Below, in pieces: positions 1 through 58,819 of a stretch of DNA of 58,819 nt. This stretch comes from a virus. Positions within the stretch are counted from its first letter, which is position 1, and every line of letters begins with the position of its first letter. Position numbers and translations under genes: made by a program. The stretch lies in the UHGV virus genome UHGV-1363177. The stretch is one strand, 5' to 3'. Under the pieces are notes generated by a model, which saw nothing but the letters and a program-made list of their open reading frames with translations, did not search any database and had not been told where the DNA came from.

Positions 1-45
1 ATTTTTTTGGTCATTTTTTACACTATACACACAAAAGAACATATA

Positions 46-105
46 CAGTCATCATGCAGTCTTATATCAGTACAATAACAATCAAATAGCAGTCATTATG
101 CAGTC
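46..105. repeat. Direct 16-mer repeats CAGTCAT(C/T)ATGCAGTC (46-61 and 90-105) in the non-coding left end; related GCAGTAGAACTACAGTT follows at 109-127
   Basis: Read directly from the sequence; lies in the ORF-free 1-750 region. Confidence 0.6.
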
Positions 106-210
106 AAATTGCAGTAGAACTACAGTTCTTTCCCGGTTCCCGCTGGACTATCAGGAATGAATATCATTACCATTGAGTTTGAAATTCAGTTTCAATACTA
201 ATAAGAACTA

Positions 211-232
211 TTACCATTAAGGTTAATGGTAA
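211..232. repeat. Perfect palindrome TTACCATTAA-GG-TTAATGGTAA (10-bp arms), flanked by the TTGAAATTCAGTTTCAA palindrome and ATTGAAATTGAAATTCG direct repeats
   Basis: Reverse-complement identity of the arms checked by eye; non-coding context. Confidence 0.6.
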
Positions 233-345
233 TGATTATTCGTAGCATTGAAATTGAAATTCGATATTGCTGGGGGAGGGGGACTTCCCACCACCCCGAT
301 GGACACGCGCAGGCCCACGCGCAGGAAGAGAGACCCATCTTCGCA

Positions 346-442
346 TACAAAAATATACAAATATAAAAATATAAATATACAAAAATATAAAAATATACAA
401 ATACAAATATATAAAAATATAAATATAAAATATATAAAAATA
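346..442. repeat. AT-rich microsatellite (AAATATA / ACAAAAATAT units), about 100 bp
   Basis: Tandem short units visible directly; followed by a GC hairpin CCCCGG-GGCTAA-CCGGGG at 443-460. Confidence 0.7.
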
Positions 443-594
443 CCCCGGGGCTAACCGGGGGAAATTCTGGTGTCACTTCGGACATGGTACTATAGGTACT
501 TCGAGAATGAGGAGTTTATTTAAAGTTATTTAATGTATTTTAATTTATTTAAATATAACTTTAATGGCTTTACCTTAGTTATACCTTATTAAAC

Positions 595-660
595 ATTTAA
601 GGGAGTCTTTAAGAGACTCCCTTAAATAGTACATAAGTTAATCCTAATTCTTTCTTTTAA
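595..660. promoter_or_regulatory. Conserved hairpin (14-bp stem, ATTTAAGGGAGTCT/AGACTCCCTTAAAT) followed by the box TTAATCCTAATTCTTTCTTTT; copy 1 of a two-copy element
   Basis: Perfect inverted repeat. A second copy at 43921-43985 has a different but still complementary stem core and shares the CCTAATTCTTTCTT box. Lies downstream of the 3' end of minus-strand CDS 751..1755. Confidence 0.6.
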
Positions 661-750
661 GATTATTTTAAATATATTTTAAATAATTTATTAAATAAAT
701 TTAATTAAAATACTTGACAAATCTTTAAAGGTAACTATAAGTACTATTAG

Positions 751-1755
751 TTATATCCCACCGCCCTCCTTTGTATCCTCGAATAAGTTATCCGAAAATC
801 CAGTAGCTTCAGGTGTAAACTCCTGTTCAACATTACCGTATTTAAAATCACTAGGTGCTTTCTCCGGTAAGTGGCTAGTACTTAAGTCAGTATCCAAATT
901 TTCTTTGTGCACAATGTCCCAAGCAGATAAGCGCTTATTCGAAGGACTACACTCAAAGTTGTTCTTCATACCAACAAAGTACTTCCCGGGCAGGTAATTA
1001 TAGTACGAATAAAGATGTTTACCCTTAGCAAAGAAATCTTTTCGAGTAAGTCTTTTGCAAACTCTTTTAGCTTTCTTATAGACTTCATCTTTAAAGTCTC
1101 GAAGTAAATCTTTAATTTCTTCTTCGTCAGTATCAGATGGGTAGTGCACACCACAGCTTTCTTTTAATCTGTAACTTTCGAAGACACCACTTAAGGTGTA
1201 AGGATTATCTCTACACATCAGACTTCTGTGCACGTATCTTTGTTGAGCTTTGTGCCAATCCATCAAACCCCACGCTTTGGGAATGTTTCTAGTTTGTTTA
1301 CTAAGAAACCTTAAAGGTCTATAGTAAGCATTCTTCGGAGAGCACACAGCTACAGCATAAGGCGTAGGCCAAAAGGCGGGGTAACATCTCTGTACAATCT
1401 TAGGATTGTTATTATACTGATTCAATCCGATATTAAAGAAGTGCTTAGTAGTAAAGTAATTTCCATAGAAAGTTCCGAAGTAAGGAATACCAATAGAGTA
1501 TCCTTCTCGGAGAACAGAAAGAATTTCATGGAATAGACAGTTAGAGAATCTAATCAATTCCTTTTGTGGAAGAGAAAAGTACTTAGTTAATCTTCGAACT
1601 AAGTTAGTAAAAGTATAAGGAGAGTTAATTTCCTTATCTTTCTGTAAGACCCACTTATATCTATAATTATAGGACGGTCTAGCTTTTCGAACCTGTTTAA
1701 AAGGAATTTTGGACACATATGGTTTTGTGTCTATCTTGTAATCTTTTTTGTTCAT
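751..1755 (-). CDS. Hypothetical protein (334 aa), basic and Tyr-rich; function not recognised
   Basis: Long ORF, divergent from the late operon, adjacent to the terminus-like region; no motif recognised. Confidence 0.6.
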   Translation of the reverse strand: MNKKDYKIDTKPYVSKIPFKQVRKARPSYNYRYKWVLQKDKEINSPYTFTNLVRRLTKYFSLPQKELIRFSNCLFHEILSVLREGYSIGIPYFGTFYGNYFTTKHFFNIGLNQYNNNPKIVQRCYPAFWPTPYAVAVCSPKNAYYRPLRFLSKQTRNIPKAWGLMDWHKAQQRYVHRSLMCRDNPYTLSGVFESYRLKESCGVHYPSDTDEEEIKDLLRDFKDEVYKKAKRVCKRLTRKDFFAKGKHLYSYYNYLPGKYFVGMKNNFECSPSNKRLSAWDIVHKENLDTDLSTSHLPEKAPSDFKYGNVEQEFTPEATGFSDNLFEDTKEGGGI

Positions 1756-1788
1756 TCGTTAAATCTCTCTATTTAAATTTTAACTTTA

Positions 1789-2121
1789 TTGACTGCCCTA
1801 GCAGTCATTAGTAAATACCCGGTTATGCCTGCCACCACTGTTGAAGCACTTCTTTCGTTGCTTTCTCCTGAGGCTATCGGTGTCATTTCAAGTATCGCAC
1901 TCCTAGCAGGACACATATTATGCTTTACCCTCAGAGTAGGTGCTAGGTTCAAAGAACACGAGCTGCGAGAACTCCAGATGCAAGAACGTCTTAAATTTCA
2001 TGATGAAGAAATTGAACGTATATCTAAGCATCTTAGTGAGCACTACAGCCTCTCTCACGAAGAAGCTAGAAAATTTTTACACTATCATTTAGGTAATTTA
2101 AGTGACCTTCGTCACAATTAA
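1789..2121 (+). CDS. Hypothetical protein with an N-terminal hydrophobic segment (110 aa)
   Basis: ORF at the start of the rightward operon; hydrophobic N-terminus (LLAGHILCF). Confidence 0.45.
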   Translation: MTALAVISKYPVMPATTVEALLSLLSPEAIGVISSIALLAGHILCFTLRVGARFKEHELRELQMQERLKFHDEEIERISKHLSEHYSLSHEEARKFLHYHLGNLSDLRHN

Positions 2122-2175
2122 CTAGTGTATAATCACTATTTATACATTGTCAAATAAAACATAAAAGCTATACTT

Positions 2176-2541
2176 ATGAAACGACTGACGAACATCCACG
2201 TCTCTGGAGAAGATGTTTTTGTCGAAGCTAAGCAGCAGCTCAAAGACACGTTCAAGAAACCTTCTATGCTTTCTGCAAAGAAAGCCCCCACTGGTCGGGG
2301 TGAAACGGCTGGTGACCAGCTTGTTCGTCGTCTTGCAGTAGAGTTTGGGTACGACCCTATCTCCGAACTTGTTAAAACTGCCCGTAGTGCTAAGACCTCT
2401 CCTGAGCTTAAGACTAAGATTAACATGGAACTGGTGCAGTACTATCTTCCGAAGATTCGTGCTGTTGACACTAATCCCAATGCTGGTGAAGTTATCTCTA
2501 TCAATGTGATACCTTCGGCAACGATTCCTTCTACCAAGTAA
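2176..2541 (+). CDS. Putative terminase small subunit (121 aa), assigned by position only
   Basis: Small basic protein immediately upstream of the large terminase; no diagnostic motif. Confidence 0.35.
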   Translation: MKRLTNIHVSGEDVFVEAKQQLKDTFKKPSMLSAKKAPTGRGETAGDQLVRRLAVEFGYDPISELVKTARSAKTSPELKTKINMELVQYYLPKIRAVDTNPNAGEVISINVIPSATIPSTK

Positions 2542-2565
2542 CTTTGTACAAGGAAGATAGATACT

Positions 2566-2916
2566 ATGTTTGTTAAAATTTGTTACGGTCCACTTCAGTA
2601 CTTGACTGTACTAGATGTTAAGACTGTAGATTTTACTTCTCACCTTCAGAGTAAAGTTTACTTTATTAAAGACAGTCCGGTGTGCTTCATAGAAGCTGAT
2701 GTTGATTATGCATCAGATGTAGACTTTTGTATTTATACAAATGATGAGTACCTTAAAAATAATACCGGATGCTCTTCAAAAGGACCTACGGACAACGAGT
2801 GGTATTTGAACACTCTTAATATCACTCGAAATGACGGTGAGACTTTGCACCTTGCATTCACAGGTACTGCTTATCTTTGTAACGAAACTGGTAGGACTGT
2901 AGACACCTTTAGGTAA
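2566..2916 (+). CDS. Hypothetical protein (116 aa)
   Basis: ORF between the putative TerS and TerL. Confidence 0.45.
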   Translation: MFVKICYGPLQYLTVLDVKTVDFTSHLQSKVYFIKDSPVCFIEADVDYASDVDFCIYTNDEYLKNNTGCSSKGPTDNEWYLNTLNITRNDGETLHLAFTGTAYLCNETGRTVDTFR

Positions 2917-2929
2917 TAGGAGAAGTACT

Positions 2930-4348
2930 TTGGAAATCGACTATAAAGTATCTCCTACATTCATGAAGGTACATCAGGACACCTCCCGGGTCATCGGTGT
3001 TATGGGTCCTGTGGGTTCAGGTAAAAGTTCTGGCATGGTGTTCCAGTTATTCTTTAACGCCATGCAGCAACGTCCTGACAAGAACGGTGTGCGACACTCT
3101 CGGTACGCTGTAATCCGAGCTACATATCCTCAGCTTCGAAGTTCTACTATTAAGACTTGGATTGAATGGTTCAAAGATAAGATTCGTCTTGTGTACACAA
3201 CTCCCATTACTGGTCGAATTAAATATGACCTTGATGATGGAACTTCGATAGACATGGAAATCATGTTTATCGCTATCGAAGATGAACAAGCAGCAGAACG
3301 TCTTCGTTCTTGGGAATTTACTGGAGCTTGGGTAAATGAAGCTCACGAAGTTCCTGAGTACATCATGACTATCCTGATGCAACGTACCAATCGTTATCCT
3401 TCTATGAGAAGTGGTGGTGCGGTACATCCTTGTATTCTTCTTGACTACAACGCTGTATCCACTGACCATTGGCTTTATCGCTGGGCAGAAGAAACAAAAC
3501 CAGAAGGTTGTTCTTTCTATAAACAACCTCCTGCTATGATTGAATATGCCCCGGGGCAGTTCAGACTTAACCCTGATGCAGAGAACATTGAGAACCTTGA
3601 CGCTAACTACTATCCGAACATTGTAGCTGTGTCTTCGCGAGAATCAGTTCTTACTGACATTCTCAATCAATATGGTGAACGAAAGAGTGGTAAGCCTGTG
3701 TACAAGGATTATGATGACCAAGTGCACTACTCTGAAGATGCAATTGTGCCTCCGATGGGTAGTCATGTCATCATAGGTATTGACCAAGGTCTCTCTCCTG
3801 CTGCTGCTCTTACCTTTATGGATGCAGATGGTACACTAGTTGTGTTCGATGAGATTACAACTGTTGACTGTTCTCTCAAAGAATTTGCTGAAGAACTACT
3901 TTGGCCACGTATCTATTCCAAGTATCCGTGGATTCGTAACAATTTCTCGTGTGTAATTGACCCTGCTGCTGCTCAGCGAAGCATGAATGACGCTAAAGCG
4001 GGCTATGAAATCCTGAAAGAAGCTGGTCTTCCTATCACCTTAGCTCGAACTAACAACGCAACTGACCGTCGTGAGTCTGTAATTCACTTTCTTAGGTTGA
4101 AAAATAAGTTCAAGTTGACTCCGAACTGTAAGATTTTGCGTAAAGGTTTCATCTCAGGGTACAAGTACGAAGAAAAAAAGAGCGTTGATGGTAGAGTGTA
4201 CAAGGAAAAACCTATGAAGAATGAGTTTTCTCATGTACACGATGCCCTTCAGTACGCTTGTTTAGAGTACGCACACGTTAAACCTAAGAAAAATTTCAAT
4301 TCTACTCGTAAAACTTACCGTGTAGCTAGTGCAATCGGAGGTTATTAA
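2930..4348 (+). CDS. terL: Terminase large subunit (ATPase plus nuclease), TTG start
   Basis: Walker A GVMGPVGSGKSS near the N-terminus; about 470 aa; SD TAGGAG 8 nt upstream of the TTG at 2930; sits next to the portal gene. Confidence 0.9.
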   Translation: MEIDYKVSPTFMKVHQDTSRVIGVMGPVGSGKSSGMVFQLFFNAMQQRPDKNGVRHSRYAVIRATYPQLRSSTIKTWIEWFKDKIRLVYTTPITGRIKYDLDDGTSIDMEIMFIAIEDEQAAERLRSWEFTGAWVNEAHEVPEYIMTILMQRTNRYPSMRSGGAVHPCILLDYNAVSTDHWLYRWAEETKPEGCSFYKQPPAMIEYAPGQFRLNPDAENIENLDANYYPNIVAVSSRESVLTDILNQYGERKSGKPVYKDYDDQVHYSEDAIVPPMGSHVIIGIDQGLSPAAALTFMDADGTLVVFDEITTVDCSLKEFAEELLWPRIYSKYPWIRNNFSCVIDPAAAQRSMNDAKAGYEILKEAGLPITLARTNNATDRRESVIHFLRLKNKFKLTPNCKILRKGFISGYKYEEKKSVDGRVYKEKPMKNEFSHVHDALQYACLEYAHVKPKKNFNSTRKTYRVASAIGGY

Positions 4349-4353
4349 CTCTC

Positions 4354-6528
4354 ATGCCTGATAATTTCTTTGCTTTTCCTGTAGATAACGGTCCAGTTAC
4401 AGCTAAAGATGCCGCTGATGAAGCGGAAAAGGAGCTGGAACAGGCCGTGAAAGCACTGGAACAGGCCCAACAGGAACGGGATGAGCTGGAAAAACTGGCG
4501 AAACCTCTGACTGTGGACAGTTCCACTAAAGAAAATAGTAAAAATTACGTGAAGTACGTGGACAGTCTTGCGAAATTCGTGAAAGACTGCTACGAATCTT
4601 CCGAAGCAGCTCGTAAACTTATCGAACTGCACTGGATTGATGACCTGAAACGCTATAAAGGCATCTATGATGCTAGTGTTTACCAGAATATCAGTCCTAA
4701 TCGTTCGAAAGCTTTCGTTCGTGTGACCCGTACCAAGGTTAAAACCGTTGACTCTCGGCTTGCTGACCTGCTGTTCCCTGCTAATGGGGATAAGAACTGG
4801 GAAATTACCCCCACTCCCCTGCCGGAGATGAGTGACAAGCGTAAACAAGCTATCATTCAGCTCTATCAGCAGGAAGCTAACGAGCAGATTACTCCTGAAA
4901 AGCTTGATATGTTGATTCAGCAGGAAGCTTCTAAGCAAGCTAAGAAGATGTCTAAGGTTATTTCTGACCAGCTCATCGAACTTCGCTACCGTGACATCAT
5001 GAAGAACGTGATTCACAGTGGTAACGTGTACGGTACTGGTATCCTTAAGGGTCCTCTTGTTGCTATTACTGAAAATAAGCAGTACTACAAGCACATTGAC
5101 GAAAATAACGGTGAACGTTGGCTGCTTAAAGACTACAATAAGGTGATTCCTTTTGCTGAATACGTCAGCATTTGGGACATCTATCCTGACATGGAAGCTA
5201 CGAACTTCCATGACTGTCGCTACATTGTGCAGCGTCGTAAGATGAACAAGCATGACTTGCTTGCTCTTGCTAAACGTAGCGACTTCTCCGGTGATGTCAT
5301 TCGTAAGTACGTAGTCAATCATCCTGAAGGTTGCTACGACAAGAAAGATTACGAGATTCAGCTTCAGACTATGGGCGATGTCATTGCAGACAGCGACGGT
5401 TTTGAAGCTAAGAGTCGTAAGTACGAACTTCTTGAGTTCTGGGGTTACGTTGATGCCAAGCTTCTTGAGTCTTGGGGAGTTGTAATTCCTGAAAACAAGA
5501 AGGGTATGGTTGACATCCCGGCTAATGTTTGGGTTCTTGGTGACAAAGTTATCAAGGCCATCCTTCATCCTCTTGAGGGTATTCGTTGGCCTTACTACGT
5601 TTATTACTATGACAAGGATGAGACTTCTATCTTTGGTGAAGGTATTCCTTCTATTATGAAGGATATGCAGGAACTGACTAACAGTGCTTTCCGTGCTATG
5701 CTGGACAACGCTGCTATCAGTGCCGGTCCTCAGATTGAAGTGAATGAAGACCTTCTTTCCGAAGACGAAGACCCTCGGGAAATCTATCCTTTCAAGGTTT
5801 GGCTGCGTACTGGACAGGGTGCTGACGCTGCTAACCCTTGTATTCGTCAGCTCCAGTATCCTTCGTTTACTACCGAATTTGAACGTATGCTGAACATGTT
5901 CGCGAGTTATAGTGATGAAATCACCACTATTCCTCGGTACATGTGGGGTGATACTTCTAACGGAGTTGGTAGAACTTCTAGTGGTCTTTCTATGCTGATG
6001 GGCAGTGCTAACATGGCTATTAAAGACCAAGTGAAGAACTTTGATGATGGTATCACTACTCCGTTTATTACAGCTATGTATCACTGGAACATGCAGTTCA
6101 ATGCGGATGAAGATATTAAAGGTGACTATGCTGTGGTTGCCCGTGGTAGTGCTTCTTTGATTGCTAAGGAAATGTACACTCAGTATCTGATTCAGTTCCT
6201 TAACATCACGAACAATCCTATGGATGCTAACATCATCAAGCGTCCTGAGATTATTCGAAATATTGCTGATGCCTTTGACCTCAAGAGTGAGACGTTTGTT
6301 ATGTCTGACAAAGAGATTCAGGCTCAGCAACAGCAGCAGCAGGCTCAACAGCAGGCTCAGCAGGACTTCATGTACAACATTATCGAAGCTGCTCGTGAAG
6401 AAGGTGTCTCTCCTGAGTCCCTTATTAACTCTATGCGTCAGCTTCAGCAACAGCAGCAGGCTACCTTGCAGATGCAGGCTCAAGCTCAGCAGGCTCAGCA
6501 GATGGCTATGATGCCTCAGGGTCGGTAA
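4354..6528 (+). CDS. Portal protein (724 aa) with a Gln-rich C-terminal tail
   Basis: Size and position directly after TerL and before scaffold/MCP; CAG-repeat-encoded poly-Q C-terminus. Confidence 0.8.
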   Translation: MPDNFFAFPVDNGPVTAKDAADEAEKELEQAVKALEQAQQERDELEKLAKPLTVDSSTKENSKNYVKYVDSLAKFVKDCYESSEAARKLIELHWIDDLKRYKGIYDASVYQNISPNRSKAFVRVTRTKVKTVDSRLADLLFPANGDKNWEITPTPLPEMSDKRKQAIIQLYQQEANEQITPEKLDMLIQQEASKQAKKMSKVISDQLIELRYRDIMKNVIHSGNVYGTGILKGPLVAITENKQYYKHIDENNGERWLLKDYNKVIPFAEYVSIWDIYPDMEATNFHDCRYIVQRRKMNKHDLLALAKRSDFSGDVIRKYVVNHPEGCYDKKDYEIQLQTMGDVIADSDGFEAKSRKYELLEFWGYVDAKLLESWGVVIPENKKGMVDIPANVWVLGDKVIKAILHPLEGIRWPYYVYYYDKDETSIFGEGIPSIMKDMQELTNSAFRAMLDNAAISAGPQIEVNEDLLSEDEDPREIYPFKVWLRTGQGADAANPCIRQLQYPSFTTEFERMLNMFASYSDEITTIPRYMWGDTSNGVGRTSSGLSMLMGSANMAIKDQVKNFDDGITTPFITAMYHWNMQFNADEDIKGDYAVVARGSASLIAKEMYTQYLIQFLNITNNPMDANIIKRPEIIRNIADAFDLKSETFVMSDKEIQAQQQQQQAQQQAQQDFMYNIIEAAREEGVSPESLINSMRQLQQQQQATLQMQAQAQQAQQMAMMPQGR

Positions 6529-6531
6529 TGT

Positions 6532-6804
6532 ATGAATGCTGCTAAAGCTAAACAAATAGAAAAGTCACTCAAGGCAACTGTAGACAGTAACCTTCAGAAG
6601 AATCTGTGTAAGTACCTTCGATATTATAGAAAGGTTTACTTCTACAAGTTGATTGAGCAAGCTAATCAAGATTACACTATAGAAGATAGAAACATTATAA
6701 TTGGAGAACTCCGAGTCATTCAAAAGCTACTTGACGTTCTGGAACCGAAAGCGGGCATGTTTGTTTTCGACGGAGAGCACATTGACCTCGACGAACAAGA
6801 CTAA
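6532..6804 (+). CDS. Hypothetical small protein (90 aa)
   Basis: ORF packed between portal and scaffold. Confidence 0.45.
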   Translation: MNAAKAKQIEKSLKATVDSNLQKNLCKYLRYYRKVYFYKLIEQANQDYTIEDRNIIIGELRVIQKLLDVLEPKAGMFVFDGEHIDLDEQD

Positions 6805-6873
6805 CATATCTCCCGTACATTCGAAAAGAACAGCTTAGGACTTGGCCTAGTGTCCCCTAAGGAAAAGAAACAT

Positions 6874-7971
6874 ATGTCTGAATTGACGAATATTATTTCT
6901 GATGTTATGAACTCATCGCCGGATGAACAGTTGGATAAAGCCTTCAAGGATATTGAGAAGCAGTACACGGAAACTGGTTCGTACACCCTTCCGATGGATT
7001 CCAATACCTCCAAAGAAGATACCTTTAGTAATGATAAGACTAATGATTCTGCTTTTGACAATGGGCAGAATACCGGTGGTAATAGTGAAGTAACAAACGA
7101 TAACAACAGCCAGCTTGACGCTAATCAGGGTACTAACAATAACGGTCAGCCTGTTGGCCAGCAGACCTCTGACACGAATGTGTTTAACTCTGACAACAGT
7201 GTAAACGTCGAGCAGCTTCAAGCTCAGTTGCGGGAAAAGGAGAACGAGATTAACCTTTGGGCTAGTCGAGCTTCTCAGATTGCCGCACAGTATCAGGAAC
7301 TGAAAGCTCGTAGTACTAACTCTCCTGAGTCTGATACTACTAAGCACGAAGCTCCTGAAAATACGCACTCCGAACAGCAGAGTGAGTCCGTTAAAGAGTT
7401 CTTTGAAATCTATCCTGACATCGCAGAAGCGGTGAATCAGATGATTGAAGAGCGTTCTAAGCATACTGCTCAGAAGTTCGAAAATGTTCTGAACGAACGA
7501 GTCATCCCGATTCAGCAGCACATCCAGCAGTCGGCTGCTCAGCAGTTTACTAACAAGATTCTTGCTGCTCACCCGGATGCTGCTCAGCTCGTGCAGAGCA
7601 AGCAACTGCGTAATTGGGTTGAAACCCTTGACCCCCTGATGCGTGCTGGTGCTCACACCATTATGCAGTACGGTAATGCTGATGAAGTGATTAGCCTCAT
7701 CAATCAGTATAAGATGGCTCAGGGCAACCCTAGCTCCTCCGTGAGTTCTTCTTCTTTTACTTCCACTACTAATGGACGTTCCAATTCTAATAACGTGCAG
7801 GTGCGAGAAGATGAGATTGCTCGTAAGGTTTTTGCCATGATGAACACTCCGTCTAACTCGCAGGAACCTTCGATTGTTCGTCAGACTGAGGTACCTTTGT
7901 ACAAGTCTGAGGAAGAAGCTTTCGAAGCTCTTGCACGTGACTACGAAAAGAATCTCCGTGAACGTCGTTAG
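6874..7971 (+). CDS. Putative scaffolding protein (low-complexity, coiled-coil)
   Basis: Lies between portal and MCP; N/Q/S/T-rich and predicted coiled coil; the ATG at 6874 has SD AAGGA upstream (the listed ORF starts earlier at a GTG). Confidence 0.55.
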   Translation: MSELTNIISDVMNSSPDEQLDKAFKDIEKQYTETGSYTLPMDSNTSKEDTFSNDKTNDSAFDNGQNTGGNSEVTNDNNSQLDANQGTNNNGQPVGQQTSDTNVFNSDNSVNVEQLQAQLREKENEINLWASRASQIAAQYQELKARSTNSPESDTTKHEAPENTHSEQQSESVKEFFEIYPDIAEAVNQMIEERSKHTAQKFENVLNERVIPIQQHIQQSAAQQFTNKILAAHPDAAQLVQSKQLRNWVETLDPLMRAGAHTIMQYGNADEVISLINQYKMAQGNPSSSVSSSSFTSTTNGRSNSNNVQVREDEIARKVFAMMNTPSNSQEPSIVRQTEVPLYKSEEEAFEALARDYEKNLRERR

Positions 7972-8024
7972 TTGTTTGCAGAAACTAAAAATCTTACATC
8001 ATTCACAAAAAGGAAACAACTACA

Positions 8025-9068
8025 ATGGCTGGTACTGTTAATACTTCTAAGGGTACTGTGGTTGCCAATGGTCAGTCCACTGGTGGCAACCTGTCTACTA
8101 TGCTTAATGCTCATGCGATTTTCCAGTTCCTCACTCGTGCGCTGCCCTATCTGGTGTTCGAGAAGTTCGGTCAGGCTTACCCCCTGCCGGAAAAGAGCAC
8201 GAAGGTCGCTAAGTTCCGTCGCTACGAAGCTCTAGATGCTACTCCTACGAAGCTGACGGAAGGTGTCACGCCTGATTCTCAGGCCCTGACCACCACCGAC
8301 ATCAGCGCTACTCTGGACCAGTATGGTTCTCTGGTGACGCTGACCGACGTGCTGCTGGACACCAACGACTCTCGTGTGCTGGAAAACGCTGCTGCCGTCG
8401 TGGGTGAGCAGGCTGCTGAAATGATTGAACGTATGCGTATGGGTGTGCTGCTGGGCGGTTCTAACGTGGAATACGCTAATGGCGCTGCTCGTAGTGCTGT
8501 GAACACTCCCATTACTCTGGACCTCCAGCGTCGCATCGTGCGTAAGCTGAAGAACCAGAAGGCTCGTTACATCAACAGCATCATTCGTTCCACTCCCTCT
8601 TTCAACACTGAAAACGTGGCTCCCGGCTTTGTGGCCGTGTGTCATCCCGACTGCGAATCCGACATTCGTGATATGACCCATTTTCAGGATGTGAAGGACT
8701 ATGGTTCTGTGCCTGCTATGGAAAACGAAATCGGTGCTGTCGAGTGTGTGCGTTACCTGTTCACTACTCTGATGGAACCTTGGAAGGACGCCGGTGGTGC
8801 TAAAGCTGGTGTTGGTAATGTGGAAGTTCTGTCCACCACTGGTGCTTCTGCTGACGTGTATCCCGTGCTGTTTATCGCTAAGGATGCCTACGGTCTGATT
8901 CCCTTCAAGGGTACCTCGGCTGTGACCCCCATCATCGTGAACCCTGCTCCCTCCGCTTCCGACCCGCTGGGTCAGCGTGGTCACGTGGGCTGGAAGGCTA
9001 TGCAGACTGCTCTGATTCTGAATCAGGCTTGGATGGTTCGCGCTGAAGTGGCCGTCACCAAGAAGTAG
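8025..9068 (+). CDS. Major capsid protein (347 aa, HK97-fold type)
   Basis: Gene order after the scaffold; strongly host-adapted codon usage (high GC3, CTG/CGT/GGT) typical of the most expressed virion gene; hairpin terminator directly downstream. Confidence 0.8.
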   Translation: MAGTVNTSKGTVVANGQSTGGNLSTMLNAHAIFQFLTRALPYLVFEKFGQAYPLPEKSTKVAKFRRYEALDATPTKLTEGVTPDSQALTTTDISATLDQYGSLVTLTDVLLDTNDSRVLENAAAVVGEQAAEMIERMRMGVLLGGSNVEYANGAARSAVNTPITLDLQRRIVRKLKNQKARYINSIIRSTPSFNTENVAPGFVAVCHPDCESDIRDMTHFQDVKDYGSVPAMENEIGAVECVRYLFTTLMEPWKDAGGAKAGVGNVEVLSTTGASADVYPVLFIAKDAYGLIPFKGTSAVTPIIVNPAPSASDPLGQRGHVGWKAMQTALILNQAWMVRAEVAVTKK

Positions 9069-9093
9069 TCTTCATAGAGATTCTTCTTACAAG

Positions 9094-9119
9094 GGAGCTT
9101 CCACTTAAGGGAGCTCCCT
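9094..9119 (+). terminator. Stem-loop (GGGAGCT...AGCTCCC) after the capsid gene
   Basis: 7-bp GC-rich stem immediately 3' of MCP; no clear T-tract, so it may be a partial terminator or RNA-stability element. Confidence 0.4.
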
Positions 9120-9162
9120 CCCACTAAAGAAATTCTAATTTAGAAAGAAAGGTACATCTACT

Positions 9163-9615
9163 ATGGCTGTTAAAAAGATTGACTACAAGAAGTTTTCTGA
9201 CGCAGACCTTGCTGCTGAAATGCGTGAGCGGGGGCAGGTTGCCCCTCTGTCGCAGGATGGTCACATTCTTCGTGCTGAGTGCATTGCTCGCCTGTTGGAA
9301 CTTGACGACCTCGCTGCTAAGAATGACACCTCCGAAAAGGTGCGCGTTATTTTCCATCGCAGTGGTAATCCCAGTGCTGGTCCTTACGTCTTTGCTTCTA
9401 TCAATGATAAAAACTTTCAGGCTCCTTACGAAAAAGAAGTAGTGGTTCCCAAATACTTCCTGACTGAGTGTATCGACCGTGCTCGTACCATTGTGTTTGA
9501 GCAGGTTCAGACTCCCGGTCAGAAAGGTTCCGGTCCTAAGTACATTGCTACTTATCCGTACACTATTCTGGGTCCTGCTGTCGAAAGCAACGAGTCTGAT
9601 ACTGTTGCTGCCTAA
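9163..9615 (+). CDS. Hypothetical virion protein (150 aa), possibly head decoration or adaptor
   Basis: ORF with a strong SD (AAAGG) in the head module. Confidence 0.5.
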   Translation: MAVKKIDYKKFSDADLAAEMRERGQVAPLSQDGHILRAECIARLLELDDLAAKNDTSEKVRVIFHRSGNPSAGPYVFASINDKNFQAPYEKEVVVPKYFLTECIDRARTIVFEQVQTPGQKGSGPKYIATYPYTILGPAVESNESDTVAA

Positions 9616-9629
9616 AAGGATATATTCTC

Positions 9630-10367
9630 GTGAGAGTTAAAGATATTATTGAAAGAGTTCTTCTTCTGTACCACGATGAGAATTACTTGCGAATCAAGCA
9701 GCAGCAATACTTGCAACTGTTAGATGATGCTATCCTTCAGCTCATCCTCACTCGTCCTGACGCTCACGAGAAGCGAGATGTAATGAAGCTTTCTCCGGGT
9801 CCGCGTCAGCGTCTCCCGGAGGAAGCTTTCTCTTTGATAGATATTTATTCTAACAAGTTTAAGATTGCTGAGACTGATGAGTACACAGATGGTAAACCTG
9901 TGTTTCAGGTAGCTCGTAAAGACTTGGACTACTTTAGCAACTGGTACGACAACATTGAAGAACACACTCAGATTGACGAGTTTGCTTTTGATGTTCGGTC
10001 TCCTAAGCAGTTTTGGGTTAATCCCCCAGTAGCTGAGTCTGTTCCTATTTATGTTGAGATAGGTTATTCTTACAAGCATCCTCAGTACAGTCTTATGGTG
10101 GAAGATTATGAAGACATTCTTGAAATGGAATTGGAAATCTCTGATGAATTTCGGAATGCTATCATCAACTATCTCCTGTATCTTCTGTACAGCACCGATA
10201 GCACTTCTCAGTTTGACCGTACCATTGCTGATAAGTACCTTAATAATTTCTATCAGTTGCTTGGGATTGACGGTAAGTCTACTCTTGAAACCTATCCTCA
10301 CATTATTGAAAAGACTACTCAAGGGTTGAACCTTCATGGAGCTAACGTTGCTCCCACGGGGGCGTAG
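9630..10367 (+). CDS. Hypothetical virion protein (245 aa, GTG start), possibly head-tail connector
   Basis: Position in the morphogenesis module; acidic. Confidence 0.5.
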   Translation: MRVKDIIERVLLLYHDENYLRIKQQQYLQLLDDAILQLILTRPDAHEKRDVMKLSPGPRQRLPEEAFSLIDIYSNKFKIAETDEYTDGKPVFQVARKDLDYFSNWYDNIEEHTQIDEFAFDVRSPKQFWVNPPVAESVPIYVEIGYSYKHPQYSLMVEDYEDILEMELEISDEFRNAIINYLLYLLYSTDSTSQFDRTIADKYLNNFYQLLGIDGKSTLETYPHIIEKTTQGLNLHGANVAPTGA

Positions 10368-10369
10368 CC

Positions 10370-11353
10370 ATGAGTTACATTAACGCGACAATTGGTAAAG
10401 CAGTCATCGGTGAAACTGCTTGGAACGGTGGAGAAAGCCTTATAGTACCCCGTAAGTACAGGCAGAATCTCTACTATCCAGTACGAAATAAAGATGCTGT
10501 AGATTTCTTCTGCATCAATCAGAAACCTATCTGCTTTGTTAAACCCATCACTACACTCGACGGGATTCGGTACTCTAGTCTGTCTGGTTATATGATTAAC
10601 AGAGAATTTGTAGATTTTGTACTTGGTTGGTACGACCGAGTGCGTTATGAGACTATGAGTAACTTTGAATCTCGAACTATAGGTGCAGATACAACTATGG
10701 TTACTTGGGATAAATTTCATGAATATGTGCTACCTAGCGTGCAGGGTTGTCCTGTGTCTATGGTGAACAGTGCTATTCGTAGTGCTTGTATCGAGTTCTG
10801 TGAAAAGACTTTGCTGTGGAAACAGGACAGTATTACGAATGACCTGATTGAAGATTACGATTTGTATATCTTCGCTCCCCCGCCGAATGCTAAGGTAGTT
10901 ATGCCTTACCGTGTTTCTATTGATGGTAAGGAAGTACAACCTACTGATTTGCAAACTTTGGAGTCCTTTGCTCCTAATTGGAAAGACCTTAAGGATGAAT
11001 TTCCGAAGTATTACTTTATGGTAAGTGATAACACTATACGTCTTGTTGGTACTCCTACTAAGACATATAAGGATGCTCTTACTGCTGATGTAGCTCTTAA
11101 ACCTTCTCGTGACGCTAAACAGTGTCCTACGTTTATTTTTAACGATTGGGCTGAGACAATTGCTGCTGGTGCTCTTGCTAGGTTGCACGCTATGAAGGAT
11201 AAGGTCTGGGCTCTTCCTGAACTTGTTGGCCATTACACTAAAGCCTTTCGAGAAGGTATCTCTAGGGCACGTAGCAAGTCTGCTAAGTCTTGGCTGCAAG
11301 AATCTAAAACAATGCTCCCTGTTGGATTTTATAACGAAAAGAGGTATTATTAG
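10370..11353 (+). CDS. Hypothetical virion protein (327 aa)
   Basis: ATGA-overlap coupling with neighbours in the structural module. Confidence 0.55.
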   Translation: MSYINATIGKAVIGETAWNGGESLIVPRKYRQNLYYPVRNKDAVDFFCINQKPICFVKPITTLDGIRYSSLSGYMINREFVDFVLGWYDRVRYETMSNFESRTIGADTTMVTWDKFHEYVLPSVQGCPVSMVNSAIRSACIEFCEKTLLWKQDSITNDLIEDYDLYIFAPPPNAKVVMPYRVSIDGKEVQPTDLQTLESFAPNWKDLKDEFPKYYFMVSDNTIRLVGTPTKTYKDALTADVALKPSRDAKQCPTFIFNDWAETIAAGALARLHAMKDKVWALPELVGHYTKAFREGISRARSKSAKSWLQESKTMLPVGFYNEKRYY

Positions 11354-11355
11354 TT

Positions 11356-11769
11356 ATGGCTGGCTTTAGTGATTATACCGAAAACAAAGTTCTTGATTTT
11401 ATTTTTAACGCTGGCTCCTTCACCATTCCCGGTTTGTATCTGGGTCTGTTCAAGAGTGATGCAGGTCTGGAGACTAATCAGATTGGCTCCACTGATGAAG
11501 TGAATGACAGTGCTTCTTCTTATGCCCGTATTAACATCAACACTCCCGGCGGTTTCAATGGTGCTTCCGCTGGTGCTGTGTCTAATGTTCAGGACATGGA
11601 GTTTCCCATCGCGCAGGCCGACTGGGGTACTATTACCCACACTGCTATTCTTGACGCTTCTTCTGGTGGTAATGTTCTGGCTTGGGGTCCGCTGCTGAAT
11701 CCTCGTACCATCTATAATGGTGACAGTGTGAAGGTTCCTGCTGGTGCTCTTGTTGCTACTCTGTCCTAA
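11356..11769 (+). CDS. Hypothetical virion protein (137 aa)
   Basis: Structural-module ORF, Gly/Ser-rich. Confidence 0.5.
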   Translation: MAGFSDYTENKVLDFIFNAGSFTIPGLYLGLFKSDAGLETNQIGSTDEVNDSASSYARININTPGGFNGASAGAVSNVQDMEFPIAQADWGTITHTAILDASSGGNVLAWGPLLNPRTIYNGDSVKVPAGALVATLS

Positions 11770-11787
11770 TCTGTAAGGATATTTGTT

Positions 11788-12411
11788 ATGGTGGGTACCA
11801 CTCTTTCTGATGCTACCTCTTTGCTCGGTGGGTCCACTCTTATGAGTGGTACCCCTACAGAGTTTAATCCTTCTCGAATCCAACCTCTTGCTGGTAAGGC
11901 CATCAATGAACTTCCAGTTGTCTATCTTGACCTATTTAAAAAGTTTGAAGTGGTAATTGCCTCGGAAGATTCTTATAAGTGTGACCTTGTAGTTACCTAT
12001 CAACCTGAGGTTAATTACGAATCTGAATCTAGTTTTAATCCGCATAGTATTTACAAAGTTGTTCGATTCCTCTGTGGCATTGCTTCTGAGTCTACTTATA
12101 ACTTTGATTTCGCAAAGATAATAGCTTATTTGAAGTTATATCTCGATAGTACTTCTAATTTTACTGACAGTAGTACTTATCGTCAGCGTACTTTGTGGGC
12201 TAATATGGACAGCATTAGCGACATTCCTGAATGGTTCTTGAATCTTCGAGAAATCATTGCTAGTGCTATCAACTGTGAAAGCAACATGCCTGAGGTTGAT
12301 TACTGGATTCAAAGAGAAGGTAAGTTTATCATTCGTCTTCTTTCTTTGCTCATCGACAATGAACGAAAGAACATTGGCAGAATTGTTATCGAAGAAGACC
12401 CTTACATCTAA
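11788..12411 (+). CDS. Hypothetical virion protein (207 aa)
   Basis: Structural-module ORF. Confidence 0.5.
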   Translation: MVGTTLSDATSLLGGSTLMSGTPTEFNPSRIQPLAGKAINELPVVYLDLFKKFEVVIASEDSYKCDLVVTYQPEVNYESESSFNPHSIYKVVRFLCGIASESTYNFDFAKIIAYLKLYLDSTSNFTDSSTYRQRTLWANMDSISDIPEWFLNLREIIASAINCESNMPEVDYWIQREGKFIIRLLSLLIDNERKNIGRIVIEEDPYI

Positions 12412-12435
12412 ATTTTAAAGTGAGTAACAACATCT

Positions 12436-14424
12436 ATGGCACAGATTAGATTTGCTAATAATGTGAGCACTCAGCTTACTAAGCCGGTAGCTGAGAACGA
12501 CTCTACTATTGAAGTTCGCTCTCTCACTCAAGGTCTTGTTTGGCCTAACATTTCTGCTACCGGTGATTACTTTCTTATTATCATTGACGACATTTCTTCT
12601 AGTACTTGGGAGATAATGAAGTGCACTAAGGTACAGGTCAACGGTGCTGCGACTGTTCTTACTGTTGAACGTGGGCTGGAGGGTACTACTGCTACTACCT
12701 TCAATGCTGGTTCGGTAGTTGAGAACAGACTTACCGCCGGTACTCTTGATACCTTTGGAGAAGGCTTTCCTGCCAAGGTTGAGATTAACCGTGGTGGCAC
12801 GGGAGCTACTACTGCTGCTGATGCTCGTACTAATCTTGATGTACCATCTAAGGCTGACCTTTCTTCCGAAGTAAGTACTCGTACTTCTGAAGTTGCTCGT
12901 CTTGACCAGAAGATTATTGACAACATTCCTCCGGCTGCTACTACTGCTGTTCGTGGTACCACTACGCTGAGCAGTGCCGTGGATAGTATTAGTGAAACTC
13001 TTGCTGCTACTCCTAAAGCAGTAAAGACCGCTTATGACAAAGCCGTTGCAGTTGATACTCGATTGACTTCCGAGGTTACTACCCTTGAAGCTGCGGACAC
13101 TGCCACTAATCAGAAGCTTACTTCTGAAGTCTCTAGGCTTGAAGGTGAAATTGCAGCCCATACTCCCCCGGATGCTTCGTTTACTACTAAGGGTATTGTG
13201 CAGCTTAACAGTGCTGTTAATAGTAACAGTGAAGTGCTTGCTGCTACTCCGAAGGCTGTAAAGACTGCTTACGATAAAGCAGTAGCTGCTGCTGCTAAGT
13301 CTGCTTCTGCTGATAAGCTTACTACTGCTCGAAGCATTACTCTTACAGGTCCTGTAACTGGTACTGTTGATTTCGACGGTAGTGCTGATGTTAGTATTCC
13401 TACCACTGTCGTAAGTGCCTCTACTTCTGCTGAGGGTATTGTTCAACTCAGTAGTGCTACGAACAGTACAAGTGAACTTGTAGCTGCTACATCTAAAGCA
13501 GTTAAAGCTGCTTATGATAAAGCTGTTGAAGCTTCTAATAAAGCTGGTCTGCCCCTTGGTCACATCTTTGCTTGGCCTTTCCCTACTGCTCCTGATGGTT
13601 GCATTATTCTAAACGGTAGTACCTACGACCGTACTCTTTATGCTGACTTCTTTGCTTACATTAAGTCTAAGGGTTGGACTAAGACTGAAGCTGAGTGGCA
13701 GAGTATTGCTAAGTCAAACAATGGCTTCTGTCCTTGGTATTCAGAGGGTGACGGAAGTACAACTTTTCGTACTCCTAAGTTTGCTCCATATCAAAAATTA
13801 GCTCTTGCCTCTGGTGATGCTGGTAAATATTATGAGGCTGGATTACCTGATGCCACATTTCCTATTCCTACTACTGCGGTTAATCATACAGTTACAGGTG
13901 GACCCACATACATATATACTGGTCAATATGTAGCGAACCAATCGTTATCTAAAATAAATTCAATCTATGGTAACTCCACAACAGTTCGACCAGAATCACA
14001 TGATTGGGTTGTATGTGTAGTAGCTTTTGGTACTGCTACTAATGTAGGTTCTGTAGACGTTGCTAATGTAATGTCTGCTGTTAGTCAGGTACAAGCTAAT
14101 CCTAATCTTCAGGGCACTGCACATATTGTAGAAACTTGGAAGTCTAACGATGGAACGTCTTGGTATCGTAAGTGGAGTGATGGTTTTATTGAGCAGGGGC
14201 AAAGTGACATTACCGTTACGGAATCGTCGATGACAATAACATTCAACAAACCTTTCACTTATTCAACGTATCAACTTATTACAGAGGCACATGATGTCAC
14301 GTCAAAATCTTTTGGTGAAGGTGTTTCCATCGAAACAAAAAACACAACTGGGTTTGTTTGCCACGGTCATAATTCCTGCACTATAGCATTTATTACTGCT
14401 GATTGGTACGCCTGTGGATATTAA
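12436..14424 (+). CDS. Tail fibre protein (662 aa) with lambda-Stf/T-even-type 'phage tail fibre repeats'
   Basis: Three copies of (G)IVQL(N/S)SA(V/T)NS(N/T)SE(V/L)LAATPKAVK(T/A)AYDKAV; shares an N-terminal roughly 100-aa domain (FANN.ST...VENRLTAG) with the ORFs at 16690, 17391 and 18800. Confidence 0.8.
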   Translation: MAQIRFANNVSTQLTKPVAENDSTIEVRSLTQGLVWPNISATGDYFLIIIDDISSSTWEIMKCTKVQVNGAATVLTVERGLEGTTATTFNAGSVVENRLTAGTLDTFGEGFPAKVEINRGGTGATTAADARTNLDVPSKADLSSEVSTRTSEVARLDQKIIDNIPPAATTAVRGTTTLSSAVDSISETLAATPKAVKTAYDKAVAVDTRLTSEVTTLEAADTATNQKLTSEVSRLEGEIAAHTPPDASFTTKGIVQLNSAVNSNSEVLAATPKAVKTAYDKAVAAAAKSASADKLTTARSITLTGPVTGTVDFDGSADVSIPTTVVSASTSAEGIVQLSSATNSTSELVAATSKAVKAAYDKAVEASNKAGLPLGHIFAWPFPTAPDGCIILNGSTYDRTLYADFFAYIKSKGWTKTEAEWQSIAKSNNGFCPWYSEGDGSTTFRTPKFAPYQKLALASGDAGKYYEAGLPDATFPIPTTAVNHTVTGGPTYIYTGQYVANQSLSKINSIYGNSTTVRPESHDWVVCVVAFGTATNVGSVDVANVMSAVSQVQANPNLQGTAHIVETWKSNDGTSWYRKWSDGFIEQGQSDITVTESSMTITFNKPFTYSTYQLITEAHDVTSKSFGEGVSIETKNTTGFVCHGHNSCTIAFITADWYACGY

Positions 14425-14436
14425 AGGAGAACTATT

Positions 14437-14970
14437 ATGGAATTTAACATAGGACAAACTTTTACAGGAACTTATCCACCAGAGGCAGCAGTCTGGTGCA
14501 ATACACATAATGCTTATATCAAAGAAATCCCTACAGGTTTTCAGATTATAGCTATTCCCGGACCTACGCCTGAAAAAGTTCGTACTAAAAAGCTCGAAGA
14601 ACTTTCTCAGAAGCATCACGAAGCAGAGGAAAGTGGTATTCTTCAGTCCTCTATTGGTTTTCCTATTGATGCTAATGAACGAGCTAACCGAGATGTCTCT
14701 GGTCTTATTTCACAGATGGAAATGACCAGTATTGATACGACTCAGTTTTGTGATGCTAATAATGATTTTCATGAAGTTACTCTTGACAATCTGAAGACTA
14801 TGAAGCTTGAACTTATTCAATACGCTCACTCTCTTTATGCTACGAAATGGCAGCTTCGTGCTGCTATAGAAGCAGCTAAGACTGTAGATGAGCTTAATGC
14901 TATTGACATTAAGTTCGTAACTGATTTCACACCCACACCAGTTGTTTTGGCTGAAAATGCGTCACATTAA
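14437..14970 (+). CDS. Hypothetical protein (177 aa), possible fibre chaperone by position
   Basis: Directly downstream of the 662-aa fibre; strong SD AAGGAG. Confidence 0.35.
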   Translation: MEFNIGQTFTGTYPPEAAVWCNTHNAYIKEIPTGFQIIAIPGPTPEKVRTKKLEELSQKHHEAEESGILQSSIGFPIDANERANRDVSGLISQMEMTSIDTTQFCDANNDFHEVTLDNLKTMKLELIQYAHSLYATKWQLRAAIEAAKTVDELNAIDIKFVTDFTPTPVVLAENASH

Positions 14971-15190
14971 ACAAATACTTATAGCTATTGACCAGCTACT
15001 AAATACTCTTCTTTTTGACTGGGCGGATGAGACTTTATCTTCTAGGTGCTGGCGATGGAACTTAAAGGGAATAGACTGGCCACGAAAGCTTGTTGATACT
15101 TTACTCTTCTTTGATAAAGACCATTGTAAAACCAGCTATGAATCTGAAGTTCTTCGTAGACAATGTCCTGTTGAACTTCGTAATTTATAA
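14942..15190 (+). CDS. Hypothetical small protein (82 aa)
   Basis: ORF overlapping the end of the previous gene. Confidence 0.3.
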   Translation: MFWLKMRHIKQILIAIDQLLNTLLFDWADETLSSRCWRWNLKGIDWPRKLVDTLLFFDKDHCKTSYESEVLRRQCPVELRNL

Positions 15191-15384
15191 ATATAGCTAT
15201 CCAAGTCTCTTGACAAATCTATTATCGTACCCATCTATATGTTGGGGTAGTGTAGCCACTACTCTAGTACTTATATAAGTATCTTCTTAAAGTTTGGTAC
15301 GCTATATAAGTATAGCTCTGAACCTCAAAAAGTCCAGAGCTATGCCTATGTGCTTCAACTTGTATTAACAAGAAGGAGTAACCA

Positions 15385-16281
15385 ATGGGTTACGATATGG
15401 AAAAGACCACTCACGAGGAGACCACGACTAACGTGACTTCTTCTGGTGAAGGTGGTTATCATATTAAACCGACGAAGCTGGTGATTCACACTGAAGCTTC
15501 GGACGATGATAATAAGGATTCGAATATGAATGACATTGCTGGTCTGCTTGCTCTGATGCAGGGTAATAAGAATATGGACCTGCCCGGTCTGATGGCTCTG
15601 TGCCGCGAGCGTGGTTATGACCGTACCTTCGGTGGCGAAGGTATGTTCATGTTTGTGTTCTTGCTGCTGTTCCTGTTCGCTGGTGGTGGCTGGAATAATC
15701 TCGGCGCTCGCAATCAGGCCGCCTTCGCCGAAATGGCTGGCAACAACTGTCAGAGCATTATCGGTCTGCACGACCGTATCACTGCCGCGCAGACTGCTTC
15801 TACCAACGGTTTCTTTACTCTCGACACGAAGCTGTGCAGCTCTATCGCTGAGGTCATGGCTGCTGTCCGCAATCAGGGCGACCGTAACTATGAAGCTACC
15901 CGGAATGTGAATGACACCGTGCGGGATTGCTGCTGCACGATGGGTCGTAATCTGGATGCCATTGCCTGTAAGATTGATGGTGTTGCTGCCGAAGTTCGTC
16001 TGATGCAGGAACGTACCACTAACAATCTCCAGTCTATGGAGTGCCGTCTGTCCGGTCAGATTCGTGAAAACGCTAACGCTATGGCTCTGGGCTTTGAACG
16101 TCAGTCTAATCTGATTAACGAAAAGTTCACTGAGCTTGAGCTGGAGCGTCTGCGTCGTGAAAACTGCGAACTGAAGAGCACCATTCAGGGTAACGCTATT
16201 GCCGATGCCGCTGTGGCTCGTCTCCAGACTTTCGCTATCAATCATTACACGCCGACTAAGACTGCTACTCCTGCTGCGTAG
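15385..16281 (+). CDS. Hypothetical protein (298 aa) with a central transmembrane segment
   Basis: MFMFVFLLLFLFAGGGW hydrophobic stretch; very high-GC, host-like codon usage; own upstream region with a hairpin and TATATAAGTAT repeats; intrinsic terminator downstream. Confidence 0.6.
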   Translation: MGYDMEKTTHEETTTNVTSSGEGGYHIKPTKLVIHTEASDDDNKDSNMNDIAGLLALMQGNKNMDLPGLMALCRERGYDRTFGGEGMFMFVFLLLFLFAGGGWNNLGARNQAAFAEMAGNNCQSIIGLHDRITAAQTASTNGFFTLDTKLCSSIAEVMAAVRNQGDRNYEATRNVNDTVRDCCCTMGRNLDAIACKIDGVAAEVRLMQERTTNNLQSMECRLSGQIRENANAMALGFERQSNLINEKFTELELERLRRENCELKSTIQGNAIADAAVARLQTFAINHYTPTKTATPAA

Positions 16282-16298
16282 TATCAGTTGACTGATTA

Positions 16299-16334
16299 GG
16301 AGCCTAAGTCTTGGATGCTTAGGCTCCTTTTCTG
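16299..16334 (+). terminator. Rho-independent terminator (GGAGCCTAAG...CTTAGGCTCC plus TTTTCTG)
   Basis: 10-bp perfect stem followed by a T-tract, immediately 3' of CDS 15385..16281. Confidence 0.75.
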
Positions 16335-16358
16335 TATATATACACTGTGAGAAGTAAT

Positions 16359-16652
16359 ATGAATAAGTTTGTTATTGACACTGAAGCTGGTACCGTTCTT
16401 CCTGTGCACATGGAAGAAAAGAAAGAATGTCCTGTTATGGAAGCTTGGCATCGTCTGGGTGATGAGATTGGCGGTTGGAAAGAGTACCGTCAGCTTGAAA
16501 CCAAGGGCGAGAAATATGCTACTGCTTCTAAGCAGGAGTTCATGCACGCTCTGATGGCGCTGGACGATTTGCTGCACGAAATGTACAAAGCTGCAAATAC
16601 TGAAGAGCGGGATGAAATGCTTAAGCTTAAGAACGCTCTGTTCACTATGTAG
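16359..16652 (+). CDS. Hypothetical small protein (97 aa)
   Basis: ORF after the terminator, ATG at 16359. Confidence 0.45.
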   Translation: MNKFVIDTEAGTVLPVHMEEKKECPVMEAWHRLGDEIGGWKEYRQLETKGEKYATASKQEFMHALMALDDLLHEMYKAANTEERDEMLKLKNALFTM

Positions 16653-16689
16653 TATTATAGCTACTAAACTTTAAGAAGGTACTTTATTT

Positions 16690-17385
16690 ATGGCTAGAGT
16701 TCTTTATGAGAACAACTGCGTGTCTACTCTCTCGAAGGCTATTACGTCTTCAGATGAAAGTATGACTATCTCTGACATTAATGGCAATTGGCCAGAGATT
16801 ACCGCAGCTTCTCCGAATTTCTTTTTTGTTACACTTATTAATCCCAACAATAATGAACAAGAAATTGTGAAAGTTACCCGTTGTAATCCTGCTACGGGTT
16901 TGATGCACATTACTCGTGCACAAGATGGTACTACTGCGAAAAACTTTCCTATTTCTACTAAGGTTGAAATGCGGATTACAAAAGGTTTTTTTGATGCCTA
17001 TTTAGGTGCTGCTGCCTTTGTTCCGTTCTTCGCTTTCCGTCTTGAACATCCTGCTGGTCTTCCTGCTGGATGGATTCATTGTGATGGTAGTGCTCACGAA
17101 AAGACTTCTAAGGCTGGCGAAGCCTTGATGTCCTTGCCTACCTATACTAAGAATCAGTGGAAGATTGTTGAAACTGAGTCTACTATCACTGCTCCTAACT
17201 TTTATGATACTTCTACTGGTAAACCTTACTTTGTAATTCCGGGTAGAGAGTCTGGTGTTAAAGCTTCGGAAGAAATCAAAGTTACTGTAAAAGTTCCCAA
17301 AACGGGTGACACTACAAATGAAGAACTGGTAGTGTATACTCTTAACACTGTGCAGATGACCCCTGCTTTGTTCGTAGGAGTTTAA
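16690..17385 (+). CDS. Tail fibre paralogue (231 aa)
   Basis: N-terminal domain homologous to ORFs 12436, 17391 and 18800 (shared ENNxSTL... and EIVKVTR... blocks). Confidence 0.6.
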   Translation: MARVLYENNCVSTLSKAITSSDESMTISDINGNWPEITAASPNFFFVTLINPNNNEQEIVKVTRCNPATGLMHITRAQDGTTAKNFPISTKVEMRITKGFFDAYLGAAAFVPFFAFRLEHPAGLPAGWIHCDGSAHEKTSKAGEALMSLPTYTKNQWKIVETESTITAPNFYDTSTGKPYFVIPGRESGVKASEEIKVTVKVPKTGDTTNEELVVYTLNTVQMTPALFVGV

Positions 17386-17390
17386 TAGTT

Positions 17391-18290
17391 ATGCTTAGTA
17401 GAATTGAATTTGCAAATAATGCTAGTACTCGTATCGCGAAAGATATTCAAACCTCTGAGAATACTATCACGGTAGCCTCCGGTGAGACTTCTTACTTTCC
17501 AGAGCTTCCGTACAGTGATTCATATTTCATGCTTACTCTTGTTGATGACAATGGTAACTTTGAAATTGTGAAGTGTACTGCAAAGTCTGATACTACTTTC
17601 ACTGTTGAGCGAGCGCAGGAAGGTACTACTGCTAAGTTTTTTAAGCAGGGGACTACAATTGAAAATCGACTGACTGCTGGCAGTATTACTCAGGTATTCC
17701 AACAGTCTGTTGGGACTGACACAGAACACGGTATCTTCCGAATTGCTTCTACTGATGAAATTCGGAATGGTGCTACTCAGCCTATCGCTCCTGCTGCTTG
17801 TACTCCAGAAAATCTTAAACCAGTCCTTAATGAGATTCAGGTTAATGCCTTTATTAAAGGTGGCATCGTAGCCTTCTCTGGTGAATTTGATGGTGTCAAT
17901 CCTATTCCTACTGGTGGCACTGTTGGAGACAAGAACTGGCGTATTTGCGACGGAGGTGATGGTACTCCTGACCTACGTAACCGATTTATTATGGGATGTG
18001 ATACTCCTATCAGTATTGGTATTACTGGGGGTAGCAACACTAGAGAAATTACTACAGGACCTTGCACACTAACTGTTGCTCAGCTTCCGAGCCACAACCA
18101 TTGGAACTCTGGTAATACATCTCCTTTTTCAGCTCCTGCTAATAGTGGTATGTCTGGTAGTTATGGTAACTGGCATGGCCAAGGGACAAGTTTCACAGGT
18201 AATAGTCAGGCGCACACCCACACAATATCGGCGTCAGATGACAACCGTCCTGCATATTATGCATTGGCGTACATTATTAAGATTAAGTAG
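17391..18290 (+). CDS. Tail fibre paralogue (299 aa) with a His-rich C-terminal domain (HNHW...HTHT) ending YYALAYIIKIK
   Basis: Shared N-terminal domain; C-terminal HxH motifs as in metal-binding fibre tips or collar domains; C-terminus almost identical to that of ORF 18800. Confidence 0.65.
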   Translation: MLSRIEFANNASTRIAKDIQTSENTITVASGETSYFPELPYSDSYFMLTLVDDNGNFEIVKCTAKSDTTFTVERAQEGTTAKFFKQGTTIENRLTAGSITQVFQQSVGTDTEHGIFRIASTDEIRNGATQPIAPAACTPENLKPVLNEIQVNAFIKGGIVAFSGEFDGVNPIPTGGTVGDKNWRICDGGDGTPDLRNRFIMGCDTPISIGITGGSNTREITTGPCTLTVAQLPSHNHWNSGNTSPFSAPANSGMSGSYGNWHGQGTSFTGNSQAHTHTISASDDNRPAYYALAYIIKIK

Positions 18291-18299
18291 GTACTAATT

Positions 18300-18788
18300 A
18301 TGACGGATACCTTAGTATTTATTCCTGAGGATAAACTTATCATTTATAATAATGAAGTATTTATTTCAGATAAATTTATCCCACTATCTTCTCCAGAAGG
18401 CACCATTCGAGCTATTCATTGGACTCCTACAGATAAGCACATAGAGTTCGAATTTACCTACCGTGAGCTTACTGATGCAGACATTCCTGTATATGTAATG
18501 CCCTATGTATTGTTAGCTACGGAAGAAAAGACACGCCTTATTAAAGAAGCTGCTGATGCCGCCAATAATCCTGAGCTGTGTGCTGAAAATATTCGTAGAG
18601 AGCGAGACCATCGAATTGCTAAAACAGATTATCTGATGATGGCTGACTATCCTATCACCGACAGTAGTAAACAGGAACTTGAGACCTATCGTCAAGCTCT
18701 TCGAGACATCACGAAAGACCCTTCCTTTCCGTGGGCTGGTACTCCTGTCGAAAATATTCCTTGGCCCAAGAATCCTCTTGCTGAATAA
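18300..18788 (+). CDS. Tail fibre assembly protein (Tfa-type chaperone)
   Basis: C-terminal signature YRQALRDITKDPSFPW...IPWPKNP matches the conserved tail-fibre-assembly motif (W/YR..L..V...P.FP...IxWPxxP). Confidence 0.7.
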   Translation: MTDTLVFIPEDKLIIYNNEVFISDKFIPLSSPEGTIRAIHWTPTDKHIEFEFTYRELTDADIPVYVMPYVLLATEEKTRLIKEAADAANNPELCAENIRRERDHRIAKTDYLMMADYPITDSSKQELETYRQALRDITKDPSFPWAGTPVENIPWPKNPLAE

Positions 18789-18799
18789 GGTACATTGAT

Positions 18800-19672
18800 A
18801 TGGAAATTAAATTTGCTAACAATGCAAGTACGGTTCTTGCTAACGCCATCGAAAAAGACACTACTACACTTGTCGTAGCTACAGATGCTGGTCAGCTTTT
18901 TCCTGTTCTCAGTCTTCCTACTGATTATTTTAAGATTACTGTCGTTAATCCCGGCGATGGTACTTGGGAAATTATGAAGGTTACCAAGGTAGCTGGTGAT
19001 GAGTTCACTGTTGCTCGTGCTCAGGAGGGTACTAAAGCTCTTGCTTTTCCACAGAATGCTGTAGTTGAAAATCGTTTGACTGCTGAAAGTATTCAGGCAA
19101 TTCTCAATGACGTTAATGCTTCCCCTACTAAAGCTGGCCGTATTCGTGTAGCTACGGAAGCTGAGGTTGAAGATGGTGTTGTTACTGATGCTTGTCTTAC
19201 ACCTGCTAACTGTGATTATCTTAAAGTTTTCCCCGGTGTAATCACCGCTTTCTCTGGTGTGTTCAACAGTGGTGGTTTCCCTATTGATAGTAATACGGGT
19301 AAAGCTAGAACAGACTGGCATAAATGTGATGGTACCAACAACACTCCGAATCTTCAGGATAGATTCATTGTTTGTGCAGGGAGTAAATATCCTGTAGCTA
19401 CTAGCGGTGGCATAGACCATCTTGATATTGAAGTTGAAGTTCTCAATCATCAGCTTACTATTGATGAAATGCCGAAACATCATCACAGAGTGCCTGACCA
19501 AACCGGTAAGAATACAGAAGGTACTTGGATAAATGGTTGGAGTTGGGGTGCAGGAATTGATACTGAAGACACCGGTGGGGATAAGCCTCACAATCATGAC
19601 ACTAAAGTAACTATTCCTGACGATACACTTCCTCCATATTACGCACTTGCATATATTATGAAGATTAAATAA
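18800..19672 (+). CDS. Tail fibre paralogue (290 aa) with a His-rich C-terminus (HHHR...HNHD) ending YYALAYIMKIK
   Basis: Shared N-terminal domain with 12436, 16690 and 17391; shares its C-terminal module with 17391. Confidence 0.65.
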   Translation: MEIKFANNASTVLANAIEKDTTTLVVATDAGQLFPVLSLPTDYFKITVVNPGDGTWEIMKVTKVAGDEFTVARAQEGTKALAFPQNAVVENRLTAESIQAILNDVNASPTKAGRIRVATEAEVEDGVVTDACLTPANCDYLKVFPGVITAFSGVFNSGGFPIDSNTGKARTDWHKCDGTNNTPNLQDRFIVCAGSKYPVATSGGIDHLDIEVEVLNHQLTIDEMPKHHHRVPDQTGKNTEGTWINGWSWGAGIDTEDTGGDKPHNHDTKVTIPDDTLPPYYALAYIMKIK

Positions 19673-19681
19673 AGGTCTCCT

Positions 19682-21520
19682 ATGAAATATTCTTTGTCAA
19701 ACTATCTAGGAATGTTTCCTCGCTTTCAGCCTTATCTGATTGATAACATGGCTGCTCAACTTATTGTTGATGGAAACATCATCAGTGGTGGCTTGGAAGC
19801 ATTTCGACAGGATACTATCGAACATGAAATAGATAAACTGTATGCAGACATGTACAGGTACCTGCGTACTGATGGCACTAAACAATGGCTTGTGTTTGAC
19901 AAAGATGTTGACCTAGCTCGCAGTGCTGTTATTGACGATGCTACTAATCAGGTGTACATCACAGGTCTTGGTGAGCTTCGTACTTTCGACAGTAATCTTC
20001 TTAATAAAACTGACACTACAATTACGACGAGTAACTCGTATAAGGCAGGTATCTCGAAGCCAGATGCTCCCACTCTTGAACAGGTAGAAGGTGCCGGTGC
20101 TGCTCAAGAAACAAGAGCTTATCTTATAGCTTATGCTAGACATTGGTCTTCTGGTAAGATAGACCTTGGCCCTTGCTCTGATGCTGCTAAGACTATAGGT
20201 GGCGTTACCTATGTTGAAGTAGACGAAACCCATGTAGCTAAGCTTTCGAACATTAAGCCTAATGCAGCTACTGATGAGCACGCTGACTGGGTTTACATTT
20301 ACCGAGCTAGTACGACTTCCTCTGGTGAGGGCCAGTGGAGATATGTCACCAGCTTCAACAGCAAGGGTGGTGCTATGCCTCCCGGTGTAGAGTATAACTC
20401 TGGTAATAGCACTTATTCCTTTAAAGATGAGTTCAAAGAAGAAGACCTCGGAGAAGTTCCTCAGAATATTAACTGGACTTGTCCTGATAATCTCGAAGGT
20501 CTTATCTCTGTAGGCAACGGTGTCTTTGCAGCATTTAAAGGTAACACAGTTTATCTCTCCTATCCGTACCAAGGACATGCCTTCCCTTCCGAATACGCTA
20601 TCCCGCTTGACTACAACGTAGTTGGTCTTGGTAGTTTCGGTAATACACTTGTCATTTGTACACAGAGTAATACGTACCTTGTAGTTGTTAATGACCCTAG
20701 TGCTTCTATTCTTCGTCCTATTCAGGAAGCACATGCTTGTGTCAGTAAAGACAGCATTGTCAGTATGGCTGATAGTGTTATCTACGCTACGAAGTATGGT
20801 CTCATTCGAGTAACACAAGATGGTGCTACTCGAATGACGTATCCGATTATCTCTGACAGAGCTTGGGCTGACTACAATCCTGAGACTATTAAAGCTGCTT
20901 CTTATCAAGGTAAATACCTGATGTTCTTTGATAGCGATATTGTTGAATACAATGGAGCAGTAATTGACTTTCAGGAAATTAAGACTGGAGTTCTCGGACT
21001 TTCTCAGAAAGCTTCTTGTGTTTGGCAGGATGATTCCTCTTCGCAGGTATTCATTCAGTATATCAGTCCTGTATTGATGCAGCCTCGCATCTTTGCTTTT
21101 GGTGAAAGTAACTCTGTTAAACGAGTGTACAAGTGGCGCAGTAAAAAGTTCATCAACACAGAAGGTCTGTTCACCCTTGCCGCTGGTAAAGTGAACTTCT
21201 ATGATGATAGCTTCCAGTTGAAGCTCTATGACTTTAATTACGACAAAGCTTCAAATGCTTTCAACACTCCGCAGGTAAATGTCTTTTCTATCAATGGGGA
21301 CGCTAGTACAAATAGCTACTGGCTTTCTAACTTAGGTAAGCATTGGTGTAAGCTAGACTTCTATGTTGATGACCGCATTCGTAAGACTGTGTACGTGTAC
21401 AACAACTTCCCCTTCCGTCTGCCTGCTGGCTTCCGTGGTGACTCTTTTTACGTAGACATCACTAGTACCATTCCCATTTCTCGCGTGCAGTTAGCTTCTA
21501 GCATCGGGGAACTTGAATAA
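19682..21520 (+). CDS. Large tail/baseplate structural protein (612 aa)
   Basis: Size and position after the fibres and before the internal virion proteins. Confidence 0.5.
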   Translation: MKYSLSNYLGMFPRFQPYLIDNMAAQLIVDGNIISGGLEAFRQDTIEHEIDKLYADMYRYLRTDGTKQWLVFDKDVDLARSAVIDDATNQVYITGLGELRTFDSNLLNKTDTTITTSNSYKAGISKPDAPTLEQVEGAGAAQETRAYLIAYARHWSSGKIDLGPCSDAAKTIGGVTYVEVDETHVAKLSNIKPNAATDEHADWVYIYRASTTSSGEGQWRYVTSFNSKGGAMPPGVEYNSGNSTYSFKDEFKEEDLGEVPQNINWTCPDNLEGLISVGNGVFAAFKGNTVYLSYPYQGHAFPSEYAIPLDYNVVGLGSFGNTLVICTQSNTYLVVVNDPSASILRPIQEAHACVSKDSIVSMADSVIYATKYGLIRVTQDGATRMTYPIISDRAWADYNPETIKAASYQGKYLMFFDSDIVEYNGAVIDFQEIKTGVLGLSQKASCVWQDDSSSQVFIQYISPVLMQPRIFAFGESNSVKRVYKWRSKKFINTEGLFTLAAGKVNFYDDSFQLKLYDFNYDKASNAFNTPQVNVFSINGDASTNSYWLSNLGKHWCKLDFYVDDRIRKTVYVYNNFPFRLPAGFRGDSFYVDITSTIPISRVQLASSIGELE

Positions 21521-21534
21521 GGTATGTAAATATT

Positions 21535-21678
21535 ATGGCGAATAAAATTACAATTAAACTTCCTGACATTCCTCGAAATGTTTCGGCTGAACTGTACAAC
21601 TACTTCGCTCAGCTTCATCAAAATCTTAAGACTTTCGAGACTGCTATTAACGCTCAGCTTGAAAAAGAAGGTAAATAA
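21535..21678 (+). CDS. Small hypothetical protein (47 aa)
   Basis: Unlisted short ORF that exactly fills the gap between neighbours; its TAA stop at 21676-21678 is followed 2 nt later by the next ATG at 21681. Confidence 0.3.
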   Translation: MANKITIKLPDIPRNVSAELYNYFAQLHQNLKTFETAINAQLEKEGK

Positions 21679-21680
21679 AT

Positions 21681-22556
21681 ATGTTCGGAACTATTATGTC
21701 TGGTGTAGGCTCCATTGCTGGTGGCCTTCTTTCTGGTGCAGGTGGTCTCTTTGGTGGAAAAGGTGGCCAGTCTGGCGTACAGAAACAAGCTAAAGACCTT
21801 GCATTCCAGCAGCTTCTTCTACAGAAAGATGCTGTAAATACGTACAATAGGTTGTACAACAAGTATTATTGGCCTATCGAAGAATTTATTGCTGGTAACT
21901 ACTATGATGATATTCGGGAAGCTCGACCGTATCAAATGAAAATGCGGGATTACCAGCTCAACCGTGGTGACGAACTGATTGACCTCGCTGAAGATACTAA
22001 CCCCATCCTTGATGAAGACCGTAAGTCTCTTATTCGTAGATTAACTGAAGGTGAGGATGTTCTTGCTAATCGGTATCGGTCTCAGGCTAGTGCTGATATT
22101 ACTAGTGCTTTCAACAATCAGCGTAATCAAGACTTCCGAAACATGGCCAGTATGGGTATCAATCCCAACAGTGGTGCTTGGGCTAATTATGGTACCACTA
22201 TGGGTCAAAATGAAGCTCTTGCTCAGGCTGCTGGTAGAACTAATGCTACTTGGCAAGCTGAAGATACTTCCCTTCAGCGTCAAGCTGATGCCCAGAATTA
22301 TTACACGAATCCTTCTATGTTGTACGATGCTGGTACTATTACTCCCGGCATGAGCATTGGTTCTCTGACCAGTGGAGCTTCTCAGAATATGTCTCTTGGC
22401 TTAAGCGGTCAGAACCGTGGTAATGGTAATCTGTGGAGTTCTCTTGGTAGTGCTGTTGGTGGTATCACTCAAGGCATTGGTAATATTGGTGGTGCTCTTG
22501 GTTGGGGTGAACCTAAGTTTACTTGGGATGACTTCGAAAATACTTTTTATAAATAA
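21681..22556 (+). CDS. Gly-rich internal virion protein (291 aa)
   Basis: N-terminal GGxxGG repeats; position before the giant protein, as in T7 gp14/15-like arrangements. Confidence 0.5.
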   Translation: MFGTIMSGVGSIAGGLLSGAGGLFGGKGGQSGVQKQAKDLAFQQLLLQKDAVNTYNRLYNKYYWPIEEFIAGNYYDDIREARPYQMKMRDYQLNRGDELIDLAEDTNPILDEDRKSLIRRLTEGEDVLANRYRSQASADITSAFNNQRNQDFRNMASMGINPNSGAWANYGTTMGQNEALAQAAGRTNATWQAEDTSLQRQADAQNYYTNPSMLYDAGTITPGMSIGSLTSGASQNMSLGLSGQNRGNGNLWSSLGSAVGGITQGIGNIGGALGWGEPKFTWDDFENTFYK

Positions 22557-22574
22557 GATTACGAGTATAATACT

Positions 22575-23618
22575 ATGATAGATTGGAATGAAGTTGGTTA
22601 TCCCGGTACCTCTGTATTCGATGGCATGACTGCCGCTGCCAATTGGAATACTCGTGCCCTTGCTAATGTTGACGCTGTTAATAAACTTCGTGAGTGGCAT
22701 CTTGATACTAACCTTCGCAATATGATGCGAGCCTATCAGGAAGACGAAGCTGCTACTGCTCTCGTTCTTGGTAAGAGTGCTAACGAAGACCTTCGTACTC
22801 TCGATAAGTTCCGTAAGGGTCTGTACAACAGCGACACTGGTTACCTTGATGCGCTTAACGCTATGAATCCTCTTGATGGCACTGCCGTCCGTAGGCTTTC
22901 TAAGGATGGTAAGAACATCGAGACTGTCCGAATGGATGGTACTGTTGTTGGTACTACTCCTAACCGTACTGGTAAAGATGCTGAGAACGCTCTGCTCTTT
23001 AACTACGGTCTTGGTCTTGGTCATGCCAAAGCTAATTGGATGAACCGTGAGGCTGCTCGTCAGAGTATCGAACTTGCTCTTGCTCAGGCGCAGAATAAGG
23101 GTGCTGCTAGTAGTGAAGAACTGATGCTTCGTCTTATGCTCGGCATGGGTGCCGGAGGTGGCCGAGGCGGTCTTGGTGGCCGTGGTGGTCGAGGCGGTGG
23201 CCGAGGTGGAGCTGGTGATGATGGTGGTTTCGATGGCTTTGATGCGATGGATACTATTCGTATTGAACAGCTTCAGAGTAATGCTGCTGCTAGGATAGCT
23301 GGTATTCTTCCGAATGCAGATGGTAAGTATGACCTTAGTATGGCAACTCCTGAACAGCAGGCTCAGTACTGGAGAGCTCTGTCTGGTTTGAAGAAGAGAT
23401 TTCAGGATAATGTCTACGGTCTTAAGATGGACCCGTATCTAGCACTGGATGTTTCTGCTGCTGGTCTTCAGCAAGAGTGGGCTAGAGCTGCTGCTGAAGC
23501 GGCTAAACCTCCGATTGACCCTACTGGTAAACATAAAATAACACCCCCTATCAATACTCGTAAGTGGGGTACTTCTGGTTTACTTACTCCTGCTACGCCC
23601 CTCGGTGTTAATCATTAA
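22575..23618 (+). CDS. Internal virion protein with an RGG/GGR box (347 aa)
   Basis: GGGRGGLGGRGGRGGGRGGAGDDGG encoded by GGT/GGC repeats; position. Confidence 0.5.
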   Translation: MIDWNEVGYPGTSVFDGMTAAANWNTRALANVDAVNKLREWHLDTNLRNMMRAYQEDEAATALVLGKSANEDLRTLDKFRKGLYNSDTGYLDALNAMNPLDGTAVRRLSKDGKNIETVRMDGTVVGTTPNRTGKDAENALLFNYGLGLGHAKANWMNREAARQSIELALAQAQNKGAASSEELMLRLMLGMGAGGGRGGLGGRGGRGGGRGGAGDDGGFDGFDAMDTIRIEQLQSNAAARIAGILPNADGKYDLSMATPEQQAQYWRALSGLKKRFQDNVYGLKMDPYLALDVSAAGLQQEWARAAAEAAKPPIDPTGKHKITPPINTRKWGTSGLLTPATPLGVNH

Positions 23619-23638
23619 GATAGAAGGATGTCTTAATT

Positions 23639-26600
23639 ATGGCTGGTTCCTTTACTGAATATTTGACTAATAGCTATGACCCCACTTCAGCGATGATAGG
23701 GACTTGGCTTGAACAGCAGGCTGTTAACCGTGCTATTGCTCGTGCTGAGATGGAAAAACTTTATCAGCAGAGACTTGCTGTCCAAGCTGCTCAGGCTAAA
23801 TCTAATCCGTATCTTGACTATCTTAGAGCACAGGCTGCTGCTGGTGTTACTCCCGGTACAGGCATGGCTCCTGTATATGGAGATGCCCCCACTCCTGCTG
23901 AAGCTCCCGGAGTTTGGGACCAATTCTTGAATCGTGCTGTTCCCCAGTCTCTTGCTGGTCTTGCTGGTGGTGTCGGTCTACTCGGTGACCTTATTGGTGC
24001 TGATTCTGTTCGAGACTGGGGTCTTGAAACCTCTCAATATTTCAACAACATCGCTGCACAAACTCCTCGAACTGTTGCTAGTCTCGAAGATGTTCTTTCT
24101 GGTAAAGGTGACTTCTCTACTTGGTTGAAAGAGAGTGCTATCGACCTTGCTCCTGACCTGATAGGTACCATTGCTACTGGTGGTACTGGTGGTCTTGCTG
24201 CCCGTGGCGGTGCTGCTCTTGCTGCTAGGGTTGCTGGAAAGGAACTGGCCGAGGGTGCTGCCAAGAAGGCTCTTCAGCGTGGTGCTCTTGCTGGTGCCTA
24301 CGGCTACGGAGTTGGAGCTGAAGGTGGTCAGGCTTACCTTACTGACGTAGAACGTCACGGTGTCGAAGGTACATCTCCTTGGATGGACCTCACCACAGGT
24401 GCTGTTGCTAGTGCTTTTGACCTTGCTGGTCCTGCCGGTGGTCTTGTTCTTAAAGCTCTTGGCCGTCCTGTCTCTAAGGCTGCTAGTGAAAAACTTCTCA
24501 GGACCCTTGCTTCTGAGAAGACTAGGACTGCTTTCCTTAAAGGTCTGGGTAAAGGTGCTCTTGCTGAGGGTGGTACTGAGTCCCTTCAGGAACTTACCCA
24601 TATTATCAATGAACAGCTCCAAAGTCCTGAGCTTGAATTTACTCCTCAGGATATCATGCGTCTGGTTGAATCTGGTCTTCTTGGTAGTATCTTTGGTGCT
24701 CCTATTGGTGCTGTCTCTAGGGTCCGCGCTAAGCAGCAGGCTCCTGCTCAGCTCAAGGCTCTTCTTGCCAATCAGTCTACTAGAGACACTTCTGATATAT
24801 CTGCTTCTCGATATGCTGAAGAACGCAAGGCTGCTCAGGACTATCTTGCTAATCTTCCTTCTAATCCTGCTCCTTTCGATAGCACTGTAGATTCTTTCTA
24901 CAATCGAACTCCTTCTGTGTCTAGTCCTATTGGGGAATACTATGCACAGAACTTTGATAAGCTCGATAACTTCTACAGTGACTTCGAGCAGAAGATGAAG
25001 ACTCCTTCTGAAGCTACTGCTGAAGCTGCTACGAGGCTGCGTACTTCTATGCGAAATGCTGCTGCACAGACTCAGCGACAGCTTAGTGAAGAAAGCACTA
25101 GACTGAATGCTGAAGCACAGACTCTTACAAATCAGCTTGCTAAACTGTCTAGCAAGCCTCCTCGTAACGTTACTCCTGAACAGCAGCGGGCATTGATTGC
25201 TGACCTTAACAAGCAGCTCGTTGCTAACAGGGCTGCTCAGGTCAGACTTCAGGAAGGTGCTAAAGAACGTGTTAGTTCTATTCAGCAGACTCTTGCTAAG
25301 GAAGAAAAGAAACTGGCTAACAAGCTGATGAATGACACTATCATCACGGACCAGTCTGGTCTGGCTCGTGATCCCTTCGGTGCCTCTCAGCTTATCCAGA
25401 TTCGTGGTGGAGCTAAAGCTCTGTTTGATAAGCAAGCTGCTGCTGTGCGAGAACGTCTCAATAAAGTTTCTGCTCAGCTTAGCCTTGCCGAACGTAGAAG
25501 TAAAAGCTCTCAAGCTACCCGCAGCATGGCACTTGCTAAGTTACTCGATGACCAGATTGCTGCTGGCAAGAAGGAACGTAATGAGCTTATCAAGCGTCTT
25601 CAGAAGATGAATGGTGCACTGGCTCGTATCGAAGCGGGTACTAACAATCTTGCTACTACTCAGTACACCGTTGACCAAGCTTACGTAGACTTGCAGGACA
25701 TCTACGACGGTGGTGTCATTGACACACCTACTCGTTCTGAAAAAGTTCTGTACGACACTCTGCGTAAAAGTCTTGATAATGTTGAAAAGAAAAGACGTGC
25801 TGAAGAACTGAAAGCTCGTACTGCTGCTCGTAGAGCTAAACGTCCTGATACTGTTACTGACTTTGACAAGACTCCAGATACCTTCTACAACAGAGAAGCT
25901 TCTGTAATTCCCAGTGCTACTCCTTTCGAAACTTCTGTTGATAGCTTCCTTTCTGGTACACCCTCTGTACAAGCTAATAACGTTCTTCAGTTAGCGCTTA
26001 CTGAAGGTCAAGCTAATCTTCCTGCTGTGTCTGAAGCTATCCCGATGGGTACTACGGACACCGGTGTTGATACCATTGCTCTTAACGCAGAGGGTGAGAC
26101 TATCCCTGTAGGTCCCGGTCGTGAACAGCTCATGCTTCCTGAAGGTGGTCAGGACTTTGACAGAACTCCTGACAGCTTCTACGGAACCACTCCCGAAGTC
26201 AAAGGCTTTGTTGAAAGTAATCCTGAAATTAAGAGTCCTATGATTTCTAGGTTCCCCGAAGCTGTGGATGCTTTCTACAACTACACGCCTGACATTGTGG
26301 AAGGTACGTGGCTGATGACTGATGCCACTACTAGACCTACGAAAGCTAAGTCTCCTAAGGAATCTGCTAAGCTTACTCCTAAAGACAAGAGCAATCTTGA
26401 TGTTACTAGAGCAATAGCTGATGAGGACTATAAGCAGGCTGTTGAAGATGTCCGACACGCTGCTATTAGACTTGAATCTACTAGCAAGAATGTTGATAAA
26501 AAGTCTTGGACTAAGAAACTTAATGACGGTCTTGTTAAAGCAAAGCAGGCTCTCAATAAGCTCCTTAATCTGAACATTGAACAGCTTCGTACTAATGCTG

Positions 26601-29600
26601 ACACCTCTAGTAAAAAGCTAGTTACTCAGGGTATTACACCGTCCCTTGAGATGCTTCCTCTGCTTTCTCACAACGTCACTATTGTTGACAGTGTGGATGT
26701 TCCCGAAGCTGCTGGCAGAACTGGTTACATTACTCGTGACCAGAAGATTTATCTTGTTGCAGATAACATTGTTGCTGAAGCTAAACAGCGTAAAAAGTCT
26801 GTCAAAGAAATAGCTACTCGTACTCTTGTGCATGAAGGTCTTGCTCACTATGGTCTTCGTGCCATTATGAGCCCTGCGGAACTCGGTAACTTCCTGCACG
26901 ATTTCAGGAGGAAGTTCGAGAATACTCCTACTTGGAAACGAGCTGCTGCTTCTATTCCTGAGTTTGACCAGCTCAATAAAAGACAGCAGGCTGAAGAAGT
27001 CTTTGCTAAACTTTCCGAACGTCACAAGATTAACAATCTTCTTGAGTCCCGCAATCTGGCAAAGGGTTATCTGAACAGTTTCATTAAGAAACTTGACAGC
27101 AAACTGGGACTGACTGACCTTACCCTTGATGATGTTAAGTCACTTCTTACTGTAGCTGCTGACAGACTGTCTATGGAATCTGCTGGTCAGGGTGCTGCTG
27201 ACATTGGAGCACATTATAGAACCATTCCTCAGACTGGTCTTGCTCGTTCTCTTGACCCCAACCTTGAATCTATGACCCGTGTTGAACGTGCTGAGGCTGA
27301 GGCGGCTCAGCGATTCCCTTTTTCTAACAGAGTTCAAGAGGTAGTAGCTAATAGAGAAAACACTGTCGAATACCTTCGAGAAGGTTTGATTGATAGCTTC
27401 CGTCCTGTTGAACGAATGATTCAAGCTGTTAAGGACTTGGGAAAGAAAGCTGATAACAAAGCTCGTGTCACTTGGGACACTAACGTCTACAAGCTTAGCC
27501 AGCATCTTTCCAGTCAGCAAGCTCTTGCACTTCAACAGTACAAGACCAACTTTGTTGACCCGCTTGTTGACCTTATCAGTGACACAGCCCTTCCGGGTGA
27601 AGACTACAGAGTAACCTTTGCTCGTGTATCTGACTATGTTGAAGCTGTTGCTGCCTATGAGCGTAACGACTTCGGAGCTAAGAAGGGTCTTGACTTCCCC
27701 CTCGTTCCGGGTAAGAAGGGTACATCTCTTCAGGAAAGTCAGGACTACTTCCGCAGTGTCATCAACAAGTACAGCTCTGAGTCCATGAACAAGGTAATGG
27801 ACCAACTCCAGAAGATTAACAATGAGCGTCTTCGTCTACTCGAAGAAAAGAAGATTATCCCGAAGGAAGTCATTGATAACTGGAGAGCTACGTACAAGTA
27901 CTACATGCCCTTCAAGAGTTGGGAGAATGTGGTACAGGAACTTGACCCCGCTTGGTACAACAGCAACACTCGTCGGTCTTTGTCTACTCCTAACGTTCAG
28001 AAGAAGATAATGAAGCGAGCTACTGGTCGTGAAGGTGAAGCTCAGAATCCTATTCTGCACTCCATCCTTCAGCTCTATGATGTGAGTAACCTTTCTCGTA
28101 CTGTTGACATTGGTCGTTCTCTTCTGAGACTTGTTCGTAACAATCCTGACGCTACTAGTATCTTCGAAATGGTAGAGTACAGAGATAAGAATGACAAAGA
28201 CTGGGGTAAACCTAGACTCACTACTGACCCTGAAACTGGTGAGCAAGTCTACGTTGTTGACCACGGTGCTATGAAACGTGTAGTCAACAAACAGACTGGT
28301 GACATCTCTCTTGTGCCTACTAAGCACACTGCCGAAGGTGAAATGAAAAACACTGTGGCAGTTATTGATGAGGATGGTACTGTACAGAGGGTGTTACTAC
28401 ATGACAGTGGTGTGGCTAGAGCTCTTAGAGCTGAGAACATTACTAGAGCTTCTGGTGTTGTTCGAGCTATTGGTGCTATCCAACACGAGCTTGGAAAGTA
28501 CATGACTTCTCGAAATCCTTTGTTCTGGATTACCAACCCCATTCGAGATACCGTGTCTGCTGCTATTAACATCAGCGCACTGAGTCAGGAACTTGAAGCC
28601 CTTGGCATTCCTAACTCCAAGGAAATCTCTCAGTCCATTCTGGTCAACGGTCTTGGTAAGACACTTACTAAGAACAGTGTTCGTAATGCTCTTATGTACT
28701 TCCGTAAGTACGGCACCTTCAATGATGTAACCATTAAGAATAAGGATGGTTCTACTAAGACTATCAAGTCTGGTCTCAGTGATGAGATGAAGATGTTCAT
28801 GAGTGACTACGAACAGTACTTGAACTACGGCGGACAGACTGAATACTTTGGAACGAACACTTATGAAACGTTAAGGAAAGACATCTTGTCTGCACTGAAG
28901 GACAAGAATCCCAAAACGTTTCTTGAAAAGCAACGTAGTAACATCAATAAAATGATGGAGTACATGGATGAGGTGAGTAACTCTCTCGAAAACATGACTC
29001 GTTACATTGCTTTCAAAGAAATCGTAGACCGCCTTAAGCCTTACGCTGAAGCCGGTAGGACTGCTGACGGTAGACCTTTCAGCTACGAAGAAATGTACAG
29101 TCGAGCTGCTAACATTGCCCTCAACCTTACTGTGAACTTCTCTCGAAAAGGTAGCTGGGCTCCTATTTTCAACTCTCTGTACATGTTCGCTAGTGCTAGC
29201 ATTGGTGGTAACGTTCGTATGCTGGAGACTATCTTCCGTAAGGACAGAAAAACTGGCAAGACTGACTGGAATCACGTAGCTAGATTCGCTATGTATCCCA
29301 TGCTGGGTTACGCTCTGCAAGCTATCATTGCTCGTGCTCTCATGGGTGACGATGATGATGGTGTCAGCTTCTATGATAAGATTCCTGAATACATCAAAGC
29401 TAGTAACATCATCCTTCCTAATCCTTTTAGTAAGGGTGACTATATCACTATCCCGATTACTTATGGTTTCGACATGTTCTGGAACCTTGCTATGAACATC
29501 TTCGAAGCTGGTCACAGTGCTGCTTACGGCAACCCCGGCCCCAACGCTACGGAAGCTGCTTCCTCTATCATTGGTAAGATGTTCAACAACTTCGCAACCA

Positions 29601-30310
29601 TTGGTGGTACTGATGAAGGCTGGACTGCTTTTGTTCCCAGCATTATTCGTCCTCTGTGGCAGTTGTCTATGAACAAGAACTTTGCAGGTAATCCTATTAT
29701 GCCTACCGGCAATGAGAACCTGCGAGGTGAAATCCCTGACCATGAAAAGTATTGGAGCACAGCCAACCCCAGTCTTGTGTGGCTGACTAAAGCTCTCTCT
29801 CCCATCATTGATGTCTCTCCCGAAAGTGTTGAACACATTGCTAACGCCTACCTCGGTGGCCTTGGACGTATTACCTTTGGTCTCCTTGGTAGAGTTGACG
29901 AATGGGCTCGCTATGGGTTAGACCACATTGATGTGGGTAAAGTGCCCGGTCTTAAAGTTCTGTACAAGACTACTCAGGACAGTGACACCAGTGCTATGTT
30001 CTCGAAGATGAGAACTAATGTACTCACTCAGATTAACGCAGTTGACACTGCTCGAACTGACATGAGACTCACTCCTGAAGAAAAGAGAGCTGTACTGATG
30101 GATAATCTCCAAGGCTACAGGCTCAAGCCTACCTTGAATAAACTTCAGCAACAGCTTAACCTGCTTCGAGAACAAGAGCGTAAGTTAATGAACAATCCCT
30201 CCATTTCTTCTGACACCAAGGCTACACGTCTTGACCAGATAAACCAACTCAAGCAACGTGCTATGAAGCAGTTCATTAAATCTGCTAATCAAGCTGGTGT
30301 GATTGGTTAA
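23639..30310 (+). CDS. Giant internal virion/ejection protein (2223 aa)
   Basis: 6.7-kb ORF at the end of the virion module (analogous position to T7 gp16). Ala/Gly-rich low-complexity N-terminus, long coiled-coil stretches, HEGLAH motif near residue 1060. No polymerase motifs recognised. Confidence 0.7.
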   Translation: MAGSFTEYLTNSYDPTSAMIGTWLEQQAVNRAIARAEMEKLYQQRLAVQAAQAKSNPYLDYLRAQAAAGVTPGTGMAPVYGDAPTPAEAPGVWDQFLNRAVPQSLAGLAGGVGLLGDLIGADSVRDWGLETSQYFNNIAAQTPRTVASLEDVLSGKGDFSTWLKESAIDLAPDLIGTIATGGTGGLAARGGAALAARVAGKELAEGAAKKALQRGALAGAYGYGVGAEGGQAYLTDVERHGVEGTSPWMDLTTGAVASAFDLAGPAGGLVLKALGRPVSKAASEKLLRTLASEKTRTAFLKGLGKGALAEGGTESLQELTHIINEQLQSPELEFTPQDIMRLVESGLLGSIFGAPIGAVSRVRAKQQAPAQLKALLANQSTRDTSDISASRYAEERKAAQDYLANLPSNPAPFDSTVDSFYNRTPSVSSPIGEYYAQNFDKLDNFYSDFEQKMKTPSEATAEAATRLRTSMRNAAAQTQRQLSEESTRLNAEAQTLTNQLAKLSSKPPRNVTPEQQRALIADLNKQLVANRAAQVRLQEGAKERVSSIQQTLAKEEKKLANKLMNDTIITDQSGLARDPFGASQLIQIRGGAKALFDKQAAAVRERLNKVSAQLSLAERRSKSSQATRSMALAKLLDDQIAAGKKERNELIKRLQKMNGALARIEAGTNNLATTQYTVDQAYVDLQDIYDGGVIDTPTRSEKVLYDTLRKSLDNVEKKRRAEELKARTAARRAKRPDTVTDFDKTPDTFYNREASVIPSATPFETSVDSFLSGTPSVQANNVLQLALTEGQANLPAVSEAIPMGTTDTGVDTIALNAEGETIPVGPGREQLMLPEGGQDFDRTPDSFYGTTPEVKGFVESNPEIKSPMISRFPEAVDAFYNYTPDIVEGTWLMTDATTRPTKAKSPKESAKLTPKDKSNLDVTRAIADEDYKQAVEDVRHAAIRLESTSKNVDKKSWTKKLNDGLVKAKQALNKLLNLNIEQLRTNADTSSKKLVTQGITPSLEMLPLLSHNVTIVDSVDVPEAAGRTGYITRDQKIYLVADNIVAEAKQRKKSVKEIATRTLVHEGLAHYGLRAIMSPAELGNFLHDFRRKFENTPTWKRAAASIPEFDQLNKRQQAEEVFAKLSERHKINNLLESRNLAKGYLNSFIKKLDSKLGLTDLTLDDVKSLLTVAADRLSMESAGQGAADIGAHYRTIPQTGLARSLDPNLESMTRVERAEAEAAQRFPFSNRVQEVVANRENTVEYLREGLIDSFRPVERMIQAVKDLGKKADNKARVTWDTNVYKLSQHLSSQQALALQQYKTNFVDPLVDLISDTALPGEDYRVTFARVSDYVEAVAAYERNDFGAKKGLDFPLVPGKKGTSLQESQDYFRSVINKYSSESMNKVMDQLQKINNERLRLLEEKKIIPKEVIDNWRATYKYYMPFKSWENVVQELDPAWYNSNTRRSLSTPNVQKKIMKRATGREGEAQNPILHSILQLYDVSNLSRTVDIGRSLLRLVRNNPDATSIFEMVEYRDKNDKDWGKPRLTTDPETGEQVYVVDHGAMKRVVNKQTGDISLVPTKHTAEGEMKNTVAVIDEDGTVQRVLLHDSGVARALRAENITRASGVVRAIGAIQHELGKYMTSRNPLFWITNPIRDTVSAAINISALSQELEALGIPNSKEISQSILVNGLGKTLTKNSVRNALMYFRKYGTFNDVTIKNKDGSTKTIKSGLSDEMKMFMSDYEQYLNYGGQTEYFGTNTYETLRKDILSALKDKNPKTFLEKQRSNINKMMEYMDEVSNSLENMTRYIAFKEIVDRLKPYAEAGRTADGRPFSYEEMYSRAANIALNLTVNFSRKGSWAPIFNSLYMFASASIGGNVRMLETIFRKDRKTGKTDWNHVARFAMYPMLGYALQAIIARALMGDDDDGVSFYDKIPEYIKASNIILPNPFSKGDYITIPITYGFDMFWNLAMNIFEAGHSAAYGNPGPNATEAASSIIGKMFNNFATIGGTDEGWTAFVPSIIRPLWQLSMNKNFAGNPIMPTGNENLRGEIPDHEKYWSTANPSLVWLTKALSPIIDVSPESVEHIANAYLGGLGRITFGLLGRVDEWARYGLDHIDVGKVPGLKVLYKTTQDSDTSAMFSKMRTNVLTQINAVDTARTDMRLTPEEKRAVLMDNLQGYRLKPTLNKLQQQLNLLREQERKLMNNPSISSDTKATRLDQINQLKQRAMKQFIKSANQAGVIG

Positions 30311-30326
30311 AAGGAGGAACTTCACA

Positions 30327-30779
30327 ATGGCACTTCCTCTGATGGGTACCCTTCTCAGTATAGGTATCTCTCTCATTGACCAACTTGTTGACACAACTGA
30401 TGACGACAAGAAGTGTTGGAAAGAGAAACTCTTTAACCTCGACAAAGAAGGACGTACTCAAGAACTAGAAGCTGAGGTTAATAAGCTCAAGCAACTTACT
30501 ACAGTAGACTTGGCTCAGGTTAACCTCAACAATGTGTCTCAGACACAAGGTTCGAAGTGGAGAGACTTCGTAGGTTACATGTGTGGTGTAGGTATTGGTA
30601 TGAACACTATCTATGTACCTTTAGCCAACACCGTCATTAGCGTGGCTAACTCCTTTATGGATGGTCCGTTCATCAATCACGTGCAACCTATGGATGTTGA
30701 GTACCTTCTTGGTATCCTCGGTGGTATGCTTGGTCTTGGCGGTATGACACTTAGTAAGAACTACTATCGAAAGACCTAG
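30327..30779 (+). CDS. Membrane protein, putative holin (about 150 aa, three hydrophobic segments)
   Basis: The ATG at 30327 has a perfect SD AAGGAGG. TM-like segments LPLMGTLLSIGISLI, GYMCGVGIGMNTIY and LLGILGGMLGLGGM. Last gene of the late operon. Confidence 0.45.
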   Translation: MALPLMGTLLSIGISLIDQLVDTTDDDKKCWKEKLFNLDKEGRTQELEAEVNKLKQLTTVDLAQVNLNNVSQTQGSKWRDFVGYMCGVGIGMNTIYVPLANTVISVANSFMDGPFINHVQPMDVEYLLGILGGMLGLGGMTLSKNYYRKT

Positions 30780-30805
30780 CTCACATACCTCAAAATCAAA
30801 CAGAA

Positions 30806-30845
30806 AAGCCCCTGTAAGCGATGAAACTTACAGGGGCTAACTGTT
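30806..30845 (+). terminator. Rho-independent terminator of the late operon (GCCCCTGTAAG...CTTACAGGGGC)
   Basis: 11-bp stem, A-tract before and T-rich after; 30 nt downstream of the stop at 30779. Confidence 0.7.
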
Positions 30846-30913
30846 TATATAGGTTACTTAAAAACGTTGCTTAGCATCAATCCTCGTGTGATTTTAGGGT
30901 ACATAAAACAATA

Positions 30914-30955
30914 AGGGCCATCTGCCTTGCTGTCGCCTTTAGCAAAGTAGATGGC
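30914..30955. terminator. Hairpin GGGCCATCT...AGATGGCCC in the convergence zone
   Basis: 9-bp stem with a large loop, between the convergent operons. Confidence 0.4.
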
Positions 30956-31159
30956 CCCTATTGGTTGGAGGGTTAGTGTTTCCTTTACGAAGTGCATGTC
31001 TGTTCTTTAAAAGGTACGCAAGCTCGAATGTACCCAAGAACCACTCCGCAAGTGGAAGGGGACAATAGGAAGAGAGGTAGTTATGTCCCTGTACCCAGTA
31101 CGATTACGCACTAAATATATAATACTTCGAGAAAGAGTGTCAAGTAAAATTTGTACTCC

Positions 31160-31215
31160 CTATAAAAAGAAAAGCCCCCAGATGGAGAAAGCAGTAAAAA
31201 ACATCTGAGGGCTTC
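31160..31215 (-). terminator. Rho-independent terminator for the leftward operon (AGCCCCCAGATG...CATCTGAGGGCT, T-tract on the minus strand)
   Basis: Stem followed on the minus strand by TTTTCTTTTT; about 35 nt downstream of the 31248 stop. Confidence 0.65.
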
Positions 31216-31247
31216 TATCATATAAGGAGGTGTTTGTTTTTGAAGCA

Positions 31248-31601
31248 CTAAGCTTTGAGAATGTGGAAGTTTATCTTTACGGGTTTATTGGTTTCAGCAT
31301 CTACGAGTTTCACTTTACCACGACGAAGGTCATTCAGAATCTCATAGTGACCAATATTCACACAAGCATCTTCAAGCTGATGCTTAACTTTTTCATAGAG
31401 ATTATTGAACTTGTCTGTAAGTTCCTCATAGATACCAAGCTTCATTTCCTGCATATTAACAGGGTTAAGCTGCTCAAGAAAAAGCTTCGAGGTAGCAAGC
31501 TGGTCCATGTACTCTACAAAACGGTTGAGGAGTTTTTCGTAGTTACGAATTACTCGACTCTTTTTCTGTTCGAGCATAAACTCAACATAAGTTTTAGACA
31601 T
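31248..31601 (-). CDS. Hypothetical protein (117 aa)
   Basis: Internal ATG (MSKTYVEF) chosen because upstream ORF 31606..31881 ends 4 nt before it. Confidence 0.45.
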   Translation of the reverse strand: MSKTYVEFMLEQKKSRVIRNYEKLLNRFVEYMDQLATSKLFLEQLNPVNMQEMKLGIYEELTDKFNNLYEKVKHQLEDACVNIGHYEILNDLRRGKVKLVDAETNKPVKINFHILKA

Positions 31602-31605
31602 ATTT

Positions 31606-31881
31606 TTACGCTGCCTTCTTAGAAGAAACGGGACGAGGCTTAACCTGAATGTTTTCCATAGGTTTATATTCCTGAACCTTAGGAGATTCTTCTTTGACAA
31701 CAGGAGAAGAATTAGTGACACCTTCGGAAGTGTTCAGGTTGTTCAGGGGCATGTTATTCACAGTCTGCTGAACAGTCAGCACCATATTGTCGAAATCCTT
31801 CTGGTCAAGATTACGGTAGAAGGAGAACGTATTCGACATGGTCGAACCTTCGGCATTGGTGTAGATGATAGTGATAGACAT
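31606..31881 (-). CDS. Hypothetical protein (91 aa)
   Basis: ATG at 31881 with SD AAGGA 9 nt upstream; the rest of the listed 136-aa ORF lacks support. Confidence 0.4.
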   Translation of the reverse strand: MSITIIYTNAEGSTMSNTFSFYRNLDQKDFDNMVLTVQQTVNNMPLNNLNTSEGVTNSSPVVKEESPKVQEYKPMENIQVKPRPVSSKKAA

Positions 31882-32550
31882 TATATGTTTATCCTTATTG
31901 TAAGGGTTAATAGGAGGGAGGCCATGCTGAAAGAAAAAGAAATCCCCAGCTACACTCTCAGGTCTCTCGCAGTTGGCAGTGGGTTTTTCAGGTTGGGTTC
32001 CGGCGAGGTTTGGCATTAGACGGTCTTTTTGTTTGGCATGTATTCAGACAAGCGAAGACCAAGAGTGCAACTGGGGAAATTTGTTAAGTTCAAGTACAAT
32101 GTGAGAGTAGCACCAACCTCAGTCAAGTGTTAAAAGGTTTAGCTTCGAGTGAAGGTTGCAGAAGCACTGCGAAGCTTACGGGCGCTTACCTTTCCACTAT
32201 TTTCTTTTCAAGGGCTTGAGACTCTTTTGTGTTGAAGTGGGTCATCATGGTACCACTCTCACAGTGTACTTGAACTAGAGAAAATTTGATTCCTTCATCA
32301 TCTACTTTACTTGACCACAGTCAGGTTTCTTAGACAATACAGGGATTTTTTAAAGTGGGCCTGAATCCACTAACTTTTTATTGCCTGAGGTTGGAGGTTA
32401 CAAAACAAGCTCAAGCAGACGATGAAGGAAATTCTAGGAAATTTGTGTCGGGATATATTTATCCACCCTCCCGACTAGGGGTGGCGCTCAAGGAGAAACA
32501 AGCTACCTAGGGGCAACAAACTAAGTAGCTCGCGCTGTGTGGCTTAATGA

Positions 32551-32775
32551 TTAGGCAGCCTTAGTAACTTCAAGGTCAGCCGTAACGTTAGTTTTCATCT
32601 TCATTTCATTAGACTCTTCTTCCGGGGGAAAAGCCTGAAGCAGAGCAATGGGCAGCATCTTCTTAAAGAGTTCCCACTCAGCTTCAGAGAACTCACGAGA
32701 GGGAATCGTCAGTTCAAATTCTTCAAAGTCCTTTTCAGCAGTAGAAGCACGGAAGAACATCTTAGTACCATTCAT
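32551..32775 (-). CDS. Hypothetical acidic small protein (74 aa)
   Basis: ORF in the leftward operon. Confidence 0.4.
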   Translation of the reverse strand: MNGTKMFFRASTAEKDFEEFELTIPSREFSEAEWELFKKMLPIALLQAFPPEEESNEMKMKTNVTADLEVTKAA

Positions 32776-32849
32776 ATTTAATACTCCTTGTACCTCTTGT
32801 CAAGAGGGCTAACTGTTTCTTTTTCAGATGCATGATACAAGCTATAATT

Positions 32850-33902
32850 TCAGTAGCTTCGTGTATCACTGTTTTCGAGACTGTCACAACGAAAAGTAGC
32901 GAAGTCATCACTCCCGATAGCGTGGTCAAACTTCTTTGCCACGTTAATACAGGATTCACCTTGCTCCAGCTTAACAAGAGCAACTTGGAACTTAGGAGCT
33001 CCGAAGCATTCAATATAGTACCACCCAGCATAAGGAGTAGTGCATCCAGTCTGGGTGTACATCTCCCTCAGTACCTCAGGGTCACACTCACGAGCATTAG
33101 TCATAAGTGCTACAGTACCGTCAGGAAGAGTAATGTTTCGGAAACAGTCATGGTCAATGAGTTCCTGAGTACGAAGACGAACAAGAGTGTCAACAATCGT
33201 ACCCATGTTCATAATCTGGAACGTAGCATCCCATCTCATGCGAGGCATCTCAGCTTCCATGTCGAAGTCTGCTGCACCAAAGTTAGCAGGAGAGTCAACC
33301 TCGAAGCAAGCCTCCCATACATTAGAGGCAACCTCACCCATCTCTCGCTCTTCATCAGAGAGCGTATCAGGATGGGATTCCAAGTCTTTAGGACAAGTCT
33401 CAAGCAGCTCAAGACCGTGTACGAAAGCTCGGGCACTTGCATTAGGATTACCCTGATAATAAGAGTCAATCCAATTTACGCAAGGGGGAACTTTCTTTTC
33501 AGGAAAAAGGTCCTTCCACAGACGAGCACCAAGGTCAAAATTATTAGACCTGTACCCCTCAACGTCAGGAAGATTCTTCATTTCCTCATAACAAGCATTC
33601 ATTGCTCTGTCAATGACATAGGAGTCACAGTCATACCACACCATTCGCTTAGGCTGATACGTTTCGAACAGAGCTCTCCAAGCATTAGCTGCGGGAGATA
33701 CACCTAGGAAGTAGATAGTGTCACGTTTACCAAGGTGCTTAGGCACAATCATAGCAGTCTGGTTGACAGTCTTACTCGACTGCCAGTTAGGCCAGTATTC
33801 AATCTGCTCATTAGGGAAGTTATCCTTGACGTACTTCCCTACAATAGCACCAAGCATGTGACCGTAGATGTTATCTTCATAACAGATAAAAGTTCGAGCC
33901 AT
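32850..33902 (-). CDS. Hypothetical protein (350 aa); enzyme-sized, function not recognised
   Basis: Long ORF in the nucleotide-metabolism/replication neighbourhood; no catalytic motif identified. Confidence 0.6.
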   Translation of the reverse strand: MARTFICYEDNIYGHMLGAIVGKYVKDNFPNEQIEYWPNWQSSKTVNQTAMIVPKHLGKRDTIYFLGVSPAANAWRALFETYQPKRMVWYDCDSYVIDRAMNACYEEMKNLPDVEGYRSNNFDLGARLWKDLFPEKKVPPCVNWIDSYYQGNPNASARAFVHGLELLETCPKDLESHPDTLSDEEREMGEVASNVWEACFEVDSPANFGAADFDMEAEMPRMRWDATFQIMNMGTIVDTLVRLRTQELIDHDCFRNITLPDGTVALMTNARECDPEVLREMYTQTGCTTPYAGWYYIECFGAPKFQVALVKLEQGESCINVAKKFDHAIGSDDFATFRCDSLENSDTRSY

Positions 33903-34045
33903 GCTAGTCTACCTTTAAATTAGTATCGTCCCGTTTATCCCCAGAACTTTGAACAGGACGTGTAGGAATTGTTGTACAAGGTACACCAGTGAAAGGACAG
34001 ATAAACCCAGATATTGCAGTGGAAAATTCTCCACCAAGTACTTCA

Positions 34046-34516
34046 TTAGACTGTCTCTTCGTTGCAATCGGGTCGGTCATCTTCAGCAACCTCGTTAGCC
34101 TCAGGCTCAACTTCAGCAGTTTCTTCGGGCTTAAAAAGTTCTTCATATCCCTTCATCTTCAGGAAAGCACTACCTGCATAGTGGGCAATCTTCAGCAGGT
34201 CAGACAGAGTTTCCTCTTCACCCCGACTATTAGTCTTCAGTCGAGCAGCATAACGACCAATGTTAGTCAGACAGTCATCAGCACTGAAATTGGTGAGGTT
34301 ATCATTCGGATAGTCACCATACTGAGGAACAGTGTACTCTTCAATGTGCATGGCTACAATAGCAGCAAAGCAGTCCCACATGTACTTGCGAAGAGAAATG
34401 TCATGACCAAGCATGTGCTTATACGCAGCGAACTTAGTCATAAAAGCTTTGATGTCATCAGTAAAATCACGCTTGTGCACAGGCAGCTTAGCTGCAACTT
34501 CAGTAGTGTTGTTCAT
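34046..34516 (-). CDS. Hypothetical protein (156 aa), acidic C-terminus
   Basis: ORF; very weak resemblance to MazG/DUF550-type pyrophosphohydrolases, not supported. Confidence 0.45.
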   Translation of the reverse strand: MNNTTEVAAKLPVHKRDFTDDIKAFMTKFAAYKHMLGHDISLRKYMWDCFAAIVAMHIEEYTVPQYGDYPNDNLTNFSADDCLTNIGRYAARLKTNSRGEEETLSDLLKIAHYAGSAFLKMKGYEELFKPEETAEVEPEANEVAEDDRPDCNEETV

Positions 34517-34520
34517 AGTA

Positions 34521-34673
34521 CTATTTATTCTTAGTAAGAAGGTTAGGGTAAAAAAGATTTATTGCTTCAGTGTTTCGAAAGGAATAAAGGGGGCAATGCT
34601 CGATAGGACACATGTCAACTTCTTTAACATTACCCCCGCTGCATTCCTTACACTTAGCTTTTATTGCACTCAT
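34521..34673 (-). CDS. Small Cys4 zinc-ribbon protein (about 50 aa)
   Basis: CKECSGG...CPIEHCPLYSFR (C-x2-C...C-x4-C); start chosen at the internal ATG to minimise overlap with 34654..35004. Confidence 0.35.
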   Translation of the reverse strand: MSAIKAKCKECSGGNVKEVDMCPIEHCPLYSFRNTEAINLFYPNLLTKNK

Positions 34674-35004
34674 CGCACTTCGAAACTTCGTCACATTCGG
34701 AGGAAGCTTCGGTTTCTTTTTCTTCGACACTCGTGCTTTTGTTGAGGGCATCTTTGGATTCCTTTTCCTCCAGTGCAAGGAGGCCACGAGAGGTGCTGGG
34801 TTTCAGTGGAGCAGGAGATTTAGTACGAGTTCCACTAAAAATGTTAGCGAAAGCTTCGAACACTGTTTCTTCTTTTCCACATCTACGACATTTCTTATAT
34901 CGCATAAGTCCATGACCTAGAGGACTAACATCTATACCAAATGTCCGAAGTGCCTCCCAGTCGTGACCACAAAACCAGCAAGCAAGCTTAGTTAGATGGG
35001 TCAT
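34654..35004 (-). CDS. Zinc-finger protein (116 aa)
   Basis: CWFCGHDWE...CRRCGKEE motifs and a C-terminal CDEVSKCDEC. Confidence 0.5.
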   Translation of the reverse strand: MTHLTKLACWFCGHDWEALRTFGIDVSPLGHGLMRYKKCRRCGKEETVFEAFANIFSGTRTKSPAPLKPSTSRGLLALEEKESKDALNKSTSVEEKETEASSECDEVSKCDECNKS

Positions 35005-35293
35005 ACTTAAAATCCAATCTCAGTTTGTAAAGGTCATTGTCGAGTACTAATCTAAACACAGTAGCGAGAAGGTCAATACTTTCATCGTAAATACGGTCAT
35101 TATCTCGTTCACTCTCTTTCTTGTACAGTTCTTTCTTAAGTTCTTCGAACTCTTCTTGCAGAATCATAAACGAGTGTTCGAGAGAAGGATGCTTAGTAAA
35201 TTTCTTTAAGCATTCGTCTAATCGTTCCCGTACATCTACTGTTACGCAATTGTACCGACTATGATAATTTGAAAGGTCGTACTCGGTAAGCAT
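34988..35293 (-). CDS. Hypothetical protein (101 aa)
   Basis: ORF with short overlaps to neighbours. Confidence 0.45.
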   Translation of the reverse strand: MLTEYDLSNYHSRYNCVTVDVRERLDECLKKFTKHPSLEHSFMILQEEFEELKKELYKKESERDNDRIYDESIDLLATVFRLVLDNDLYKLRLDFKYDPSN

Positions 35294-35672
35294 ATTTCTC
35301 TGCCCAATCCTTATAAGTAGTACGAGACTTGGAGCTAAGCTTACAGTTCTCTCGCATGAAGTGTAGTGCGATGTCCAACTCCGGATGCTGCTGTTTCATT
35401 AACACCATCTTTACTCTTGCTCGTGGGTCAAAGTAACCTTTAACTTCAAGGTACTCTTCGGTACCGTCAGGATACTTAACCCAGAAGTCTGGAGTGTACT
35501 TAGCTTTCGGGGGCTGATAGTAGAAAGAACAGGGTTCATACTTCCACTCAGCCCCTATACTAGTCAGGTACTCCGCAACCTTAGCTTCGTACTTGCTACG
35601 AAACTTCGGCTTCTTCGGTCTTGTTGTCCGTGGTTTCTTCGGACTTGTTGAGGTTTTTGATTTCGTCTTCAT
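35259..35672 (-). CDS. T7 endonuclease I-like Holliday-junction resolvase
   Basis: KYTPDFWVKYPDGTEEYLEVKG and QQHPELDIALHF closely parallel the T7 gene 3 blocks (TYTPDFLLPNGIFVETKG / EQHPELDIRIVF); basic N-terminal tail. Confidence 0.85.
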   Translation of the reverse strand: MKTKSKTSTSPKKPRTTRPKKPKFRSKYEAKVAEYLTSIGAEWKYEPCSFYYQPPKAKYTPDFWVKYPDGTEEYLEVKGYFDPRARVKMVLMKQQHPELDIALHFMRENCKLSSKSRTTYKDWAEKYAYRVRPFKLS

Positions 35673-36015
35673 AGTAAACTTTTTTGAACTTGGCCAGCAC
35701 CTTGCAACGCTTCTCATTCAGGAAGCCATTCTCTGCAAGACGCCAAGCATAGTCATCAAGATTCTTGTTCAGAAAATCTCGGAGCTGGTAAGCCATCTCT
35801 ATTGGCAGCATGATAGTAGAGCACTTAACATTATCATCATAACCAAGATGCCCGATTTTAGTAATCGCAATTGCACTCATGTCTGGTATGATATTAAGGT
35901 ACTCTCGGCCACGGGGAAGAATACCGAGGTCCTTGTCAGGAGACAGGAGTTCTCCCCAAGGGTAGTTCATGAAAATTTCATAACTAGGAGCGTTAGCACA
36001 AACAACTTCAGGCAT
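35596..36015 (-). CDS. Hypothetical protein (139 aa)
   Basis: ORF; acidic C-terminus. Confidence 0.45.
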   Translation of the reverse strand: MPEVVCANAPSYEIFMNYPWGELLSPDKDLGILPRGREYLNIIPDMSAIAITKIGHLGYDDNVKCSTIMLPIEMAYQLRDFLNKNLDDYAWRLAENGFLNEKRCKVLAKFKKVYYEDEIKNLNKSEETTDNKTEEAEVS

Positions 36016-36081
36016 TGTTATTCTCCAAATTGTAAAATGAAATACCTTTAGTGGATATAGTATTAGATGTTACTTATTTTA

Positions 36082-36267
36082 TTAGCAAGCTCCGATGCTA
36101 TCCAGAGCGTCATCCAAGTCCTTACCTTCTGCCCAAAGTCCACACTCAGGACACCACACCTTACAGGATTCAATACCTTCTGTAGAAAAGCCATACAATA
36201 ATTCTGCTTCACATAGTGGACAAAGAGGGCCTGTAGGTATCTTCATGATGGCTTCAAGATTATTCAT
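36082..36267 (-). CDS. Small zinc-ribbon protein (about 61 aa)
   Basis: CPLCEAE...CPECGLWAEG; internal ATG chosen to avoid a 58-nt overlap. Confidence 0.4.
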   Translation of the reverse strand: MNNLEAIMKIPTGPLCPLCEAELLYGFSTEGIESCKVWCPECGLWAEGKDLDDALDSIGAC

Positions 36268-36682
36268 CTTTATCAGACTTAAGGGAAGTGTCCCACTGAG
36301 GTTCATCAAGATGCTCATTCAGGTTTAGCGGGCCGGGAGTAAAACCCTCACGTTCCTGAGAGATTTTAAAGAGACTCAAGATTTGTTCGTGAGAGAGGGC
36401 TCCTTCAATAATAGCCTTCTGAATGAATCCTTCATCACCCTCAAGCTTATTCAGCCAGTTACGAAGCTGGAGTGCTGTGTGAAAAGACAGCAGGATTTCC
36501 TGCCCAGAAGAGTGTTCATCATCACCCTGTCCAAACAGGCGAATTACAGGAGCTTCATACTTAGACACTTCAGCACTGGCTTTAACAAAGTTCACACCAT
36601 CCCAACACATATCTTTGAGATTATAACTGTGAAATTTTGTATCTTCTACAAGAACAGTGCTATCCAAAATATCAGGATTCAT
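36260..36682 (-). CDS. Hypothetical acidic protein (140 aa)
   Basis: ORF immediately upstream of thyX in the same operon. Confidence 0.5.
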   Translation of the reverse strand: MNPDILDSTVLVEDTKFHSYNLKDMCWDGVNFVKASAEVSKYEAPVIRLFGQGDDEHSSGQEILLSFHTALQLRNWLNKLEGDEGFIQKAIIEGALSHEQILSLFKISQEREGFTPGPLNLNEHLDEPQWDTSLKSDKDE

Positions 36683-36684
36683 AA

Positions 36685-37338
36685 TTAAAACCCGTGCACG
36701 TCTTCTTTATTGATGTCAATGTCACAAACGAAGTAAGGATGATATTTCTTAAGCTCTTCATAAATCTTGTCACACAGATACTTAATGTCCGGGTGAGCAG
36801 CAGGACTACAACGCAGCTTAAGGATATGACGCCACTCTCGAATGTTACAGGTCATCACCAACTCAGTTTTCAAATTGGTAGGCAGAACACTACGAGCAAA
36901 CTGAGGAGGCACACCTTCCTCAATGAGTGCCATATAGTTTTCTTCGTCCTGTGTGAAAGCCTTATTGATAATTTCAAGAGCTTTCAGACTAAGTTTCTCA
37001 CCTGTGTAGTCAGGAAAGATTACAGAAATTTCACTGCCGAACTTGTCTTTCATATAATTCACATAGCGAGTACTTTCCTGTGTGAAAGCTGCAAGTCTGT
37101 GCCGAACAAGTTCATGGGAGATACCTCGGTCAGTAATGAACTTAACCGTAAAACTAAGATGTTCGAGAGGACTCTCATGTTCAGCAAAGATAAGTTTTCG
37201 AATAAACTTGTCAACTTCTTCGGGAGTGTAGTCAGGTTTGTTTGCTTTGTAACAGGTACGACCTGCATCCACAATGACCTTAGGGTCAAGAGTGGACAGG
37301 TCCGTAATAAATTCCACAGTCGGTCTACAAATGTGCAT
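36685..37338 (-). CDS. thyX: Flavin-dependent thymidylate synthase ThyX
   Basis: ThyX signature RHRLAAFTQES (RHR-x7-S) plus the ESTRY motif; about 217 aa as expected. Confidence 0.85.
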   Translation of the reverse strand: MHICRPTVEFITDLSTLDPKVIVDAGRTCYKANKPDYTPEEVDKFIRKLIFAEHESPLEHLSFTVKFITDRGISHELVRHRLAAFTQESTRYVNYMKDKFGSEISVIFPDYTGEKLSLKALEIINKAFTQDEENYMALIEEGVPPQFARSVLPTNLKTELVMTCNIREWRHILKLRCSPAAHPDIKYLCDKIYEELKKYHPYFVCDIDINKEDVHGF

Positions 37339-37343
37339 ATGAA

Positions 37344-38015
37344 TTACTCCTCAACTTCTCCAATACGATTCAGCAACCAGCCTCGCATGTACTTACGATA
37401 GTCACTGCGGCCATTAGTATTGAGACCAAGAGAGATATAGTGATTAACTTGGAGACCGTCAAGGGCACGACGCATACATTCAGTGTAGCGAGAATCATTC
37501 CCGATTTCCTGAAGTCTACGTCGAGTATTGGGACCAACAATACCATCAACATTGAGGTCAGCTCCAAACATATTCTTGTAGTTCAGAGCATTGCAAGCTC
37601 GCTGAATGAGCAGTGTAGTCTGCTTACGACCAAGGTTTACACTCTGGTCAAAAATTTCAAAAGCAAGAGGGAAGCTGGTAAGATTATCCAGCTCAAAAGG
37701 ATTCCAGAACTCCTGCTTGTACCAGCTACGAACATACTCATTGAGGTCTGCATTGTTTCGAATAGCAGACTTAAACTCAGATGTGTTAGCCCCGTGCAGG
37801 CGTTTCAGTTGGTCAACTATTTTCCAACCAGCCCAAGAAGGAAAGTTATTACGGGACACACCATACACTGTTTCACCACCAGTATCATTACAGTCGTTAC
37901 TGTAAGCACCTTCCAAGTCAAGAGTTTTCTTCAAAGCCTTATCAAAGGCACTATCACAAGATTCGTACATAGGTTTAAAATTTATTTCCACGTTAGAAGT
38001 TAGTGGGGTACCCAC
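37344..38015 (-). CDS. Endolysin: GH108-family lysozyme with a C-terminal peptidoglycan-binding domain
   Basis: N-terminal LDLEGAYSNDCNDTGGETVYGVS matches the GH108 catalytic motif (EGGYxNxxxDxGGxTxxG); C-terminal region resembles the PG_binding_3 domain usually attached to it. Confidence 0.75.
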   Translation of the reverse strand: MGTPLTSNVEINFKPMYESCDSAFDKALKKTLDLEGAYSNDCNDTGGETVYGVSRNNFPSWAGWKIVDQLKRLHGANTSEFKSAIRNNADLNEYVRSWYKQEFWNPFELDNLTSFPLAFEIFDQSVNLGRKQTTLLIQRACNALNYKNMFGADLNVDGIVGPNTRRRLQEIGNDSRYTECMRRALDGLQVNHYISLGLNTNGRSDYRKYMRGWLLNRIGEVEE

Positions 38016-38110
38016 CCAAAGTGCTTGCCCGCACCACCACGAACGAACAAGCAGATGGGTACCCTTCCCCGTAGGTCACACACACACGCTAAGGAGAAAC
38101 TTAGCTACAC

Positions 38111-38557
38111 TTACGCAGCGTTGGCATAAGTGACAGACTCAGACTTCTTGCTGAAGTCAACACCACCGGAGGTGAATGCCTGATACAGCATCGAAGCCAG
38201 CGAAGTAATCTGAGTGTGATTCAGCTTGAGGTCACCGATAGAGTCGATAGCCTCAATGGTCTCGTGCACAAAGCACGTACCACACACATCAGGAATCTTA
38301 TCACTGTGCCAAGTCTTCAGTACATTGTCCTTAACAACGTACTGACCAAACACATAGGTATTGTCCACAGGTTGCGTGTGTTCACAACCACAAGCGGGAC
38401 AAGCCTTGCTTTCACCCGTAGGCACAGGGAACCGGTACGGCTCACCAGTGTAGGGATTCTTACAATTCGGACAAATGTGCATCTGATACAGCGGATTGTC
38501 CAGAATCTTGACATCAATAGTCTGGCCAGCAATGTTCATAGAGGCAGGGTAAATCAT
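38111..38557 (-). CDS. Cys-rich hypothetical protein (148 aa)
   Basis: CPNCKNP...CPACGCEH...CGTCF cysteine clusters. Confidence 0.5.
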   Translation of the reverse strand: MIYPASMNIAGQTIDVKILDNPLYQMHICPNCKNPYTGEPYRFPVPTGESKACPACGCEHTQPVDNTYVFGQYVVKDNVLKTWHSDKIPDVCGTCFVHETIEAIDSIGDLKLNHTQITSLASMLYQAFTSGGVDFSKKSESVTYANAA

Positions 38558-38598
38558 GTTAATACCCTCCTTGTATGTTAAGGATTAAACAACCTGCG

Positions 38599-39582
38599 TT
38601 AGTTGGATTGCGACAACTCATCCGAGCTATCGCTTACAGGTTCGGAAGAAATGTTTTCAGTAACCAGTCCGTGAGCTTTACACCAGTCTTTATACTGGTT
38701 GCAGAACGGGGCTGCACTACAATAATCTTTACACCGACGACGGGTCGGAGGACGTTCCTCAATGCAAATGTCGCCAGTAAGATTCTTGTACTTGATGTAA
38801 GACTTAGCTTCTTCTTCAGTAGAGCACAGACGAATAGCTTTAGCAGCACCAGGTCGATACACAGCAAAGCAACCACCAGATTCCCAGCAGTACTCTTTAC
38901 TGCAATAAGGAAGCCGGTCATCAGGAATGCTTTCAGCTTCCACGTGCTCAGTCAGAAGAGAGCGGTAAAGATGTTCTCGGTCTTCCATTGACCAGCAAGG
39001 CATTTCAAAAGTAGTACAAGGAGCAGGAGGATACTCTCCTTCCTTTGCGTACTTCAGCTTAGAGTCACGCCAGTCCATGTAGATAGCATTGATAGCCACC
39101 TTCTCAACAGGATAACCTTCTTTCTCAAGAAAGTAAGCGTTAATCATAAGCTGCTTAATCCACTCATCCTTCATCTCTTTGCCATAGATGTAAGTAGTTG
39201 TGGTCTTGTGGTCAGAAAGAGTTTTAGTTTCCTTGTCGTAAGCATCGAACTTAGCACCCACTCGGCGGTAGTCTTGTTCAGTACCACCAATGGGTTTGTC
39301 GAAACGAATGATTCGCTTTTCGACAAGGTATCGAGGATTGTTCTTGAGTCTGTTCTCAAGGAAGTCGTGCATTGCGTGACCAGCAAAGGTGTACCAGATG
39401 TTGATAATCTCTGGTGTGCTCATCTCCTTTGCATGGCGCTGTTCAAGTTGAAGTTGACGAGGAGATTTGCAAAGTCGAGTAGCACTGTATTCGAACATGC
39501 GGTCACCATCTTCACTATGGAGGTCGGTGTACAGTGCGTCTTTAATAATCTGAGGGATAACTTCTTCTTTATATTTAGCCAT
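38599..39582 (-). CDS. Putative PD-(D/E)xK-family exonuclease with a C-terminal Cys cluster (Cas4/RecB-nuclease-like)
   Basis: Size, position in the replication module, and C-terminal C...YC...C / CKDYC...C clusters reminiscent of Fe-S Cas4-like nucleases; catalytic motif not unambiguously located. Confidence 0.4.
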   Translation of the reverse strand: MAKYKEEVIPQIIKDALYTDLHSEDGDRMFEYSATRLCKSPRQLQLEQRHAKEMSTPEIINIWYTFAGHAMHDFLENRLKNNPRYLVEKRIIRFDKPIGGTEQDYRRVGAKFDAYDKETKTLSDHKTTTTYIYGKEMKDEWIKQLMINAYFLEKEGYPVEKVAINAIYMDWRDSKLKYAKEGEYPPAPCTTFEMPCWSMEDREHLYRSLLTEHVEAESIPDDRLPYCSKEYCWESGGCFAVYRPGAAKAIRLCSTEEEAKSYIKYKNLTGDICIEERPPTRRRCKDYCSAAPFCNQYKDWCKAHGLVTENISSEPVSDSSDELSQSN

Positions 39583-39703
39583 GTGAGGAATACCTTAGAG
39601 ACTAGAAAACCCCACAAGTGTATAGAGGAATTGACTGTTTACGTTTTATCACATTCTACAATATACACCTGCGGGGTTATTAGTGGGAACTAGTTAGGCA
39701 AGA

Positions 39704-40174
39704 TTAGAAGGGCACGCGCTGTGCTTCCGTCTGGGGCTGAAGGAATGCAGGAAGCTTAGCATCCATGCTCGCAGTACTCACGGGCTGACTATACTGGGGA
39801 CGACTAGCAGCCTGCACCATCTCGTAAGCCTTGACCTGCTCATCAGTCAGAGGCTCGTAAGTGGGGTTGTTGTCCTCAAGCTTGGCAATGGAAATCCACC
39901 GCCAATACTTACCTTCGCGTTCGCTCTTAATGTCGAACATATCGCCGGGCTGAGCAGCCTTCTGGAAGAACTGCACAACAGACTGACCGGGGCGCGTAAT
40001 ACCGCGCTCGATAACGGTGATAGCCTGATTGCTAAACAGCGTCTTCTGATAAGGCGTGTCCGGCTCACCCTGGAAGCCCTTCTTCCTACCAGTGACAACG
40101 AAGCCACTGTACTTCTTACCAGACTGACCCACCAAATCATGTTTCTCTTCAATGTTCTCGAATATAAACCACAT
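39704..40174 (-). CDS. Putative ssDNA-binding protein (156 aa), ends in C-terminal Phe
   Basis: Position next to the DNA polymerase; the terminal ...QRVPF recalls the essential C-terminal Phe of T7 gp2.5. Weak evidence. Confidence 0.3.
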   Translation of the reverse strand: MWFIFENIEEKHDLVGQSGKKYSGFVVTGRKKGFQGEPDTPYQKTLFSNQAITVIERGITRPGQSVVQFFQKAAQPGDMFDIKSEREGKYWRWISIAKLEDNNPTYEPLTDEQVKAYEMVQAASRPQYSQPVSTASMDAKLPAFLQPQTEAQRVPF

Positions 40175-40204
40175 GGTTATATCTCTCTTTATTAAAATCT
40201 TTAT

Positions 40205-40399
40205 CTAGGCAAGCTTCACATCTGTAATGTGAAAGTGCATACCCCAATTCTTATAAGCAATGAACTTAGCTTCGTCAAGAGACTTGGCTTGTACACAACT
40301 ACAAGTATCTTTACCTGTGCGCTTTTCTTTAAGGTATACACTATAGGATTCCTTCTGCCATCTAGGCTTTTCAGAAGTACCTTTGTTCTTGTCAGACAT
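40205..40399 (-). CDS. Small hypothetical protein (64 aa)
   Basis: ORF between the SSB-like gene and the DNA polymerase. Confidence 0.4.
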   Translation of the reverse strand: MSDKNKGTSEKPRWQKESYSVYLKEKRTGKDTCSCVQAKSLDEAKFIAYKNWGMHFHITDVKLA

Positions 40400-40431
40400 A
40401 ATAACACTTACTCCTTAAGGTGTCAAGAGAT

Positions 40432-42468
40432 TTAAGCACAAATTTTTTGAAGTGTGTCAACTATTATTTTCGGCATGGTAGTATCAATACAGAAGAACCA
40501 ATCAATATTATTCTTGGTAACTTCACTAGCCTTGTACTCCATGTACAAGTCACCATAAGTTCTACCCAAGGCTACTTCGGAAGTAAGGGGAACTTCAATC
40601 TCCCAACCAAAGTACTCTTTAGACAACTCAGGCAGTCGTTCAAATGTGTCAGCACAAATCTTAGAGACAACGTACACTTCTTCCTTAGGACAGTCCCACA
40701 CGAGAGAGTCGTGTACCTGAAGGATAAGACGTGACTTCAGTCCAAGAGAACGCACCTTACGCCAGATGTTTACCATTGCAAGGAACATCAGGTCAGCACT
40801 GATACTCTGCACAGGATAGTTACAGATGTCATTGAGATTGTAACCGAGAGGTCCTTTCTCTTCATCAGTGTTGTAATCAAAGGTGAGGAATCGTCCACTA
40901 GGATTGCGAAGAAAGTTTTCTTTGTTGACAATCTTTTCATTCCGAAGCTGCCAAGAACGAAGGCCTTTGTACTTGTCGTAGAATCCGGGCACAATCTTCT
41001 GCCAACGTTCAAGAGAGTAACGAGGCATACTCCCATCGTAATAGAAAGCTTTAGGCTTTCCATTGTACAGCATTCGGAAGTTAAAGATTTTAGCTGTAGT
41101 ACGAATCTTCTTGAAAGGTTTGGACTTTACATCCAGATGAGCACCATTGAACCAACGCTGAGCACTATCTGTGTGAACATCAAAGCCATGACGAATCTCG
41201 TCACACATGATGGGGTCATGACTCAGAGCAGCAGCAGTACGCCACTCAATCTGAGACAAGTCAGCGTTAACAATGTAGTCATATCTAGGAATGATAAGTT
41301 TCTTCAAGGGTGAAGTTGTACCCCTAGGAAAGTTCTGACCATTAGGATTAGAAGAACTGAGACGACCAGTGCAAGTAACGCTCTGGTTAAAATTGGGGTG
41401 CAATCGTTTATCACCACCAAGCTTACGCAGTAGTCCACTCTCACTGTTAGATGAACTCCACAGTGTAGAGTACACCTTCTGTGCGTTAGCTCGTTCTTCT
41501 AGCTTTTTATAAAACAGCTCTTGTTGGTCAGTGTCACAGTGCAGAAGCTGTCTAGCTTTCTTTCCTGTACTGTACTTCCCAGTCTTTGCACTCTTGGTAG
41601 CTTCGTGAGGAGTAAATCCTACACCATCAATGTGCTGCAAGTACTCAGCCTTTCTGGTGTACACACGAAAGGTTCCATTTTTTCGTTGCTTTGCAACCAG
41701 TTCTTGCACAGTACGTTTAATAGTACCACCGTACATCACAGCGTACAGTTGGTCTGAGCTACTGGGAGAGAACTCTACACCAGCAATGTCGCACAGTTCT
41801 TTATTGAGAACTTGAAGCTTTTCATCGTACTCGTGTACGTACTGCTTAGCTGACTCCGCATCAAATTCGACACCTTCGTACTCTACTTCAGAAAGAATCT
41901 TTGACAGTTCGAAAGTGAGATAAGCTACTTTTTCTAAGCCAGCTTTCTTTATCTGTTCGAACTGGTCGAGAAACAAATCTCTTGTCAAGCTTACGTCCTG
42001 AATGAGATACTTTCTGTGTAAGTCCCAAGGAATCTCGTCAGTCTCGTAACCATTCTCCCAATACTCGTGCATAGCATCTACCTTCTGGCCGTAGCCTCGA
42101 CGTGCTGCACAAGCATTAAGACTCAGGGGTATCTTAGGATTCTGTCCAACAAGCAAGTACTCTGCAAGCATGGTGCACCAGATGTTCTTGTTGTCGAACT
42201 TAATACCCATCTTACGAAACCAGCCAAGGTCATGCTTGGCATTGTGAAATACAAGTAGGTCAGCTTGGTCTACCGCTTTTTGAATGGCGTCAACCATCTC
42301 ACAATGGTCTCGTATAGGTTCGCTAACGTGATTAAACAACCAAGCTTTATCTGTGTTATCATTATCTACTGCTCCCACGGAACATAGGTACGAATCAGGA
42401 TGCCAAGGTGTGTGCCGAGGAATCTTTGTTGATTCTGTGTCTAGTACTAGGTAAGGAAAGTTAATCAT
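40432..42468 (-). CDS. DNA polymerase, family A, with 3'-5' exonuclease domain
   Basis: Exo I LVLDTEST, Exo II FHNAKHD; Pol motif A DLSQIEWR, motif B RTTAKIFNFRMLYNG, motif C QVHDS. Confidence 0.9.
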   Translation of the reverse strand: MINFPYLVLDTESTKIPRHTPWHPDSYLCSVGAVDNDNTDKAWLFNHVSEPIRDHCEMVDAIQKAVDQADLLVFHNAKHDLGWFRKMGIKFDNKNIWCTMLAEYLLVGQNPKIPLSLNACAARRGYGQKVDAMHEYWENGYETDEIPWDLHRKYLIQDVSLTRDLFLDQFEQIKKAGLEKVAYLTFELSKILSEVEYEGVEFDAESAKQYVHEYDEKLQVLNKELCDIAGVEFSPSSSDQLYAVMYGGTIKRTVQELVAKQRKNGTFRVYTRKAEYLQHIDGVGFTPHEATKSAKTGKYSTGKKARQLLHCDTDQQELFYKKLEERANAQKVYSTLWSSSNSESGLLRKLGGDKRLHPNFNQSVTCTGRLSSSNPNGQNFPRGTTSPLKKLIIPRYDYIVNADLSQIEWRTAAALSHDPIMCDEIRHGFDVHTDSAQRWFNGAHLDVKSKPFKKIRTTAKIFNFRMLYNGKPKAFYYDGSMPRYSLERWQKIVPGFYDKYKGLRSWQLRNEKIVNKENFLRNPSGRFLTFDYNTDEEKGPLGYNLNDICNYPVQSISADLMFLAMVNIWRKVRSLGLKSRLILQVHDSLVWDCPKEEVYVVSKICADTFERLPELSKEYFGWEIEVPLTSEVALGRTYGDLYMEYKASEVTKNNIDWFFCIDTTMPKIIVDTLQKICA

Positions 42469-42484
42469 GAGAACTTACTTATTG

Positions 42485-43810
42485 TTAAGGTCCAAGACAA
42501 AGGGGCTTGGAATAAGTATAGTCACTACCAAGCTCATTGTAAATAGGCTCGGAGTATCTTGCACGAGTGGGGTCAAAGGTTACCTCAATCTTAGCGTGCA
42601 TACCTGTGCCAAGTTTGTTCTTGCAAAGGTGCAAGTACCGTAAGTTCTCTTGGTCAGTGTGCATGTCATCAAGCTTCTTCCCGATGCCAATGATGTAGTC
42701 AAACTCACCGGGCTTAAGTGTCTTACTACCATCAAGGTCAGAAGGCATAAGCCACTTCTTATTCTCTGCTGTTACAGATGCCTGACCAACTGTGATAATG
42801 TGCACATCAAACTTCTTAGCTAGTTCTCGAAGCTTAGCATAGATAGCTTGAAGACGTTGGACATCTCCCATCTTTGCCATGCCTTTGAAGTGCAGCTTAT
42901 CTGCTTGGTCAATCACGCACACACGCACGTTGTACGTTTCGAACAGAGCTTTAATGTCATCAACGTCGATGATGGCTTCATCGAAGAGGTGAAGCTTCTC
43001 ACCACCCAGACGTTGGAACTCTTCCTTACACTTGTCTGTGTGAGTCTCTAGGATTTCTTGGGGAACATTGAGGAGGGATTGATAGAAGCGAGCCATAAGT
43101 TTTTCTCCATCTTCTTCGTTGTTAAGATGAAGAAGGATTTCACCCTCTTTGAGTTGGCTAATCCAGAACGACTCTTCGGAGAAAAGAAAGGATGTCTTCC
43201 CTGTGTCGGGACGAGCGAAGATGTGGCCAAGAGTCTTACCTCGAATTTCACCAAGGTGCTCATTAAGGCCAGAGATGCGCCACAAAAGGCCGGGCTTTTC
43301 TTTCTTCTTTGCAACCAGTTCGGAAATGTCTGTAGTTACAAAGTTAAAGTTTTTCTTTTGAAGACGCAGCTTCAAGTTTCCGTACTGTTCACACAAATCG
43401 GAAACAGAATCAAGTACACCAGCAGAATTATCCTCAAGAGATTCGGAAATCTTAAAGAGGATTTCACTACTGAAATACTTTTCAAGTATACTATTAAAGT
43501 TCTCTTCAACCAGTTCGGAATTGAGATTGATTTCCCCAAGCTTCTCGAACAAGGTAGAAAAGATGTTCCTCTTGCGAACGAGAGGATTACGCATACTGTT
43601 GTAAAGCAATAGCTCCTCAACTTCGATGACATCCTTGCTAGGATATTCTTTGAAGTATTCTTCAATGGACTTAAGCAATAGCTCAGTCTCAGGTTCGAAG
43701 TTTAGCTCTTTTACATAGAAGCTGTACTTGTCGAAGTGCTCGCGCACAAGCAGGAACTTTATGAGGGTGAGTTCCTGCACGAGTTCGGAAGGAGAATTTT
43801 GTTCGGACAT
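42485..43810 (-). CDS. DnaB-like replicative helicase (T7 gp4 helicase-domain type, no primase domain)
   Basis: Walker A GHIFARPDTGKTSFL; RecA-like DnaB C-terminal domain; 441 aa. Confidence 0.8.
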   Translation of the reverse strand: MSEQNSPSELVQELTLIKFLLVREHFDKYSFYVKELNFEPETELLLKSIEEYFKEYPSKDVIEVEELLLYNSMRNPLVRKRNIFSTLFEKLGEINLNSELVEENFNSILEKYFSSEILFKISESLEDNSAGVLDSVSDLCEQYGNLKLRLQKKNFNFVTTDISELVAKKKEKPGLLWRISGLNEHLGEIRGKTLGHIFARPDTGKTSFLFSEESFWISQLKEGEILLHLNNEEDGEKLMARFYQSLLNVPQEILETHTDKCKEEFQRLGGEKLHLFDEAIIDVDDIKALFETYNVRVCVIDQADKLHFKGMAKMGDVQRLQAIYAKLRELAKKFDVHIITVGQASVTAENKKWLMPSDLDGSKTLKPGEFDYIIGIGKKLDDMHTDQENLRYLHLCKNKLGTGMHAKIEVTFDPTRARYSEPIYNELGSDYTYSKPLCLGP

Positions 43811-43920
43811 AATTTAGTACCATCAAAGTAAGGCTAAAGTTTTCTTTAAGCTTCCTTTAAGGTAAATCATTTTAGTTTAATGTAAATACCTTTAAAGAAA
43901 CTTTAGAGAACTTTACTCAC

Positions 43921-43985
43921 ATTTAAGGAGGCCCCTTAAAGGGCCTCCTTAAATATTAACCTAATTCTCCTAATTCTTTCTTCTA
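43921..43985. promoter_or_regulatory. Second copy of the conserved hairpin (ATTTAAGGAGGCCC/GGGCCTCCTTAAAT, 14-bp stem) plus the box TTAACCTAATTCTCCTAATTCTTTCTT
   Basis: Same architecture as 595-660 with compensatory stem changes; in the 295-bp AT-rich intergenic region upstream of the helicase, which also holds TATATTATATTATATAATATATA and several CTTTAAAG palindromes. Confidence 0.6.
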
Positions 43986-44105
43986 TAGCACTTTAAAGGT
44001 TTACTTTAATATATATTATATTATATAATATATACATCAAAGTAATTCTTTAAAGTACCATAAAGGAAGGAGCTCAGAAACTTGGACTATTCTCGAACTC
44101 CTTCC

Positions 44106-44366
44106 TCATGCCGCACTTGCCAACAACGTCTCGCTCGGCAACCGTAAGTTTGGCTGCTCAAACGGAGGGTCCCTACCCGGACTTCGCACAACACCGAACT
44201 GCTCCGCCAGTTCTTTGTCACTCTTGGTACTGAGCCAAGAGATGTACCACTGCATCATGGGAGGCCACTTGCCAAACGCTCGTTTGTATTCCCTGCACTT
44301 ACTGTCAGGGTACAGGGGAGCCAGACGATTAACCGACGCGACGGAGAAGTTGTGAATCTTAGCCAT
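44106..44366 (-). CDS. Hypothetical protein (86 aa), GC-rich codon usage
   Basis: First of five compositionally distinct small ORFs between helicase and primase; 9-bp hairpin over its stop. Confidence 0.45.
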   Translation of the reverse strand: MAKIHNFSVASVNRLAPLYPDSKCREYKRAFGKWPPMMQWYISWLSTKSDKELAEQFGVVRSPGRDPPFEQPNLRLPSETLLASAA

Positions 44367-44368
44367 GA

Positions 44369-44779
44369 TTAGTCCTCCTCGTAAGTCTTGAGTTCAACGG
44401 GGTCAACATTCTTGAGCAGCTCATCGAACCGCGCCTTGGCAACTTCGTACTCCTTCTTGATGTTCATAAGCTGCTCACACAAAGGCTCGATGTCATTGAA
44501 GGAGATGCAGATGTCACTGTCTCGGCAGCTATTGCCGGTCTGATTCAGGACACAGTAGCGAATGTTGCTGTCTACCTTCGCACCATTGTTGGCATAGCCC
44601 GGAGTGGCAGCGTACACCGTCAGCAACTGACTCTTGCAGGTCTGGGTATTCGTGTTCGTCACGATGGCACCGCCCATCTGCTTGCCATACTTGTTGGAGG
44701 CTTCACACAGGGAGTCCAGTTCGATGTACTTGGAAGTCTTGTTATCGTTCAGCTTGTTGAAGATATTGATGTCAGCCAT
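44369..44779 (-). CDS. Hypothetical Cys-containing protein (136 aa)
   Basis: ORF in the GC-rich islet. Confidence 0.45.
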   Translation of the reverse strand: MADINIFNKLNDNKTSKYIELDSLCEASNKYGKQMGGAIVTNTNTQTCKSQLLTVYAATPGYANNGAKVDSNIRYCVLNQTGNSCRDSDICISFNDIEPLCEQLMNIKKEYEVAKARFDELLKNVDPVELKTYEED

Positions 44780-44810
44780 GATAATTACCTCCTAGTGTTT
44801 GATGTTATGG

Positions 44811-45149
44811 TTAGTTGTTCTGGATGTCGAGATGTTTGCAGAGCTTTTCGTTAGCTTCCGCAATAGCCAGCAGCGAGTTGGCGAGCTCTCGAAGCTCTTC
44901 AGGAGCGATGCGGACATACTTTCTCTTAGCCTTATCACTATAGACAGGCTCTTCGAAATACGAAATGACCACGGCATCCAGCTTGGCGCAGGTGTCACAA
45001 AGAACCTTGAGAGGTCGAAGGTCTCTGGCAGGGCCATTCGATTTCACGATGGCATCTTCGTAAGACAGGAAGTACTCCTCAATCGCAGCGATAGGAGTAC
45101 CGGAGCTACGGATTTTATCGAACTCCTCAATCGTCATGTGCTTACTCAT
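44811..45149 (-). CDS. Hypothetical protein (112 aa)
   Basis: ORF in the GC-rich islet. Confidence 0.45.
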   Translation of the reverse strand: MSKHMTIEEFDKIRSSGTPIAAIEEYFLSYEDAIVKSNGPARDLRPLKVLCDTCAKLDAVVISYFEEPVYSDKAKRKYVRIAPEELRELANSLLAIAEANEKLCKHLDIQNN

Positions 45150-45180
45150 GTTACTTACCTCCTTTAAAGGTAAAGGTTAA

Positions 45181-45220
45181 GCCCCCAAGAGTACTTAAAC
45201 TCAAGGGGGCTTTCTTGTTT
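45181..45220. terminator. Hairpin GCCCCCAAGAG...CTCAAGGGGGC followed by TTTCTTGTTT (T-tract is on the plus strand)
   Basis: 11-bp stem. The T-run on the plus strand inside a minus-strand operon suggests an antisense or bidirectional terminator. Confidence 0.55.
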
Positions 45221-45232
45221 CAGAAGGGGCTA

Positions 45233-45589
45233 CTAGTCCTCGGCTTCTTCGTTCCGAAGATTTTCGATACCCTTCAGCACCACGTCACGCTGGGACTTGG
45301 TGTTGGCGATGAGCTTGAAGAACTTGTCCACAAACTCTTCGGGGATTACAACCTCGCGGTTGCAGTAGTCGTTCACCAGCTTAATACAAAGTTCCTTGTC
45401 CGCAGTAAACGTCACAGTGACGAACTGACTACAGCTAATAACCTCATCATTAGGCATGGCAAGGAAACCCCCACACGAGCAGAGGTAGTTCTTTTCGAGA
45501 AGGTCAATGGCCGTCTCACAGGTAACGAACATTTTGTCGTGGTCTTTATGCTTATTCAGCTCATCTTTCATCTTGGTCACGTCACGCAT
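45233..45589 (-). CDS. Hypothetical Cys-rich protein (118 aa)
   Basis: ORF in the GC-rich islet. Confidence 0.45.
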   Translation of the reverse strand: MRDVTKMKDELNKHKDHDKMFVTCETAIDLLEKNYLCSCGGFLAMPNDEVISCSQFVTVTFTADKELCIKLVNDYCNREVVIPEEFVDKFFKLIANTKSQRDVVLKGIENLRNEEAED

Positions 45590-45693
45590 GTGTCTTTCTC
45601 CTTTCTATCTGTTGAGGTTAAGTAATAAAGAAAGCCTAGCTACTAGTCCGAAACTTAATCCAGACTTTCACTAGGCTTCATGGGATGGGGAGG

Positions 45694-45870
45694 TTAGCAA
45701 GCGAAAACCGTAACCATTTCACGAATGCGTCGCCAGCCATTGCGAGCATTGGCCACGGTCAAGAAGGCATTGTGCAGGAACTTGAAGAACTGTCGGCCAG
45801 CGTACAACAGCTTGGCCCACAGCGTGGGAGGAGGGAAATATTTCTGAATGTTCTTACGACTGTAGCTCAT
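45694..45870 (-). CDS. Small basic hypothetical protein (about 58 aa)
   Basis: ORF; internal ATG chosen. Confidence 0.3.
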   Translation of the reverse strand: MSYSRKNIQKYFPPPTLWAKLLYAGRQFFKFLHNAFLTVANARNGWRRIREMVTVFAC

Positions 45871-46762
45871 GGTCTTTCTCCTTTTCATTGCAAGAGAGGA
45901 ACTCCTCAATCTTGGTTGGTGTGTATTCCTTGGGGTCTTTTGTGGTGATGATGGATTTTGCCTTAATGCCGAAGGCGTTGAGACGCTTTGAGTAACGACG
46001 GCTCTTGCACTGTTTGTCTAGGTCAAGCCACACGCAGACTTGCTTACCCTCCGATTGTAACCTCGTGAGCATCTCGTCACTTAGAAAGCAACCAAGGAGT
46101 GCAACGGCACGGTAGCCGGGTACCCTCGATACTGCAATAGCGCTCAGGATGTCTTCGACAAGAACCAATGTGCTTTCATTAGCACCTCCTGTATCAAACC
46201 AAACTTCGGTTCGTTTGCTACGAGTGTTGATGTACTTGGGAGAGCCAGAGTTATTTCCAAAGTATCTCCCTTGCCAGTACACAAGGCTACCACCTCGGTA
46301 GACTGGCAATATCAACCGCTCATAAGATTCACTCCACATGAAGTTGTATTTCTGTATCTCCTCCTTTGTCACATTGTACTGATTCAGCCAGAGCTGCGCT
46401 CGTGTGGGTAACTCCCTCGTGACATCATAAGGGAGAGTCACAAATTGTACGTCGCAGTTCCTGTACTCAGGACCACTGCTCTTAGCTGACTTGCGCTTAC
46501 GAAGACACCAAGTACTCGGACTGCTCATGGCTTCCTTGGCTGTTCGTAAACATCTGGTAATACCGGGAGTCTTACTCCTGACAAACCTCTTTGCGTGACA
46601 CCTATGACAGAACATGAGGAACCCACGTTCAGTCCGGGTCACAATGAAACCTTTACGACCCACGTCTTCGTTGCAGAACGGACAGTGTGCGTATCGTACA
46701 GCTTGACCTATTGGTTGATGGGTGTCAAGGTATTCATCGGGGACAAGAGAAAAGTTTGACAT
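45854..46762 (-). CDS. DNA primase (zinc-binding domain plus TOPRIM), T7 gp4 primase-domain type
   Basis: N-terminal CPFC...CHRCH zinc ribbon; TOPRIM-like acidic motifs VLVEDILSA and WLDLDKQ; a separate gene from the helicase. Confidence 0.7.
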   Translation of the reverse strand: MSNFSLVPDEYLDTHQPIGQAVRYAHCPFCNEDVGRKGFIVTRTERGFLMFCHRCHAKRFVRSKTPGITRCLRTAKEAMSSPSTWCLRKRKSAKSSGPEYRNCDVQFVTLPYDVTRELPTRAQLWLNQYNVTKEEIQKYNFMWSESYERLILPVYRGGSLVYWQGRYFGNNSGSPKYINTRSKRTEVWFDTGGANESTLVLVEDILSAIAVSRVPGYRAVALLGCFLSDEMLTRLQSEGKQVCVWLDLDKQCKSRRYSKRLNAFGIKAKSIITTKDPKEYTPTKIEEFLSCNEKEKDHELQS

Positions 46763-46803
46763 GAGACTTAAACCTCCGGTTCAATGTGGTATTTATACCA
46801 CAG

Positions 46804-47211
46804 CTATAGGGCCGGAAGCAAAGAAGTCAACCCCTTAAAGTTCAGATTGAAAGAACTCAGGGGAGCACCAAAGATGTAGCGGCTACAGAAGGATTTCAGG
46901 CATGTCACCATAGGAGCGACGACGTTGCCACCATCCATGAATGCGCTCTCGTAGGGATTGCTTACGAGGTTCAATGCACACCCGAGCGTGGAGCCCGGGG
47001 GGAGCCTTCGTGAGAGAGTTACCTTCGCCGCACCTCCGAAAAAACTTACCATCTCCTCACTGAGATGAGCCGTGATGTCGGCATATGTAATGTTCTTCCA
47101 GTTCCCCTTGCACTTCTCAAGGTCTTTCTTGATGCGACCACCGATGCGCTTGATGATGTTGATGACCCACTTGCCGAGATAAGCAATCTTGTTGTACAGC
47201 CACTTAAACAT
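46804..47211 (-). CDS. Hypothetical protein (135 aa)
   Basis: ORF. Confidence 0.45.
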   Translation of the reverse strand: MFKWLYNKIAYLGKWVINIIKRIGGRIKKDLEKCKGNWKNITYADITAHLSEEMVSFFGGAAKVTLSRRLPPGSTLGCALNLVSNPYESAFMDGGNVVAPMVTCLKSFCSRYIFGAPLSSFNLNFKGLTSLLPAL

Positions 47212-48346
47212 TGTACGTTACCTCCTTATTCTTTTTCTTTTGTTGCTTCAAGTTCCAGTCACAGCTTTTGCACAGGATTACGGCGGTTCCGTCAGGTCGC
47301 TCATACCTCACTCCATTGATTGTAGGTTTACGACACGAGTAGCAATACTGCACCAACTGCTGGCTACTAGCAGGTTTGATGCTAACTACCTGTGTCTTGT
47401 TGTACACATACAACATGTGATTGTCCCTGCCTTCAATGAGATGTTGTTTGTCTCTGAAGTACACGGACTTGCACTCCTTACACACGAGGCCATTGTTCGG
47501 TCCGTAAGTGAGGCCCCCACCACACTTGGGACAGGACAATGAAAGTTCAGAAAGCTGTTTGCGAATGTTAGCTTTACGGGTAGTGATACGTTCTTGCATC
47601 AATTTAACCTGTGCCTTGTACAGATTGATGACGTTCACATCCCCAATTGCTTTAATTTTTTTCTCACACACAGGGCAGAGATTCCCTTGGATGTGATAGA
47701 AATATTTCTGAGGACCACGTTTCTTTTCGCAGCAGGCACACTCACCTTGCTTCGTAGTCTCGGGAAGTTGGTACTCGATGTACCTCCAATCATGATACTT
47801 AGGAATGTACTGAATAAGAGAAAGAAGCATTTCCCAATCGTCTTCAGTGTCACCACCAAAGTTGAACGACACACAGGGAACATTGAGAGCGAGGCTAATC
47901 GTCTCAGCAGCACGACTAGCTTGCTTGTTTTCGTTAACTCCCCACTGAAAGAACCAGCTAAGGTAGTCGGTCAAATCAGTGGGGAGATTCTTGTGAAACG
48001 TAGCGTAATACCCCTGCGGGATGTTGGGATTCGCTATGCTCAACACTGCGTTAAACGATTCATCATAACCAGTAGCTTCGAGCCATTCAAGAAAGTTTTC
48101 CACGGACTTGGAATCATCCGTGTCAGTGAACAGAACAGGGCAGGGGACTTCACTTGCAATCGTATCCCGAATGAAAGCAAGAGTTCCAACAGTCATGTTA
48201 TTGACATTGACGTGCAGCAACACAGGGTTATATTGTGCACTTTCCTCAGGCCAGAACCAAACCTCGTGAGGAGACGCCTTGTACATAGAACCAAACGGAC
48301 CGTCCAGTTCACACATCTGTTCAAGATAGATATTCATACTTAGCAT
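47204..48346 (-). CDS. Hypothetical protein (380 aa) with three C-terminal CxxC...CxxC zinc ribbons
   Basis: CACCEKK...CPVCEKK, CPKCGGG...CKECKS, CYSCRK...CKSCDW. Confidence 0.55.
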   Translation of the reverse strand: MLSMNIYLEQMCELDGPFGSMYKASPHEVWFWPEESAQYNPVLLHVNVNNMTVGTLAFIRDTIASEVPCPVLFTDTDDSKSVENFLEWLEATGYDESFNAVLSIANPNIPQGYYATFHKNLPTDLTDYLSWFFQWGVNENKQASRAAETISLALNVPCVSFNFGGDTEDDWEMLLSLIQYIPKYHDWRYIEYQLPETTKQGECACCEKKRGPQKYFYHIQGNLCPVCEKKIKAIGDVNVINLYKAQVKLMQERITTRKANIRKQLSELSLSCPKCGGGLTYGPNNGLVCKECKSVYFRDKQHLIEGRDNHMLYVYNKTQVVSIKPASSQQLVQYCYSCRKPTINGVRYERPDGTAVILCKSCDWNLKQQKKKNKEVTYNV

Positions 48347-48381
48347 CTCCTCACAAGGTTATTCGTTACAGATTGGGTTGG

Positions 48382-48771
48382 TTAGTTGTTACCGCCGGTG
48401 AGCTGCTTCTGGGTGAACTCGGCCACGTTCTTCTTGGCGTCGTCAGTCATCTGGCCGAAGGCTTCCTTGACGATGAACTTCAGCGAGCTGTCATTCACCG
48501 TACCAGACTTCACATAGTTCACCACAGCACCGGGGTTCATGTCGATGGCAGGCTTGTCGTCAGGTTTCACACCGAAGAGGTGCTTCGACAGGAAACCGTG
48601 GGCCTTGCTGAGAATCAGGATACCACCGAGAGCAGCGACGCCGATGGAGAACATACCGGACAGGGTGCGGGGAGTCAAGTCATTGGGGCTCACGCCCATG
48701 CTGACGTTGATACCGGGGGCAGCTTTCTGCTGGTTGCCACCTTTCTGCTGGTTGTTATTGTTGTCGGCCAT
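48382..48771 (-). CDS. Membrane protein (129 aa), one TM segment, N/Q-rich N-terminus
   Basis: The second ATG has SD GGAGGT 7 nt upstream; LSGMFSIGVAALGGILILS hydrophobic helix; high-GC codons. Confidence 0.5.
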   Translation of the reverse strand: MADNNNNQQKGGNQQKAAPGINVSMGVSPNDLTPRTLSGMFSIGVAALGGILILSKAHGFLSKHLFGVKPDDKPAIDMNPGAVVNYVKSGTVNDSSLKFIVKEAFGQMTDDAKKNVAEFTQKQLTGGNN

Positions 48772-48796
48772 GATAGATACCTCCATAGGTTAAAGG

Positions 48797-49012
48797 TTAA
48801 TTTTGTTCGTTGTAAACTTCCCAGTCCTCAGCCATCATGCCATAGGCAGTAAGGTTTTTGTGAAGCACCTTCTCGAAAGGTGCAAACCTAAACACAAATT
48901 CGTAGCAACCAAACTGGTTTATGATGAGTTGCATGTAGTCCCCATCACACCAGCAGGCACGACGAACTTTCTTGCCTTCACGAAGGAAGGGTAAGATGTC
49001 TTCGAACTTCAT
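48797..49012 (-). CDS. Small hypothetical protein (71 aa)
   Basis: ORF. Confidence 0.4.
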   Translation of the reverse strand: MKFEDILPFLREGKKVRRACWCDGDYMQLIINQFGCYEFVFRFAPFEKVLHKNLTAYGMMAEDWEVYNEQN

Positions 49013-49200
49013 CGGAACAGCCAGAGAAAGAAGTTATAGACTTCATAACCAAGGGCTGCCAAACCAGCCATCGTGAGCAGTTGGTACATCACAATATATT
49101 TGGTTCGGTACTCCTCACGCCCCATCTCAAACATGGCGTAAGTCATAATTCCGGTAAAGCTCATGAGGCACAGTCGCCCTAAGCCAGCATAAAATTCCAT
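49009..49200 (-). CDS. Small membrane protein (63 aa, two TM segments), holin-like topology
   Basis: Hydrophobic segments LGRLCLMSFTGIMTYAMF and LLTMAGLAALGYEVYNFFLWLF. Confidence 0.4.
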   Translation of the reverse strand: MEFYAGLGRLCLMSFTGIMTYAMFEMGREEYRTKYIVMYQLLTMAGLAALGYEVYNFFLWLFR

Positions 49201-49261
49201 AGTGACCTCCAGTAGAGAGGGGCCTCACCCCTCAAGGAAGTAAGGCCCCTAGTGTTGAAGG

Positions 49262-49504
49262 TTACTTGGACTGGTCGTCATCAGGCTTGCTGCTCTTCTT
49301 ACGAAGAGCCAGCACACTGACGATACCCAGAGCGGCACCCACACCGGCAACGGCTTTGGGATTGGCCTTGGCCCAGTCGATGGCCTTGGTGGCCTTGTCC
49401 TTCATCCAGTCCACGATGACGTGCAGCTTGGGGTTGGGGCATTCGATGGTTTCGGACATGACTTCAGCTTCCTTCACTTCGACTTCCTTCTTGACATCAG
49501 ACAT
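49262..49504 (-). CDS. Small protein (80 aa) with a C-terminal TM anchor
   Basis: ATG at 49504 preceded by AAGGAG; C-terminal AVAGVGAALGIVSVLAL plus a basic tail. Confidence 0.45.
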   Translation of the reverse strand: MSDVKKEVEVKEAEVMSETIECPNPKLHVIVDWMKDKATKAIDWAKANPKAVAGVGAALGIVSVLALRKKSSKPDDDQSK

Positions 49505-49848
49505 GGTGTTCTCCTTTTCATTGTTGTTGATGGTGGTGTTAACAGCGTGACCTTCCAACTGGGCCATAAAAGAATCGGGAGTAGCAGGGAATCCGAGGAC
49601 ATCCTCTTCAATCACCACACTACAAATTCCTGTTTTTACAGGCACATGAAGTAACCTCCCGTTGAAGTTGACAAAGAAATTTGTATAAGATGTCGCCACC
49701 CGTTCGCAAGCACAAGGCTCTAGGAAAGGAGTCTTAGAACTGGCTGCACACATCCGGGCGTCCCACGGCAGGCGCTCAAGATAGACTCACTGTTTCTCCA
49801 ATGAACCCAGACGTGCTTGCTACTAGGGCGACGAACTTTGTTAGAAAG

Positions 49849-50145
49849 TTAGTTTACTTTGAAACCCAGCTTGATGTACACACACAAAGCAATGACCTTA
49901 GCCTTGTGCTTCAACCTTTCCTTGAGAGTCATACCCTCAGTAGGCTGGGCAGCAAGCCATGTGTGAACGTACCACGGATTAACTTTGTACAAGGCACGGG
50001 AGAAGGGGTTGTTTTCGATGGCTTTCTTTACCTGTCTCATGCAAGCAATGAAAGCGCACCCAACACACAAACCGATTCCGGTACCGATAAAAGCAGAGCT
50101 CAGTGTCTCCATCGAAACACCTCCTTGAAATTTTGTACTTAACAT
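49849..50145 (-). CDS. Small membrane protein (98 aa, two TM segments)
   Basis: Hydrophobic segments AFIGTGIGLCVGCAFIAC and a second helix near the C-terminus. Confidence 0.45.
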   Translation of the reverse strand: MLSTKFQGGVSMETLSSAFIGTGIGLCVGCAFIACMRQVKKAIENNPFSRALYKVNPWYVHTWLAAQPTEGMTLKERLKHKAKVIALCVYIKLGFKVN

Positions 50146-50879
50146 AGCTTCATGAAAGTTTTGCGAATCACATCATTTATTATGGTGGTTCTTCAACATC
50201 TGCACTAGCCTTCCACATGTTGTCCTCCCTAAACATTGATTGTAAAACCTTCAAGACTAAGATATAGGAGTCCTTCAAGTACCTTCCTTTGCATTCACTA
50301 GCATCCAGTACTTGGCTCATCTTGCTTGTCAGTTTTAATTTCGTACCCATTACTTTACTTGAAGCTCTTCCACCGAAGGAAGCAATCACTTCAGGAGTCT
50401 CACCTTTGGTACTTGCTTGTAATGTGCTATGTTGTTGCCAGTGTTTCGCAGATTTCACAGATACTTCACACAGTATTTTTCAAAGGTCTGGCATTTGAAG
50501 CCCCTTGCCAATCAGCTATATTGGGGGACTGAAAGGTCGGACAACTAGGATGTCACACTCTAGCGTAAGTGTGTCCCTGCACTTGGCATTCCATGATTTA
50601 TTTCATTCATGTCAGTTGTCACGTGCTTCTTACCTTTGAATTTTTCGACAGTGTTCAGCCTATGTCGTAGCCCTGACCAGCTTACTAGGTGTCTTCTGTG
50701 TTCATCGTAAGTTACTTTCCACTTGCACAGTTACAAGTATCCCTCTTGCCGTTAGAAGATGGTAGCATTTCCAACCTACCGTAGACTCGTGTCCCACCGA
50801 ACTCAGTCGGACATACAAGCATCTTCCTTCGTGGGCAGGAAGTAAACATACCTCCTGCCCAATTGGAAGTTACTTGTTG

Positions 50880-51641
50880 TTACTTGCGCTTGCCCTTGTT
50901 GTACCCGTTGTTACGGGCAGGGAACAGGGGAGGCGGAGTCACCTTGGCTTTCTTGGCCTGCTGTTCCTTCAGCTTGTCCAGCTCGGACAGGTCAGCGTCT
51001 TCACTGTCAAGCAGCATGGCAGGATTGATGCCTTCCTTCTTGATGGCACCGAGCATCCAGTTCAGACCCATGCGAACCTTGTTGTCGATGTCCAACGCAC
51101 GGATACCTTCCTGCGTGGCCATGCGGATAAGGATACGGGACAGAACGATGCACAGCTTGGCGCTGGTCTCGTCGTCTTGTTCCTTGAACCGTTCAGCCTG
51201 CATGTGCAGGAAGGCGCTGGTCGGGAAGGACACCACGGCGAGGGTGACCAGACGGCCAGTGTTGGTGAAGAAGAAGTAGTTGACCAGTTTGCTGCTGTCC
51301 TTGTACGGACCGAAGAAGTTTTCACACAGCAGCCAGAACTGGTCTTTCAGGATACCAGCCAGCCGGTCTTCAGCTTCCTGAATGCCCACGTTCTTCACAG
51401 TGTTGCCGAAGTTTCGCATGGCCGGGCTTTCCACAGCAGCCATCACAGTGCTTTTCATACCGGAACTGGCGGAGTACATAAACCCTTTCACCTTTTCCAT
51501 GAAAGAGGGAACGGGGACCTGCTCTTCTTCGGCCATCCTTTTAAGGTCTTCCTCCATTTTGGCACGGAGGCTGGGGTCCAGGTTGTCCATCGTGATGGTT
51601 TCAGGGTCGATGACGTTGGGGTTGACTTGGGTTTCCGACAT
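50880..51641 (-). CDS. Hypothetical early protein (253 aa)
   Basis: ORF in the GC-rich block; strong periodicity and host-like codons. Confidence 0.6.
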   Translation of the reverse strand: MSETQVNPNVIDPETITMDNLDPSLRAKMEEDLKRMAEEEQVPVPSFMEKVKGFMYSASSGMKSTVMAAVESPAMRNFGNTVKNVGIQEAEDRLAGILKDQFWLLCENFFGPYKDSSKLVNYFFFTNTGRLVTLAVVSFPTSAFLHMQAERFKEQDDETSAKLCIVLSRILIRMATQEGIRALDIDNKVRMGLNWMLGAIKKEGINPAMLLDSEDADLSELDKLKEQQAKKAKVTPPPLFPARNNGYNKGKRK

Positions 51642-51655
51642 GTGTGTTACCTCCT

Positions 51656-51910
51656 TTACTTGGTGGTGTTGGTGGTGTCAGCAAAGTAGAACTTGTCAGC
51701 CACCACAATACGAACTTCAACCTTGTCCGCATTGATGATGAACTTACCGTCCTTAGCCAGTATCCTCATCATGGAAGAGAGGGCTTTCGCCCCCTCCTCC
51801 CTGTAGTTGTTGGTGCTATTGGAAGTGTTTCTGTTGGTCATACCCTTTGCCTGCTTGGTTTGTTGTTGACGCTTGTACTTGCCTTTACTCTGTCGAAGGG
51901 ATGCCACCAT
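51656..51910 (-). CDS. Hypothetical basic small protein (84 aa)
   Basis: ORF. Confidence 0.45.
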   Translation of the reverse strand: MVASLRQSKGKYKRQQQTKQAKGMTNRNTSNSTNNYREEGAKALSSMMRILAKDGKFIINADKVEVRIVVADKFYFADTTNTTK

Positions 51911-51916
51911 GATTAG

Positions 51917-53599
51917 CTACTTGGTGCGGCGAGCGGCAGCCTTCTTGGCCTTGCGGCTCTGCTTGCGGTTCATGGTGGTGGTGTTGGTGGTCATGGTCTT
52001 AGCATTTTCGGTAGCGCTTTCCTGAACTTCGGACTCTTCAGCCTTGACTTCTTCAGCCTTGGGTTCTTCCACCTTGGCTTCAGGTTCGGTATTCAGCTTA
52101 CCGTTGGGGTCGAGAGCGTTCACCTTGTCTTCCAGTTCGATAGCCTTGGCTTCGCAGGACTGGACATTGAAGCGGGCCTTTTCAATCTGCTCGTCCACGA
52201 GCTTGGCCGCAGTGGGATTGTTGTCCAGAGTCTTGCGGCTTTCTTCCAGCTCAGCCAGCGCACGCTTGCTTTCTTCCACGGCCTTGTCGTTTTCCACCCA
52301 TTCATCCACGGCCTTATTGTAGTCGGTGTACTTCTTGACCACAGCTTCATGGTTGTTCTTCAGTTCCTCACGGCAAGCACCGCAGATGCTGGACTGCGCC
52401 CACTTGATGGACTCTTCGAAAAGGTCTTTGTTGGTACCGTCAGGAATCTTGGGCATACCGTAGGTGCCGAGGCCATTCTTTTTCAGGCCCGTCTTGCCGC
52501 AGCGGAAGCACTTGTAGTTACCGGGAGCCAACATGCACTGGTCTTTGGTAATGGGGAAAGACGGCATGGCAGGTTCGGTTTTGGTTTCTTCGGCTTTGGT
52601 TTCAGCTTTGGCTTCGACCTTCGGTTCTTCGGTCTTGGTCTCGGCAGCAAGGGCTTCGGTCTTGGTATCATTGGTAACGGTACCTTCAGGCACAGTCACC
52701 GTGGCACCGGCAGCAGCCTGACTGTTGTAGCGGGGGCTGTTGCACACAGGGCCGGAGTAACCATCGTAGTGCACGGTGTAGTTACCCTGATACACGGAAC
52801 CAGTGTGCGGAGTGCTGTTGATGTCTTTCATCATCAGAGTCGGAGGAATCATCTGGTCGAGCACATTGGTCAGACGAGTGTGCAGTTCCATACGGTCAAC
52901 AACCACGGGACGATTGTTGATACGACCACGACGCTTGTTGTGCAGGATGGTCGGGTTGATGTCCTTGGCATCGCAGTACATGGTCAACGGCCACGACATG
53001 GGACGGTCAAGCATGGTCCAACCATCGGGCTGGGGCGGGAAGGTATCGCCGAGGGCCTTGCTCAGCACGGGCTCAGCGGCACGGCTGAACACCTGAATGT
53101 CTTCCTTTTCCTTCTTGCCCGTGGCGTCGTTGAGGACGTTGATGTTGATGGTCATGACGTTCGCTTCATTGCCCTGCGTGTTGAAGCGATAGTAGCATTC
53201 ACGTTCCTTGGCCGAAACTTCGGCGTAGTAGTCAGCCACGGTGCGAAGAATGGTGTCTTCATCCGTGACGTTATACAGAGCGCCACCTTCTTTCATCATC
53301 CTCTGGATTTCATACGAGTTGAACAGTTCCTTGGCCTCGTCGAGCAGGCTGGCCATGGCACCCCGGATGGTAGCACGGGCCAGAGCGGTGGGCACGGCCT
53401 TGCCTTCCGAATCGAAGACACACATCAGCATACCCATGCCGATGATGGTGGAGTATTTTTCGATTTTGGTTTCAGGCAGGCGGTCCACGATGTTGGCGAT
53501 GACCGACTGGGACACGGCGCGTTCAGTGGTGGACGTGGCGGTGTCGGTGATGAGGGCGCGGAACTCGGGATTCATAATGGCAGAGATGATACCGGACAT
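51917..53599 (-). CDS. Hypothetical early protein (560 aa) with an E/K/T-rich linker, a CxxC...CxxC motif and a basic C-terminal tail
   Basis: Long ORF, high coding potential; CFRCGKTG...CGACRE motif; low-complexity ETKTEEPKVEAKAETKAEETK linker. Confidence 0.65.
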   Translation of the reverse strand: MSGIISAIMNPEFRALITDTATSTTERAVSQSVIANIVDRLPETKIEKYSTIIGMGMLMCVFDSEGKAVPTALARATIRGAMASLLDEAKELFNSYEIQRMMKEGGALYNVTDEDTILRTVADYYAEVSAKERECYYRFNTQGNEANVMTININVLNDATGKKEKEDIQVFSRAAEPVLSKALGDTFPPQPDGWTMLDRPMSWPLTMYCDAKDINPTILHNKRRGRINNRPVVVDRMELHTRLTNVLDQMIPPTLMMKDINSTPHTGSVYQGNYTVHYDGYSGPVCNSPRYNSQAAAGATVTVPEGTVTNDTKTEALAAETKTEEPKVEAKAETKAEETKTEPAMPSFPITKDQCMLAPGNYKCFRCGKTGLKKNGLGTYGMPKIPDGTNKDLFEESIKWAQSSICGACREELKNNHEAVVKKYTDYNKAVDEWVENDKAVEESKRALAELEESRKTLDNNPTAAKLVDEQIEKARFNVQSCEAKAIELEDKVNALDPNGKLNTEPEAKVEEPKAEEVKAEESEVQESATENAKTMTTNTTTMNRKQSRKAKKAAARRTK

Positions 53600-53664
53600 G
53601 ATGTGTTCTCCTTTTGTAATGTGTGTTTTGTTTGTTGGTTAACTAGTGGTGGTTATTGTATTGC

Positions 53665-53892
53665 CTAGTTCATCATGTAGATGTCGTCTTCCGGGTCAGC
53701 AGGGACCGGGAGTTCAGGCATCTGCTGCTTCAGTTTGAGAGCACGGCGCTGACCGCAGGCTTTGGCCGCAGCAATGGCAGCTTTGCGGGTAGCGTACACC
53801 ACAGTGCCAGTGGTGCCCTGTTCATTGAAGCGAGGGTTGCGTCCTTCCTTGGTGACCACGCCGTACTCGGTGAAACGAAAAGTCTTTCCCAT
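53665..53892 (-). CDS. Small hypothetical protein (75 aa)
   Basis: ORF. Confidence 0.45.
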   Translation of the reverse strand: MGKTFRFTEYGVVTKEGRNPRFNEQGTTGTVVYATRKAAIAAAKACGQRRALKLKQQMPELPVPADPEDDIYMMN

Positions 53893-53903
53893 GATAAACT
53901 CCT

Positions 53904-54131
53904 TTAGATGAGTTGGTAGCTGTGCTTGTACACGATTTCGTTATTCTTGTAGAGAGTGGCTTGAAGGAACGCTTCTTTGATAAACAAGCGTTCCTTTTGC
54001 ACATCTTGCATCATTTTTGCTTCAACCCTACAAGCAGACGAAAAGTTAGAAACTTTTACAGTGGTACAGGTGACCTCTTCGCTATGCTCACTGTACCTAT
54101 GTAGCCTCAGACGCAATATCCACCTATCCAT
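53904..54131 (-). CDS. Small hypothetical protein (75 aa)
   Basis: ORF. Confidence 0.35.
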   Translation of the reverse strand: MDRWILRLRLHRYSEHSEEVTCTTVKVSNFSSACRVEAKMMQDVQKERLFIKEAFLQATLYKNNEIVYKHSYQLI

Positions 54132-54360
54132 ACCAGACCTCCCTCGTCCAGTTGGTATTAGGTGTACGAGTCCACATGGTATGGGTTTCGTGGTCTCGTA
54201 GGTAAACCTTGTACCCTTTCAGTTGCCGAAGCGCAATAGTAGCTCGCGCTTTTGCCTGAGGCAGAGAACAGGAATAATATTTATTGATTTTCCATCTGCC
54301 TACCAATACTTGCACGTGAAAGTTTCCCAACACAGCTTCATTGAAACTTCGTCTTGTCAT
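54124..54360 (-). CDS. Small basic hypothetical protein (78 aa)
   Basis: ORF, overlapping start/stop coupling. Confidence 0.4.
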   Translation of the reverse strand: MTRRSFNEAVLGNFHVQVLVGRWKINKYYSCSLPQAKARATIALRQLKGYKVYLRDHETHTMWTRTPNTNWTREVWYG

Positions 54361-54623
54361 TCAGTACAATCCTTGTGCCAGCAGGCGCTCAGATAGTGAG
54401 TACCATCCGTATAGAAGATAACCCTACGGTACACACGACCGTTGTAGATGACACGAATCATCGAGATGTTATACTTCAGCCCGTGTCGAATGGCCCTCTT
54501 CTTAAGGGCGTCCAAGGTAATGTGCTCTCGCACCACCCTACGAAGGAAGACTTTCTCTTCCCCGGTCTCGGCATCAGGACGTATCAGTTCGATAATCTGT
54601 TGCAGCATGACTACACCTCGCAC
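54357..54623 (-). CDS. Small hypothetical protein (88 aa)
   Basis: ORF, ATGA coupling. Confidence 0.45.
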   Translation of the reverse strand: MRGVVMLQQIIELIRPDAETGEEKVFLRRVVREHITLDALKKRAIRHGLKYNISMIRVIYNGRVYRRVIFYTDGTHYLSACWHKDCTE

Positions 54624-54880
54624 TTGCCGGGAAAGTCTCCGGTGAATTTATTTGCCGGAACTCTCTCCCACTTTGGGGCAGACATAACAGACCTGCCACC
54701 CGGTTTAAAGTACACGTACCCATCCCACTCAATGATGGCTGAGTACAGACCCAGCCGTTTCATCTTGCGGGTAGCCATAGACTTGAGGTAGTCTACCCTG
54801 TCCACAGCATTGCAGGCACGGTACTGAGCCTTACCTTGTTTGTCGAACAGGGTGATATATCCCAGCTTAGGTTCAGACAT
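54611..54880 (-). CDS. Small hypothetical protein (89 aa)
   Basis: ORF. Confidence 0.45.
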   Translation of the reverse strand: MSEPKLGYITLFDKQGKAQYRACNAVDRVDYLKSMATRKMKRLGLYSAIIEWDGYVYFKPGGRSVMSAPKWERVPANKFTGDFPGKCEV

Positions 54881-54892
54881 GACAGCTATCCT

Positions 54893-55111
54893 TTATACCA
54901 AGCCGCAAACATAGCCATCGCTATCATCCCAAGCGGGATACAGACTAGGGCTAGCAACACGTCGATAACCGAATCCTTCATGGTAAATCGGGTACCTTTC
55001 ATCGTAGGTATCCTCCTGTTCGAAAGAAAAGTTTCTGGACAACAGTTCCTCAGCCTCATCAATGGGCACCATGCTCATAAGAGCAATGAGTGCCATGTCT
55101 CGTTTGTTCAT
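54893..55111 (-). CDS. Small acidic protein (72 aa), candidate DNA-mimic/anti-restriction-type early protein
   Basis: D/E-rich with aromatic residues (DEAEELL...EQEDTYDERY...AWDDSDGY); early-block position. Functional guess only. Confidence 0.35.
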   Translation of the reverse strand: MNKRDMALIALMSMVPIDEAEELLSRNFSFEQEDTYDERYPIYHEGFGYRRVASPSLYPAWDDSDGYVCGLV

Positions 55112-55239
55112 AGTGTGTGTGCCTTACCTTCATGCAAGCTTCGATTGTTCTGAGAGTTTCTTTGATTCGATGACCACGCCACATGTACTTGGGACAGATG
55201 ATTGTGTATAACCTTGCCCCTAAAGTGAGACCCAGAAGA

Positions 55240-55422
55240 CTAGCCATCAATGTCATCCCGTTTGTTAGTGAAGCCGACCTTGACACCGATGTGCTTGAGA
55301 CCGTGCTCGGCAAGCGTAGCCACAGCATCAGCCACATCAATGGCTTCTGGGAGGTCTACAAGATTTCCCCAGTAGCGAGTGTCCCCAATCTCAACGTACA
55401 CCCACATCTTACCGTCATTCAT
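55240..55422 (-). CDS. Small acidic protein (60 aa)
   Basis: ORF preceded by SD ACGGAGG. Confidence 0.4.
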   Translation of the reverse strand: MNDGKMWVYVEIGDTRYWGNLVDLPEAIDVADAVATLAEHGLKHIGVKVGFTNKRDDIDG

Positions 55423-55439
55423 TGGTATTGAACCTCCGT

Positions 55440-55507
55440 TAAATTCAAGAGACCTACAAGGGCCACCACCTCAGAAGAAGTGACGGCCCCTATGATGTCT
55501 TGAAAGT
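55440..55507. repeat. Structured intercistronic repeat R1 (hairpin GGGCC...GGCCC plus conserved box TATGATGTCTTGAAAGT)
   Basis: About 75% identical to R2 at 55666-55729, with compensatory changes that keep the stem. Confidence 0.6.
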
Positions 55508-55648
55508 TTATGCGTGGCGTTCTTCACACCAGTGATTGTAGTCAAGGACTTCCTGCATCCTGACAAAGAACCACGCCGGGTAATCCTGCCAGTTATCACC
55601 ATTGCCAAGTTTATGCATGAATCTGCGAGCAACACGAAGTCTCCACAT
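55508..55648 (-). CDS. Small hypothetical protein (46 aa), not in the supplied ORF list
   Basis: ATG at 55648 with SD GGAGGTG 6 nt upstream; fills the space between repeats R1 and R2. Confidence 0.4.
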   Translation of the reverse strand: MWRLRVARRFMHKLGNGDNWQDYPAWFFVRMQEVLDYNHWCEERHA

Positions 55649-55665
55649 GTTACACCTCCAGTGTA

Positions 55666-55729
55666 ATTTCAAGAATCAATGAGGCCCACCACCTCCATGA
55701 AGTGATGGGCCTTATGATGCTTGAAGTGA
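55666..55729. repeat. Structured intercistronic repeat R2 (hairpin AGGCCCA...TGGGCCT plus box TATGATGCTTGAAGTG)
   Basis: Paralogue of R1; lies between the stop of 55730..56425 and the SD of the 46-aa ORF. Confidence 0.6.
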
Positions 55730-56425
55730 CTAGGCGGCACGCTTCTCAACCTTAGCCAGCGTATTCAGGATGGCCTGAATCAGCAAATCCAGCGTGCTGT
55801 CCCCCGGCACTTCGTACTGGGACAGCATGTGGAAAATCTGCTTCATCTTCGGGGACAGCACCACAGCTTGCGGATTTTCCGGGCGTTCCTTCACCAGCGT
55901 AGCGGGCACGGCGTCCTTAATGTCAAGGCCAGCATTCTCCGCGTCCTTCTGGAGCTTGCTGAACTTCTTCTTCAGATCGTCCAAGGTCATCGCAGGCTTT
56001 TCCTTCTTTTCCTTTTCGACCTTGGTTTCAGCATCCCAGCGCACACCAGCCATGTAGCCACGGCCAGCAGCCACCAGATATTCCGCGAACTCCACAGGCA
56101 GGGGGCCACCGTTTTCAGGCTTAGTAGTAGCGTGGTTCAGCTTCTTGAGAATGCCCAGGGCCTTGCTCTGGGCGTACCTCAGCTTACCTCCATCATAAGT
56201 AAACGGCACCGACTGACTGGACATGTACGTCCCAGCAACCTTCCGCATGGCACCGTCAAGGATGTCCAAGACCTTGTTCAAGGCCGTGGCGTTGGCGTTG
56301 GCGATGCCGAACTCCATCCCAGCCGTCAAGAGTTCCTGCACAGCGTTGACGAACTCGGACTTGGTGCGAGCCAGCACTACCAGCTTGGACTCAAAGTCCT
56401 GCTCGGACATGGTAAAGTTAATCAT
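55730..56425 (-). CDS. Hypothetical early protein (231 aa), first gene of the leftward early operon
   Basis: SD GGAGGA 7 nt before the ATG; GC-rich codon usage. Confidence 0.6.
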   Translation of the reverse strand: MINFTMSEQDFESKLVVLARTKSEFVNAVQELLTAGMEFGIANANATALNKVLDILDGAMRKVAGTYMSSQSVPFTYDGGKLRYAQSKALGILKKLNHATTKPENGGPLPVEFAEYLVAAGRGYMAGVRWDAETKVEKEKKEKPAMTLDDLKKKFSKLQKDAENAGLDIKDAVPATLVKERPENPQAVVLSPKMKQIFHMLSQYEVPGDSTLDLLIQAILNTLAKVEKRAA

Positions 56426-56502
56426 ACGTCATTCCTCCGTGTGACATTGTTGATAAAAGACCTACCTTACAAGTGTTCTAAAGAGCGATTGTCTTTAGTC
56501 CA

Positions 56503-56541
56503 ACAAAAAAGGCCACGAACCTTTTTACAGTTCGTGGCCTC
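56503..56541 (-). terminator. Rho-independent terminator (GGCCACGAAC...GTTCGTGGCC, T6 run on the minus strand)
   Basis: 10-bp stem flanked by A6 on the plus strand (U6 on the minus strand); insulates the early operon from upstream transcription. Confidence 0.7.
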
Positions 56542-57607
56542 AATGTTGTACCAAACGGCACATGTTCCAAAGTATTCAGTCGTTCGCCTTTAGCTCCAGC
56601 CTAGCCGTTACGTTTCCTCGCGACTACCTTGACCATAGCAAAGGCTATATTTTCATCGGAAGAGCCTTTATTCCACTACGTCACCTCGTGGCCTGATTCG
56701 CTTCACTTGTTTTGTACCGGCAAGCCTTTGGAAAACTTGCGCCAAGTGTCAGGGGTATCGCCCTTCCGGCAGTATATACTTTGGACGCTTGTCCTTTTCC
56801 GTCTTTATTGGAGTTACCTTGCGCGTAATTACACAAGGTAAGACCTCACAGCACACGCACACAAGCCACAAGGGCTGGGCAGGCTGCGGAAAGCATACTC
56901 ATATCGTCTTTGCCCGCTTTTCTCTACGGGGGCGTGCTGTTCACACATCAGTACACGCTTGTCCATCAACGCGTAGGGAATGCCCTACTTGGCTTTGAAT
57001 GGGGAGCCTTGCCCCGTTGGATTGACCTTGCCAGCTTTCCGCTAGATTGTCAATTCTTTTTTTCAAAGTTCCGAAAAATTTTTCGGCCCTTTGAAAGCGC
57101 CTTGTGAGGGAAGACCCTCACTAGGCAGATTCAGACTAGGGCATTTTGCTGTACCTTGTCAATCTTTTTTTGAGATTTGACAAACAGGCTTGGCACTATG
57201 CCTGCCCTCTCGTGAGGGCTGCTAGCAGGCTTTCAGGGAATGCCCCGAACGCAAGCCCAGACTGCCGGAATGCTGGCATGATGTCAATGACTTTTCCGAA
57301 AAATTTTTATATTTTTATCTTCAATAATTTCAGGTACTTATGCATATGCCTAGAATCTTTTTTAAAAGTTCAATGATTCCAGCTAGTTACGCTTTCCCTG
57401 TCGTGCTTATATGTAACGCGTGCGCGCATACATGTGCGGGCATATGAGTGAAAATGTGCTACATGCCTCAAAATGAGCCACAAAGGGCCTTAGAATCGCT
57501 GAAAGGGCTTTTTCCATATCATTGCCTAGCTTTTCCCTTTTCGTGGCTTATAAGCCCCATTCTGTCCCATTTTGGAGCATGTGGGGCTTTTCATAGGCAA
57601 CAAAAAA
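56542..57607. promoter_or_regulatory. About 1.07-kb ORF-poor regulatory/origin-like region with palindromes and iterated motifs
   Basis: Contains the CCGAAAAATTTTTCGG palindrome (57071-57086) and TTGTCAAT(T/C)CTTTTTTT repeated at about 57040 and 57160, the second embedded in an inverted repeat. Also GGGAATGCCC repeats, ACGCGTGCGCGCATACATGTGCGGGCATATG, and multiple short hairpins. Only spurious ORFs of 76 aa or less. Confidence 0.5.
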
Positions 57608-57645
57608 GCCCCCTTGCGATTGCTCACGAGGGGGCTTTGTTTTGC
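57608..57645. terminator. Bidirectional rho-independent terminator (GCCCCCTTGCG...CGAGGGGGC with T-tracts on both strands)
   Basis: Stem flanked by A6 upstream and TTTGTTTT downstream on the plus strand; 12 nt from the stop of 57658..58317. Confidence 0.75.
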
Positions 57646-57657
57646 TAACTGCTTGTT

Positions 57658-58317
57658 TTAGCTAGCTTTTTTGCGGATGATGATGGTAACTTCCTGATTT
57701 TCCTCTACTTTCTGGGCTTCGGACTGCATCTTGCTTGTGAGAGCATTGCATTTTTTCTGCAAAATGAAGGCTTTACTCTCGTTTCTATTGCGTTCCGCCC
57801 TGCGCTTGCTGCGCTTTAAGGTAGCCAATTCTTCGGAATCATTATTCTTTTGAGGAGCAAGGCGCGTCCCCAGTCTATCCTTTGCCATATTTTTCTTGGC
57901 CCTGCTCCCAAGATGCACAACCTGACGTTGTTCTTTGGGGGCTTTATCATACAGGATTCTCGCACCTGTGACTGTATCAATGCGCTTTGTCATCTTTTTA
58001 ATGCGCTTTTTTGCAGTTTCTTCGGCGTGAAGTAATTGCGTAATGCCCTCAAGTTCCTTTGTTTCAACAATCAGCGCGGCAACGTAACGCTTTATTACGT
58101 CATCTGCGAGACTCTTATATTGCTTACCAGAAAGCCCCGGAACCTGCCCTTTATAGAGTTCCATCAATCTTTTGCGGTCATCTGTCCGCAAGGTGCAAGG
58201 ATAAATGCGGTTCACATCTATCAAACTCGCGTCCAGTACGATGTTATTGCTTACTGCTTTGGCGCGTTCAATAGTGCTAAACATAGCCTTCACGCGGGAG
58301 ACATCATAGTCAGTCAT
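57658..58317 (-). CDS. Hypothetical basic coiled-coil protein (219 aa), possible DNA-binding regulator; codon usage differs from the rest (GCG/CGC-rich)
   Basis: Long ORF with a terminator directly downstream; K/R-rich. Confidence 0.55.
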   Translation of the reverse strand: MTDYDVSRVKAMFSTIERAKAVSNNIVLDASLIDVNRIYPCTLRTDDRKRLMELYKGQVPGLSGKQYKSLADDVIKRYVAALIVETKELEGITQLLHAEETAKKRIKKMTKRIDTVTGARILYDKAPKEQRQVVHLGSRAKKNMAKDRLGTRLAPQKNNDSEELATLKRSKRRAERNRNESKAFILQKKCNALTSKMQSEAQKVEENQEVTIIIRKKAS

Positions 58318-58429
58318 CGTCTGTACCTCTCTACAGTTGTCAAAGTTACATTGTTTTTGACTATACTATCCTTTGCCGATTGCGCCCACAAAAGACATCT
58401 TCATGGGCGCTACGGTAAAAGATAAAGAC

Positions 58430-58597
58430 TTAATCTACCATTTTCATAATAGCGTCAAAGTAGTAGCCACGTTTGCTGCATATTTCATCGATACGCTTGT
58501 TAAGTTCATCATTCCAGCAATAAAAGGTGACAGTTGTTTTAGCATTGTTTGCAATTATAGTCACAAGCATTTCGTAGCGGTCAAAAGTGCGTTCCAT
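58430..58597 (-). CDS. Small hypothetical protein (55 aa), not in the supplied ORF list
   Basis: ATG with SD AAGGA upstream; preferred over the overlapping plus-strand 90-aa ORF, which lacks an SD. Confidence 0.35.
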   Translation of the reverse strand: MERTFDRYEMLVTIIANNAKTTVTFYCWNDELNKRIDEICSKRGYYFDAIMKMVD

Positions 58598-58682
58598 TGT
58601 CAGTTCCTTGGGTTTAAGAGTTACTATCTAATAGCCATTGCCTGATATGGATTAGACTACTTTTTTCTTCCGTTGGCAAGCC

Positions 58683-58735
58683 CCTTTTTGAAAAATTTTT
58701 CTTCAATTATTTCAAGTACTTGTGAATGACTGTTA
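58683..58735. promoter_or_regulatory. Repeat of the GAAAAATTTTT...TCTTCAAT(T/A)ATTTCA(A/G)GTACTT box also present at 57296-57345
   Basis: 35-nt near-identical motif in two intergenic positions about 1.4 kb apart. Confidence 0.45.
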
Positions 58736-58819
58736 TTTGTGAGTTGCATAACTGTTATTTGTGTAACTCATTGGTATCATTGCGCTTTGCAATTAAATGA
58801 TAAAAGTTTTTATCGTGGC

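Follow-up and report, generated by a model that had tools for sequence, protein, structure and literature searches.

The 58,819-nt stretch of DNA analysed here (the window) carries two copies of a long perfect hairpin in which pairing is preserved while the stem sequence turns over, and the core inference of an earlier note on this DNA, that the pairing is under selection, holds. Most likely, the hairpins mark transcript ends (or sit in replication-origin-like DNA) and do not represent a novel type of signal; among known kinds, they come nearest to intercistronic terminator-like hairpins, RNase III-type hairpins and origin palindromes. Our tentative preference, held with somewhat less than even confidence, is that they are gene-sense RNA elements forming or protecting transcript 3′ ends at unit boundaries. 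Pairing kept through sequence turnover, free loops and a fixed position at two putative unit boundaries together suggest that the role is structure-specific and independent of the loop.

The window was assembled from a human gut metagenome and is a complete circular podophage genome. Its circularity is seen in a MEGAHIT k127 contig of 58,946 nt (58,819 + 127), which encodes the ORF334 protein and in which the window end joins the window start. The late genes (TerL, SU10-type portal, capsid, adaptor, tail fibre and a 2223-aa LPD38 virion protein) occupy the plus strand from 1789 to 30779. The small early genes, of unassigned function and with one primase among them, run on the minus strand from 58597 down to 44106, and are followed on that strand by a DnaB-type helicase gene (43810–42485) and then by PolA (family-A DNA polymerase), an exonuclease and further genes to about 31.1 kb. 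ORF334 (751–1755) is a separate minus-strand gene of about 1 kb. Shine-Dalgarno sequences precede most genes of the window, and the helicase gene start is without a clear one; tRNA and tmRNA genes were not found in the window. A Megablast search of 50,697 GenBank phages with 10 kb of the window gave no match, and in tblastn the best relatives of PolA reach at most 33% identity, no cultured phage being closer than about 33%. In gut metagenome assemblies, the 90%-identity clusters hold 72 member sequences for the helicase and 87 for ORF334, and 58–62-kb podophages of this group recur across human-gut metagenome assemblies. Two weak hints of a host were noticed, namely a whole-phage contig (65% TerL) binned with a Desulfovibrionaceae genome and a 39% prophage match in a Desulfovibrionaceae contig.

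Copy 1 (595..627, minus strand) reads ATTTAAGGGAGTCT-TTAAG-AGACTCCCTTAAAT, with a perfect 14-bp stem and a 5-nt loop; copy 2 (43921..43954, minus strand) reads ATTTAAGGAGGCCC-CTTAAA-GGGCCTCCTTAAAT, with a perfect 14-bp stem and a 6-nt loop. The earlier note had described a two-copy hairpin with 14-bp stems at these positions and with identical stem ends, ATTTAAGG and CCTTAAAT, and both points are borne out: the pattern ATTTAAGG..CCTTAAAT occurs twice in the window and in none of 100 shuffles. The six compensated stem changes that it counted are in fact four, as four of the six central positions differ (GAGTCT vs. AGGCCC), and all four are compensated. In the gene-sense (minus) RNA, copy 1 has one extra pair, U.G, and copy 2 reaches 15–17 pairs including U.G; in the W-type copies this conserved U.G pair is gained in the gene-sense RNA only. 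Each copy folds with −24 to −28.5 kcal/mol, corresponding to z-scores of −4.7 to −6.4 against shuffles. Perfect hairpins with a stem of at least 9 bp and at least 4 G/C number three in the whole window, and copies 1 and 2, which are among them, are the only such perfect long hairpins within AT islands.

Each hairpin is accompanied on its 5′ side (gene sense) by a 14-nt box, CCTAATTCTTTCTT (AAGAAAGAATTAGG in gene sense), at 643..656 for copy 1 and at 43969–43982 for copy 2, both on the minus strand. It occurs exactly twice in the window, and the next matches need three mismatches, which is the background level. The box had been said to be identical at both copies, which is correct, and to lie within 10 nt, which is not, the spacing being 15 nt at hairpin 1 and 14 nt at hairpin 2. 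A partial tandem duplicate of the box, CCTAATTCT (43960–43968, minus strand), is present at copy 2. As to the genes, both copies are intergenic and lie 3′ of a minus-strand ORF, as had been stated, copy 1 by 123 nt and copy 2 by 151 nt, both counted from the end of the ORF; copy 2 is at the same time 110 nt 5′ of the DnaB-type helicase gene. The separation of 43 kb is true only of the linear sequence: because the assembly is circular, the shorter path between the copies is 15.5 kb, and the early-gene block lies between them on it.

In the gene sense, the box, the 14/15-nt spacer, the hairpin, 109/110 nt of AT-rich DNA and ATGTCCGAA follow one another in both copies; since ATGTCCGAA stands about 110 nt from both hairpins, the module extends from the box through the hairpin and about 110 nt onwards to ATGTCCGAA, beyond what the earlier note had described. 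Downstream of hairpin 2 by 110 nt, this sequence is the helicase gene start (43802..43810, minus strand). Near copy 1, the first 9 nt of the helicase gene are repeated after GAAGTACCTATAGTACC (477..502 together, minus strand), the motif lying 92 nt and the ATG 109 nt downstream of hairpin 1 in gene sense. This ATG opens no real gene and runs straight into a canonical terminator and an 8-nt AT tandem array.

Relatives were collected as a graded series through helicase and TerL homologues. At 97–99% helicase identity, copy 2 is kept, and its stem remains intact while loop and flanks mutate: four loop variants occur among five sequences, and slippage of loop length is also present. In L447, a 98% relative, even the "invariant" stem base has undergone a compensated G-C to A-T change, so that it carries ATTTAAGA..TCTTAAAT. 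In the class with 72–77% helicase identity, the copy-2 position holds AGGGAACCCC-GTAA-GGGGTTCCCT in L207 and TTTTAAAGGAGCCCC-(TTTAG or CTAAA)-GGGGCTCCTTTAAAA in L208 and L445. The loop is flipped into its exact reverse complement between the window and L124, and likewise between L208 and L445. The copy-1 position is occupied by a long hairpin in L290, L291, L443, L468 and L470, with stems unrelated between genomes, and this hairpin always lies 63–100 nt upstream (gene sense) of a motif of the GTACCTATAG type (GTAC-TATAG). Six genomes, with TerL identity as low as 65%, thus have a long hairpin in the same relative place although its sequence has turned over completely. Between L443 and L468, there is one compensated A-T to G-C change.

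An alignment of 12 sequences has 91.5% of its cells paired and 11 of its 15 pairs changed on both sides, a level that none of 500 shuffles attains; there is some circularity in this statistic, as the stems were defined from the same palindromes. Together with the hairpins of relatives at both positions and their compensated changes, it upholds the claim that structure is conserved over sequence. The family has 10–21 paired positions, and the window copies 15–17. A covariance-model search had also been proposed, and the model built from the 12 family members recognises the two copies in the window and nothing else there (E 1e-8 to 1e-11; next best E > 2); in relatives it adds nothing to the sites already known, and it has no matches in distant relatives (helicase at most 57%, TerL at most 65% identity). 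Some distant relatives are without any AT-rich island before the helicase gene.

The two copies of one genome also resemble each other. Those of L207/L291 differ by one compensated pair, those of L208/L468 have a GC core in common, and those of the window share box and stem base; the stem cores of the window, on the other side, are nearer to their positional counterparts elsewhere (copy 1 to L290, copy 2 to L208). The pattern is thus one of orthology mixed with exchange between copies. Duplication or gene conversion between AT-rich islands is the best explanation of the likeness within a genome, and hairpin-templated mutation in DNA that of the perfect symmetry with flipping loops. It is improbable that these processes account for everything, that is, that the palindromes have no selected function, arise in AT-rich spacer DNA, stay symmetric through template switching or hairpin-templated repair and are copied between the islands by recombination. 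The loop flips and length slippage in the 97–99% relatives do show active palindrome-specific mutation, copy 2 can be lost (in two relatives), and the box is not conserved. However, a long hairpin sits at the same relative position in six genomes despite sequence turnover, the two copies are the sole perfect long hairpins of the AT islands, and stems stay intact while loops and flanks mutate.

Among RNA elements, the intrinsic terminator is the first comparison, and it had been claimed that the hairpins are not generic intrinsic terminators. This is confirmed. The stable GC-rich hairpin is present, but the U-tract of 7–9 nt is missing, and the canonical form was set aside. After the stem stand GTTTAATAA and GTGAGTAAA on the gene-sense side, and the plus-sense tails read AGTACATAA and ATTAACCTA; neither strand has a U-tract behind the stem, be it in the window copies or in any of the relatives' versions, and for this reason the hairpins are not canonical terminators. 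The d'Aubenton-Carafa-type score is −3 to −51 for the hairpins, versus positive values for two canonical hairpin-plus-T-run terminators elsewhere in the window (443–460 and 56505–56540). The first of these (minus strand, CCCCGG-TTAGCC-CCGGGG followed by TATTTTTATA) stands just past the pseudo-start downstream of copy 1. The missing U-tract and the negative scores, in a phage that uses canonical terminators elsewhere, weaken the 3′-end reading. Moreover, in L468 and L443 the stretch from the ORF334 homologue to the long hairpin contains further terminator-like hairpins, so that the long one looks redundant as a terminator. In the window itself, an inverted repeat, GGAAGGAG..CTCCTTCC (44065..44105, minus strand), comes directly after the last early ORF stop and is followed by TTTATGG, giving a second terminator-like hairpin at this boundary.

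In a wider sense, the hairpins share much with intrinsic terminators, including bidirectional and NusA/NusG-assisted ones: an intergenic GC-rich stem-loop 3′ of genes, a weak A-U base and a loop of irrelevant sequence. They differ in stems of 14–21 bp, long for terminators, and in the absence of a 7–9-nt U-tract. In B. subtilis, terminators with an A-U/G-U stem base and an interrupted U-tract work with NusG/NusA (PMC8060035), which supports the 3′-end reading; the NusG-dependent ones have 2–4 A-U pairs at the base, versus six consecutive A-U pairs here. The GC core AAGGGAGTCT..AGACTCCCTT was met with in about 14 unrelated viral contigs, mostly with A- and T-tract flanks, and is therefore a terminator-type sequence; its use by terminator-like hairpins of unrelated phages speaks for the same reading. 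Two further scans of IMG/VR were uninformative, the one with ATTTAAGG..CCTTAAAT being too unspecific (more than 120 matches, one relevant) and the one with GTGTCCATCGGGGTG, a 15-mer of the conserved G/C block, returning chance matches only.

Processing is the other route to a 3′ end. The bacterial RNase III requires a stem of at least about 11 bp and ideally has about 22 bp (PMC3867540), and the stems of 14–21 bp exceed this minimum, which again favours 3′-end formation; cleavage itself is a prediction. Like the R-sites of T7 and the early RNA sites of SP82, the hairpins have long intercistronic stems, free loops, similarity within a genome and conserved structure, and the replication module is T7-like as well (helicase, PolA, exonuclease, and an endonuclease I homologue in the relative L206). 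T7 RNase III sites typically have an internal loop. Here, by contrast, the stems are shorter than 22 bp and perfectly paired, and each genome has only two sites.

The layout gives further support to the transcript-end reading. Both copies lie 3′ of minus-strand ORFs, and after copy 2 come a promoter-like site and then the helicase gene: a sigma-70-like site (TTTAAA-16-TAAAAT, 43869..43896, minus strand, 9/12 matches), 25 nt downstream of hairpin 2, is a candidate promoter of the helicase operon. In L444, where copy 2 is missing, a canonical hairpin with a T-run stands at the end of the early operon, which looks like functional substitution. Conservation of structure and not of sequence, with hairpins of relatives at both positions, agrees with this reading, as does the extra U.G pair that the W-type copies gain in gene-sense RNA only. 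A terminator, barrier or RNase III hairpin would be expected to leave loop sequence and orientation free, as is seen here, and an element read through its loop would not.

On this basis, the following course may be proposed for the formation of 3′ ends, all steps of which we infer. Copy 1 would close the ORF334 message, and copy 2 would close the 14.5-kb early operon before the helicase-polymerase operon. A stable stem-loop would form in the nascent minus-strand transcript; then, either RNA polymerase would be released, weakly and probably with the assistance of a factor, in the A/U-rich stem base and tail, or the read-through RNA would be cut in the stem by RNase III or trimmed back by 3′ exonucleases. 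In both cases a stable 3′ end would result, early and middle expression would be uncoupled, and the noncoding origin-like region would be shielded from read-through, while the helicase operon would restart from its own promoter within the 110 nt downstream of copy 2.

The surroundings of the hairpins raise a different possibility. The two most AT-rich islands of the window (315–776 and 43795–44097) contain one copy each. Island A (486..750, from the ORF334 stop at 751 to the pseudo-start at 485) holds copy 1 with TTTAAAG-type and GTAC-TATAG motifs; island B (43811..44105, from the last early ORF, with its stop at 44106, to the helicase start at 43810) holds copy 2 and a (TA)-rich tract. Island B has about 8 TTTAAAG-type motif sites (12 overlapping pattern matches), mostly 11–13 nt apart; in the islands such motifs number about 8–12 per 280 nt versus 1.2 per kb elsewhere, i.e., they are about 30 times denser, and their spacing is mostly 10–13 nt, or about one helical turn. 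Island B is situated inside the replication module, between the primase and the helicase-PolA genes, and island A adjoins the 8-nt AT tandem array, 11/22-nt iteron-like repeats, an inverted repeat with 40-nt arms and a long noncoding region. AT-richness, phased short repeats and adjoining replication genes, as in iteron-type origins, are thus found in the islands, and the embedding of the hairpins in helically phased arrays beside replication genes weakens the 3′-end reading.

It is possible, though on the unlikely side, that the hairpins are DNA elements of one or two replication origins, where cruciforms or single-strand hairpins would aid unwinding, the loading of helicase or primase, or the binding of a structure-specific protein; island B would then be an origin within the replication module, and island A a second origin or a cis-site by the noncoding region. 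Besides the AT-richness, the dense phased motifs with (TA)-rich tracts and the neighbours of both islands, the stems themselves are consistent with this. They are almost purely Watson–Crick (222 WC vs. 14 G.U pairs across the family, with G.U nearly all terminal), the test of RNA against DNA by strand bias of folding energy and G.U pairs gave no consistent bias, both strands folding equally, and the loops flip; a DNA-level or both-strand constraint fits these facts at least as well as one on the RNA. In one distant relative, the two islands share another, lineage-specific palindromic motif, which suggests sites co-evolving with a phage-encoded binding protein. The cumulative GC skew has its minimum near the window start, but is confounded with gene orientation.

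Several observations run against an origin role. L206 and L444 are without a copy-2 hairpin, though AT-rich island B and its repeat array are kept; the stem sequences turn over completely, so that there is no conserved site for a sequence-specific initiator; no initiator was recognised among the scanned proteins; and the loop flips and symmetry are possibly purely mutational, through template switching, and are no sign of function. SPP1 and P4 have two-site phage origins, and the primary origin of T7 consists of promoters and an AT-rich region. The islands resemble these systems (SPP1 oriL/oriR, P4 ori/crr, T7 primary) in being separated AT-rich phased repeat arrays with lineage-specific motifs, one of them in the replication module, whereas a GC-cored perfect hairpin is not what defines those origins, and here the hairpin is missing from some copies of island B. 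A protelomerase site was also considered and rejected: the palindromes are of 33–34 nt and have a loop, and no protelomerase is among the family matches of the scanned proteins, which are part of the ORFs.

Many catalogue contigs break at both islands into pieces of about 43 kb. The idea that such IMG/VR contigs end there in physical ends or in a long exact repeat was rejected, since the break points vary, no long repeat is shared, and coverage, strain variation or provirus trimming would suffice.

A role read by a specific factor was examined through the box and the loop. The box had been taken as part of the element. As a conserved partner of the hairpin it is not supported: it has two substitutions in L122 (a 98% relative) and is absent from L207, L291, L208, L290, L443 and L468, where the more distant relatives keep the hairpin, and is limited to the species-level lineage of the window. 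HK022 put RNA consists of two stem-loops. With lambda nut and HK022 put, the window shares two copies, a linear box followed by a hairpin, at 14 and 15 nt in its own copies, and differences that preserve pairing; it differs from them in the hypervariable or flipped loop, the lineage-specific box, the position, which is not promoter-proximal, and a single 14-bp hairpin as against the 5-bp boxB of nut or the two stems of put. A lambda nut-type site was rejected on account of the loop (four variants in five sequences, and flips) and of the positions, copy 2 ending a 14.5-kb operon and copy 1 following a 1-kb gene. HK022 put, with its two adjacent stem-loops of about 65–70 nt in promoter-proximal position, was rejected in view of the single hairpin here and the lack of an Rfam match: at the gathering score Rfam has 0 matches in the whole window, and at a permissive threshold only miRNA-like noise at both copies.

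It is accordingly quite improbable that box and hairpin form a nut- or put-like antitermination signal or an operator, acting in the early-to-middle switch with read-through of the terminator at 443–460. The order of box, 14/15-nt spacer and hairpin in the gene-sense RNA of both copies would suit such a site, and so would the canonical terminator after copy 1, the helicase operon after copy 2 and the sequence shared by the copies within a genome (window; L207/L291; L208/L468). Against it stand the variation of the box within the species-level lineage and its absence beyond, the hypervariable and flipping loop, the place of copy 2 at the end of a long operon and not near a promoter as in nut/put, and one hairpin in place of the two stem-loops of put RNA; moreover, no N-like, Q-like or other regulator was recognised among the scanned proteins.

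A phage-specific promoter had been suggested as well, and this finds no backing, as no phage RNA polymerase or sigma factor is found in the 30 proteins scanned (Pfam, PHROGs). Counting of k-mers found no promoter motif repeated genome-wide, and for TATAGTAC and its related motifs, enrichment over the genome as a whole is not significant. The promoter hairpins of phage N4 have 5–7-bp stems, 3-nt loops and a conserved sequence. The N4 virion-RNA-polymerase promoters are comparable in being DNA hairpins of an AT-rich early region, few per genome; an N4-type promoter was nevertheless rejected, in view of 14-bp stems, variable loops of 5–6 nt and no RNA polymerase domain in the scanned proteins, the 2223-aa virion protein showing the LPD38 domain only. 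In general, recognition through the loop, as in nut-boxB or the N4 promoter, is argued against by a loop that is hypervariable and flips between close relatives.

On the plus strand, a conserved sigma-70-like promoter, TTGACA-N16-TATAAG (714..741), adjoins copy 1, antisense into ORF334 and towards the late genes. The hairpin might therefore belong to the leader of rightward late transcripts from such a TTGACA-N16/17-TATA promoter, as a stabiliser, pause site or attenuator, and this we regard as very doubtful. In L443, L468 and L470, the promoter is 63–86 nt plus about 20–35 nt upstream of the copy-1 orthologue, so that the hairpin would come at about +70 to +100, and folding is equal in plus sense. 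In the window, L290 and L291, however, the full promoter is on the other side of the hairpin, and upstream there is only a −10-like remnant without a −35; copy 2 has no comparable plus-strand promoter before it, and the plus sense has no U-tract.

The genome has no clearer cis-acting landmarks than the hairpins and the two AT-rich repeat islands, which lie at both borders of the early module. Should they be transcript-end or processing hairpins, as we tentatively prefer, they are ordinary, yet helpful in the annotation of transcription units. Should they be origin or insulator sites that a phage protein reads, they would make the early-to-middle switch of an uncultured phage family accessible to testing. 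A broader conception, which we consider rather unlikely, is that hairpins and phased lineage-specific repeats are the paired cis-sites of a phage-encoded system that delimits the 15.5-kb early module and evolves in concert in each genome; such sites may be, for example, twin origins or insulators, served by a structure-specific or co-evolving phage protein and coupling the early-to-middle switch to the initiation of replication. A paired cis-site system of this kind, if true, would be a previously undescribed control architecture in widespread uncultured gut podophages.

The assembly in the window is complete and circular: a MEGAHIT k127 contig has a length of 58,946 nt, which is composed of 58,819 nt plus a 127-nt overlap, and in it position 58819 is joined directly to the window start. 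Since the end is thus joined to the start, a noncoding region of 972 nt is formed between the stop of ORF334 (751), a minus-strand gene, and the first gene of the early block (58597). Four features are found in this region: iteron-like 11/22-nt repeats (46-115, CAGTCATTATGCAGTCAAATAG, 3.2 copies); an inverted repeat with 40-nt arms that are 80% complementary (181-262); a G/C-rich block (263-330), which ends in CCCCCTCCCCC when read in gene sense, that is, on the minus strand; and an 8-nt AT tandem array (345-442, ATATAAAA, 12.4 copies). Varied versions of the G/C-rich block are also present in the related sequences L290, L291, L468 and L295. The four features jointly resemble an origin or a packaging region.

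TTTAAAG-type palindromic motifs (CTTTAAAG) are dense in both AT-rich islands, namely 486-750 on the ORF334 side and 43811-44105 before the DnaB-type helicase gene. Their density is about 8-12 sites per 280 nt in the islands versus 1.2 per kb in the remaining window, and their spacing is mostly 10-13 nt; the motif was recorded for the window and for L206, L207, L208, L444, L445, L290 and L291. The islands of the distant relative L151/L295 have TACTTAAGTAT-type palindromes in common instead. In addition, numerous catalogue contigs with a length of about 43 kb, which belong to two clades of the phage family (L121-L123, L125, L126, L134, L136, L145 and L150, IMG/VR 3300045988), have their start 3-250 nt 5′ of the helicase gene, and those that could be checked end just past ORF334. 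That is to say, these contigs break in both AT-rich islands and the early block is missing from them, for which low coverage, strain-variable early genes or provirus trimming are possible causes.

The helicase gene opens with the 9 nt ATGTCCGAA, and a second copy of them is found at 477-485 on the minus strand, 109 nt downstream of hairpin 1 (the 14-bp-stem copy at 595-627); this duplicate has no Shine-Dalgarno sequence and is immediately followed by a canonical terminator (443-460, minus strand). Either a short noncoding transcript arises from this stretch, or the stretch is a degenerate second copy of the helicase 5′ region. Its counterpart in L290 is unique, about 170 nt long and has a canonical terminator at its end, and it could therefore be a small RNA gene. 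As for the helicase gene itself, a Shine-Dalgarno sequence is absent in the window (43811-43840) and in L207 (9970-10003), where GGTA(T)CTA(T)AATTATG is found, and is present in L206, L208 and L444, as well as before most other genes.

Beside hairpin 1, a good match to a sigma-70-type promoter, TTGACA-N16-TATAAG followed by TACT, is located at 714-741 on the plus strand; it reads into ORF334 in antisense orientation, in the direction of the late genes. This promoter is conserved throughout the family. In the window, L290 and L291 it lies between the hairpin and ORF334, and in L443, L468 and L470 it lies beyond the hairpin as seen from ORF334. Its -10/start motif, GGTA(A)CTATA(A/G)GTACT, is directly repeated at 486-500 without a -35 element. 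At the position of the second hairpin copy (43921-43954 in the window), near-identical relatives differ by loops that are the exact reverse complement of each other, as in CTTAAA versus TTTAAG (window and L124) and TTTAG versus CTAAA (L208 and L445). These are inversions of the loop, of the kind that hairpin-templated mutation in DNA typically produces.

Where the early region starts, promoter-like blocks of the form GAAAAATTTTT..TTCAATAATTTCAGGTACTT occur repeatedly (57290-57345 and 58680-58735), together with a palindrome, TTCCGAAAAATTTTTCGG (57061-57096), and about 1.2 kb (56430-57650) contains many GC-rich hairpins and no convincing ORF. Two long hairpins (30807-30838 and 30906-30966) with T-rich tails confined to the minus-strand side lie at the boundary between the convergent late (plus) and middle (minus) gene blocks, and the late operon lacks a canonical plus-strand terminator.

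In the plus-strand late-gene (virion) module, the gene at 23639-30310 encodes a 2223-aa protein with an LPD38 domain near its C-terminus, in which no polymerase domain was found; Gly-rich repeats with a 9-nt period lie near the 5′ end of this gene and in the gene before it. The tail-fibre gene carries a direct repeat of about 240 nt in three diverged copies (12966-13539, plus strand; Phage_fiber_2 repeats). In some relatives (P0087, P0107, P0118 and P0124; L468 1-1385), the large terminase is 800 aa long and contains a LAGLIDADG (PF14528) insertion, which is probably an intein; the window TerL (472 aa) has no such insertion. A weak hint that Desulfovibrionaceae may be the host is given by L470 and L475: the closest genome-collection match (65% TerL) is an entire phage contig of 60,355 nt that shares a bin with a Desulfovibrionaceae genome, and a 39% relative sits within a 1.88-Mb Desulfovibrionaceae contig.

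Follow-up and report, generated by a model that had tools for sequence, protein, structure and literature searches.

Four putative tail fibres sharing one N-terminal anchor form a candidate host-recognition module in a GP4/Bcep22-type podophage

Analysis of a 58,819-nucleotide stretch of viral DNA (UHGV-1363177, here called the window) points to a host-recognition module of a GP4/Bcep22-type podophage, in which four trimeric fibres (F1–F4) with a common anchor would dock in parallel on the tail and bind receptors distally. We give this reading a probability of about 75%. The same β-barrel domain of ~100 aa would begin each homotrimeric fibre and attach it directly to the tail body in the region of adaptor II and the nozzle, with no fibre branching off another, and the regions past the anchor would bind host receptors. 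The distal half of F1 and the DUF4376 accessory gene downstream of it may be exchanged as one cassette, and a chaperone of family PF16778 would serve F3 and F4. The phage itself is uncultured.

The fibre genes lie within a tail core whose gene order agrees with that of BcepIL02, CSP3 and GP4. Upstream on the + strand, adaptor I (9630..10367; PF24175 SU10_adaptor, E 3.2e-14) has phmmer matches to GP4 gp82 (E 1.1e-18) and BcepIL02 gp53, and is followed by an adaptor II homologue (10370..11353, +), a candidate fibre docking ring that matches GP4 gp81 (phmmer, E 5.5e-20) and IL02 gp54. Residues 119-307 of this protein align with PDB 8jov_G, 'gp81 of phage GP4' (12 chains; E 2.7e-16), and it carries about 105 extra N-terminal residues. 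The next gene (11356..11769, +) encodes a Gp80 homologue (PF23140, 'Podophage GP4 fiber I protein gp80', E 1.8e-34; PDB 8jou_a, 10 chains, E 3.3e-11). Gp80 is the bead component of 'fibre I' in GP4, and its homologue represents a further fibre type outside the span of the initial annotation of this DNA. Downstream of the fibres, the nozzle (19682..21520, +) matches GP4 gp74 (phmmer, E 3.8e-39), IL02 gp63 (E 2.9e-41) and PDB 8jov_A (6 chains; E 1.9e-35); in GP4, the fibres are adjacent to the hexameric nozzle tail tip. A portal, two adaptors and a nozzle are present in the phage, but no tube or tape-measure genes, which supports the earlier suggestion of a short tail and specifies it as a portal-adaptor-nozzle tail of GP4/Bcep22 type. 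No Gp77 collar protein was detectable in the window, so the GP4 fibre architecture cannot simply be transferred to it.

All five ORFs initially described as four fibre paralogues and an assembly chaperone exist, and a common N-terminal domain of ~100 aa was recovered in F1 (12436..14424), F2 (16690..17385), F3 (17391..18290) and F4 (18800..19672), all on the + strand, with N-anchors at 12436-12750, 16690-17004, 17391-17705 and 18800-19114, respectively. Fifteen columns are invariant in the alignment of the first ~100 aa, and pairwise BLASTP over residues 1 to ~105 gave E-values of 1e-12 to 3e-18, with identities of 28-44%. When an HMM built from the domain was searched against every ORF of 40 aa or more in the six reading frames of the window, it retrieved exactly F1–F4, each at E <=1e-36, which is far beyond chance. 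The motif VENRLTAG had been ascribed to all four proteins, but the C-terminal anchor motif of F2 reads VEMRITKG.

Homology to GP4 gives this domain a probable role. F3 residues 3-101 align with GP4 gp76 residues 2-99 (E 4e-14) and F1 residues 1-116 with gp76 residues 1-109 (E 1.6e-8). AlphaFold2 models of F3 (N-domain pLDDT >90) and F2 had as their top Foldseek match 8jov_1, 'Portal-tail complex of phage GP4' (probability 1.00, target-normalised TM 0.75), with an rmsd of 2.2 Å over 107 columns for the F2 N-domain (probability 1.00). In the solved complex (8JOV), built from 18 chains of fibre, 12 of adaptor II (gp81) and 6 of nozzle, 116 of the 439 gp76 residues are modelled, and these are the homologous N-terminal part (1-116). 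Because the window domain is homologous to gp76 1-116, has the same predicted fold and corresponds to the sole part of gp76 modelled in 8JOV, it is very likely a tail-anchoring domain, as first proposed, although the comparators then named, the N-termini of T7 gp17 and P2 gpH, were absent among the Pfam and Foldseek matches. The composition of 8JOV and the papers that cite it suggest that the domain touches adaptor II or the nozzle, a contact that Zheng et al. 2023 reportedly describe in their abstract. The N-domain family is very large (about 16,000 representative clusters). Window fibres share 27-40% N-domain identity with GP4, and Burkholderia/Ralstonia N-domains group together (43-66%) apart from those of the window (23-43%), suggesting that fibre arrays either expanded independently in each clade or co-evolved with each clade's tail.

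Beyond the anchor, the proteins are modular. F1 is a long fibre of 662 aa with three AAT(P/S)KAVK(T/A)AYDKAV repeats at residues 190-204, 269-283 and 350-364 (13003-13047, 13240-13284 and 13483-13527); these match Pfam PF03406 Phage_fiber_2 in three stretches (E 9.8e-44), bearing out the lambda-Stf-type repeats reported for one fibre. A Collar domain (about 13558-13662) and a weakly Gp53-like C-terminus complete the protein. The distal part is replaced after about residue 220 in relative L005 and about residue 380 in L006, and distal F1 regions are unrelated from one close relative to another, which marks the distal half as a part that these phages swap. Just after F1 lies the gene for a 177-aa DUF4376 protein (14437..14970, +; PF14301, E 5.8e-15), which matches PHROG tail families 1348, 2837 and 1807 and co-varies with the F1 distal cassette. 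DUF4376 forms the N-terminus of larger proteins in L005 and L007 (803 and 1094 aa), and that of the L007 fusion matches phrog_105 'tail fiber assembly'. It is probably an accessory protein or chaperone for F1, which adds a second accessory gene besides that of the PF16778 family as a new detail. Four ORFs between F1 and F2 had gone unmentioned: this one (14437-14970), a small ORF (about 14942-15190), a 298-aa membrane protein (15385-16281) and a further ORF (about 16347-16652).

F2 is a stubby fibre of 231 aa, consisting of the anchor and a conserved 125-aa C-terminal domain (89-92% identity among close relatives) from a family of just 14 clusters. It is uniformly conserved and slowly evolving; with a C-domain that is poorly modelled and has no assigned fold, it is no more than a candidate receptor binder. 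F3 (299 aa) comprises the anchor, a linker and a tail-collar-type tip, and F4 (290 aa) is its full-length paralogue (34% identity over 309 columns, BLASTP E 2e-48), so the divergence past the N-domain that had been described for all four fibres does not extend to this pair. The shared His-rich tip module noted in two fibres belongs to F3 and F4, each with two HxH motifs: H235-H237 and H275-H277 in F3 (18093-18101 and 18213-18221, +), and H227-H229 and H264-H266 in F4 (19478-19486 and 19589-19597, +). The proteins end in PAYYALAYIIKIK and PPYYALAYIMKIK, respectively. The four HxH histidine positions are at least 90% conserved among 55 homologues, and the tips are probably metal-binding; HxH metal sites occur in T4 gp12 and gp37. 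Both tips match phrog_1800 'tail collar fiber protein', and relatives are annotated 'microcystin-dependent protein', but neither F3 nor F4 reaches a score against Pfam Collar.

Between F3 and F4, as described, lies a tail assembly chaperone gene (162 aa; 18300..18788, +), although 'canonical' Tfa is not the right label: the protein belongs to PF16778 Phage_tail_APC (72.7 bits, cutoff 26.6), and lambda Tfa/Caudo_TAP (PF02413) identity was ruled out. It also matches phrog_4912 'tail fiber assembly' (E 2.6e-19) and PDB 2KZ6 (E 3e-4). Among close relatives it is 60-62% identical, a divergence equal to that of the tips; for F3, identity is 62-67% in the tip versus 89-95% in the N-domain. Tip dN in F3 and F4 is ~10 times N-domain dN, with tip dS mostly higher too; measured by dN, the tips outpace the anchors about tenfold. 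Since the F1 distal half is swapped and the F3/F4 tips evolve fast, the distal parts appear to behave like host-range determinants. This pattern agrees with the general gradient of conserved N-termini and replaced C-termini in fibres (PMC10386132).

L005, L006 and the distant L008 (42-60% identity) retain F1–F4 in unchanged order, and the truncated L007 has F2–F4; dN/dS is 0.02-0.3 throughout, N-domains included. On this comparative evidence each of the four is an old gene that has been maintained in its own right under purifying selection. That one fibre is functional and the rest are decaying duplicates would fit the case of JC1 virions, in which mass spectrometry picked up a single tail-fibre protein out of three (PMC9144972 Table 6), but the intact reading frames, their dN/dS and their retained order strongly disfavour relics, and we regard this as the least probable explanation. 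Scarcely more credible is the branched apparatus of the initial annotation, with one primary fibre on the tail from which the others hang. In documented branched systems, the secondary receptor-binding proteins (RBPs) do without the primary anchor and attach through another element (PMC13352976, PMC13579863), whereas F1–F4 all have the complete anchor and none a distinct docking peptide. Furthermore, the GP4 counterpart of the anchor belongs to the portal-tail complex itself, and a T4 gp10-like branching domain is absent from N-terminal and shaft positions, the sole Gp10_C match being sub-threshold in the F4 C-terminal tip (19.3 versus 27 bits). Branching is used by the multi-RBP Klebsiella podophages KP32 and K11, and DUF4376, which is fused to 600-aa extensions in relatives, could decorate the F1 tip if it stays bound. 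Some Tfa-type chaperones reportedly do remain bound, according to work on phage Mu. A complete anchor on every paralogue nevertheless makes it more likely that the fibres dock in parallel, or compete for shared positions, than that they branch.

Competition is a serious contender, if somewhat short of even odds: the four species would share the same six docking positions, giving either a stochastic mixture on each virion or virions that differ in their fibres, and hence a heterogeneous burst that hedges across hosts. The GP4 genome encodes two N-domain species but its solved tail shows one, as six trimers (18 chains); of the two, gp76 has a PDB entry and the F3/F4-like gp75 has none, so six sites for one species are all that GP4 documents. 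The JC1 result and the 15 invariant N-domain positions, which fit a common binding surface, point the same way. However, N-domain identities of 24-45% between paralogues versus 81-95% between orthologues fit specialised, non-equivalent sites no less well, and two dodecameric adaptor rings plus the nozzle provide more than six potential sites (PMC10386132). Simultaneous display of all four fibres at fixed stoichiometry, each on its own site (nozzle, adaptor II, adaptor I or the adaptor II extension), would accord with the gene order fixed across the deep divergence to L008, the strong purifying selection on each anchor, the ~105-aa extra on adaptor II and the three fibre types present simultaneously on GP4 virions. 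Even so, the other two GP4 types use Gp80, the rope protein and Gp77 rather than the N-domain, and BcepIL02 has four paralogues with an ordinary 209-aa adaptor II while L009 has one with a 263-aa protein, so a longer adaptor II does not go hand in hand with more paralogues; we consider such a four-fibre virion possible but rather unlikely.

Among the closest known systems to the proposed parallel-docking module is that of Ralstonia phage GP4 (Gervaisevirus; PDB 8JOV, 8JOU; Zheng et al. 2023, J Mol Biol 435:168258), which shares the ~100-aa N-terminal domain by sequence and predicted fold, the tail core of adaptor I, adaptor II, Gp80 and nozzle, and a nozzle gene directly downstream of the fibre genes. 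F3 and F4 are each similar to GP4 gp75 from end to end (E 4.5e-26 and 6.1e-23, respectively). In contrast to the window, GP4 has two N-domain paralogues rather than four, lacks an adjacent PF16778 chaperone and carries the Gp77 collar, gp78 and gp79, none of which is detectable in the window. The E. coli Stx phage phi24B, with a related T=9, dual-adaptor podophage tail, attaches six trimeric lateral fibres (gp61) via N-terminal domains at the adaptor/nozzle junction, with the shaft starting at about residue 100 and two of three N-domains per trimer on the 12-mer adaptor (bioRxiv 10.64898/2026.04.10.717836). Unlike the window, phi24B has just one kind of lateral fibre, along with a needle, and the same preprint describes its fibres as completely different from those of GP4 in fold and oligomerisation. 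Klebsiella podophages KP32, K11 and KP34 likewise have more than one RBP, which widens their host range, but in these phages the tail anchor is on RBP1 only, and a short conserved peptide joins RBP2 to a branching domain (PMC13352976); in the window all four proteins have a full anchor. The F3/F4 tips resemble MdpB-type or tail-collar tips (PF07484 Collar), matching PDB 6OV6, the 'C24 protein' of Bizionia argentinensis, by sequence (E 4.4e-5) and by Foldseek, with PHSHTF/AHTHTI and YYTLAYII/YYALAYII motifs in the alignment.

The multi-fibre, shared-anchor arrangement is already known from Bcep22-like phages of Burkholderia and GP4-like phages of Ralstonia, and the window provides another example. 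Lessieviruses have 3-4 fibre genes with a common core (PMC10269572). DNA similarity between Lessieviruses and the window was not found, JC1 and CSP3, two Lessieviruses related to GP4, have a GC content of ~65% versus ~43% in the window, F1 with its Stf repeats has no counterpart in BcepIL02, and the Lessievirus Gp57/Gp77 collar is missing from the window. Nonetheless, Bcep22, BcepIL02, DC1, CSP3 and JC1 share with it the 3-4 adjacent fibre genes with an N-terminal core, a small ORF within the cluster, the nozzle and giant polyvalent protein that follow, and the same functional questions of host range and heterogeneous virions.

Four genes on the forward strand of the window, F1 (12436-14424, 662 aa), F2 (16690-17385, 231 aa), F3 (17391-18290, 299 aa) and F4 (18800-19672, 290 aa), encode tail-fibre proteins that share an N-terminal domain of about 100 residues (the N-domain), as the initial annotation had proposed. 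Alignment of this region contains 15 invariant columns, pairwise BLASTP limited to it gave E-values of 1e-12 to 3e-18 at 28-44% identity, and an N-domain HMM run against all six-frame ORFs of the 58.8-kb window matched F1-F4, each at E ≤1e-36, and nothing else. The distal features described previously were all found: the three Stf-type repeats of F1 correspond to three stretches matching PF03406 (Phage_fiber_2; 147.1 bits against a cutoff of 22), a family present in F1 only, while F3 and F4 each feature two HxH motifs and a C-terminal end reading YYALAYI(I/M)KIK. The accompanying statement that the distal parts differ fails for F3 and F4, which are homologous end to end (34% identity, E 2e-48 by BLASTP). 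F2 aligns to the F3 family only up to a GW..CDG motif, and its C-domain was assigned no fold because pLDDT values in the AlphaFold2 model were 25-70 over much of residues 100-231. A common "collar" theme in the distal parts of all four fibres was considered and dropped, as hhalign of the distal 300 aa of F1 against the F3/F4 tip gave a probability of 0.2%.

For comparison, we used three closely related IMG/VR contigs (L005, L006 and L007), whose core proteins show 92-97% identity, together with L008, a distant ENA contig with a 58% identical nozzle; all carry these genes in unchanged order. Between F1 and F2 lie four further ORFs that were absent from the initial annotation. A 298-aa protein encoded inside the fibre cluster (15385-16281) has one predicted transmembrane segment (approximately residues 86-104) and is kept in L006 (93%), L008 (59%) and a further contig, L009 (38%), but is missing from the L005 stretch; its gene is directly followed by a strong terminator-like hairpin with a 12-bp stem (16298-16328). 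A small ORF (approximately 14942-15190) that overlaps the 3′ end of a DUF4376 gene matches phrog_3342 (E 9.5e-24), is kept in L006 and L007 and was uncalled in the source assembly annotation. Promoter-like sites showed no excess over shuffled sequence (19 observed, 20.5 expected), and an NCBIfam scan of nine proteins returned no matches.

The N-domain heads several PHROG tail-fibre families yet has no Pfam or NCBIfam model, and a Pfam scan found no family matching residues 1-105 of any paralogue. Residues 3-101 of F3 match residues 2-99 of the tail-fibre protein gp76 of Ralstonia phage GP4 (8JOV chain 1, entered as "Putative tail fiber protein", 439 aa, 18 chains; E 4e-14), and F1 matches the same N-terminus (E 1.6e-8). 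Foldseek returned 8jov_1 as the top match for the AlphaFold2 models of both F3 (mean pLDDT 80, N-domain >90) and F2, with a probability of 1.00 and a target-normalised TM of 0.75, and the F2 model superposes on it with an rmsd of 2.2 Å over 107 columns; these folds are predictions, not experimental structures. By sequence, and for F2 and F3 also by predicted fold, the N-domain of F1-F4 is of the GP4 gp76 type. The 8JOV entry ("Portal-tail complex of phage GP4") models only the N-terminus of gp76 (116 of 439 residues); the N-domain is therefore the ordered portion of the tail-bound fibre. Its 18 fibre, 12 gp81 and 6 nozzle chains, of which gp81 and the nozzle are both homologous to window proteins, fit GP4 fibre III, which reportedly comprises six trimers joined to the nozzle. 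By analogy with GP4, this is good indirect evidence that the N-domain is the tail anchor of the fibres, an idea already present in the initial annotation; the T7 gp17 and P2 gpH N-termini that had been offered there as comparators were not among the best 50 Foldseek PDB matches for F3 or F2.

The structural module of the window runs in the order terminase, SU10-type portal, capsid, adaptor I (PF24175), adaptor II, Gp80 (PF23140), a 207-aa orphan, the fibre cluster, nozzle and a 2223-aa LPD38 polyvalent protein. PF23140 is named "Podophage GP4 fiber I protein gp80" in Pfam, and by phmmer the two adaptors, Gp80, fibres and nozzle of the window have homologues in GP4 and in the Lessievirus-type Burkholderia phage BcepIL02, both of which keep the adaptor, Gp80 and nozzle genes in an identical order. 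These homologues and the shared gene order indicate that the window phage is a distant relative of the Bcep22/GP4-type podophages, in agreement with its earlier designation as a short-tailed phage. The window is a contig from a metagenome (NCBI GCA_900522925.1). Megablast of positions 12000-20000 against 50,697 phage records gave no match, indicating no close cultured relative at the DNA level, and Bcep22-like phages were absent among the best 25 of the 41 records matched by capsid tblastn; judged by nucleotide-level relatedness, the phage would belong to neither Lessievirus nor Gervaisevirus. A search for the host through prophages, using the nozzle against 185,579 reference genomes, found none. 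The 2223-aa LPD38-domain protein (23639-30310) is encoded where Bcep22 and GP4 have their DarB-like giant proteins and phi24B has gp47; it is probably a polyvalent protein that is packaged or ejected.

Cultured-phage records with the N-domain number 86 and extend to myophages, a Lambdavirus and jumbo phages. A profile built from the four window copies matched 16,039 representative clusters (E ≤1e-3), of which the best 150 have the N-domain nearly always at residue 1 of proteins of 114-1171 aa; it is a modular anchor in widespread use. Per genome, four copies are present in the window, L005, L006 and L008, at least three in L007 (a truncated contig), four in BcepIL02, CSP3 and DC1, three in JC1, Bcep22 and BcepMigl, two in GP4 and one in L009 and the further contig L010. 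With four such genes, the window contains a multi-tail-fibre cluster of the Lessievirus type, defined by at least three adjacent genes with a common N-terminal core. Multiple tail-fibre genes with "a core homology" were described as a unique feature of the Lessievirus group in the CSP3 paper, which also treats host range and heterogeneous virions (PMC10269572). Among metagenomic proteins (P0137, P0141, P0163 and P0230), some feature three tandem N-domain copies within 336-371 aa, and 12 partial matches occur in one protein of 4059 aa; three tandem anchors on one chain could mimic the base of a trimeric fibre.

The protein encoded between F3 and F4 (18300-18788, 162 aa, forward strand) had been called a canonical Tfa chaperone, an assignment that we revise: a Pfam scan to E 0.1 yielded PF16778 (Phage_tail_APC) alone, over residues 95-159 (72.7 bits, gathering cutoff 26.6), and no match to PF02413 (Caudo_TAP). 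By the usual gene-order convention this gene would serve F3; F4, with a tip of the same fold, may be a second client. No PF16778 gene adjoins the F3/F4-like fibres of GP4 and BcepIL02. Directly after F1, a DUF4376 gene (14437-14970) varies along with the F1 distal cassette, and its position and family suggest that it encodes a Tfa-like accessory protein for F1. Its homologues form the N-terminus of an 803-aa protein in L005 (6561-8972) and of a 1094-aa protein in L007 (20-3304), the latter N-terminus also matching phrog_105 "tail fiber assembly". The C-terminal ~600 aa of both proteins match phrog_10818, and they may combine a chaperone and a large distal module in one chain.

N-domain orthologues are 81-95% identical between the window and its close relatives, against 24-45% for paralogues within a genome; the duplications that gave rise to F1-F4 are old, with no concerted evolution of the N-domains. 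In F1, the N-domain and proximal shaft are 81-90% identical and the distal part is unrelated beyond approximately residue 220 (L005) or 380 (L006); the F1 of L006 features an F3-like HxH tip. F2 is conserved throughout (N-domain 82-88%, C-domain 89-92%), F3 and F4 combine N-domains of 89-96% with tips of 62-71%, and the PF16778 chaperone is 60-62% identical to those of the close relatives. Values of dN/dS are 0.02-0.3 throughout, which implies that all four fibre genes are functional and contradicts a view of them as decaying duplicates; constraint on the F3/F4 N-domains (0.02-0.05) is on a par with that on the nozzle (0.035-0.056). In the F3/F4 tips and the chaperone, dN is approximately 10-fold higher and dS is mostly higher as well (0.9 to saturated, versus ~0.6 for the nozzle), and the raised dS suggests that these segments are imported diverged alleles. 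From these patterns, F1, F3 and F4 behave as receptor-binding proteins would and F2 as a conserved component. The N-domains of the Burkholderia and Ralstonia phages group together, apart from those of the window, so that the fibre arrays either have expanded independently or co-evolve with the tail of each clade.

Two further observations concern modular exchange. Synonymous divergence of the F2 N-domain (16690-17004) is saturated relative to L005 and L007, and that of the C-domain is 0.5-0.8, which hints at a recombination boundary inside F2. In L008 (3991-7975), the first fibre is a 616-aa protein with an F3-like HxH tip, and a PF27318 protein of 227 aa comes after it; a DUF4376 gene comes after a separate anchor-less 215-aa Phage_fiber_2 protein. 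The fibre modules have thus been reshuffled further in this contig.

In the best-supported model, four homotrimeric fibres would each attach directly to the tail body, in parallel, by means of the common GP4-type anchor. The initial annotation had instead suggested a branched apparatus, in which one fibre carries the others. This reading is disfavoured, because the N-domain HMM detects a full anchor in all four paralogues and no branching domain was detected at the N-terminus or in the shaft, the only Gp10_C match (19.3 bits against 27) being to the C-terminal tip of F4; furthermore, secondary receptor-binding proteins in the branched podophage systems described to date do not have the anchor (PMC13352976 and PMC13579863). 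If the fibres dock in parallel, all four may share six sites, giving mosaic or heterogeneous virions, which would agree with the single species that occupies six positions in GP4 and with the detection of one of three fibres by mass spectrometry in JC1 (PMC9144972). Alternatively, they may occupy distinct sites, consistent with the deep, stable divergence of the anchors and with the availability of two adaptor rings on the tail. We consider it a tentative and rather doubtful proposition that the GP4-type anchor has split into four non-interchangeable specificities, giving four fibre tiers per virion with the Gp77 collar lost or replaced, or else that four species compete for six sites and generate a combinatorially heterogeneous burst, a form of bet-hedging on host range. 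Either way of docking, if true, would be a podophage mechanism of multi-receptor display that has so far had no structural demonstration.

According to papers that cite the GP4 structure, this phage has three fibre types, of which fibres I and II are attached to a 15-mer Ig-like collar (Gp77) and fibre I consists of Gp80 dimers on a rope protein. For this fibre-tail adaptor (Gp77, PF23148), an HMM built from three sequences recovers the protein in GP4, BcepIL02, CSP3 and L010, but its best hit over all window ORFs was E 0.31, in an unrelated region, and hhalign of Gp77 against the 207-aa orphan and the adaptor II family gave probabilities below 1%. The window thus appears to lack the collar component of the GP4 three-fibre architecture. 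In the span 11356-12411, Gp80 is present, but no Gp77 collar, rope protein or gp79 was detected, and the 207-aa orphan (11788-12411) takes their place; it shows 81% identity to its L005 and L006 counterparts and weakly resembles the C-terminal half of a 403-aa L008 protein. GP4 gp78 and gp79 have no PDB match, and gp75 is not deposited in the PDB. The adaptor II homologue (10370-11353) is 327 aa long, versus 206-209 aa in GP4 and BcepIL02, and differs from that of GP4 by ~105 extra N-terminal residues that match no family; L008 has the extension too (340 aa), and in L009 it is shorter (263 aa). A correlation of this extension with paralogue number was dropped, since BcepIL02 combines four paralogues with a short adaptor II.

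The feature is real and well defined, and the anchoring idea is very likely right, but the arrangement has been described before and the structure of a homologous anchor has been determined on a virion; rather than revealing a new kind of system, its value lies in comparative evolutionary detail and in the question of stoichiometry. The multi-fibre arrangement of GP4/Bcep22-type podophages is extended to a distant, abundant and uncultured lineage of ~43% GC, with close homologues on many metagenomic contigs of 58-62 kb; contigs of this lineage number in the hundreds, with 768 homologues of F3. This lineage provides comparative evidence, lacking for cultured phages, that each of the four paralogues is old and kept by selection, which argues against redundant relics. 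It also combines three modes of fibre evolution, namely cassette swapping in F1, rapid evolution of the probably imported F3 and F4 tips, and conservation of F2, and thereby offers a natural data set for anchor/tip recombination and for the choice of breakpoints in engineered chimeric fibres. Relative to GP4, gp78 and gp79 are undetectable in the window, whereas Gp80 is present in both; in contrast to branched systems, which use a T4 gp10-like branching domain or a docking peptide and whose secondary receptor-binding proteins lack a tail anchor, all four fibre proteins of the window carry one.

Follow-up and report, generated by a model that had tools for sequence, protein, structure and literature searches.

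The early region of bacteriophage T7 carries repeated, related hairpins of ~50–60 nt on the sense strand between its genes (R0.3, R0.5, R1, R1.1, R1.3, and others). Each has an upper and a lower stem with a weakly paired middle, and tandem host-type promoters are followed first by one such hairpin and then by the first gene. RNase III cleaves the R1.1 site, described as a 60-nt hairpin with an internal loop of 4/5 nt, both in vivo and in vitro (PMC6121014). A different arrangement is found in the T4-type PeSL (Arbiol et al. 2010), which reads stop codon, stem-loop, Shine-Dalgarno, start codon, flanks variable orphan genes, and upon deletion leaves a chimeric element (PMC2839356). A strong sigma-70 promoter is the defining feature of a PeSL, whose similarly placed stem-loops have been shown to terminate transcription (PMC2839356).

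Here we analyze two hairpins, R1 and R2, in the 58,819-nt virus genome UHGV-1363177, the whole of which is called the window below. The hairpins belong to a real, structurally constrained RNA family. The family and the phage lineage that carries it are new, whereas the kind of element is already known. The T7 early RNase III sites come closest to the family in function and layout, and the PeSL cassette does so in evolutionary behavior.

Results

Genomic setting of the hairpins

From ~32 kb to the right end of the window every plausible gene lies on the minus strand. The DNA polymerase and portal proteins are ~30% identical to those of HMO-2011/CRP/ICP2-type phages, and the phage is a distant relative of HMO-2011/CRP-type phages, unrelated to T7. 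Megablast gave no match of the region to 50,697 phage records and no match of 24.8 kb to complete E. coli genomes, so these searches point to no cultured relative and give no clue to the host. No phage RNA polymerase was found with Pfam or PHROGs, and thus transcription is likely carried out by the host. No tRNAs were found. The features of the early region, in the order in which the minus strand is read, are as follows.

57282–57287, 57157–57162, and 57048–57053, minus strand: three tandem putative promoter sites with spacings of 125 and 109 nt, each made up of an A-rich tract and a perfect TTGACA
56494–56555, minus strand: type E hairpin
55730–56425, minus strand: 231-aa gene, its stop codon (TAG) 4 nt ahead of R2
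55668–55725, minus strand: R2 hairpin (type A), between the 231-aa gene and the 46-aa ORF
55655–55659, minus strand: GGAGG Shine-Dalgarno of the 46-aa ORF, 8 nt past R2 and 6 nt from the ATG (direct reading)
55508–55648, minus strand: 46-aa ORF between R2 and R1, its stop codon (TAA) 3 nt ahead of R1
55444–55504, minus strand: R1 hairpin (type B), between the 46-aa ORF and the 60-aa gene
55240–55422, minus strand: 60-aa gene, its GGAGG (55433–55437) beginning 6 nt past R1 and lying 10 nt from the ATG

The preliminary description had placed R1 and R2 between a stop codon and the next Shine-Dalgarno on the minus strand, on either side of a 46-aa ORF. Both repeats are present at those places, with their coordinates refined to the ones given above, and the sequence confirms the arrangement: on the minus strand each reads stop codon, 3–4 nt, hairpin, 6–8 nt, GGAGG, ATG. 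The 46-aa ORF is conserved in relatives (89–96% amino-acid identity). A family search (Pfam, PHROGs) gave no functional assignment for the 231-aa protein, the neighboring small proteins had no Pfam or PHROGs family match, and no transposase or recombinase was found near R1 or R2.

The three TTGACA sites were not called by a consensus promoter scan because their possible –10 regions are weak (CAGTCT, TAGTCT, and CAAGGT). They lie upstream of a ~500-nt stretch (about 56560–57040) without a convincing ORF, which is followed by the type E hairpin. Their tandem layout recalls the T7 A1–A3 promoters. Nearby, plus-strand AT-rich direct repeats of 42 nt (62–79% identity) occur in the non-coding stretch (57304–57345 and 57353–57394) and near the right end (58686–58727), and the exact 15-mer TTCCGAAAAATTTTT is found twice, at 57069–57083 and 57294–57308; these repeats and the 15-mer could be part of promoters or of an origin.

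Two genes elsewhere in the window deserve mention. A plus-strand 2223-aa ORF (23639–30310) in the structural block carries an LPD38 ‘large polyvalent protein’ domain and also resembles two giant PHROG families without known function in their C-terminal parts; no polymerase domain was seen in the protein, which is possibly an ejected multi-domain protein. A minus-strand 71-aa gene (about 48797–49012), equivalent to 10300–10515 of the related contig L093 and 18299–18514 of L079, encodes a protein with a precomputed Pfam match to Tad2-like (PF11195), whose members are anti-Thoeris proteins. The match suggests an anti-defense gene in the early or middle region.

R1 and R2 fold as three-tier hairpins on the minus strand

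Both hairpins are built in three tiers: an outer stem of 6–7 bp, UUCAAG(A)/(U)CUUGAA, a middle stem of 3–4 bp, AUC(A)/(U)GAU or GGU, and a GC-rich upper stem of 13–17 bp capped by a loop of 3–4 nt. R1 spans 61 nt with 26 bp, of which 6 are G.U, and consists of the outer stem UUCAAGA/UCUUGAA, a 3-bp middle stem, a 17-bp upper stem, and a UUCU loop. R2 spans 58 nt with 23 bp and consists of the outer stem UUCAAG/CUUGAA, the middle stem AUCA/UGAU, a small internal loop (UAA/UCAU), an upper stem of 13–14 bp, and a 3-nt loop. On the minus strand the RNA of R1 folds at –36.3 kcal/mol (z –6.08) and that of R2 at –34.0 kcal/mol (z –6.42), and none of 200 dinucleotide shuffles folded as well as either. 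The plus-strand RNAs fold more weakly (–22.4 and –32.3 kcal/mol). The pattern TTCAAG-N40–60-CTTGAA occurs three times against 0.28 expected.

All of the sequence blocks that had been reported, namely the AA(A/T)TTCAAGA leader, the TATGATG(T)CTTGAA trailer, and the GGGCC/GGCCC and AGGCCCA/TGGGCCT stems, are present. The CCACCTC segment that had been taken for the loop is in fact stem: on the minus strand it reads GAGGUGG and pairs with CCAUCACUUC/CCGUCACUUC through G.U pairs, leaving a true loop of only 3–4 nt. The misreading arose because the hairpin was viewed on the plus strand, where those G.U pairs are A.C mismatches. The covariation claimed between R1 and R2 comes down to one double-sided pair (G-C to C-G) plus an A-U to G.U change; the real evidence for covariation comes from the relatives described below.

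We checked whether the hairpins sequester the Shine-Dalgarno that follows them and saw no sign of it. That the 3’ arm (GGAGGUGGU) is Shine-Dalgarno-like and the 5’ arm anti-Shine-Dalgarno-like was dropped as an explanation, as it fails in types C–E. A scan gave no minus-strand promoter-like site in or beside R1 or R2. By direct reading, the TTGAAA or TTGAAT at the 3’ end of the hairpins lacks a usable –10, and a start there would fall at or after the ATG. Hairpin promoters of the N4 type were also considered and rejected: the stems of N4 promoters are short (5–7 bp), and the 2223-aa virion protein has the LPD38 domain and no polymerase. At gathering thresholds Rfam had no match in the window. 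At E ≤ 1 only chance-level matches were obtained, of which two pre-miRNA families fell on the hairpins, far under their cut-offs (minus strand, 55664–55727 and 56489–56562; mir-8356, 25.4 bits against a cut-off of 70, and mir-BART15). These two matches show only the general shape of substrates of RNase III-family enzymes.

Covariation in a lineage-restricted family

To define the family a covariance model was built from types B and C only, because MAFFT shifts the outer stem of type A by one base, and the remaining types were aligned by the model. With filters off, the model recovered from the window R1 (85.8 bits, E 3e-19), R2 (55.3 bits, E 2e-11), and the minus-strand hairpin at 56494–56555 (30.8 bits, E 3e-5), and it also gave weak matches on other long hairpins of the window. 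Thus the window holds three members rather than the single pair first described. The third member, type E, lies ~70 nt upstream of the 231-aa gene and has the three-tier architecture with other stem sequences; it carries the U-run GGCCUUUUUUGUU within the element and so looks like an intrinsic terminator. An outlying match has the same score as type E.

31156–31229, minus strand: hairpin between a long A-tract and a U-tract, terminator-like (30.8 bits, E 3e-5; –34.1 kcal/mol, z –5.5)

It lies in a region rich in terminator-like hairpins, near the convergence of the plus- and minus-strand ORF blocks, and has the family architecture, although its membership is uncertain.

Homologues of the 231-aa protein that are 88–91% identical were found in human and pig gut assemblies, and their contigs were fetched, whereas no homologue loci were found in IMG/VR. 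A pattern scan of JGI metagenomes gave 67 matches, two of them real (L165 and L190). Each related contig carries one to four hairpin copies. The covariance-model search that had been suggested for further copies yielded, besides the third window member, five sequence types (A–E) in the related contigs. The family helix is 23–26 bp over 58–63 nt, a near-constant length, with fold energies of –33 to –37 kcal/mol. It is irregular, with small loops and bulges at the stem junctions (columns 15/66 of the alignment are unpaired in 12 of the 18 copies).

Because the automatic pair count mixed sense and antisense matches, pairs were recounted on sense copies only. In the 18 distinct sense copies 93.8% of cells are standard pairs, and both sides have changed in 16 of 27 pairs, values that come from an alignment fitted to the model and from copies that represent only about five independent lineages. 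As a control the 3’ partner was slid by one or two columns, upon which pairing fell to 32–49%, and in the mixed-strand alignment none of 500 shuffles reached the observed score. A recent local duplication without structural constraint is rejected by the double-sided changes. The sense alignment contains 65 G.U cells and only 10 A.C cells (pair-table tally), and the sense RNA was more stable than the antisense by 3.6–13.9 kcal/mol in all six types tested. This excess of G.U over A.C, together with the stronger sense folds, indicates that the object under selection is the coding-strand RNA and not a DNA cruciform.

Type D is instructive in that it keeps the B-type flanks CAUAGGGGCC...GGUGGCCCUUGUUG around the upper stem, whereas its outer stem (UUACUAG/CUGGUAA) and apical stem (GCCUUAGU/ACUAAGGU) are wholly different and both still pair. 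More generally, the terminal inverted repeats are perfect in types A–C, whereas the termini of types D and E differ yet pair. Since any U-tract comes before the 3’ half of the outer stem, that half can have no part in termination; its upkeep points to a post-transcriptional need for a long helix. The hairpins are also better conserved than their flanks. R2 is 100% identical between the window and L079, where the surrounding alignment is 87% identical.

Outside the lineage no true copies were detected. Two motif patterns gave only chance matches in IMG/VR, mostly in glycine-rich tail-fiber coding sequence. Among single genomes of 185,579 species there were 33 matches to the core motif, none of which fits the family model at E ≤ 0.01; note that this pattern was the core common to types A–C, and thus very divergent copies could escape it. 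The family is confined to this phage lineage. REP/BIME elements, which had been proposed as one identity of the repeats, are likewise repeated palindromic units between cistrons that can stabilize the upstream mRNA. However, REPs occur in hundreds of copies over host chromosomes, whereas here there are three to four per phage genome and none in the 185,579 species genomes or IMG/VR, and the hairpins are therefore not a REP-like host element.

Resemblance to the T7 RNase III sites

Seven T7 sites, taken at coordinates that we presume to be those of Dunn and Studier (1983), folded as the expected hairpins of 50–55 nt and –18 to –23 kcal/mol and share CUCAAGG(U/C)C...GGCCUUUAUGAUU. At the presumed coordinates R6.5 and R13 gave no hairpin fold and were left out of the T7 model. 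The T7 sequence CAAGG(U/C)C...GGCCUUUAUGAU is common to type C, which reads CAAGGCC...GGCCUUUAUUGAU or, more fully, AUCAAGGCC...GGCCUUUAUUGAU. A covariance model of the seven sites was searched against 109 kb of this phage and its relatives, and the top 11 matches were all family members, the best being type C in L079 (23.8 bits, E 0.0056). In the window the T7 model matched 56494–56554 at E 0.24 and 55444–55503 at E 0.98, and R2 was unreported at E ≤ 10. The match is marginal, a directional resemblance and not proof of membership or of common descent.

The likeness goes beyond the model scores. As in T7, related sense hairpins are repeated between early genes, an upper and a lower stem enclose a weakly paired middle, and a copy precedes the first gene downstream of tandem promoters (putative here); moreover, the local sequence around the upper stem has the shared form CAAGGNC...GGCCUUUAU.GAU. 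By analogy the whole layout of tandem promoters, leader hairpin, and hairpin-separated cistrons appears to mirror the T7 early region. There are also clear differences. The T7 upper stem is 9–11 bp as compared with 13–17 bp here, the T7 hairpins fold at –18 to –23 kcal/mol as compared with –33 to –37 kcal/mol, and this family has a smaller internal loop. This phage is unrelated to T7, no RNA polymerase gene was found in it, and cleavage is only predicted. The earlier suggestion of T7-like RNase III sites is partly supported: it fits the sense strand, the placement between stop codon and Shine-Dalgarno in a run of small early genes, and the irregular covarying helix of 23–26 bp, and family members lead the matches of the T7 model at marginal scores.

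Gain and loss of gene cassettes at the hairpins

The preliminary description overlooked that the repeats are breakpoints of gene-cassette gain and loss. In the gene orders below bracketed letters are hairpin types and numbers are gene lengths in aa.

Window: [E] 231 [A] 46 [B] 60
L079: [E] 74 [D] 231 [A] 46 [C] 97 [B] 178 60
L082: [E] 231 [A] 99 46 [B] 181 46b 60
L080 and L081: [E] 231 [A/B] ... 60

When the window was compared with each relative by blastn, the breakpoints fell at the 3’ ends of hairpins. L080 and L081 lack the 46-aa gene and have a single, chimeric hairpin in its place. The sequence of this hairpin is that of type A as far as GGGCCTCATTG and that of type B from GTCTCTTGAATTTAACGGAGG on, as a crossover between an R2-like and an R1-like hairpin would be expected to produce. 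In this chimera the U.G pair of the middle stem has become C-G and the helix is kept. The 97-aa and 99-aa genes of the relatives are paralogues of 35% identity in adjacent hairpin-bounded slots (L079 10996–11289 and L082 1186–1485). L090 (about 1715–2485) apparently has both paralogues, and its 99-aa-type gene seems to be disrupted, a picture that agrees with cassettes being duplicated and decaying.

The PeSLs also are stem-loops set between a stop codon and a Shine-Dalgarno and repeated in a variable region of small orphan genes, and in both systems deletion of the flanked gene leaves one chimeric element. In contrast to PeSLs the hairpins of this family are longer and are kept as RNA structure by covariation. 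R1 and R2 also lack the sigma-70 promoter that a PeSL must have and are therefore not PeSLs.

Discussion

We give an even chance to the reading that the hairpins act as signals for RNase III-type processing and for stability of a polycistronic early mRNA and also serve as crossover joints in the DNA. The early mRNA would be read from the minus strand, starting at the three tandem TTGACA promoter-like sites (~57.05–57.29 kb), and would contain, in order, the 56494–56555 hairpin, the 231-aa gene followed by R2, the 46-aa gene followed by R1, and the 60-aa gene, and would run on beyond it. Each hairpin would present an irregular helix of ~2.5 turns after a stop codon and before the next Shine-Dalgarno. 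We infer that host RNase III would recognize this 23–26 bp helix and cut where pairing is weak, on the 3’ side of the GC-rich upper stem, which by analogy with T7 would place the cuts near 55675–55682 in R2 and 55452–55456 in R1. Cutting would leave the upstream cistron with a protective hairpin at its end and give the downstream cistron a start at which the ribosome-binding site is free, as happens to the early mRNA of T7. A possible weakness of this scheme is that the longer and more regular upper stems could give double-strand cuts or no special single-site processing. At the DNA level, repeats of ~60 bp would provide homologous crossover points at which small early-gene cassettes could be deleted, inserted, and swapped.

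A bolder version, which we offer tentatively as a possibility short of probable, is that the hairpins are the joints of a promoter-less cassette system based on an RNA element, in which each small early gene carries its own processing hairpin and the RNA and recombination functions are co-selected, neither being a by-product of the other. The early genes would then likely be host-takeover or anti-defense ORFans. If this were true the lineage could quickly swap, duplicate, and lose early genes with the expression of inserts guaranteed, and recombination at the hairpins would possibly proceed through excised mini-circles as proposed for the T4 PeSLs.

The attenuator half of the earlier reading is less likely, although it is the main rival and a live one since the 56494–56555 copy has a canonical U-run. 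According to this reading the hairpins are leaky intrinsic terminators whose GC-rich stem and U-rich flank stop a fraction of host polymerases and so grade expression, a decrease possibly relieved by a phage antiterminator. With intrinsic (Rho-independent) terminators of extended A-tract/U-tract pairing the hairpins share a GC-rich stem that is flanked by U-rich sequence on its 3’ side and by A-rich sequence on its 5’ side. Type E looks fully canonical (GGCC followed by UUUUUUGUU), UUUAUU or UUUGUU follows the stem in types C and D and some B copies, and the family model also matches the U-run hairpin at 31156–31229. Similarly placed T4-type PeSL stem-loops do terminate (PMC2839356). Given these U-runs and U-rich flanks the family may derive from terminators or still act as such. 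However, when scanned for terminators with a U-run of ~5 or more U in 8, type E passes, R2 passes only a lenient scan with the tail CATTGATTCT, and R1 is unflagged; indeed the U-tracts of R1 (CUUGUAGGU) and R2 (UCAUUGAUU) are poor, and both hairpins lie inside an operon directly ahead of ribosome-binding sites. The strongest argument against a purely terminating role is the outer stem, which runs past the U-rich segment and is maintained by full compensatory replacement, although its 3’ half would be untranscribed at termination. Moreover, the T7 RNase III sites also have GGCCUUUAUGAUU yet lie within the early transcription unit, upstream of the terminator TE. Somewhat more doubtful is that the hairpins are passive stabilizers or insulators that block 3’–5’ exonucleases as REP hairpins do, without any part for RNase III, and might also give each ribosome-binding site structural independence from the cistron before it. 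Their great stability, their position directly past stop codons with the next Shine-Dalgarno unpaired, and the occurrence of similar long hairpins, conserved in relatives, in many other minus-strand intergenic gaps would all agree with such a role. An exonuclease barrier, however, needs neither 23–26 bp nor a conserved outer stem, as 8–12 GC-rich pairs suffice, and the resemblance to the T7 consensus would be left unexplained.

The two remaining readings are less probable still. That the hairpins are DNA-level elements only, either recombination joints or a miniature mobile element with TTCAAG...CTTGAA terminal inverted repeats, seems improbable to us. This reading is favored by the chimeric hairpin, by the cassette breakpoints at the hairpins, by gene content that varies from copy to copy, and by the perfect terminal repeats of types A–C, but the G.U to A.C ratio and the weaker antisense folds mean that pairing is selected on one strand only, and the diverged termini of types D and E retain pairing without retaining the repeat sequence. 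Direct reading of the flanks showed no target-site duplications, nor was a nearby transposase or recombinase found, or any copy outside the lineage or at unrelated genomic sites. We consider it very improbable that the hairpins are binding sites at cistron junctions for an RNA-binding regulator encoded by phage or host, for example a repressor of translation or an endoribonuclease dedicated to them. Although the blocks flanking the upper stem (AUAGGGGCC, GGUGG, and GGCC[C/U]UU) are conserved across types beyond the needs of pairing, no candidate protein was identified, the neighboring genes lack family matches, and the apical stem and loop sequences vary between types.

The processing reading gives an uncultured lineage of human and pig gut phages a testable model of early expression by tandem promoters, a leader hairpin, and hairpin-separated cistrons, and it adds a covariation-supported RNA family that is absent from Rfam. 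The T7 solution of cutting an early transcript at repeated hairpins may thus recur in an unrelated phage group. In metagenomic phage genomes such hairpins may serve as landmarks for fast-evolving host-takeover or anti-defense genes.

Six other long two-tier hairpins of –31 to –42 kcal/mol, with sequences unrelated to R1 and R2, lie in intergenic gaps of the minus strand.

50811–50880, minus strand: long two-tier hairpin
49201–49270, minus strand: long two-tier hairpin
43901–43970, minus strand: long two-tier hairpin
44051–44120, minus strand: long two-tier hairpin
38001–38070, minus strand: long two-tier hairpin
58361–58430, minus strand: long two-tier hairpin

Three of these were compared with the relatives. 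The hairpins at 50811–50880 and 49201–49270 are conserved in L079, L080, and L165, the former also in L082, whereas that at 58361–58430 was recovered whole only in L165. The 49201–49270 copy is 96–97% identical as compared with about 82–90% for its flanks. The whole leftward transcription unit seems to be punctuated by long hairpins.

The window also contains canonical-looking intrinsic terminators at 57601–57650, 30781–30850, and 30900–30969. The 57601–57650 terminator lies past a 219-aa gene and reads GCCCCCUCG...CGAGGGGGCUUUUUUGUU. The other two are found near the convergence of the plus-strand late genes with the minus-strand genes. The hairpin at 30900–30969 has AUAGGGGCCAUC...GAUGGCCCUUAUUG in common with type B and folds equally well on both strands, and this terminator is probably bidirectional.

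Follow-up and report, generated by a model that had tools for sequence, protein, structure and literature searches.

A predicted leftward non-coding transcription unit with a conserved, folded RNA core in a podovirus-like gut phage

In a roughly 59-kb podovirus-like gut phage (UHGV-1363177; "the window" is the whole 58,819-nucleotide stretch analyzed), the region at 56503-57645 is best read as an early non-coding transcription unit on the minus strand, running leftward, in which three tandem host-type promoters would drive a folded RNA that stops at its own terminator. We put the probability of this reading at about 0.65, the transcripts being predictions from the DNA and its relatives. Human and pig gut metagenomes commonly contain members of this phage family. 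The features, in the direction of transcription, are as follows.

57599..57641, minus strand: terminator of the upstream 219-aa gene, stem at about 57636-57608, U-run at 57607-57602
57346..57598, no strand assigned: conserved non-coding stretch, holding box copy b (57368-57394) and a purine/pyrimidine tract (57406-57431)
57304..57345, minus strand: AT-rich box a (TAAGTACCTGAAATTATTGAAGATAAAAAT), repeated at 58686-58727, nearly invariant, holding P0
Inside 57304..57345, minus strand: P0, weak candidate promoter, CTGAAA 57333-57328, 16-nt spacer, TATAAA 57311-57306
57259..57300, minus strand: P1, predicted promoter, GGAAAAGTCA, -35 TTGACA 57287-57282, 17-nt spacer, -10 CAGTCT 57264-57259, predicted start about 57252
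57233..57248, minus strand: stem-loop UCGGGGCAUUCCCUGA, predicted 5' end of the P1 transcript
57133..57173, minus strand: P2, predicted promoter, A-tract AAAAAAAGA, -35 TTGACA 57162-57157, 18-nt spacer, -10 TAGTCT 57138-57133, predicted start about 57126
57097..57127, minus strand: 12-pair stem-loop (GUGAGGG UCUU CCCUCAC core), predicted 5' end of the P2 transcript
57061..57096, no strand assigned: palindrome UUUCAAAG-GGCCGAAAAAUUUUUCGGAA-CUUUGAAA, containing CCGAAAAATTTTTCGG, just upstream of the P3 A-tract
57025..57064, minus strand: P3, predicted promoter, A-tract AAAAAAAGAA, -35 TTGACA 57053-57048, 17-nt spacer, -10 CAAGGT 57030-57025, predicted start about 57018
56542..56939, minus strand: conserved structured RNA core of roughly 400 nt, supported by identity, consensus fold and covariation
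56503..56541, minus strand: intrinsic terminator of the RNA, GAGGCCACGAAC...GUUCGUGGCCUU then UUUUUUG
56426..56502, minus strand: leader of the 231-aa gene, with a GGAGG ribosome-binding site

The region lacks genes. No open reading frame was found in 56426-57657 of the phage, of its 8 other distinct close relatives or of 3 more distant lineages, which upholds the ORF-free 1.1-kb region described in a first-pass annotation of this DNA. The longest frame within 56503-57645 reaches 76 aa (57146-57376, plus strand). Small peptides encoded in the core were also considered and ruled out, since single-base indels in relatives (at about 56727, and in L009 and L017) would break each of its small ORFs.

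Three tandem sigma-70-type promoters are predicted on the minus strand, with -35 elements at 57287, 57162 and 57053 and a spacing of 109-125 nt. All three have a perfect TTGACA, which is invariant at every site in the nine sequences. A/T-rich UP-like tracts abut the -35 at P2 (AAAAAAAGA) and P3 (AAAAAAAGAA), and a weaker tract, GGAAAAGTCA, stands at P1. All three -10 elements are minimal, keeping only -11A and -7T, and those of P1 (CAGTCT) and P3 (CAAGGT) are poor; a standard promoter scan detects none of the three. Among the relatives, the P1 -10 reads CATTCT or CATTAT and that of P3 reads CAATGT in three, while the -10 of P2 is invariant and the same as -10 elements in the modules of another lineage, L105. 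Motif counts within the single sequence exceed chance only weakly (AAAAARNRTTGACA has 2 matches against 0.68 expected, a number reached in 13 of 100 shuffles), and the promoter motifs are taken as real because they are invariant in nine relatives and recur in other lineages. The early-promoter cluster suggested in the first-pass annotation is supported, with predicted promoters that face left and distant relatives that have two to four such modules with recognizable -10s. Whether P0 is a fourth promoter is doubtful, since its -10 is not kept in 5 of 9 relatives, where TGTAAA stands instead.

The repeats that had been listed for this region are all present and need small corrections. The motif TTGTCAAT(T/C)CTTTTTTT is the reverse complement of the A-tract plus TTGACA. 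Its two copies (57048-57064 and 57157-57172) lie 109 nt apart rather than about 115; the second is shorter by one base than the proposed consensus and falls, as described, within the inverted repeat TTGTCAATC...GATTTGACAA. The perfect palindrome is CCGAAAAATTTTTCGG at 57071-57086. Allowing one mismatch at most, the window contains 3 GAAAAATTTTTC sites where 0.21 would be expected, a count that none of 100 shuffles reaches; similar A6T6 palindromes lie upstream of promoters in L105 and L106. The AGGGAATGCCC repeat has two copies, at 56975 and 57235. The repeated box was found to span 57304-57345 and to recur at 58686-58727 with 79% identity, with a third, weaker copy at 57353-57394. The block at 57406-57431 alternates purines and pyrimidines and is a hypervariable tract within 57346-57598, a stretch with 76-92% identity to relatives. 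Consensus folding of that stretch is alike on both strands (-48.0 vs -49.6 kcal/mol), so we assign it no strand.

No part of the 2.7 kb compared is more conserved than the core. Its identity to all relatives is 92.5-96.2%, and in the same comparison codon position 3 of the flanking genes is 58-82% identical and positions 1 and 2 are 87-98% identical; the core diverges about as slowly as positions 1 and 2 and far more slowly than position 3. In every pairwise comparison the core is 4-5 times less diverged than synonymous sites, and this uniformity across all pairs points to purifying selection and not to one recent transfer.

Folding is strand-specific. Across 56500-57300, single-sequence folding gave z = -6.6 on the minus strand vs -4.7 on the plus strand. 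The consensus folding energy of the core is -137.5 on the minus strand vs -112.6 on the plus strand; shuffling the alignment columns gave -107.1 +/- 5.7 (z = -5.3 for the minus strand; z = -0.96, which is background, for the plus strand). The consensus fold, under which 99.1% of the alignment cells are paired, is a long irregular helix (56898-56846 with 56632-56582) enclosing a branched inner domain (56770-56655) and small hairpins. The G+C content of the core is 47-55%, and it contains no repeats or iterons.

Compensatory base changes accompany the fold, with a strong signal from the 5' part and a modest one from the core. In a shallow alignment of nine sequences at 83-91% identity, from which the tested structure was itself predicted, 14 pairs of the 5' part changed on both sides vs 5.5 +/- 1.6 in shuffles (none of 500 reached 14; 0-4 with partners slid), and 5 pairs of the core did so vs 2.5 in shuffles (24 of 500 reached 5; 0-1 with partners slid). 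One pair of the stem-loop UCGGGGCAUUCCCUGA (helix 4) shows G-C, G-U and A-U, and two pairs of the stem-loop at 57097-57127 (helix 12) are altered on both sides (GUG/CAC to GCA/UGU). In the UUUCAAAG-GGCCGAAAAAUUUUUCGGAA-CUUUGAAA palindrome (helix 13), A-U, G-U and G-C alternate. Indels in relatives take out whole hairpins, as in L019, where helix 4 is deleted entirely and the palindromic element is missing. The absence of coding capacity, conservation above neutral, a strand-specific consensus fold and compensatory changes, by which structured non-coding RNAs are generally recognized, are all found here. Helices containing G-U pairs, the consensus fold and the promoter orientation all place the RNA on the minus strand.

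The terminator proposed at 56503-56541 on the minus strand is confirmed: its stem (56541-56509) has 13 pairs, 7 of them G-C, followed by TTTTTTG. It is 100% identical in 7 of 8 relatives, and the eighth has an A-U to G-U change. At the other border, the hairpin at 57602-57641 closes the 219-aa gene on the minus strand, and its stem is kept while its loop varies among nine relatives. It had been called bidirectional (57608-57645); U-rich runs do flank it on both sides, but no plus-strand gene nearby needs a terminator. The flanking proteins had no significant match in Pfam, PHROGs or PDB, nor did a profile built from the 231-aa family, and a single-sequence AlphaFold model of the 231-aa protein (mean pLDDT 43.8) was too poor for use.

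The layout recurs beyond the close relatives. A promoter cluster, a structured non-coding body of 0.5-0.9 kb, a terminator and a gene of the 231-aa type follow one another in lineages at 85, 81 and 68% terminase identity, in which the bodies are unrelated in sequence to the core and the promoters are canonical (TTGACA-17/18-TAGAGT, TAGTAT or TATAAG). In L105, four modules 115-124 nt apart consist of an A-tract, TTGAC(A/G/T), 17-18 nt and TAGAGT, TAGTCT or GAGAGT; L106 has four TTGACA modules, identified by eye, with the -10s TAGTAT, TATAAG and GATAAC and one weaker -10-like element. Across L105, L106, L025 and L029, equivalent modules have TAGAGT, TAGTAT, TATAAG or GATAGT as their -10. Such modules are nearly confined to these gaps and to this strand, a pattern that extends to lineages whose terminases share 56-60% identity. 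In L105, L106 and L107 the body is followed by a terminator. On the transcribed strand, the bodies of the window, L105 and L106 fold better than shuffles (z = -2.8 to -3.4) and coding controls gave z = -0.6 to -0.8 in the same test; for L107 the folding covered the entire gap, promoter zone included, and z was -9.1.

Searches for known RNAs and homologues were negative. At gathering thresholds, no Rfam 15 family matches the window or its relatives, and at E <= 10 only terminator look-alikes of at most 30 bits appear; Rfam 15 includes GOLLD, ROOL, OLE, pRNA, 6S, tmRNA and RNase P. The window has no tRNA or tmRNA. Blastn and tblastn with the region and both flanking proteins found no match in GenBank phages or PLSDB plasmids, and exact-pattern scans of IMG/VR, JGI metagenomes and GTDB genomes with four invariant 20-25-nt core pieces gave 0 matches. 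When 80 IMG/VR loci surrounding related terminases were searched with nhmmer profiles of the three parts of the region, nothing had an E below 0.04; among L105-L109, the promoter-zone profile alone matched, and only in L105 and L106. Word-7 blastn among the bodies of six lineages matched only L025-L027 with each other, and a covariance model of the inner 117-nt domain detects the window alone. Relatives of the core were thus detected solely within one narrow lineage, so a universal function is unlikely, and its membership in a family of RNAs is unproven. A CsrA-type sponge was considered and rejected, as GGA motifs looked, by eye, no commoner than composition predicts.

Under our model, host RNA polymerase would start at P1, P2 and P3, each offering an A-rich upstream tract, a perfect TTGACA and a minimal -10 with -11A and -7T. 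Each predicted transcript would open with its own stem-loop, and all would enter the roughly 400-nt folded core and stop at 56541-56503, giving nested RNAs with predicted lengths of about 750, 625 and 515 nt. Read-through of this terminator would feed a downstream early operon, headed by the 231-aa gene, that probably lacks a promoter of its own. We infer that the promoters are early and strong and that the RNA builds up. The terminated RNA could itself be the product, an abundant early trans-acting RNA that binds or decoys a lineage-specific host or phage factor; we advance this tentatively, at somewhat less than an even chance. A trans-acting RNA with a lineage-specific target would account for a body that stays constant within a lineage but is exchanged from one lineage to another.

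The RNA could instead act in cis, as a leader that controls read-through of 56541-56503 and of later terminators, either by modifying the polymerase in the manner of HK022 put or as a regulated attenuator. The order of promoters, structured RNA, terminator and promoterless genes is conserved in four lineages, and no convincing promoter was found between the RNA terminator and the 231-aa gene (56426-56502), so this gene probably depends on terminator read-through. Downstream, additional cassettes are tolerated (an inserted 74-aa ORF, complete with terminator, interrupts the leader in L008, L016 and L019), and another terminator follows the 231-aa gene at 55712-55682. In the lambda pR'-6S RNA-tR' and HK022 put RNA modules, too, a non-coding transcript separates an early or late promoter from the first terminator, and the genes beyond depend on read-through. 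The transcript predicted here is 5-10 times longer, however, with no Q or N homologue recognized among the neighboring genes and no put-like motif identified. Its position fits a put/EAR-type antitermination RNA, a compact element that precedes the first terminator and renders the polymerase resistant to termination; there is no Rfam match. Known RNAs of the polymerase-modifying or antitermination kind measure 65-120 nt, against a near-invariant core of roughly 400 nt here, and motifs common to the lineages would be expected of an RNA whose target is the conserved host polymerase, where none was found. Furthermore, the repeat of the terminator 5' arm at 56707-56686 pairs elsewhere (helix 14, with a compensatory change), leaving no sign of an alternative anti-terminator fold. 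We therefore consider a cis-acting leader unlikely, while still worth weighing.

A transcription-activated replication origin, in which the tandem promoters would make a primer or R-loop RNA for the phage's family-A DNA polymerase, on the pattern of the T7 primary origin, T4 oriF/oriG or ColE1 RNA II, appears improbable. The phage does encode a family-A DNA polymerase, a DnaB-like helicase and a primase, a structured transcript is predicted downstream of tandem promoters, and the body is lineage-specific, as origins often are. However, the RNA would end at a strong, perfectly conserved intrinsic terminator and not at an AT-rich unwinding element, the core has no iterons and a G+C content of 47-55%, and selection retains G-U pairs on one strand. 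Far more like an origin is the stretch made by joining 58598-58819 to 1-750, which contains tandem AT repeats of 8 bp and palindromes of 80 and 200 nt. The iteron origin first proposed for the region is likewise not supported: such an origin would have at least three direct repeats in close succession beside an AT-rich unwinding element, and the only repeated units are promoter parts 109-125 nt apart and a 12-bp palindrome.

It is also conceivable, though scarcely probable, that only the promoter cluster matters and that the roughly 450 nt downstream are a functionless spacer or leader, kept constant by DNA-level constraints or recent recombination. The lack of body conservation between lineages and the modest covariation in the core would agree with this. 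The degree of core conservation relative to synonymous sites and the strand specificity of its fold would not, nor would the retention of a 0.5-0.9-kb body in every lineage despite compact genomes.

The first-pass annotation had also offered a long non-coding RNA of roughly 1 kb transcribed rightward and ending at 57608-57645. The kind of product stands; the direction and the end do not, as the fold and promoters give the minus strand and an end at 56541-56503. The hairpin at 57602-57641 has a plus-strand T-run and 57346-57598 folds equally on both strands, but no plus-strand promoter module was found in the region, the plus-strand consensus fold of the core equals shuffled background, and neighboring genes and promoter modules all run leftward, making a rightward RNA very improbable. 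A decayed gene, or one in an alternative genetic code, found no supporting points and can be dismissed: TAA, TAG and TGA each interrupt all six frames, which excludes stop-codon reassignment, a check for an intact gene at this locus in homologous phages, which would have marked a decayed ORF, found none in any relative, and conservation lies above that of real genes, not below.

The leftward unit can be compared with several known systems. In coliphage T7, three strong host-polymerase promoters of the same orientation, A1, A2 and A3, lie about 110-130 bp apart and head early transcription. The predicted promoters resemble them in being tandem, same-oriented and host-type, with stem-loops in the early RNA. 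The T7 promoters lead through a short leader to protein genes, whereas here they would lead to a roughly 400-nt non-coding core with its own terminator, from minimal -10 elements with A-tracts and A5T5 palindromes upstream. The phi29 pRNA (174 nt) is an abundant early RNA made from a strong early promoter, in phages without a classical terminase. The predicted RNA would likewise be an abundant early transcript with its own terminator, made from strong early promoters; the phage studied encodes a 472-aa large terminase, and no Rfam family matches its RNA. The 2223-aa protein of the phage had raised the idea of a virion RNA polymerase with hairpin promoters, which was dropped, as the protein shows only an LPD38 polyvalent-protein domain and matches PHROGs of unknown function.

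Large structured phage RNAs are, to our knowledge, rare, and almost none has a known function. GOLLD and ROOL are large, ornate, phage-associated RNAs of at least 500 nt, intricately folded and of unknown function (PMC12286853). The predicted RNA shares with them a length of 500 nt or more, an intricate fold and a phage-borne location; it differs in having no Rfam 15 match even at E <= 10, no nearby tRNA genes and an occurrence known to date from one narrow phage lineage. In virulent Pseudomonas phages, ncRNAs of about 80-210 nt derived from 5'UTRs by premature termination have been seen experimentally (PMC10914365). Those share the order of promoter, structured RNA and terminator upstream of a gene, as well as sequence conservation only within a genus, whereas the RNAs here would be 515-750 nt long, come from three promoters and are predicted from sequence alone.

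These results suggest a genomic logic that points to very high early expression, with several strong-looking promoters in tandem, a terminator dedicated to the unit and selection no looser than that acting on protein sequence. More speculatively, and on balance doubtfully, a family of gut phages of roughly 57-62 kb may flood the cell early with an ornate RNA of 0.5-0.9 kb from two to four tandem strong promoters, its body frozen within lineages and swapped between them. Such RNAs might constitute a new effector class deployed early, perhaps as decoys of a host defence or nuclease or as large RNAs that reprogramme the polymerase; they would evolve as in an arms race, and the core would be one member of the class. 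If confirmed, the unit would supply compact strong promoter and terminator parts for the phage's host, and the lineages would offer a tractable set of natural variants with which to ask what use a phage makes of so large an RNA within minutes of infecting a cell.

Comparative analysis established that the gap, a stretch of ~1.1 kb (56503-57645) read leftward, holds a gene-free sequence under selection, predicted to fold strand-specifically, with conserved promoter modules facing it from upstream and a conserved terminator downstream. The window spans an entire phage genome of ~58.8 kb, circularly permuted, which was recovered repeatedly in assemblies of human gut metagenomes, on contigs of 58.7 to 58.9 kb with differing start points. 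Among cultured phages, those most closely related (HMO-2011 and Roseobacter CRP types) have a portal identity of only 30 to 33%.

Gene blocks of the phage and neighbors of the gap
~2.2-31 kb, plus strand: large terminase, SU10-type portal, major head protein, tail fibre, internal virion proteins, 2223-aa polyvalent protein
~1.75 kb leftward across the window ends to ~32.8 kb, minus strand: small genes without known function, then primase, DnaB-type helicase, family-A DNA polymerase, exonuclease, ThyX
57658-58317 and 55730-56425: the 219-aa and 231-aa genes, with the gap between them, in the leftward block

The 2223-aa virion protein (23639-30310, plus strand) carries an LPD38 "large polyvalent protein" domain; over its C-terminal 1000 aa it matches PHROG families whose members are proteins of ~2800 to 3400 aa with unknown function. 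The two blocks converge at ~750 gene-free nt (32017-32761). In sister phages, some terminases (proteins P0035, P0055, P0066, and P0072, relatives of window 2930-4348) reach ~800 aa and contain a LAGLIDADG domain (PF14528), which suggests an intein or homing-endonuclease insertion. We work on the assumption that a sigma-70/sigma-A-type host enzyme transcribes the genome, given strong GGAGG ribosome-binding sites, a few canonical TTGACA-17/18-TAnnnT promoters at other places, and no phage RNA polymerase recognized.

All the gap features listed in the first-pass annotation were found in the sequence. The paired TTGTCAAT...T-run motifs are both present, but 109 nt apart and with the second copy one base short of the consensus proposed for them; the repeated box also exists, at 42 nt, and has a further, weaker third copy. 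A gene in another genetic code was rejected because each of the six frames contains TAA, TAG, and TGA stops. The most variable piece of the gap is an alternating purine/pyrimidine tract (ACGCGTGCGCGCATACATGTGCGGGC, 57406-57431), whose length and sequence differ in nearly every relative, in the manner of a microsatellite or a Z-DNA-prone tract. A box, TA(C/G)CTG(A/G)AAT.ATTGAA(G/C), occurs in three minus-strand copies in early noncoding regions (57319-57336, 57368-57385, and 58701-58718), two of which adjoin the GAAAAATTTTT palindrome, and in one looser intragenic plus-strand match (8413-8430). The two copies in the gap are nearly invariant among aligned relatives, and the box may bind a regulator or serve as promoter for a phage-specific factor.

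Public data hold only close relatives of the flanking proteins (88 to 91% identity for the 231-aa protein; 80 to 89%, plus one identical cluster, for the 219-aa protein). Eight further distinct gap versions, 83 to 91% identical overall, came from the contigs of these relatives, which derive from human and pig gut. We searched these homologues for the intact gene expected of a decayed ORF and found none, as the gap is gene free in all relatives (1.19 to 1.25 kb in the eight versions). Identity to the window was measured part by part.

Identity of close relatives to the window
Flanking genes, codon position 3: 58-82%
Flanking genes, codon positions 1 and 2: 87-98%
57602-57301: 76-92%
57300-56940: 85-89%
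56939-56542, minus strand, core (conserved folded part of the proposed RNA): 92.5-96.2%
56541-56503, minus strand, terminator: 100% in 7 of 8 relatives

Nowhere in the 2.7 kb compared is evolution slower than in the core, and purifying selection is favored over one recent transfer because the lowered divergence is uniform across all pairs. In three relatives (L008 5681-5905, L016 4864-5088, and L019 2416-2640), a 74-aa ORF that brings its own terminator follows the terminator of the predicted RNA, ahead of the 231-aa gene and outside the RNA region, and looks like a moron-type insertion.

Folding distinguished the strands. For 56500-57300, single-sequence folding gave z = -6.6 on the minus strand versus -4.7 on the plus strand, and consensus folding of nine sequences gave -113.5 versus -89.2 kcal/mol for 57300-56929 and -137.5 versus -112.6 kcal/mol for the core. 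Column-shuffled core alignments reached -107.1 ± 5.7 kcal/mol, so the plus-strand fold of the core is at noise level. Tested on the same alignments of closely related sequences from which it was predicted, the minus-strand structure of the 5' part had 97% of cells paired, with 14 two-sided pair changes versus 5.5 ± 1.6 in shuffled alignments (0 of 500) and 0 to 4 with partners slid; that of the core had 99.1% of cells paired, with 5 such changes versus 2.5 ± 1.2 (24 of 500) and 0 to 1, respectively. The long-range core helix (56898-56846 with 56632-56582) is irregular, and 10 of its 38 pairs vary, one-sidedly only, via G-U intermediates. Entire hairpins are lost or lengthened in L017, L019, and L020. 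Those predicted helices that show double changes are individually credible, whereas the overall fold of the core should be taken as a model.

Read on the minus strand, the T-run motif of the first-pass annotation becomes an A-tract followed by TTGACA. Perfect TTGACA elements at 57287, 57162, and 57053 are invariant in nine of nine sequences, followed after 17 to 18 nt by the -10 candidates CAGTCT (CATTCT in relatives), TAGTCT, and CAAGGT (CAATGT), in which only -11A and -7T are kept. A standard promoter scan detected none of the three sites, which by themselves would make a weak promoter case; comparison across the wider family tips it clearly toward promoters. A covarying stem-loop (helices 4, 12, 16, and 18) directly follows each predicted start, and we infer these stem-loops to be 5' stabilizers. 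Upstream of each A-tract lies a hairpin or A5T5-type palindrome, CCGAAAAATTTTTCGG among them, and comparable elements precede the promoters of the distant lineages L105 and L106; they may act as curved DNA or an operator, or belong to the RNA itself.

Hundreds of terminase relatives occur on contigs of 57 to 62 kb. L105, L106, and L107, whose terminases are 85, 81, and 68% identical, repeat the layout of the window: on the other strand from the terminase they have a gene, a terminator, a 1.0- to 1.3-kb gene-free gap, a terminator, and a 231-aa-protein homologue (40, 27, and 29% identity). The L105 gap starts with four modules 115 to 124 nt apart, each with an A-tract, TTGAC(A/G/T), 17 to 18 nt, and a -10-type hexamer (TAGTCT, TAGAGT, TAGAGT, and GAGAGT); by eye, L106 has four TTGACA modules, with TAGTAT, TATAAG, GATAAC, and a weaker -10-like element. 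Such modules also lie in gene-free stretches of 0.8 to 2.3 kb in L025, L027, and L029 (terminase 56 to 60%), and a whole-locus scan found them almost confined to gene-free stretches and to that strand. The early regions L025 5683-7934 and L027 1763-4097 (60% terminase identity), with A-tract and TTGACA modules, comprise gene-free stretches of 2.25 kb and of 0.8 and 1.2 kb, respectively, and share patchy conservation of 67 to 91%. The recurrence of the modules in the wider family makes the promoter cluster a trait of that family, of which the three sites of the window are the local form. It is a known kind of feature, as in T7 A1-A3, which the window's promoters resemble in spacing and number.

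In every lineage, the last promoter is followed by a gene-free body of 0.5 to 0.9 kb, an intrinsic terminator, and a 231-aa-type gene. Against dinucleotide shuffles, the transcribed strand of the bodies gave z = -2.8 to -3.4 (window, L105, and L106); the -9.1 of L107 comes from folding the complete gap together with its promoter zone, and two flanking genes used as controls gave -0.6 and -0.8. Relatives of the window core were undetectable in L105-L108 or 80 IMG/VR loci by nhmmer, sensitive blastn, and an inner-domain covariance model; searching IMG/VR, JGI metagenomes, and GTDB genomes for exact patterns gave 0 matches, and no lineage matched an Rfam family. Within a lineage the body is therefore under tight constraint, and between lineages it is replaced or unrecognizably diverged. 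The otherwise unrelated bodies of L105 (~3215-3240) and L107 (~3520-3550), both on the minus strand, have in common a small motif, TGTTTCAC(A/G)TG(A/G)AAC...GCAAGCGG, which may be a trace of common ancestry.

Host polymerase would generate nested RNAs of ~750, 625, and 515 nt, early and abundantly, and the downstream genes, which have no convincing promoter, would be supplied by read-through. We consider it possible, at a probability of roughly 40%, that this RNA is an abundant early trans-acting molecule that binds or decoys a lineage-specific partner, as the dedicated terminator, multiple promoters, ~400-nt constraint within the lineage, and turnover between lineages all fit. Its main rival, a cis role in terminator read-through, is less likely. 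A transcription-primed replication origin in the gap is unlikely because the predicted RNA ends at a terminator, the core lacks repeats and an AT-rich element, and a second ORF-poor stretch of the same leftward block (58598-58819 joined to 1-750 in the circular genome) is far more origin-like. From its sequence features, that stretch appears the better candidate for a replication origin or packaging site.

Features of the second ORF-poor stretch
20-125 and 58723-58763: short ATGACTG-type repeats
181-262: 80-nt palindrome
262-340: G+C-rich block
~345-445: ~12 tandem 8-bp AT-rich units
515-709: imperfect palindrome of ~200 nt

Lambda (6S) and HK022 (put) provide known examples of terminated RNAs made close to a promoter. 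In virulent Pseudomonas phages, such RNAs measure 80 to 210 nt and are conserved within a genus (PMC10914365), and large ornate phage RNAs, e.g., GOLLD and ROOL, have been described (PMC12286853). The candidate RNA of the gap matches none of these large RNAs. The weight of the finding, a predicted RNA, is limited by the shallow comparative depth and the narrow distribution of the core. What would be new here is a large candidate RNA and the genomic arrangement around it, rather than a system of a categorically new kind.
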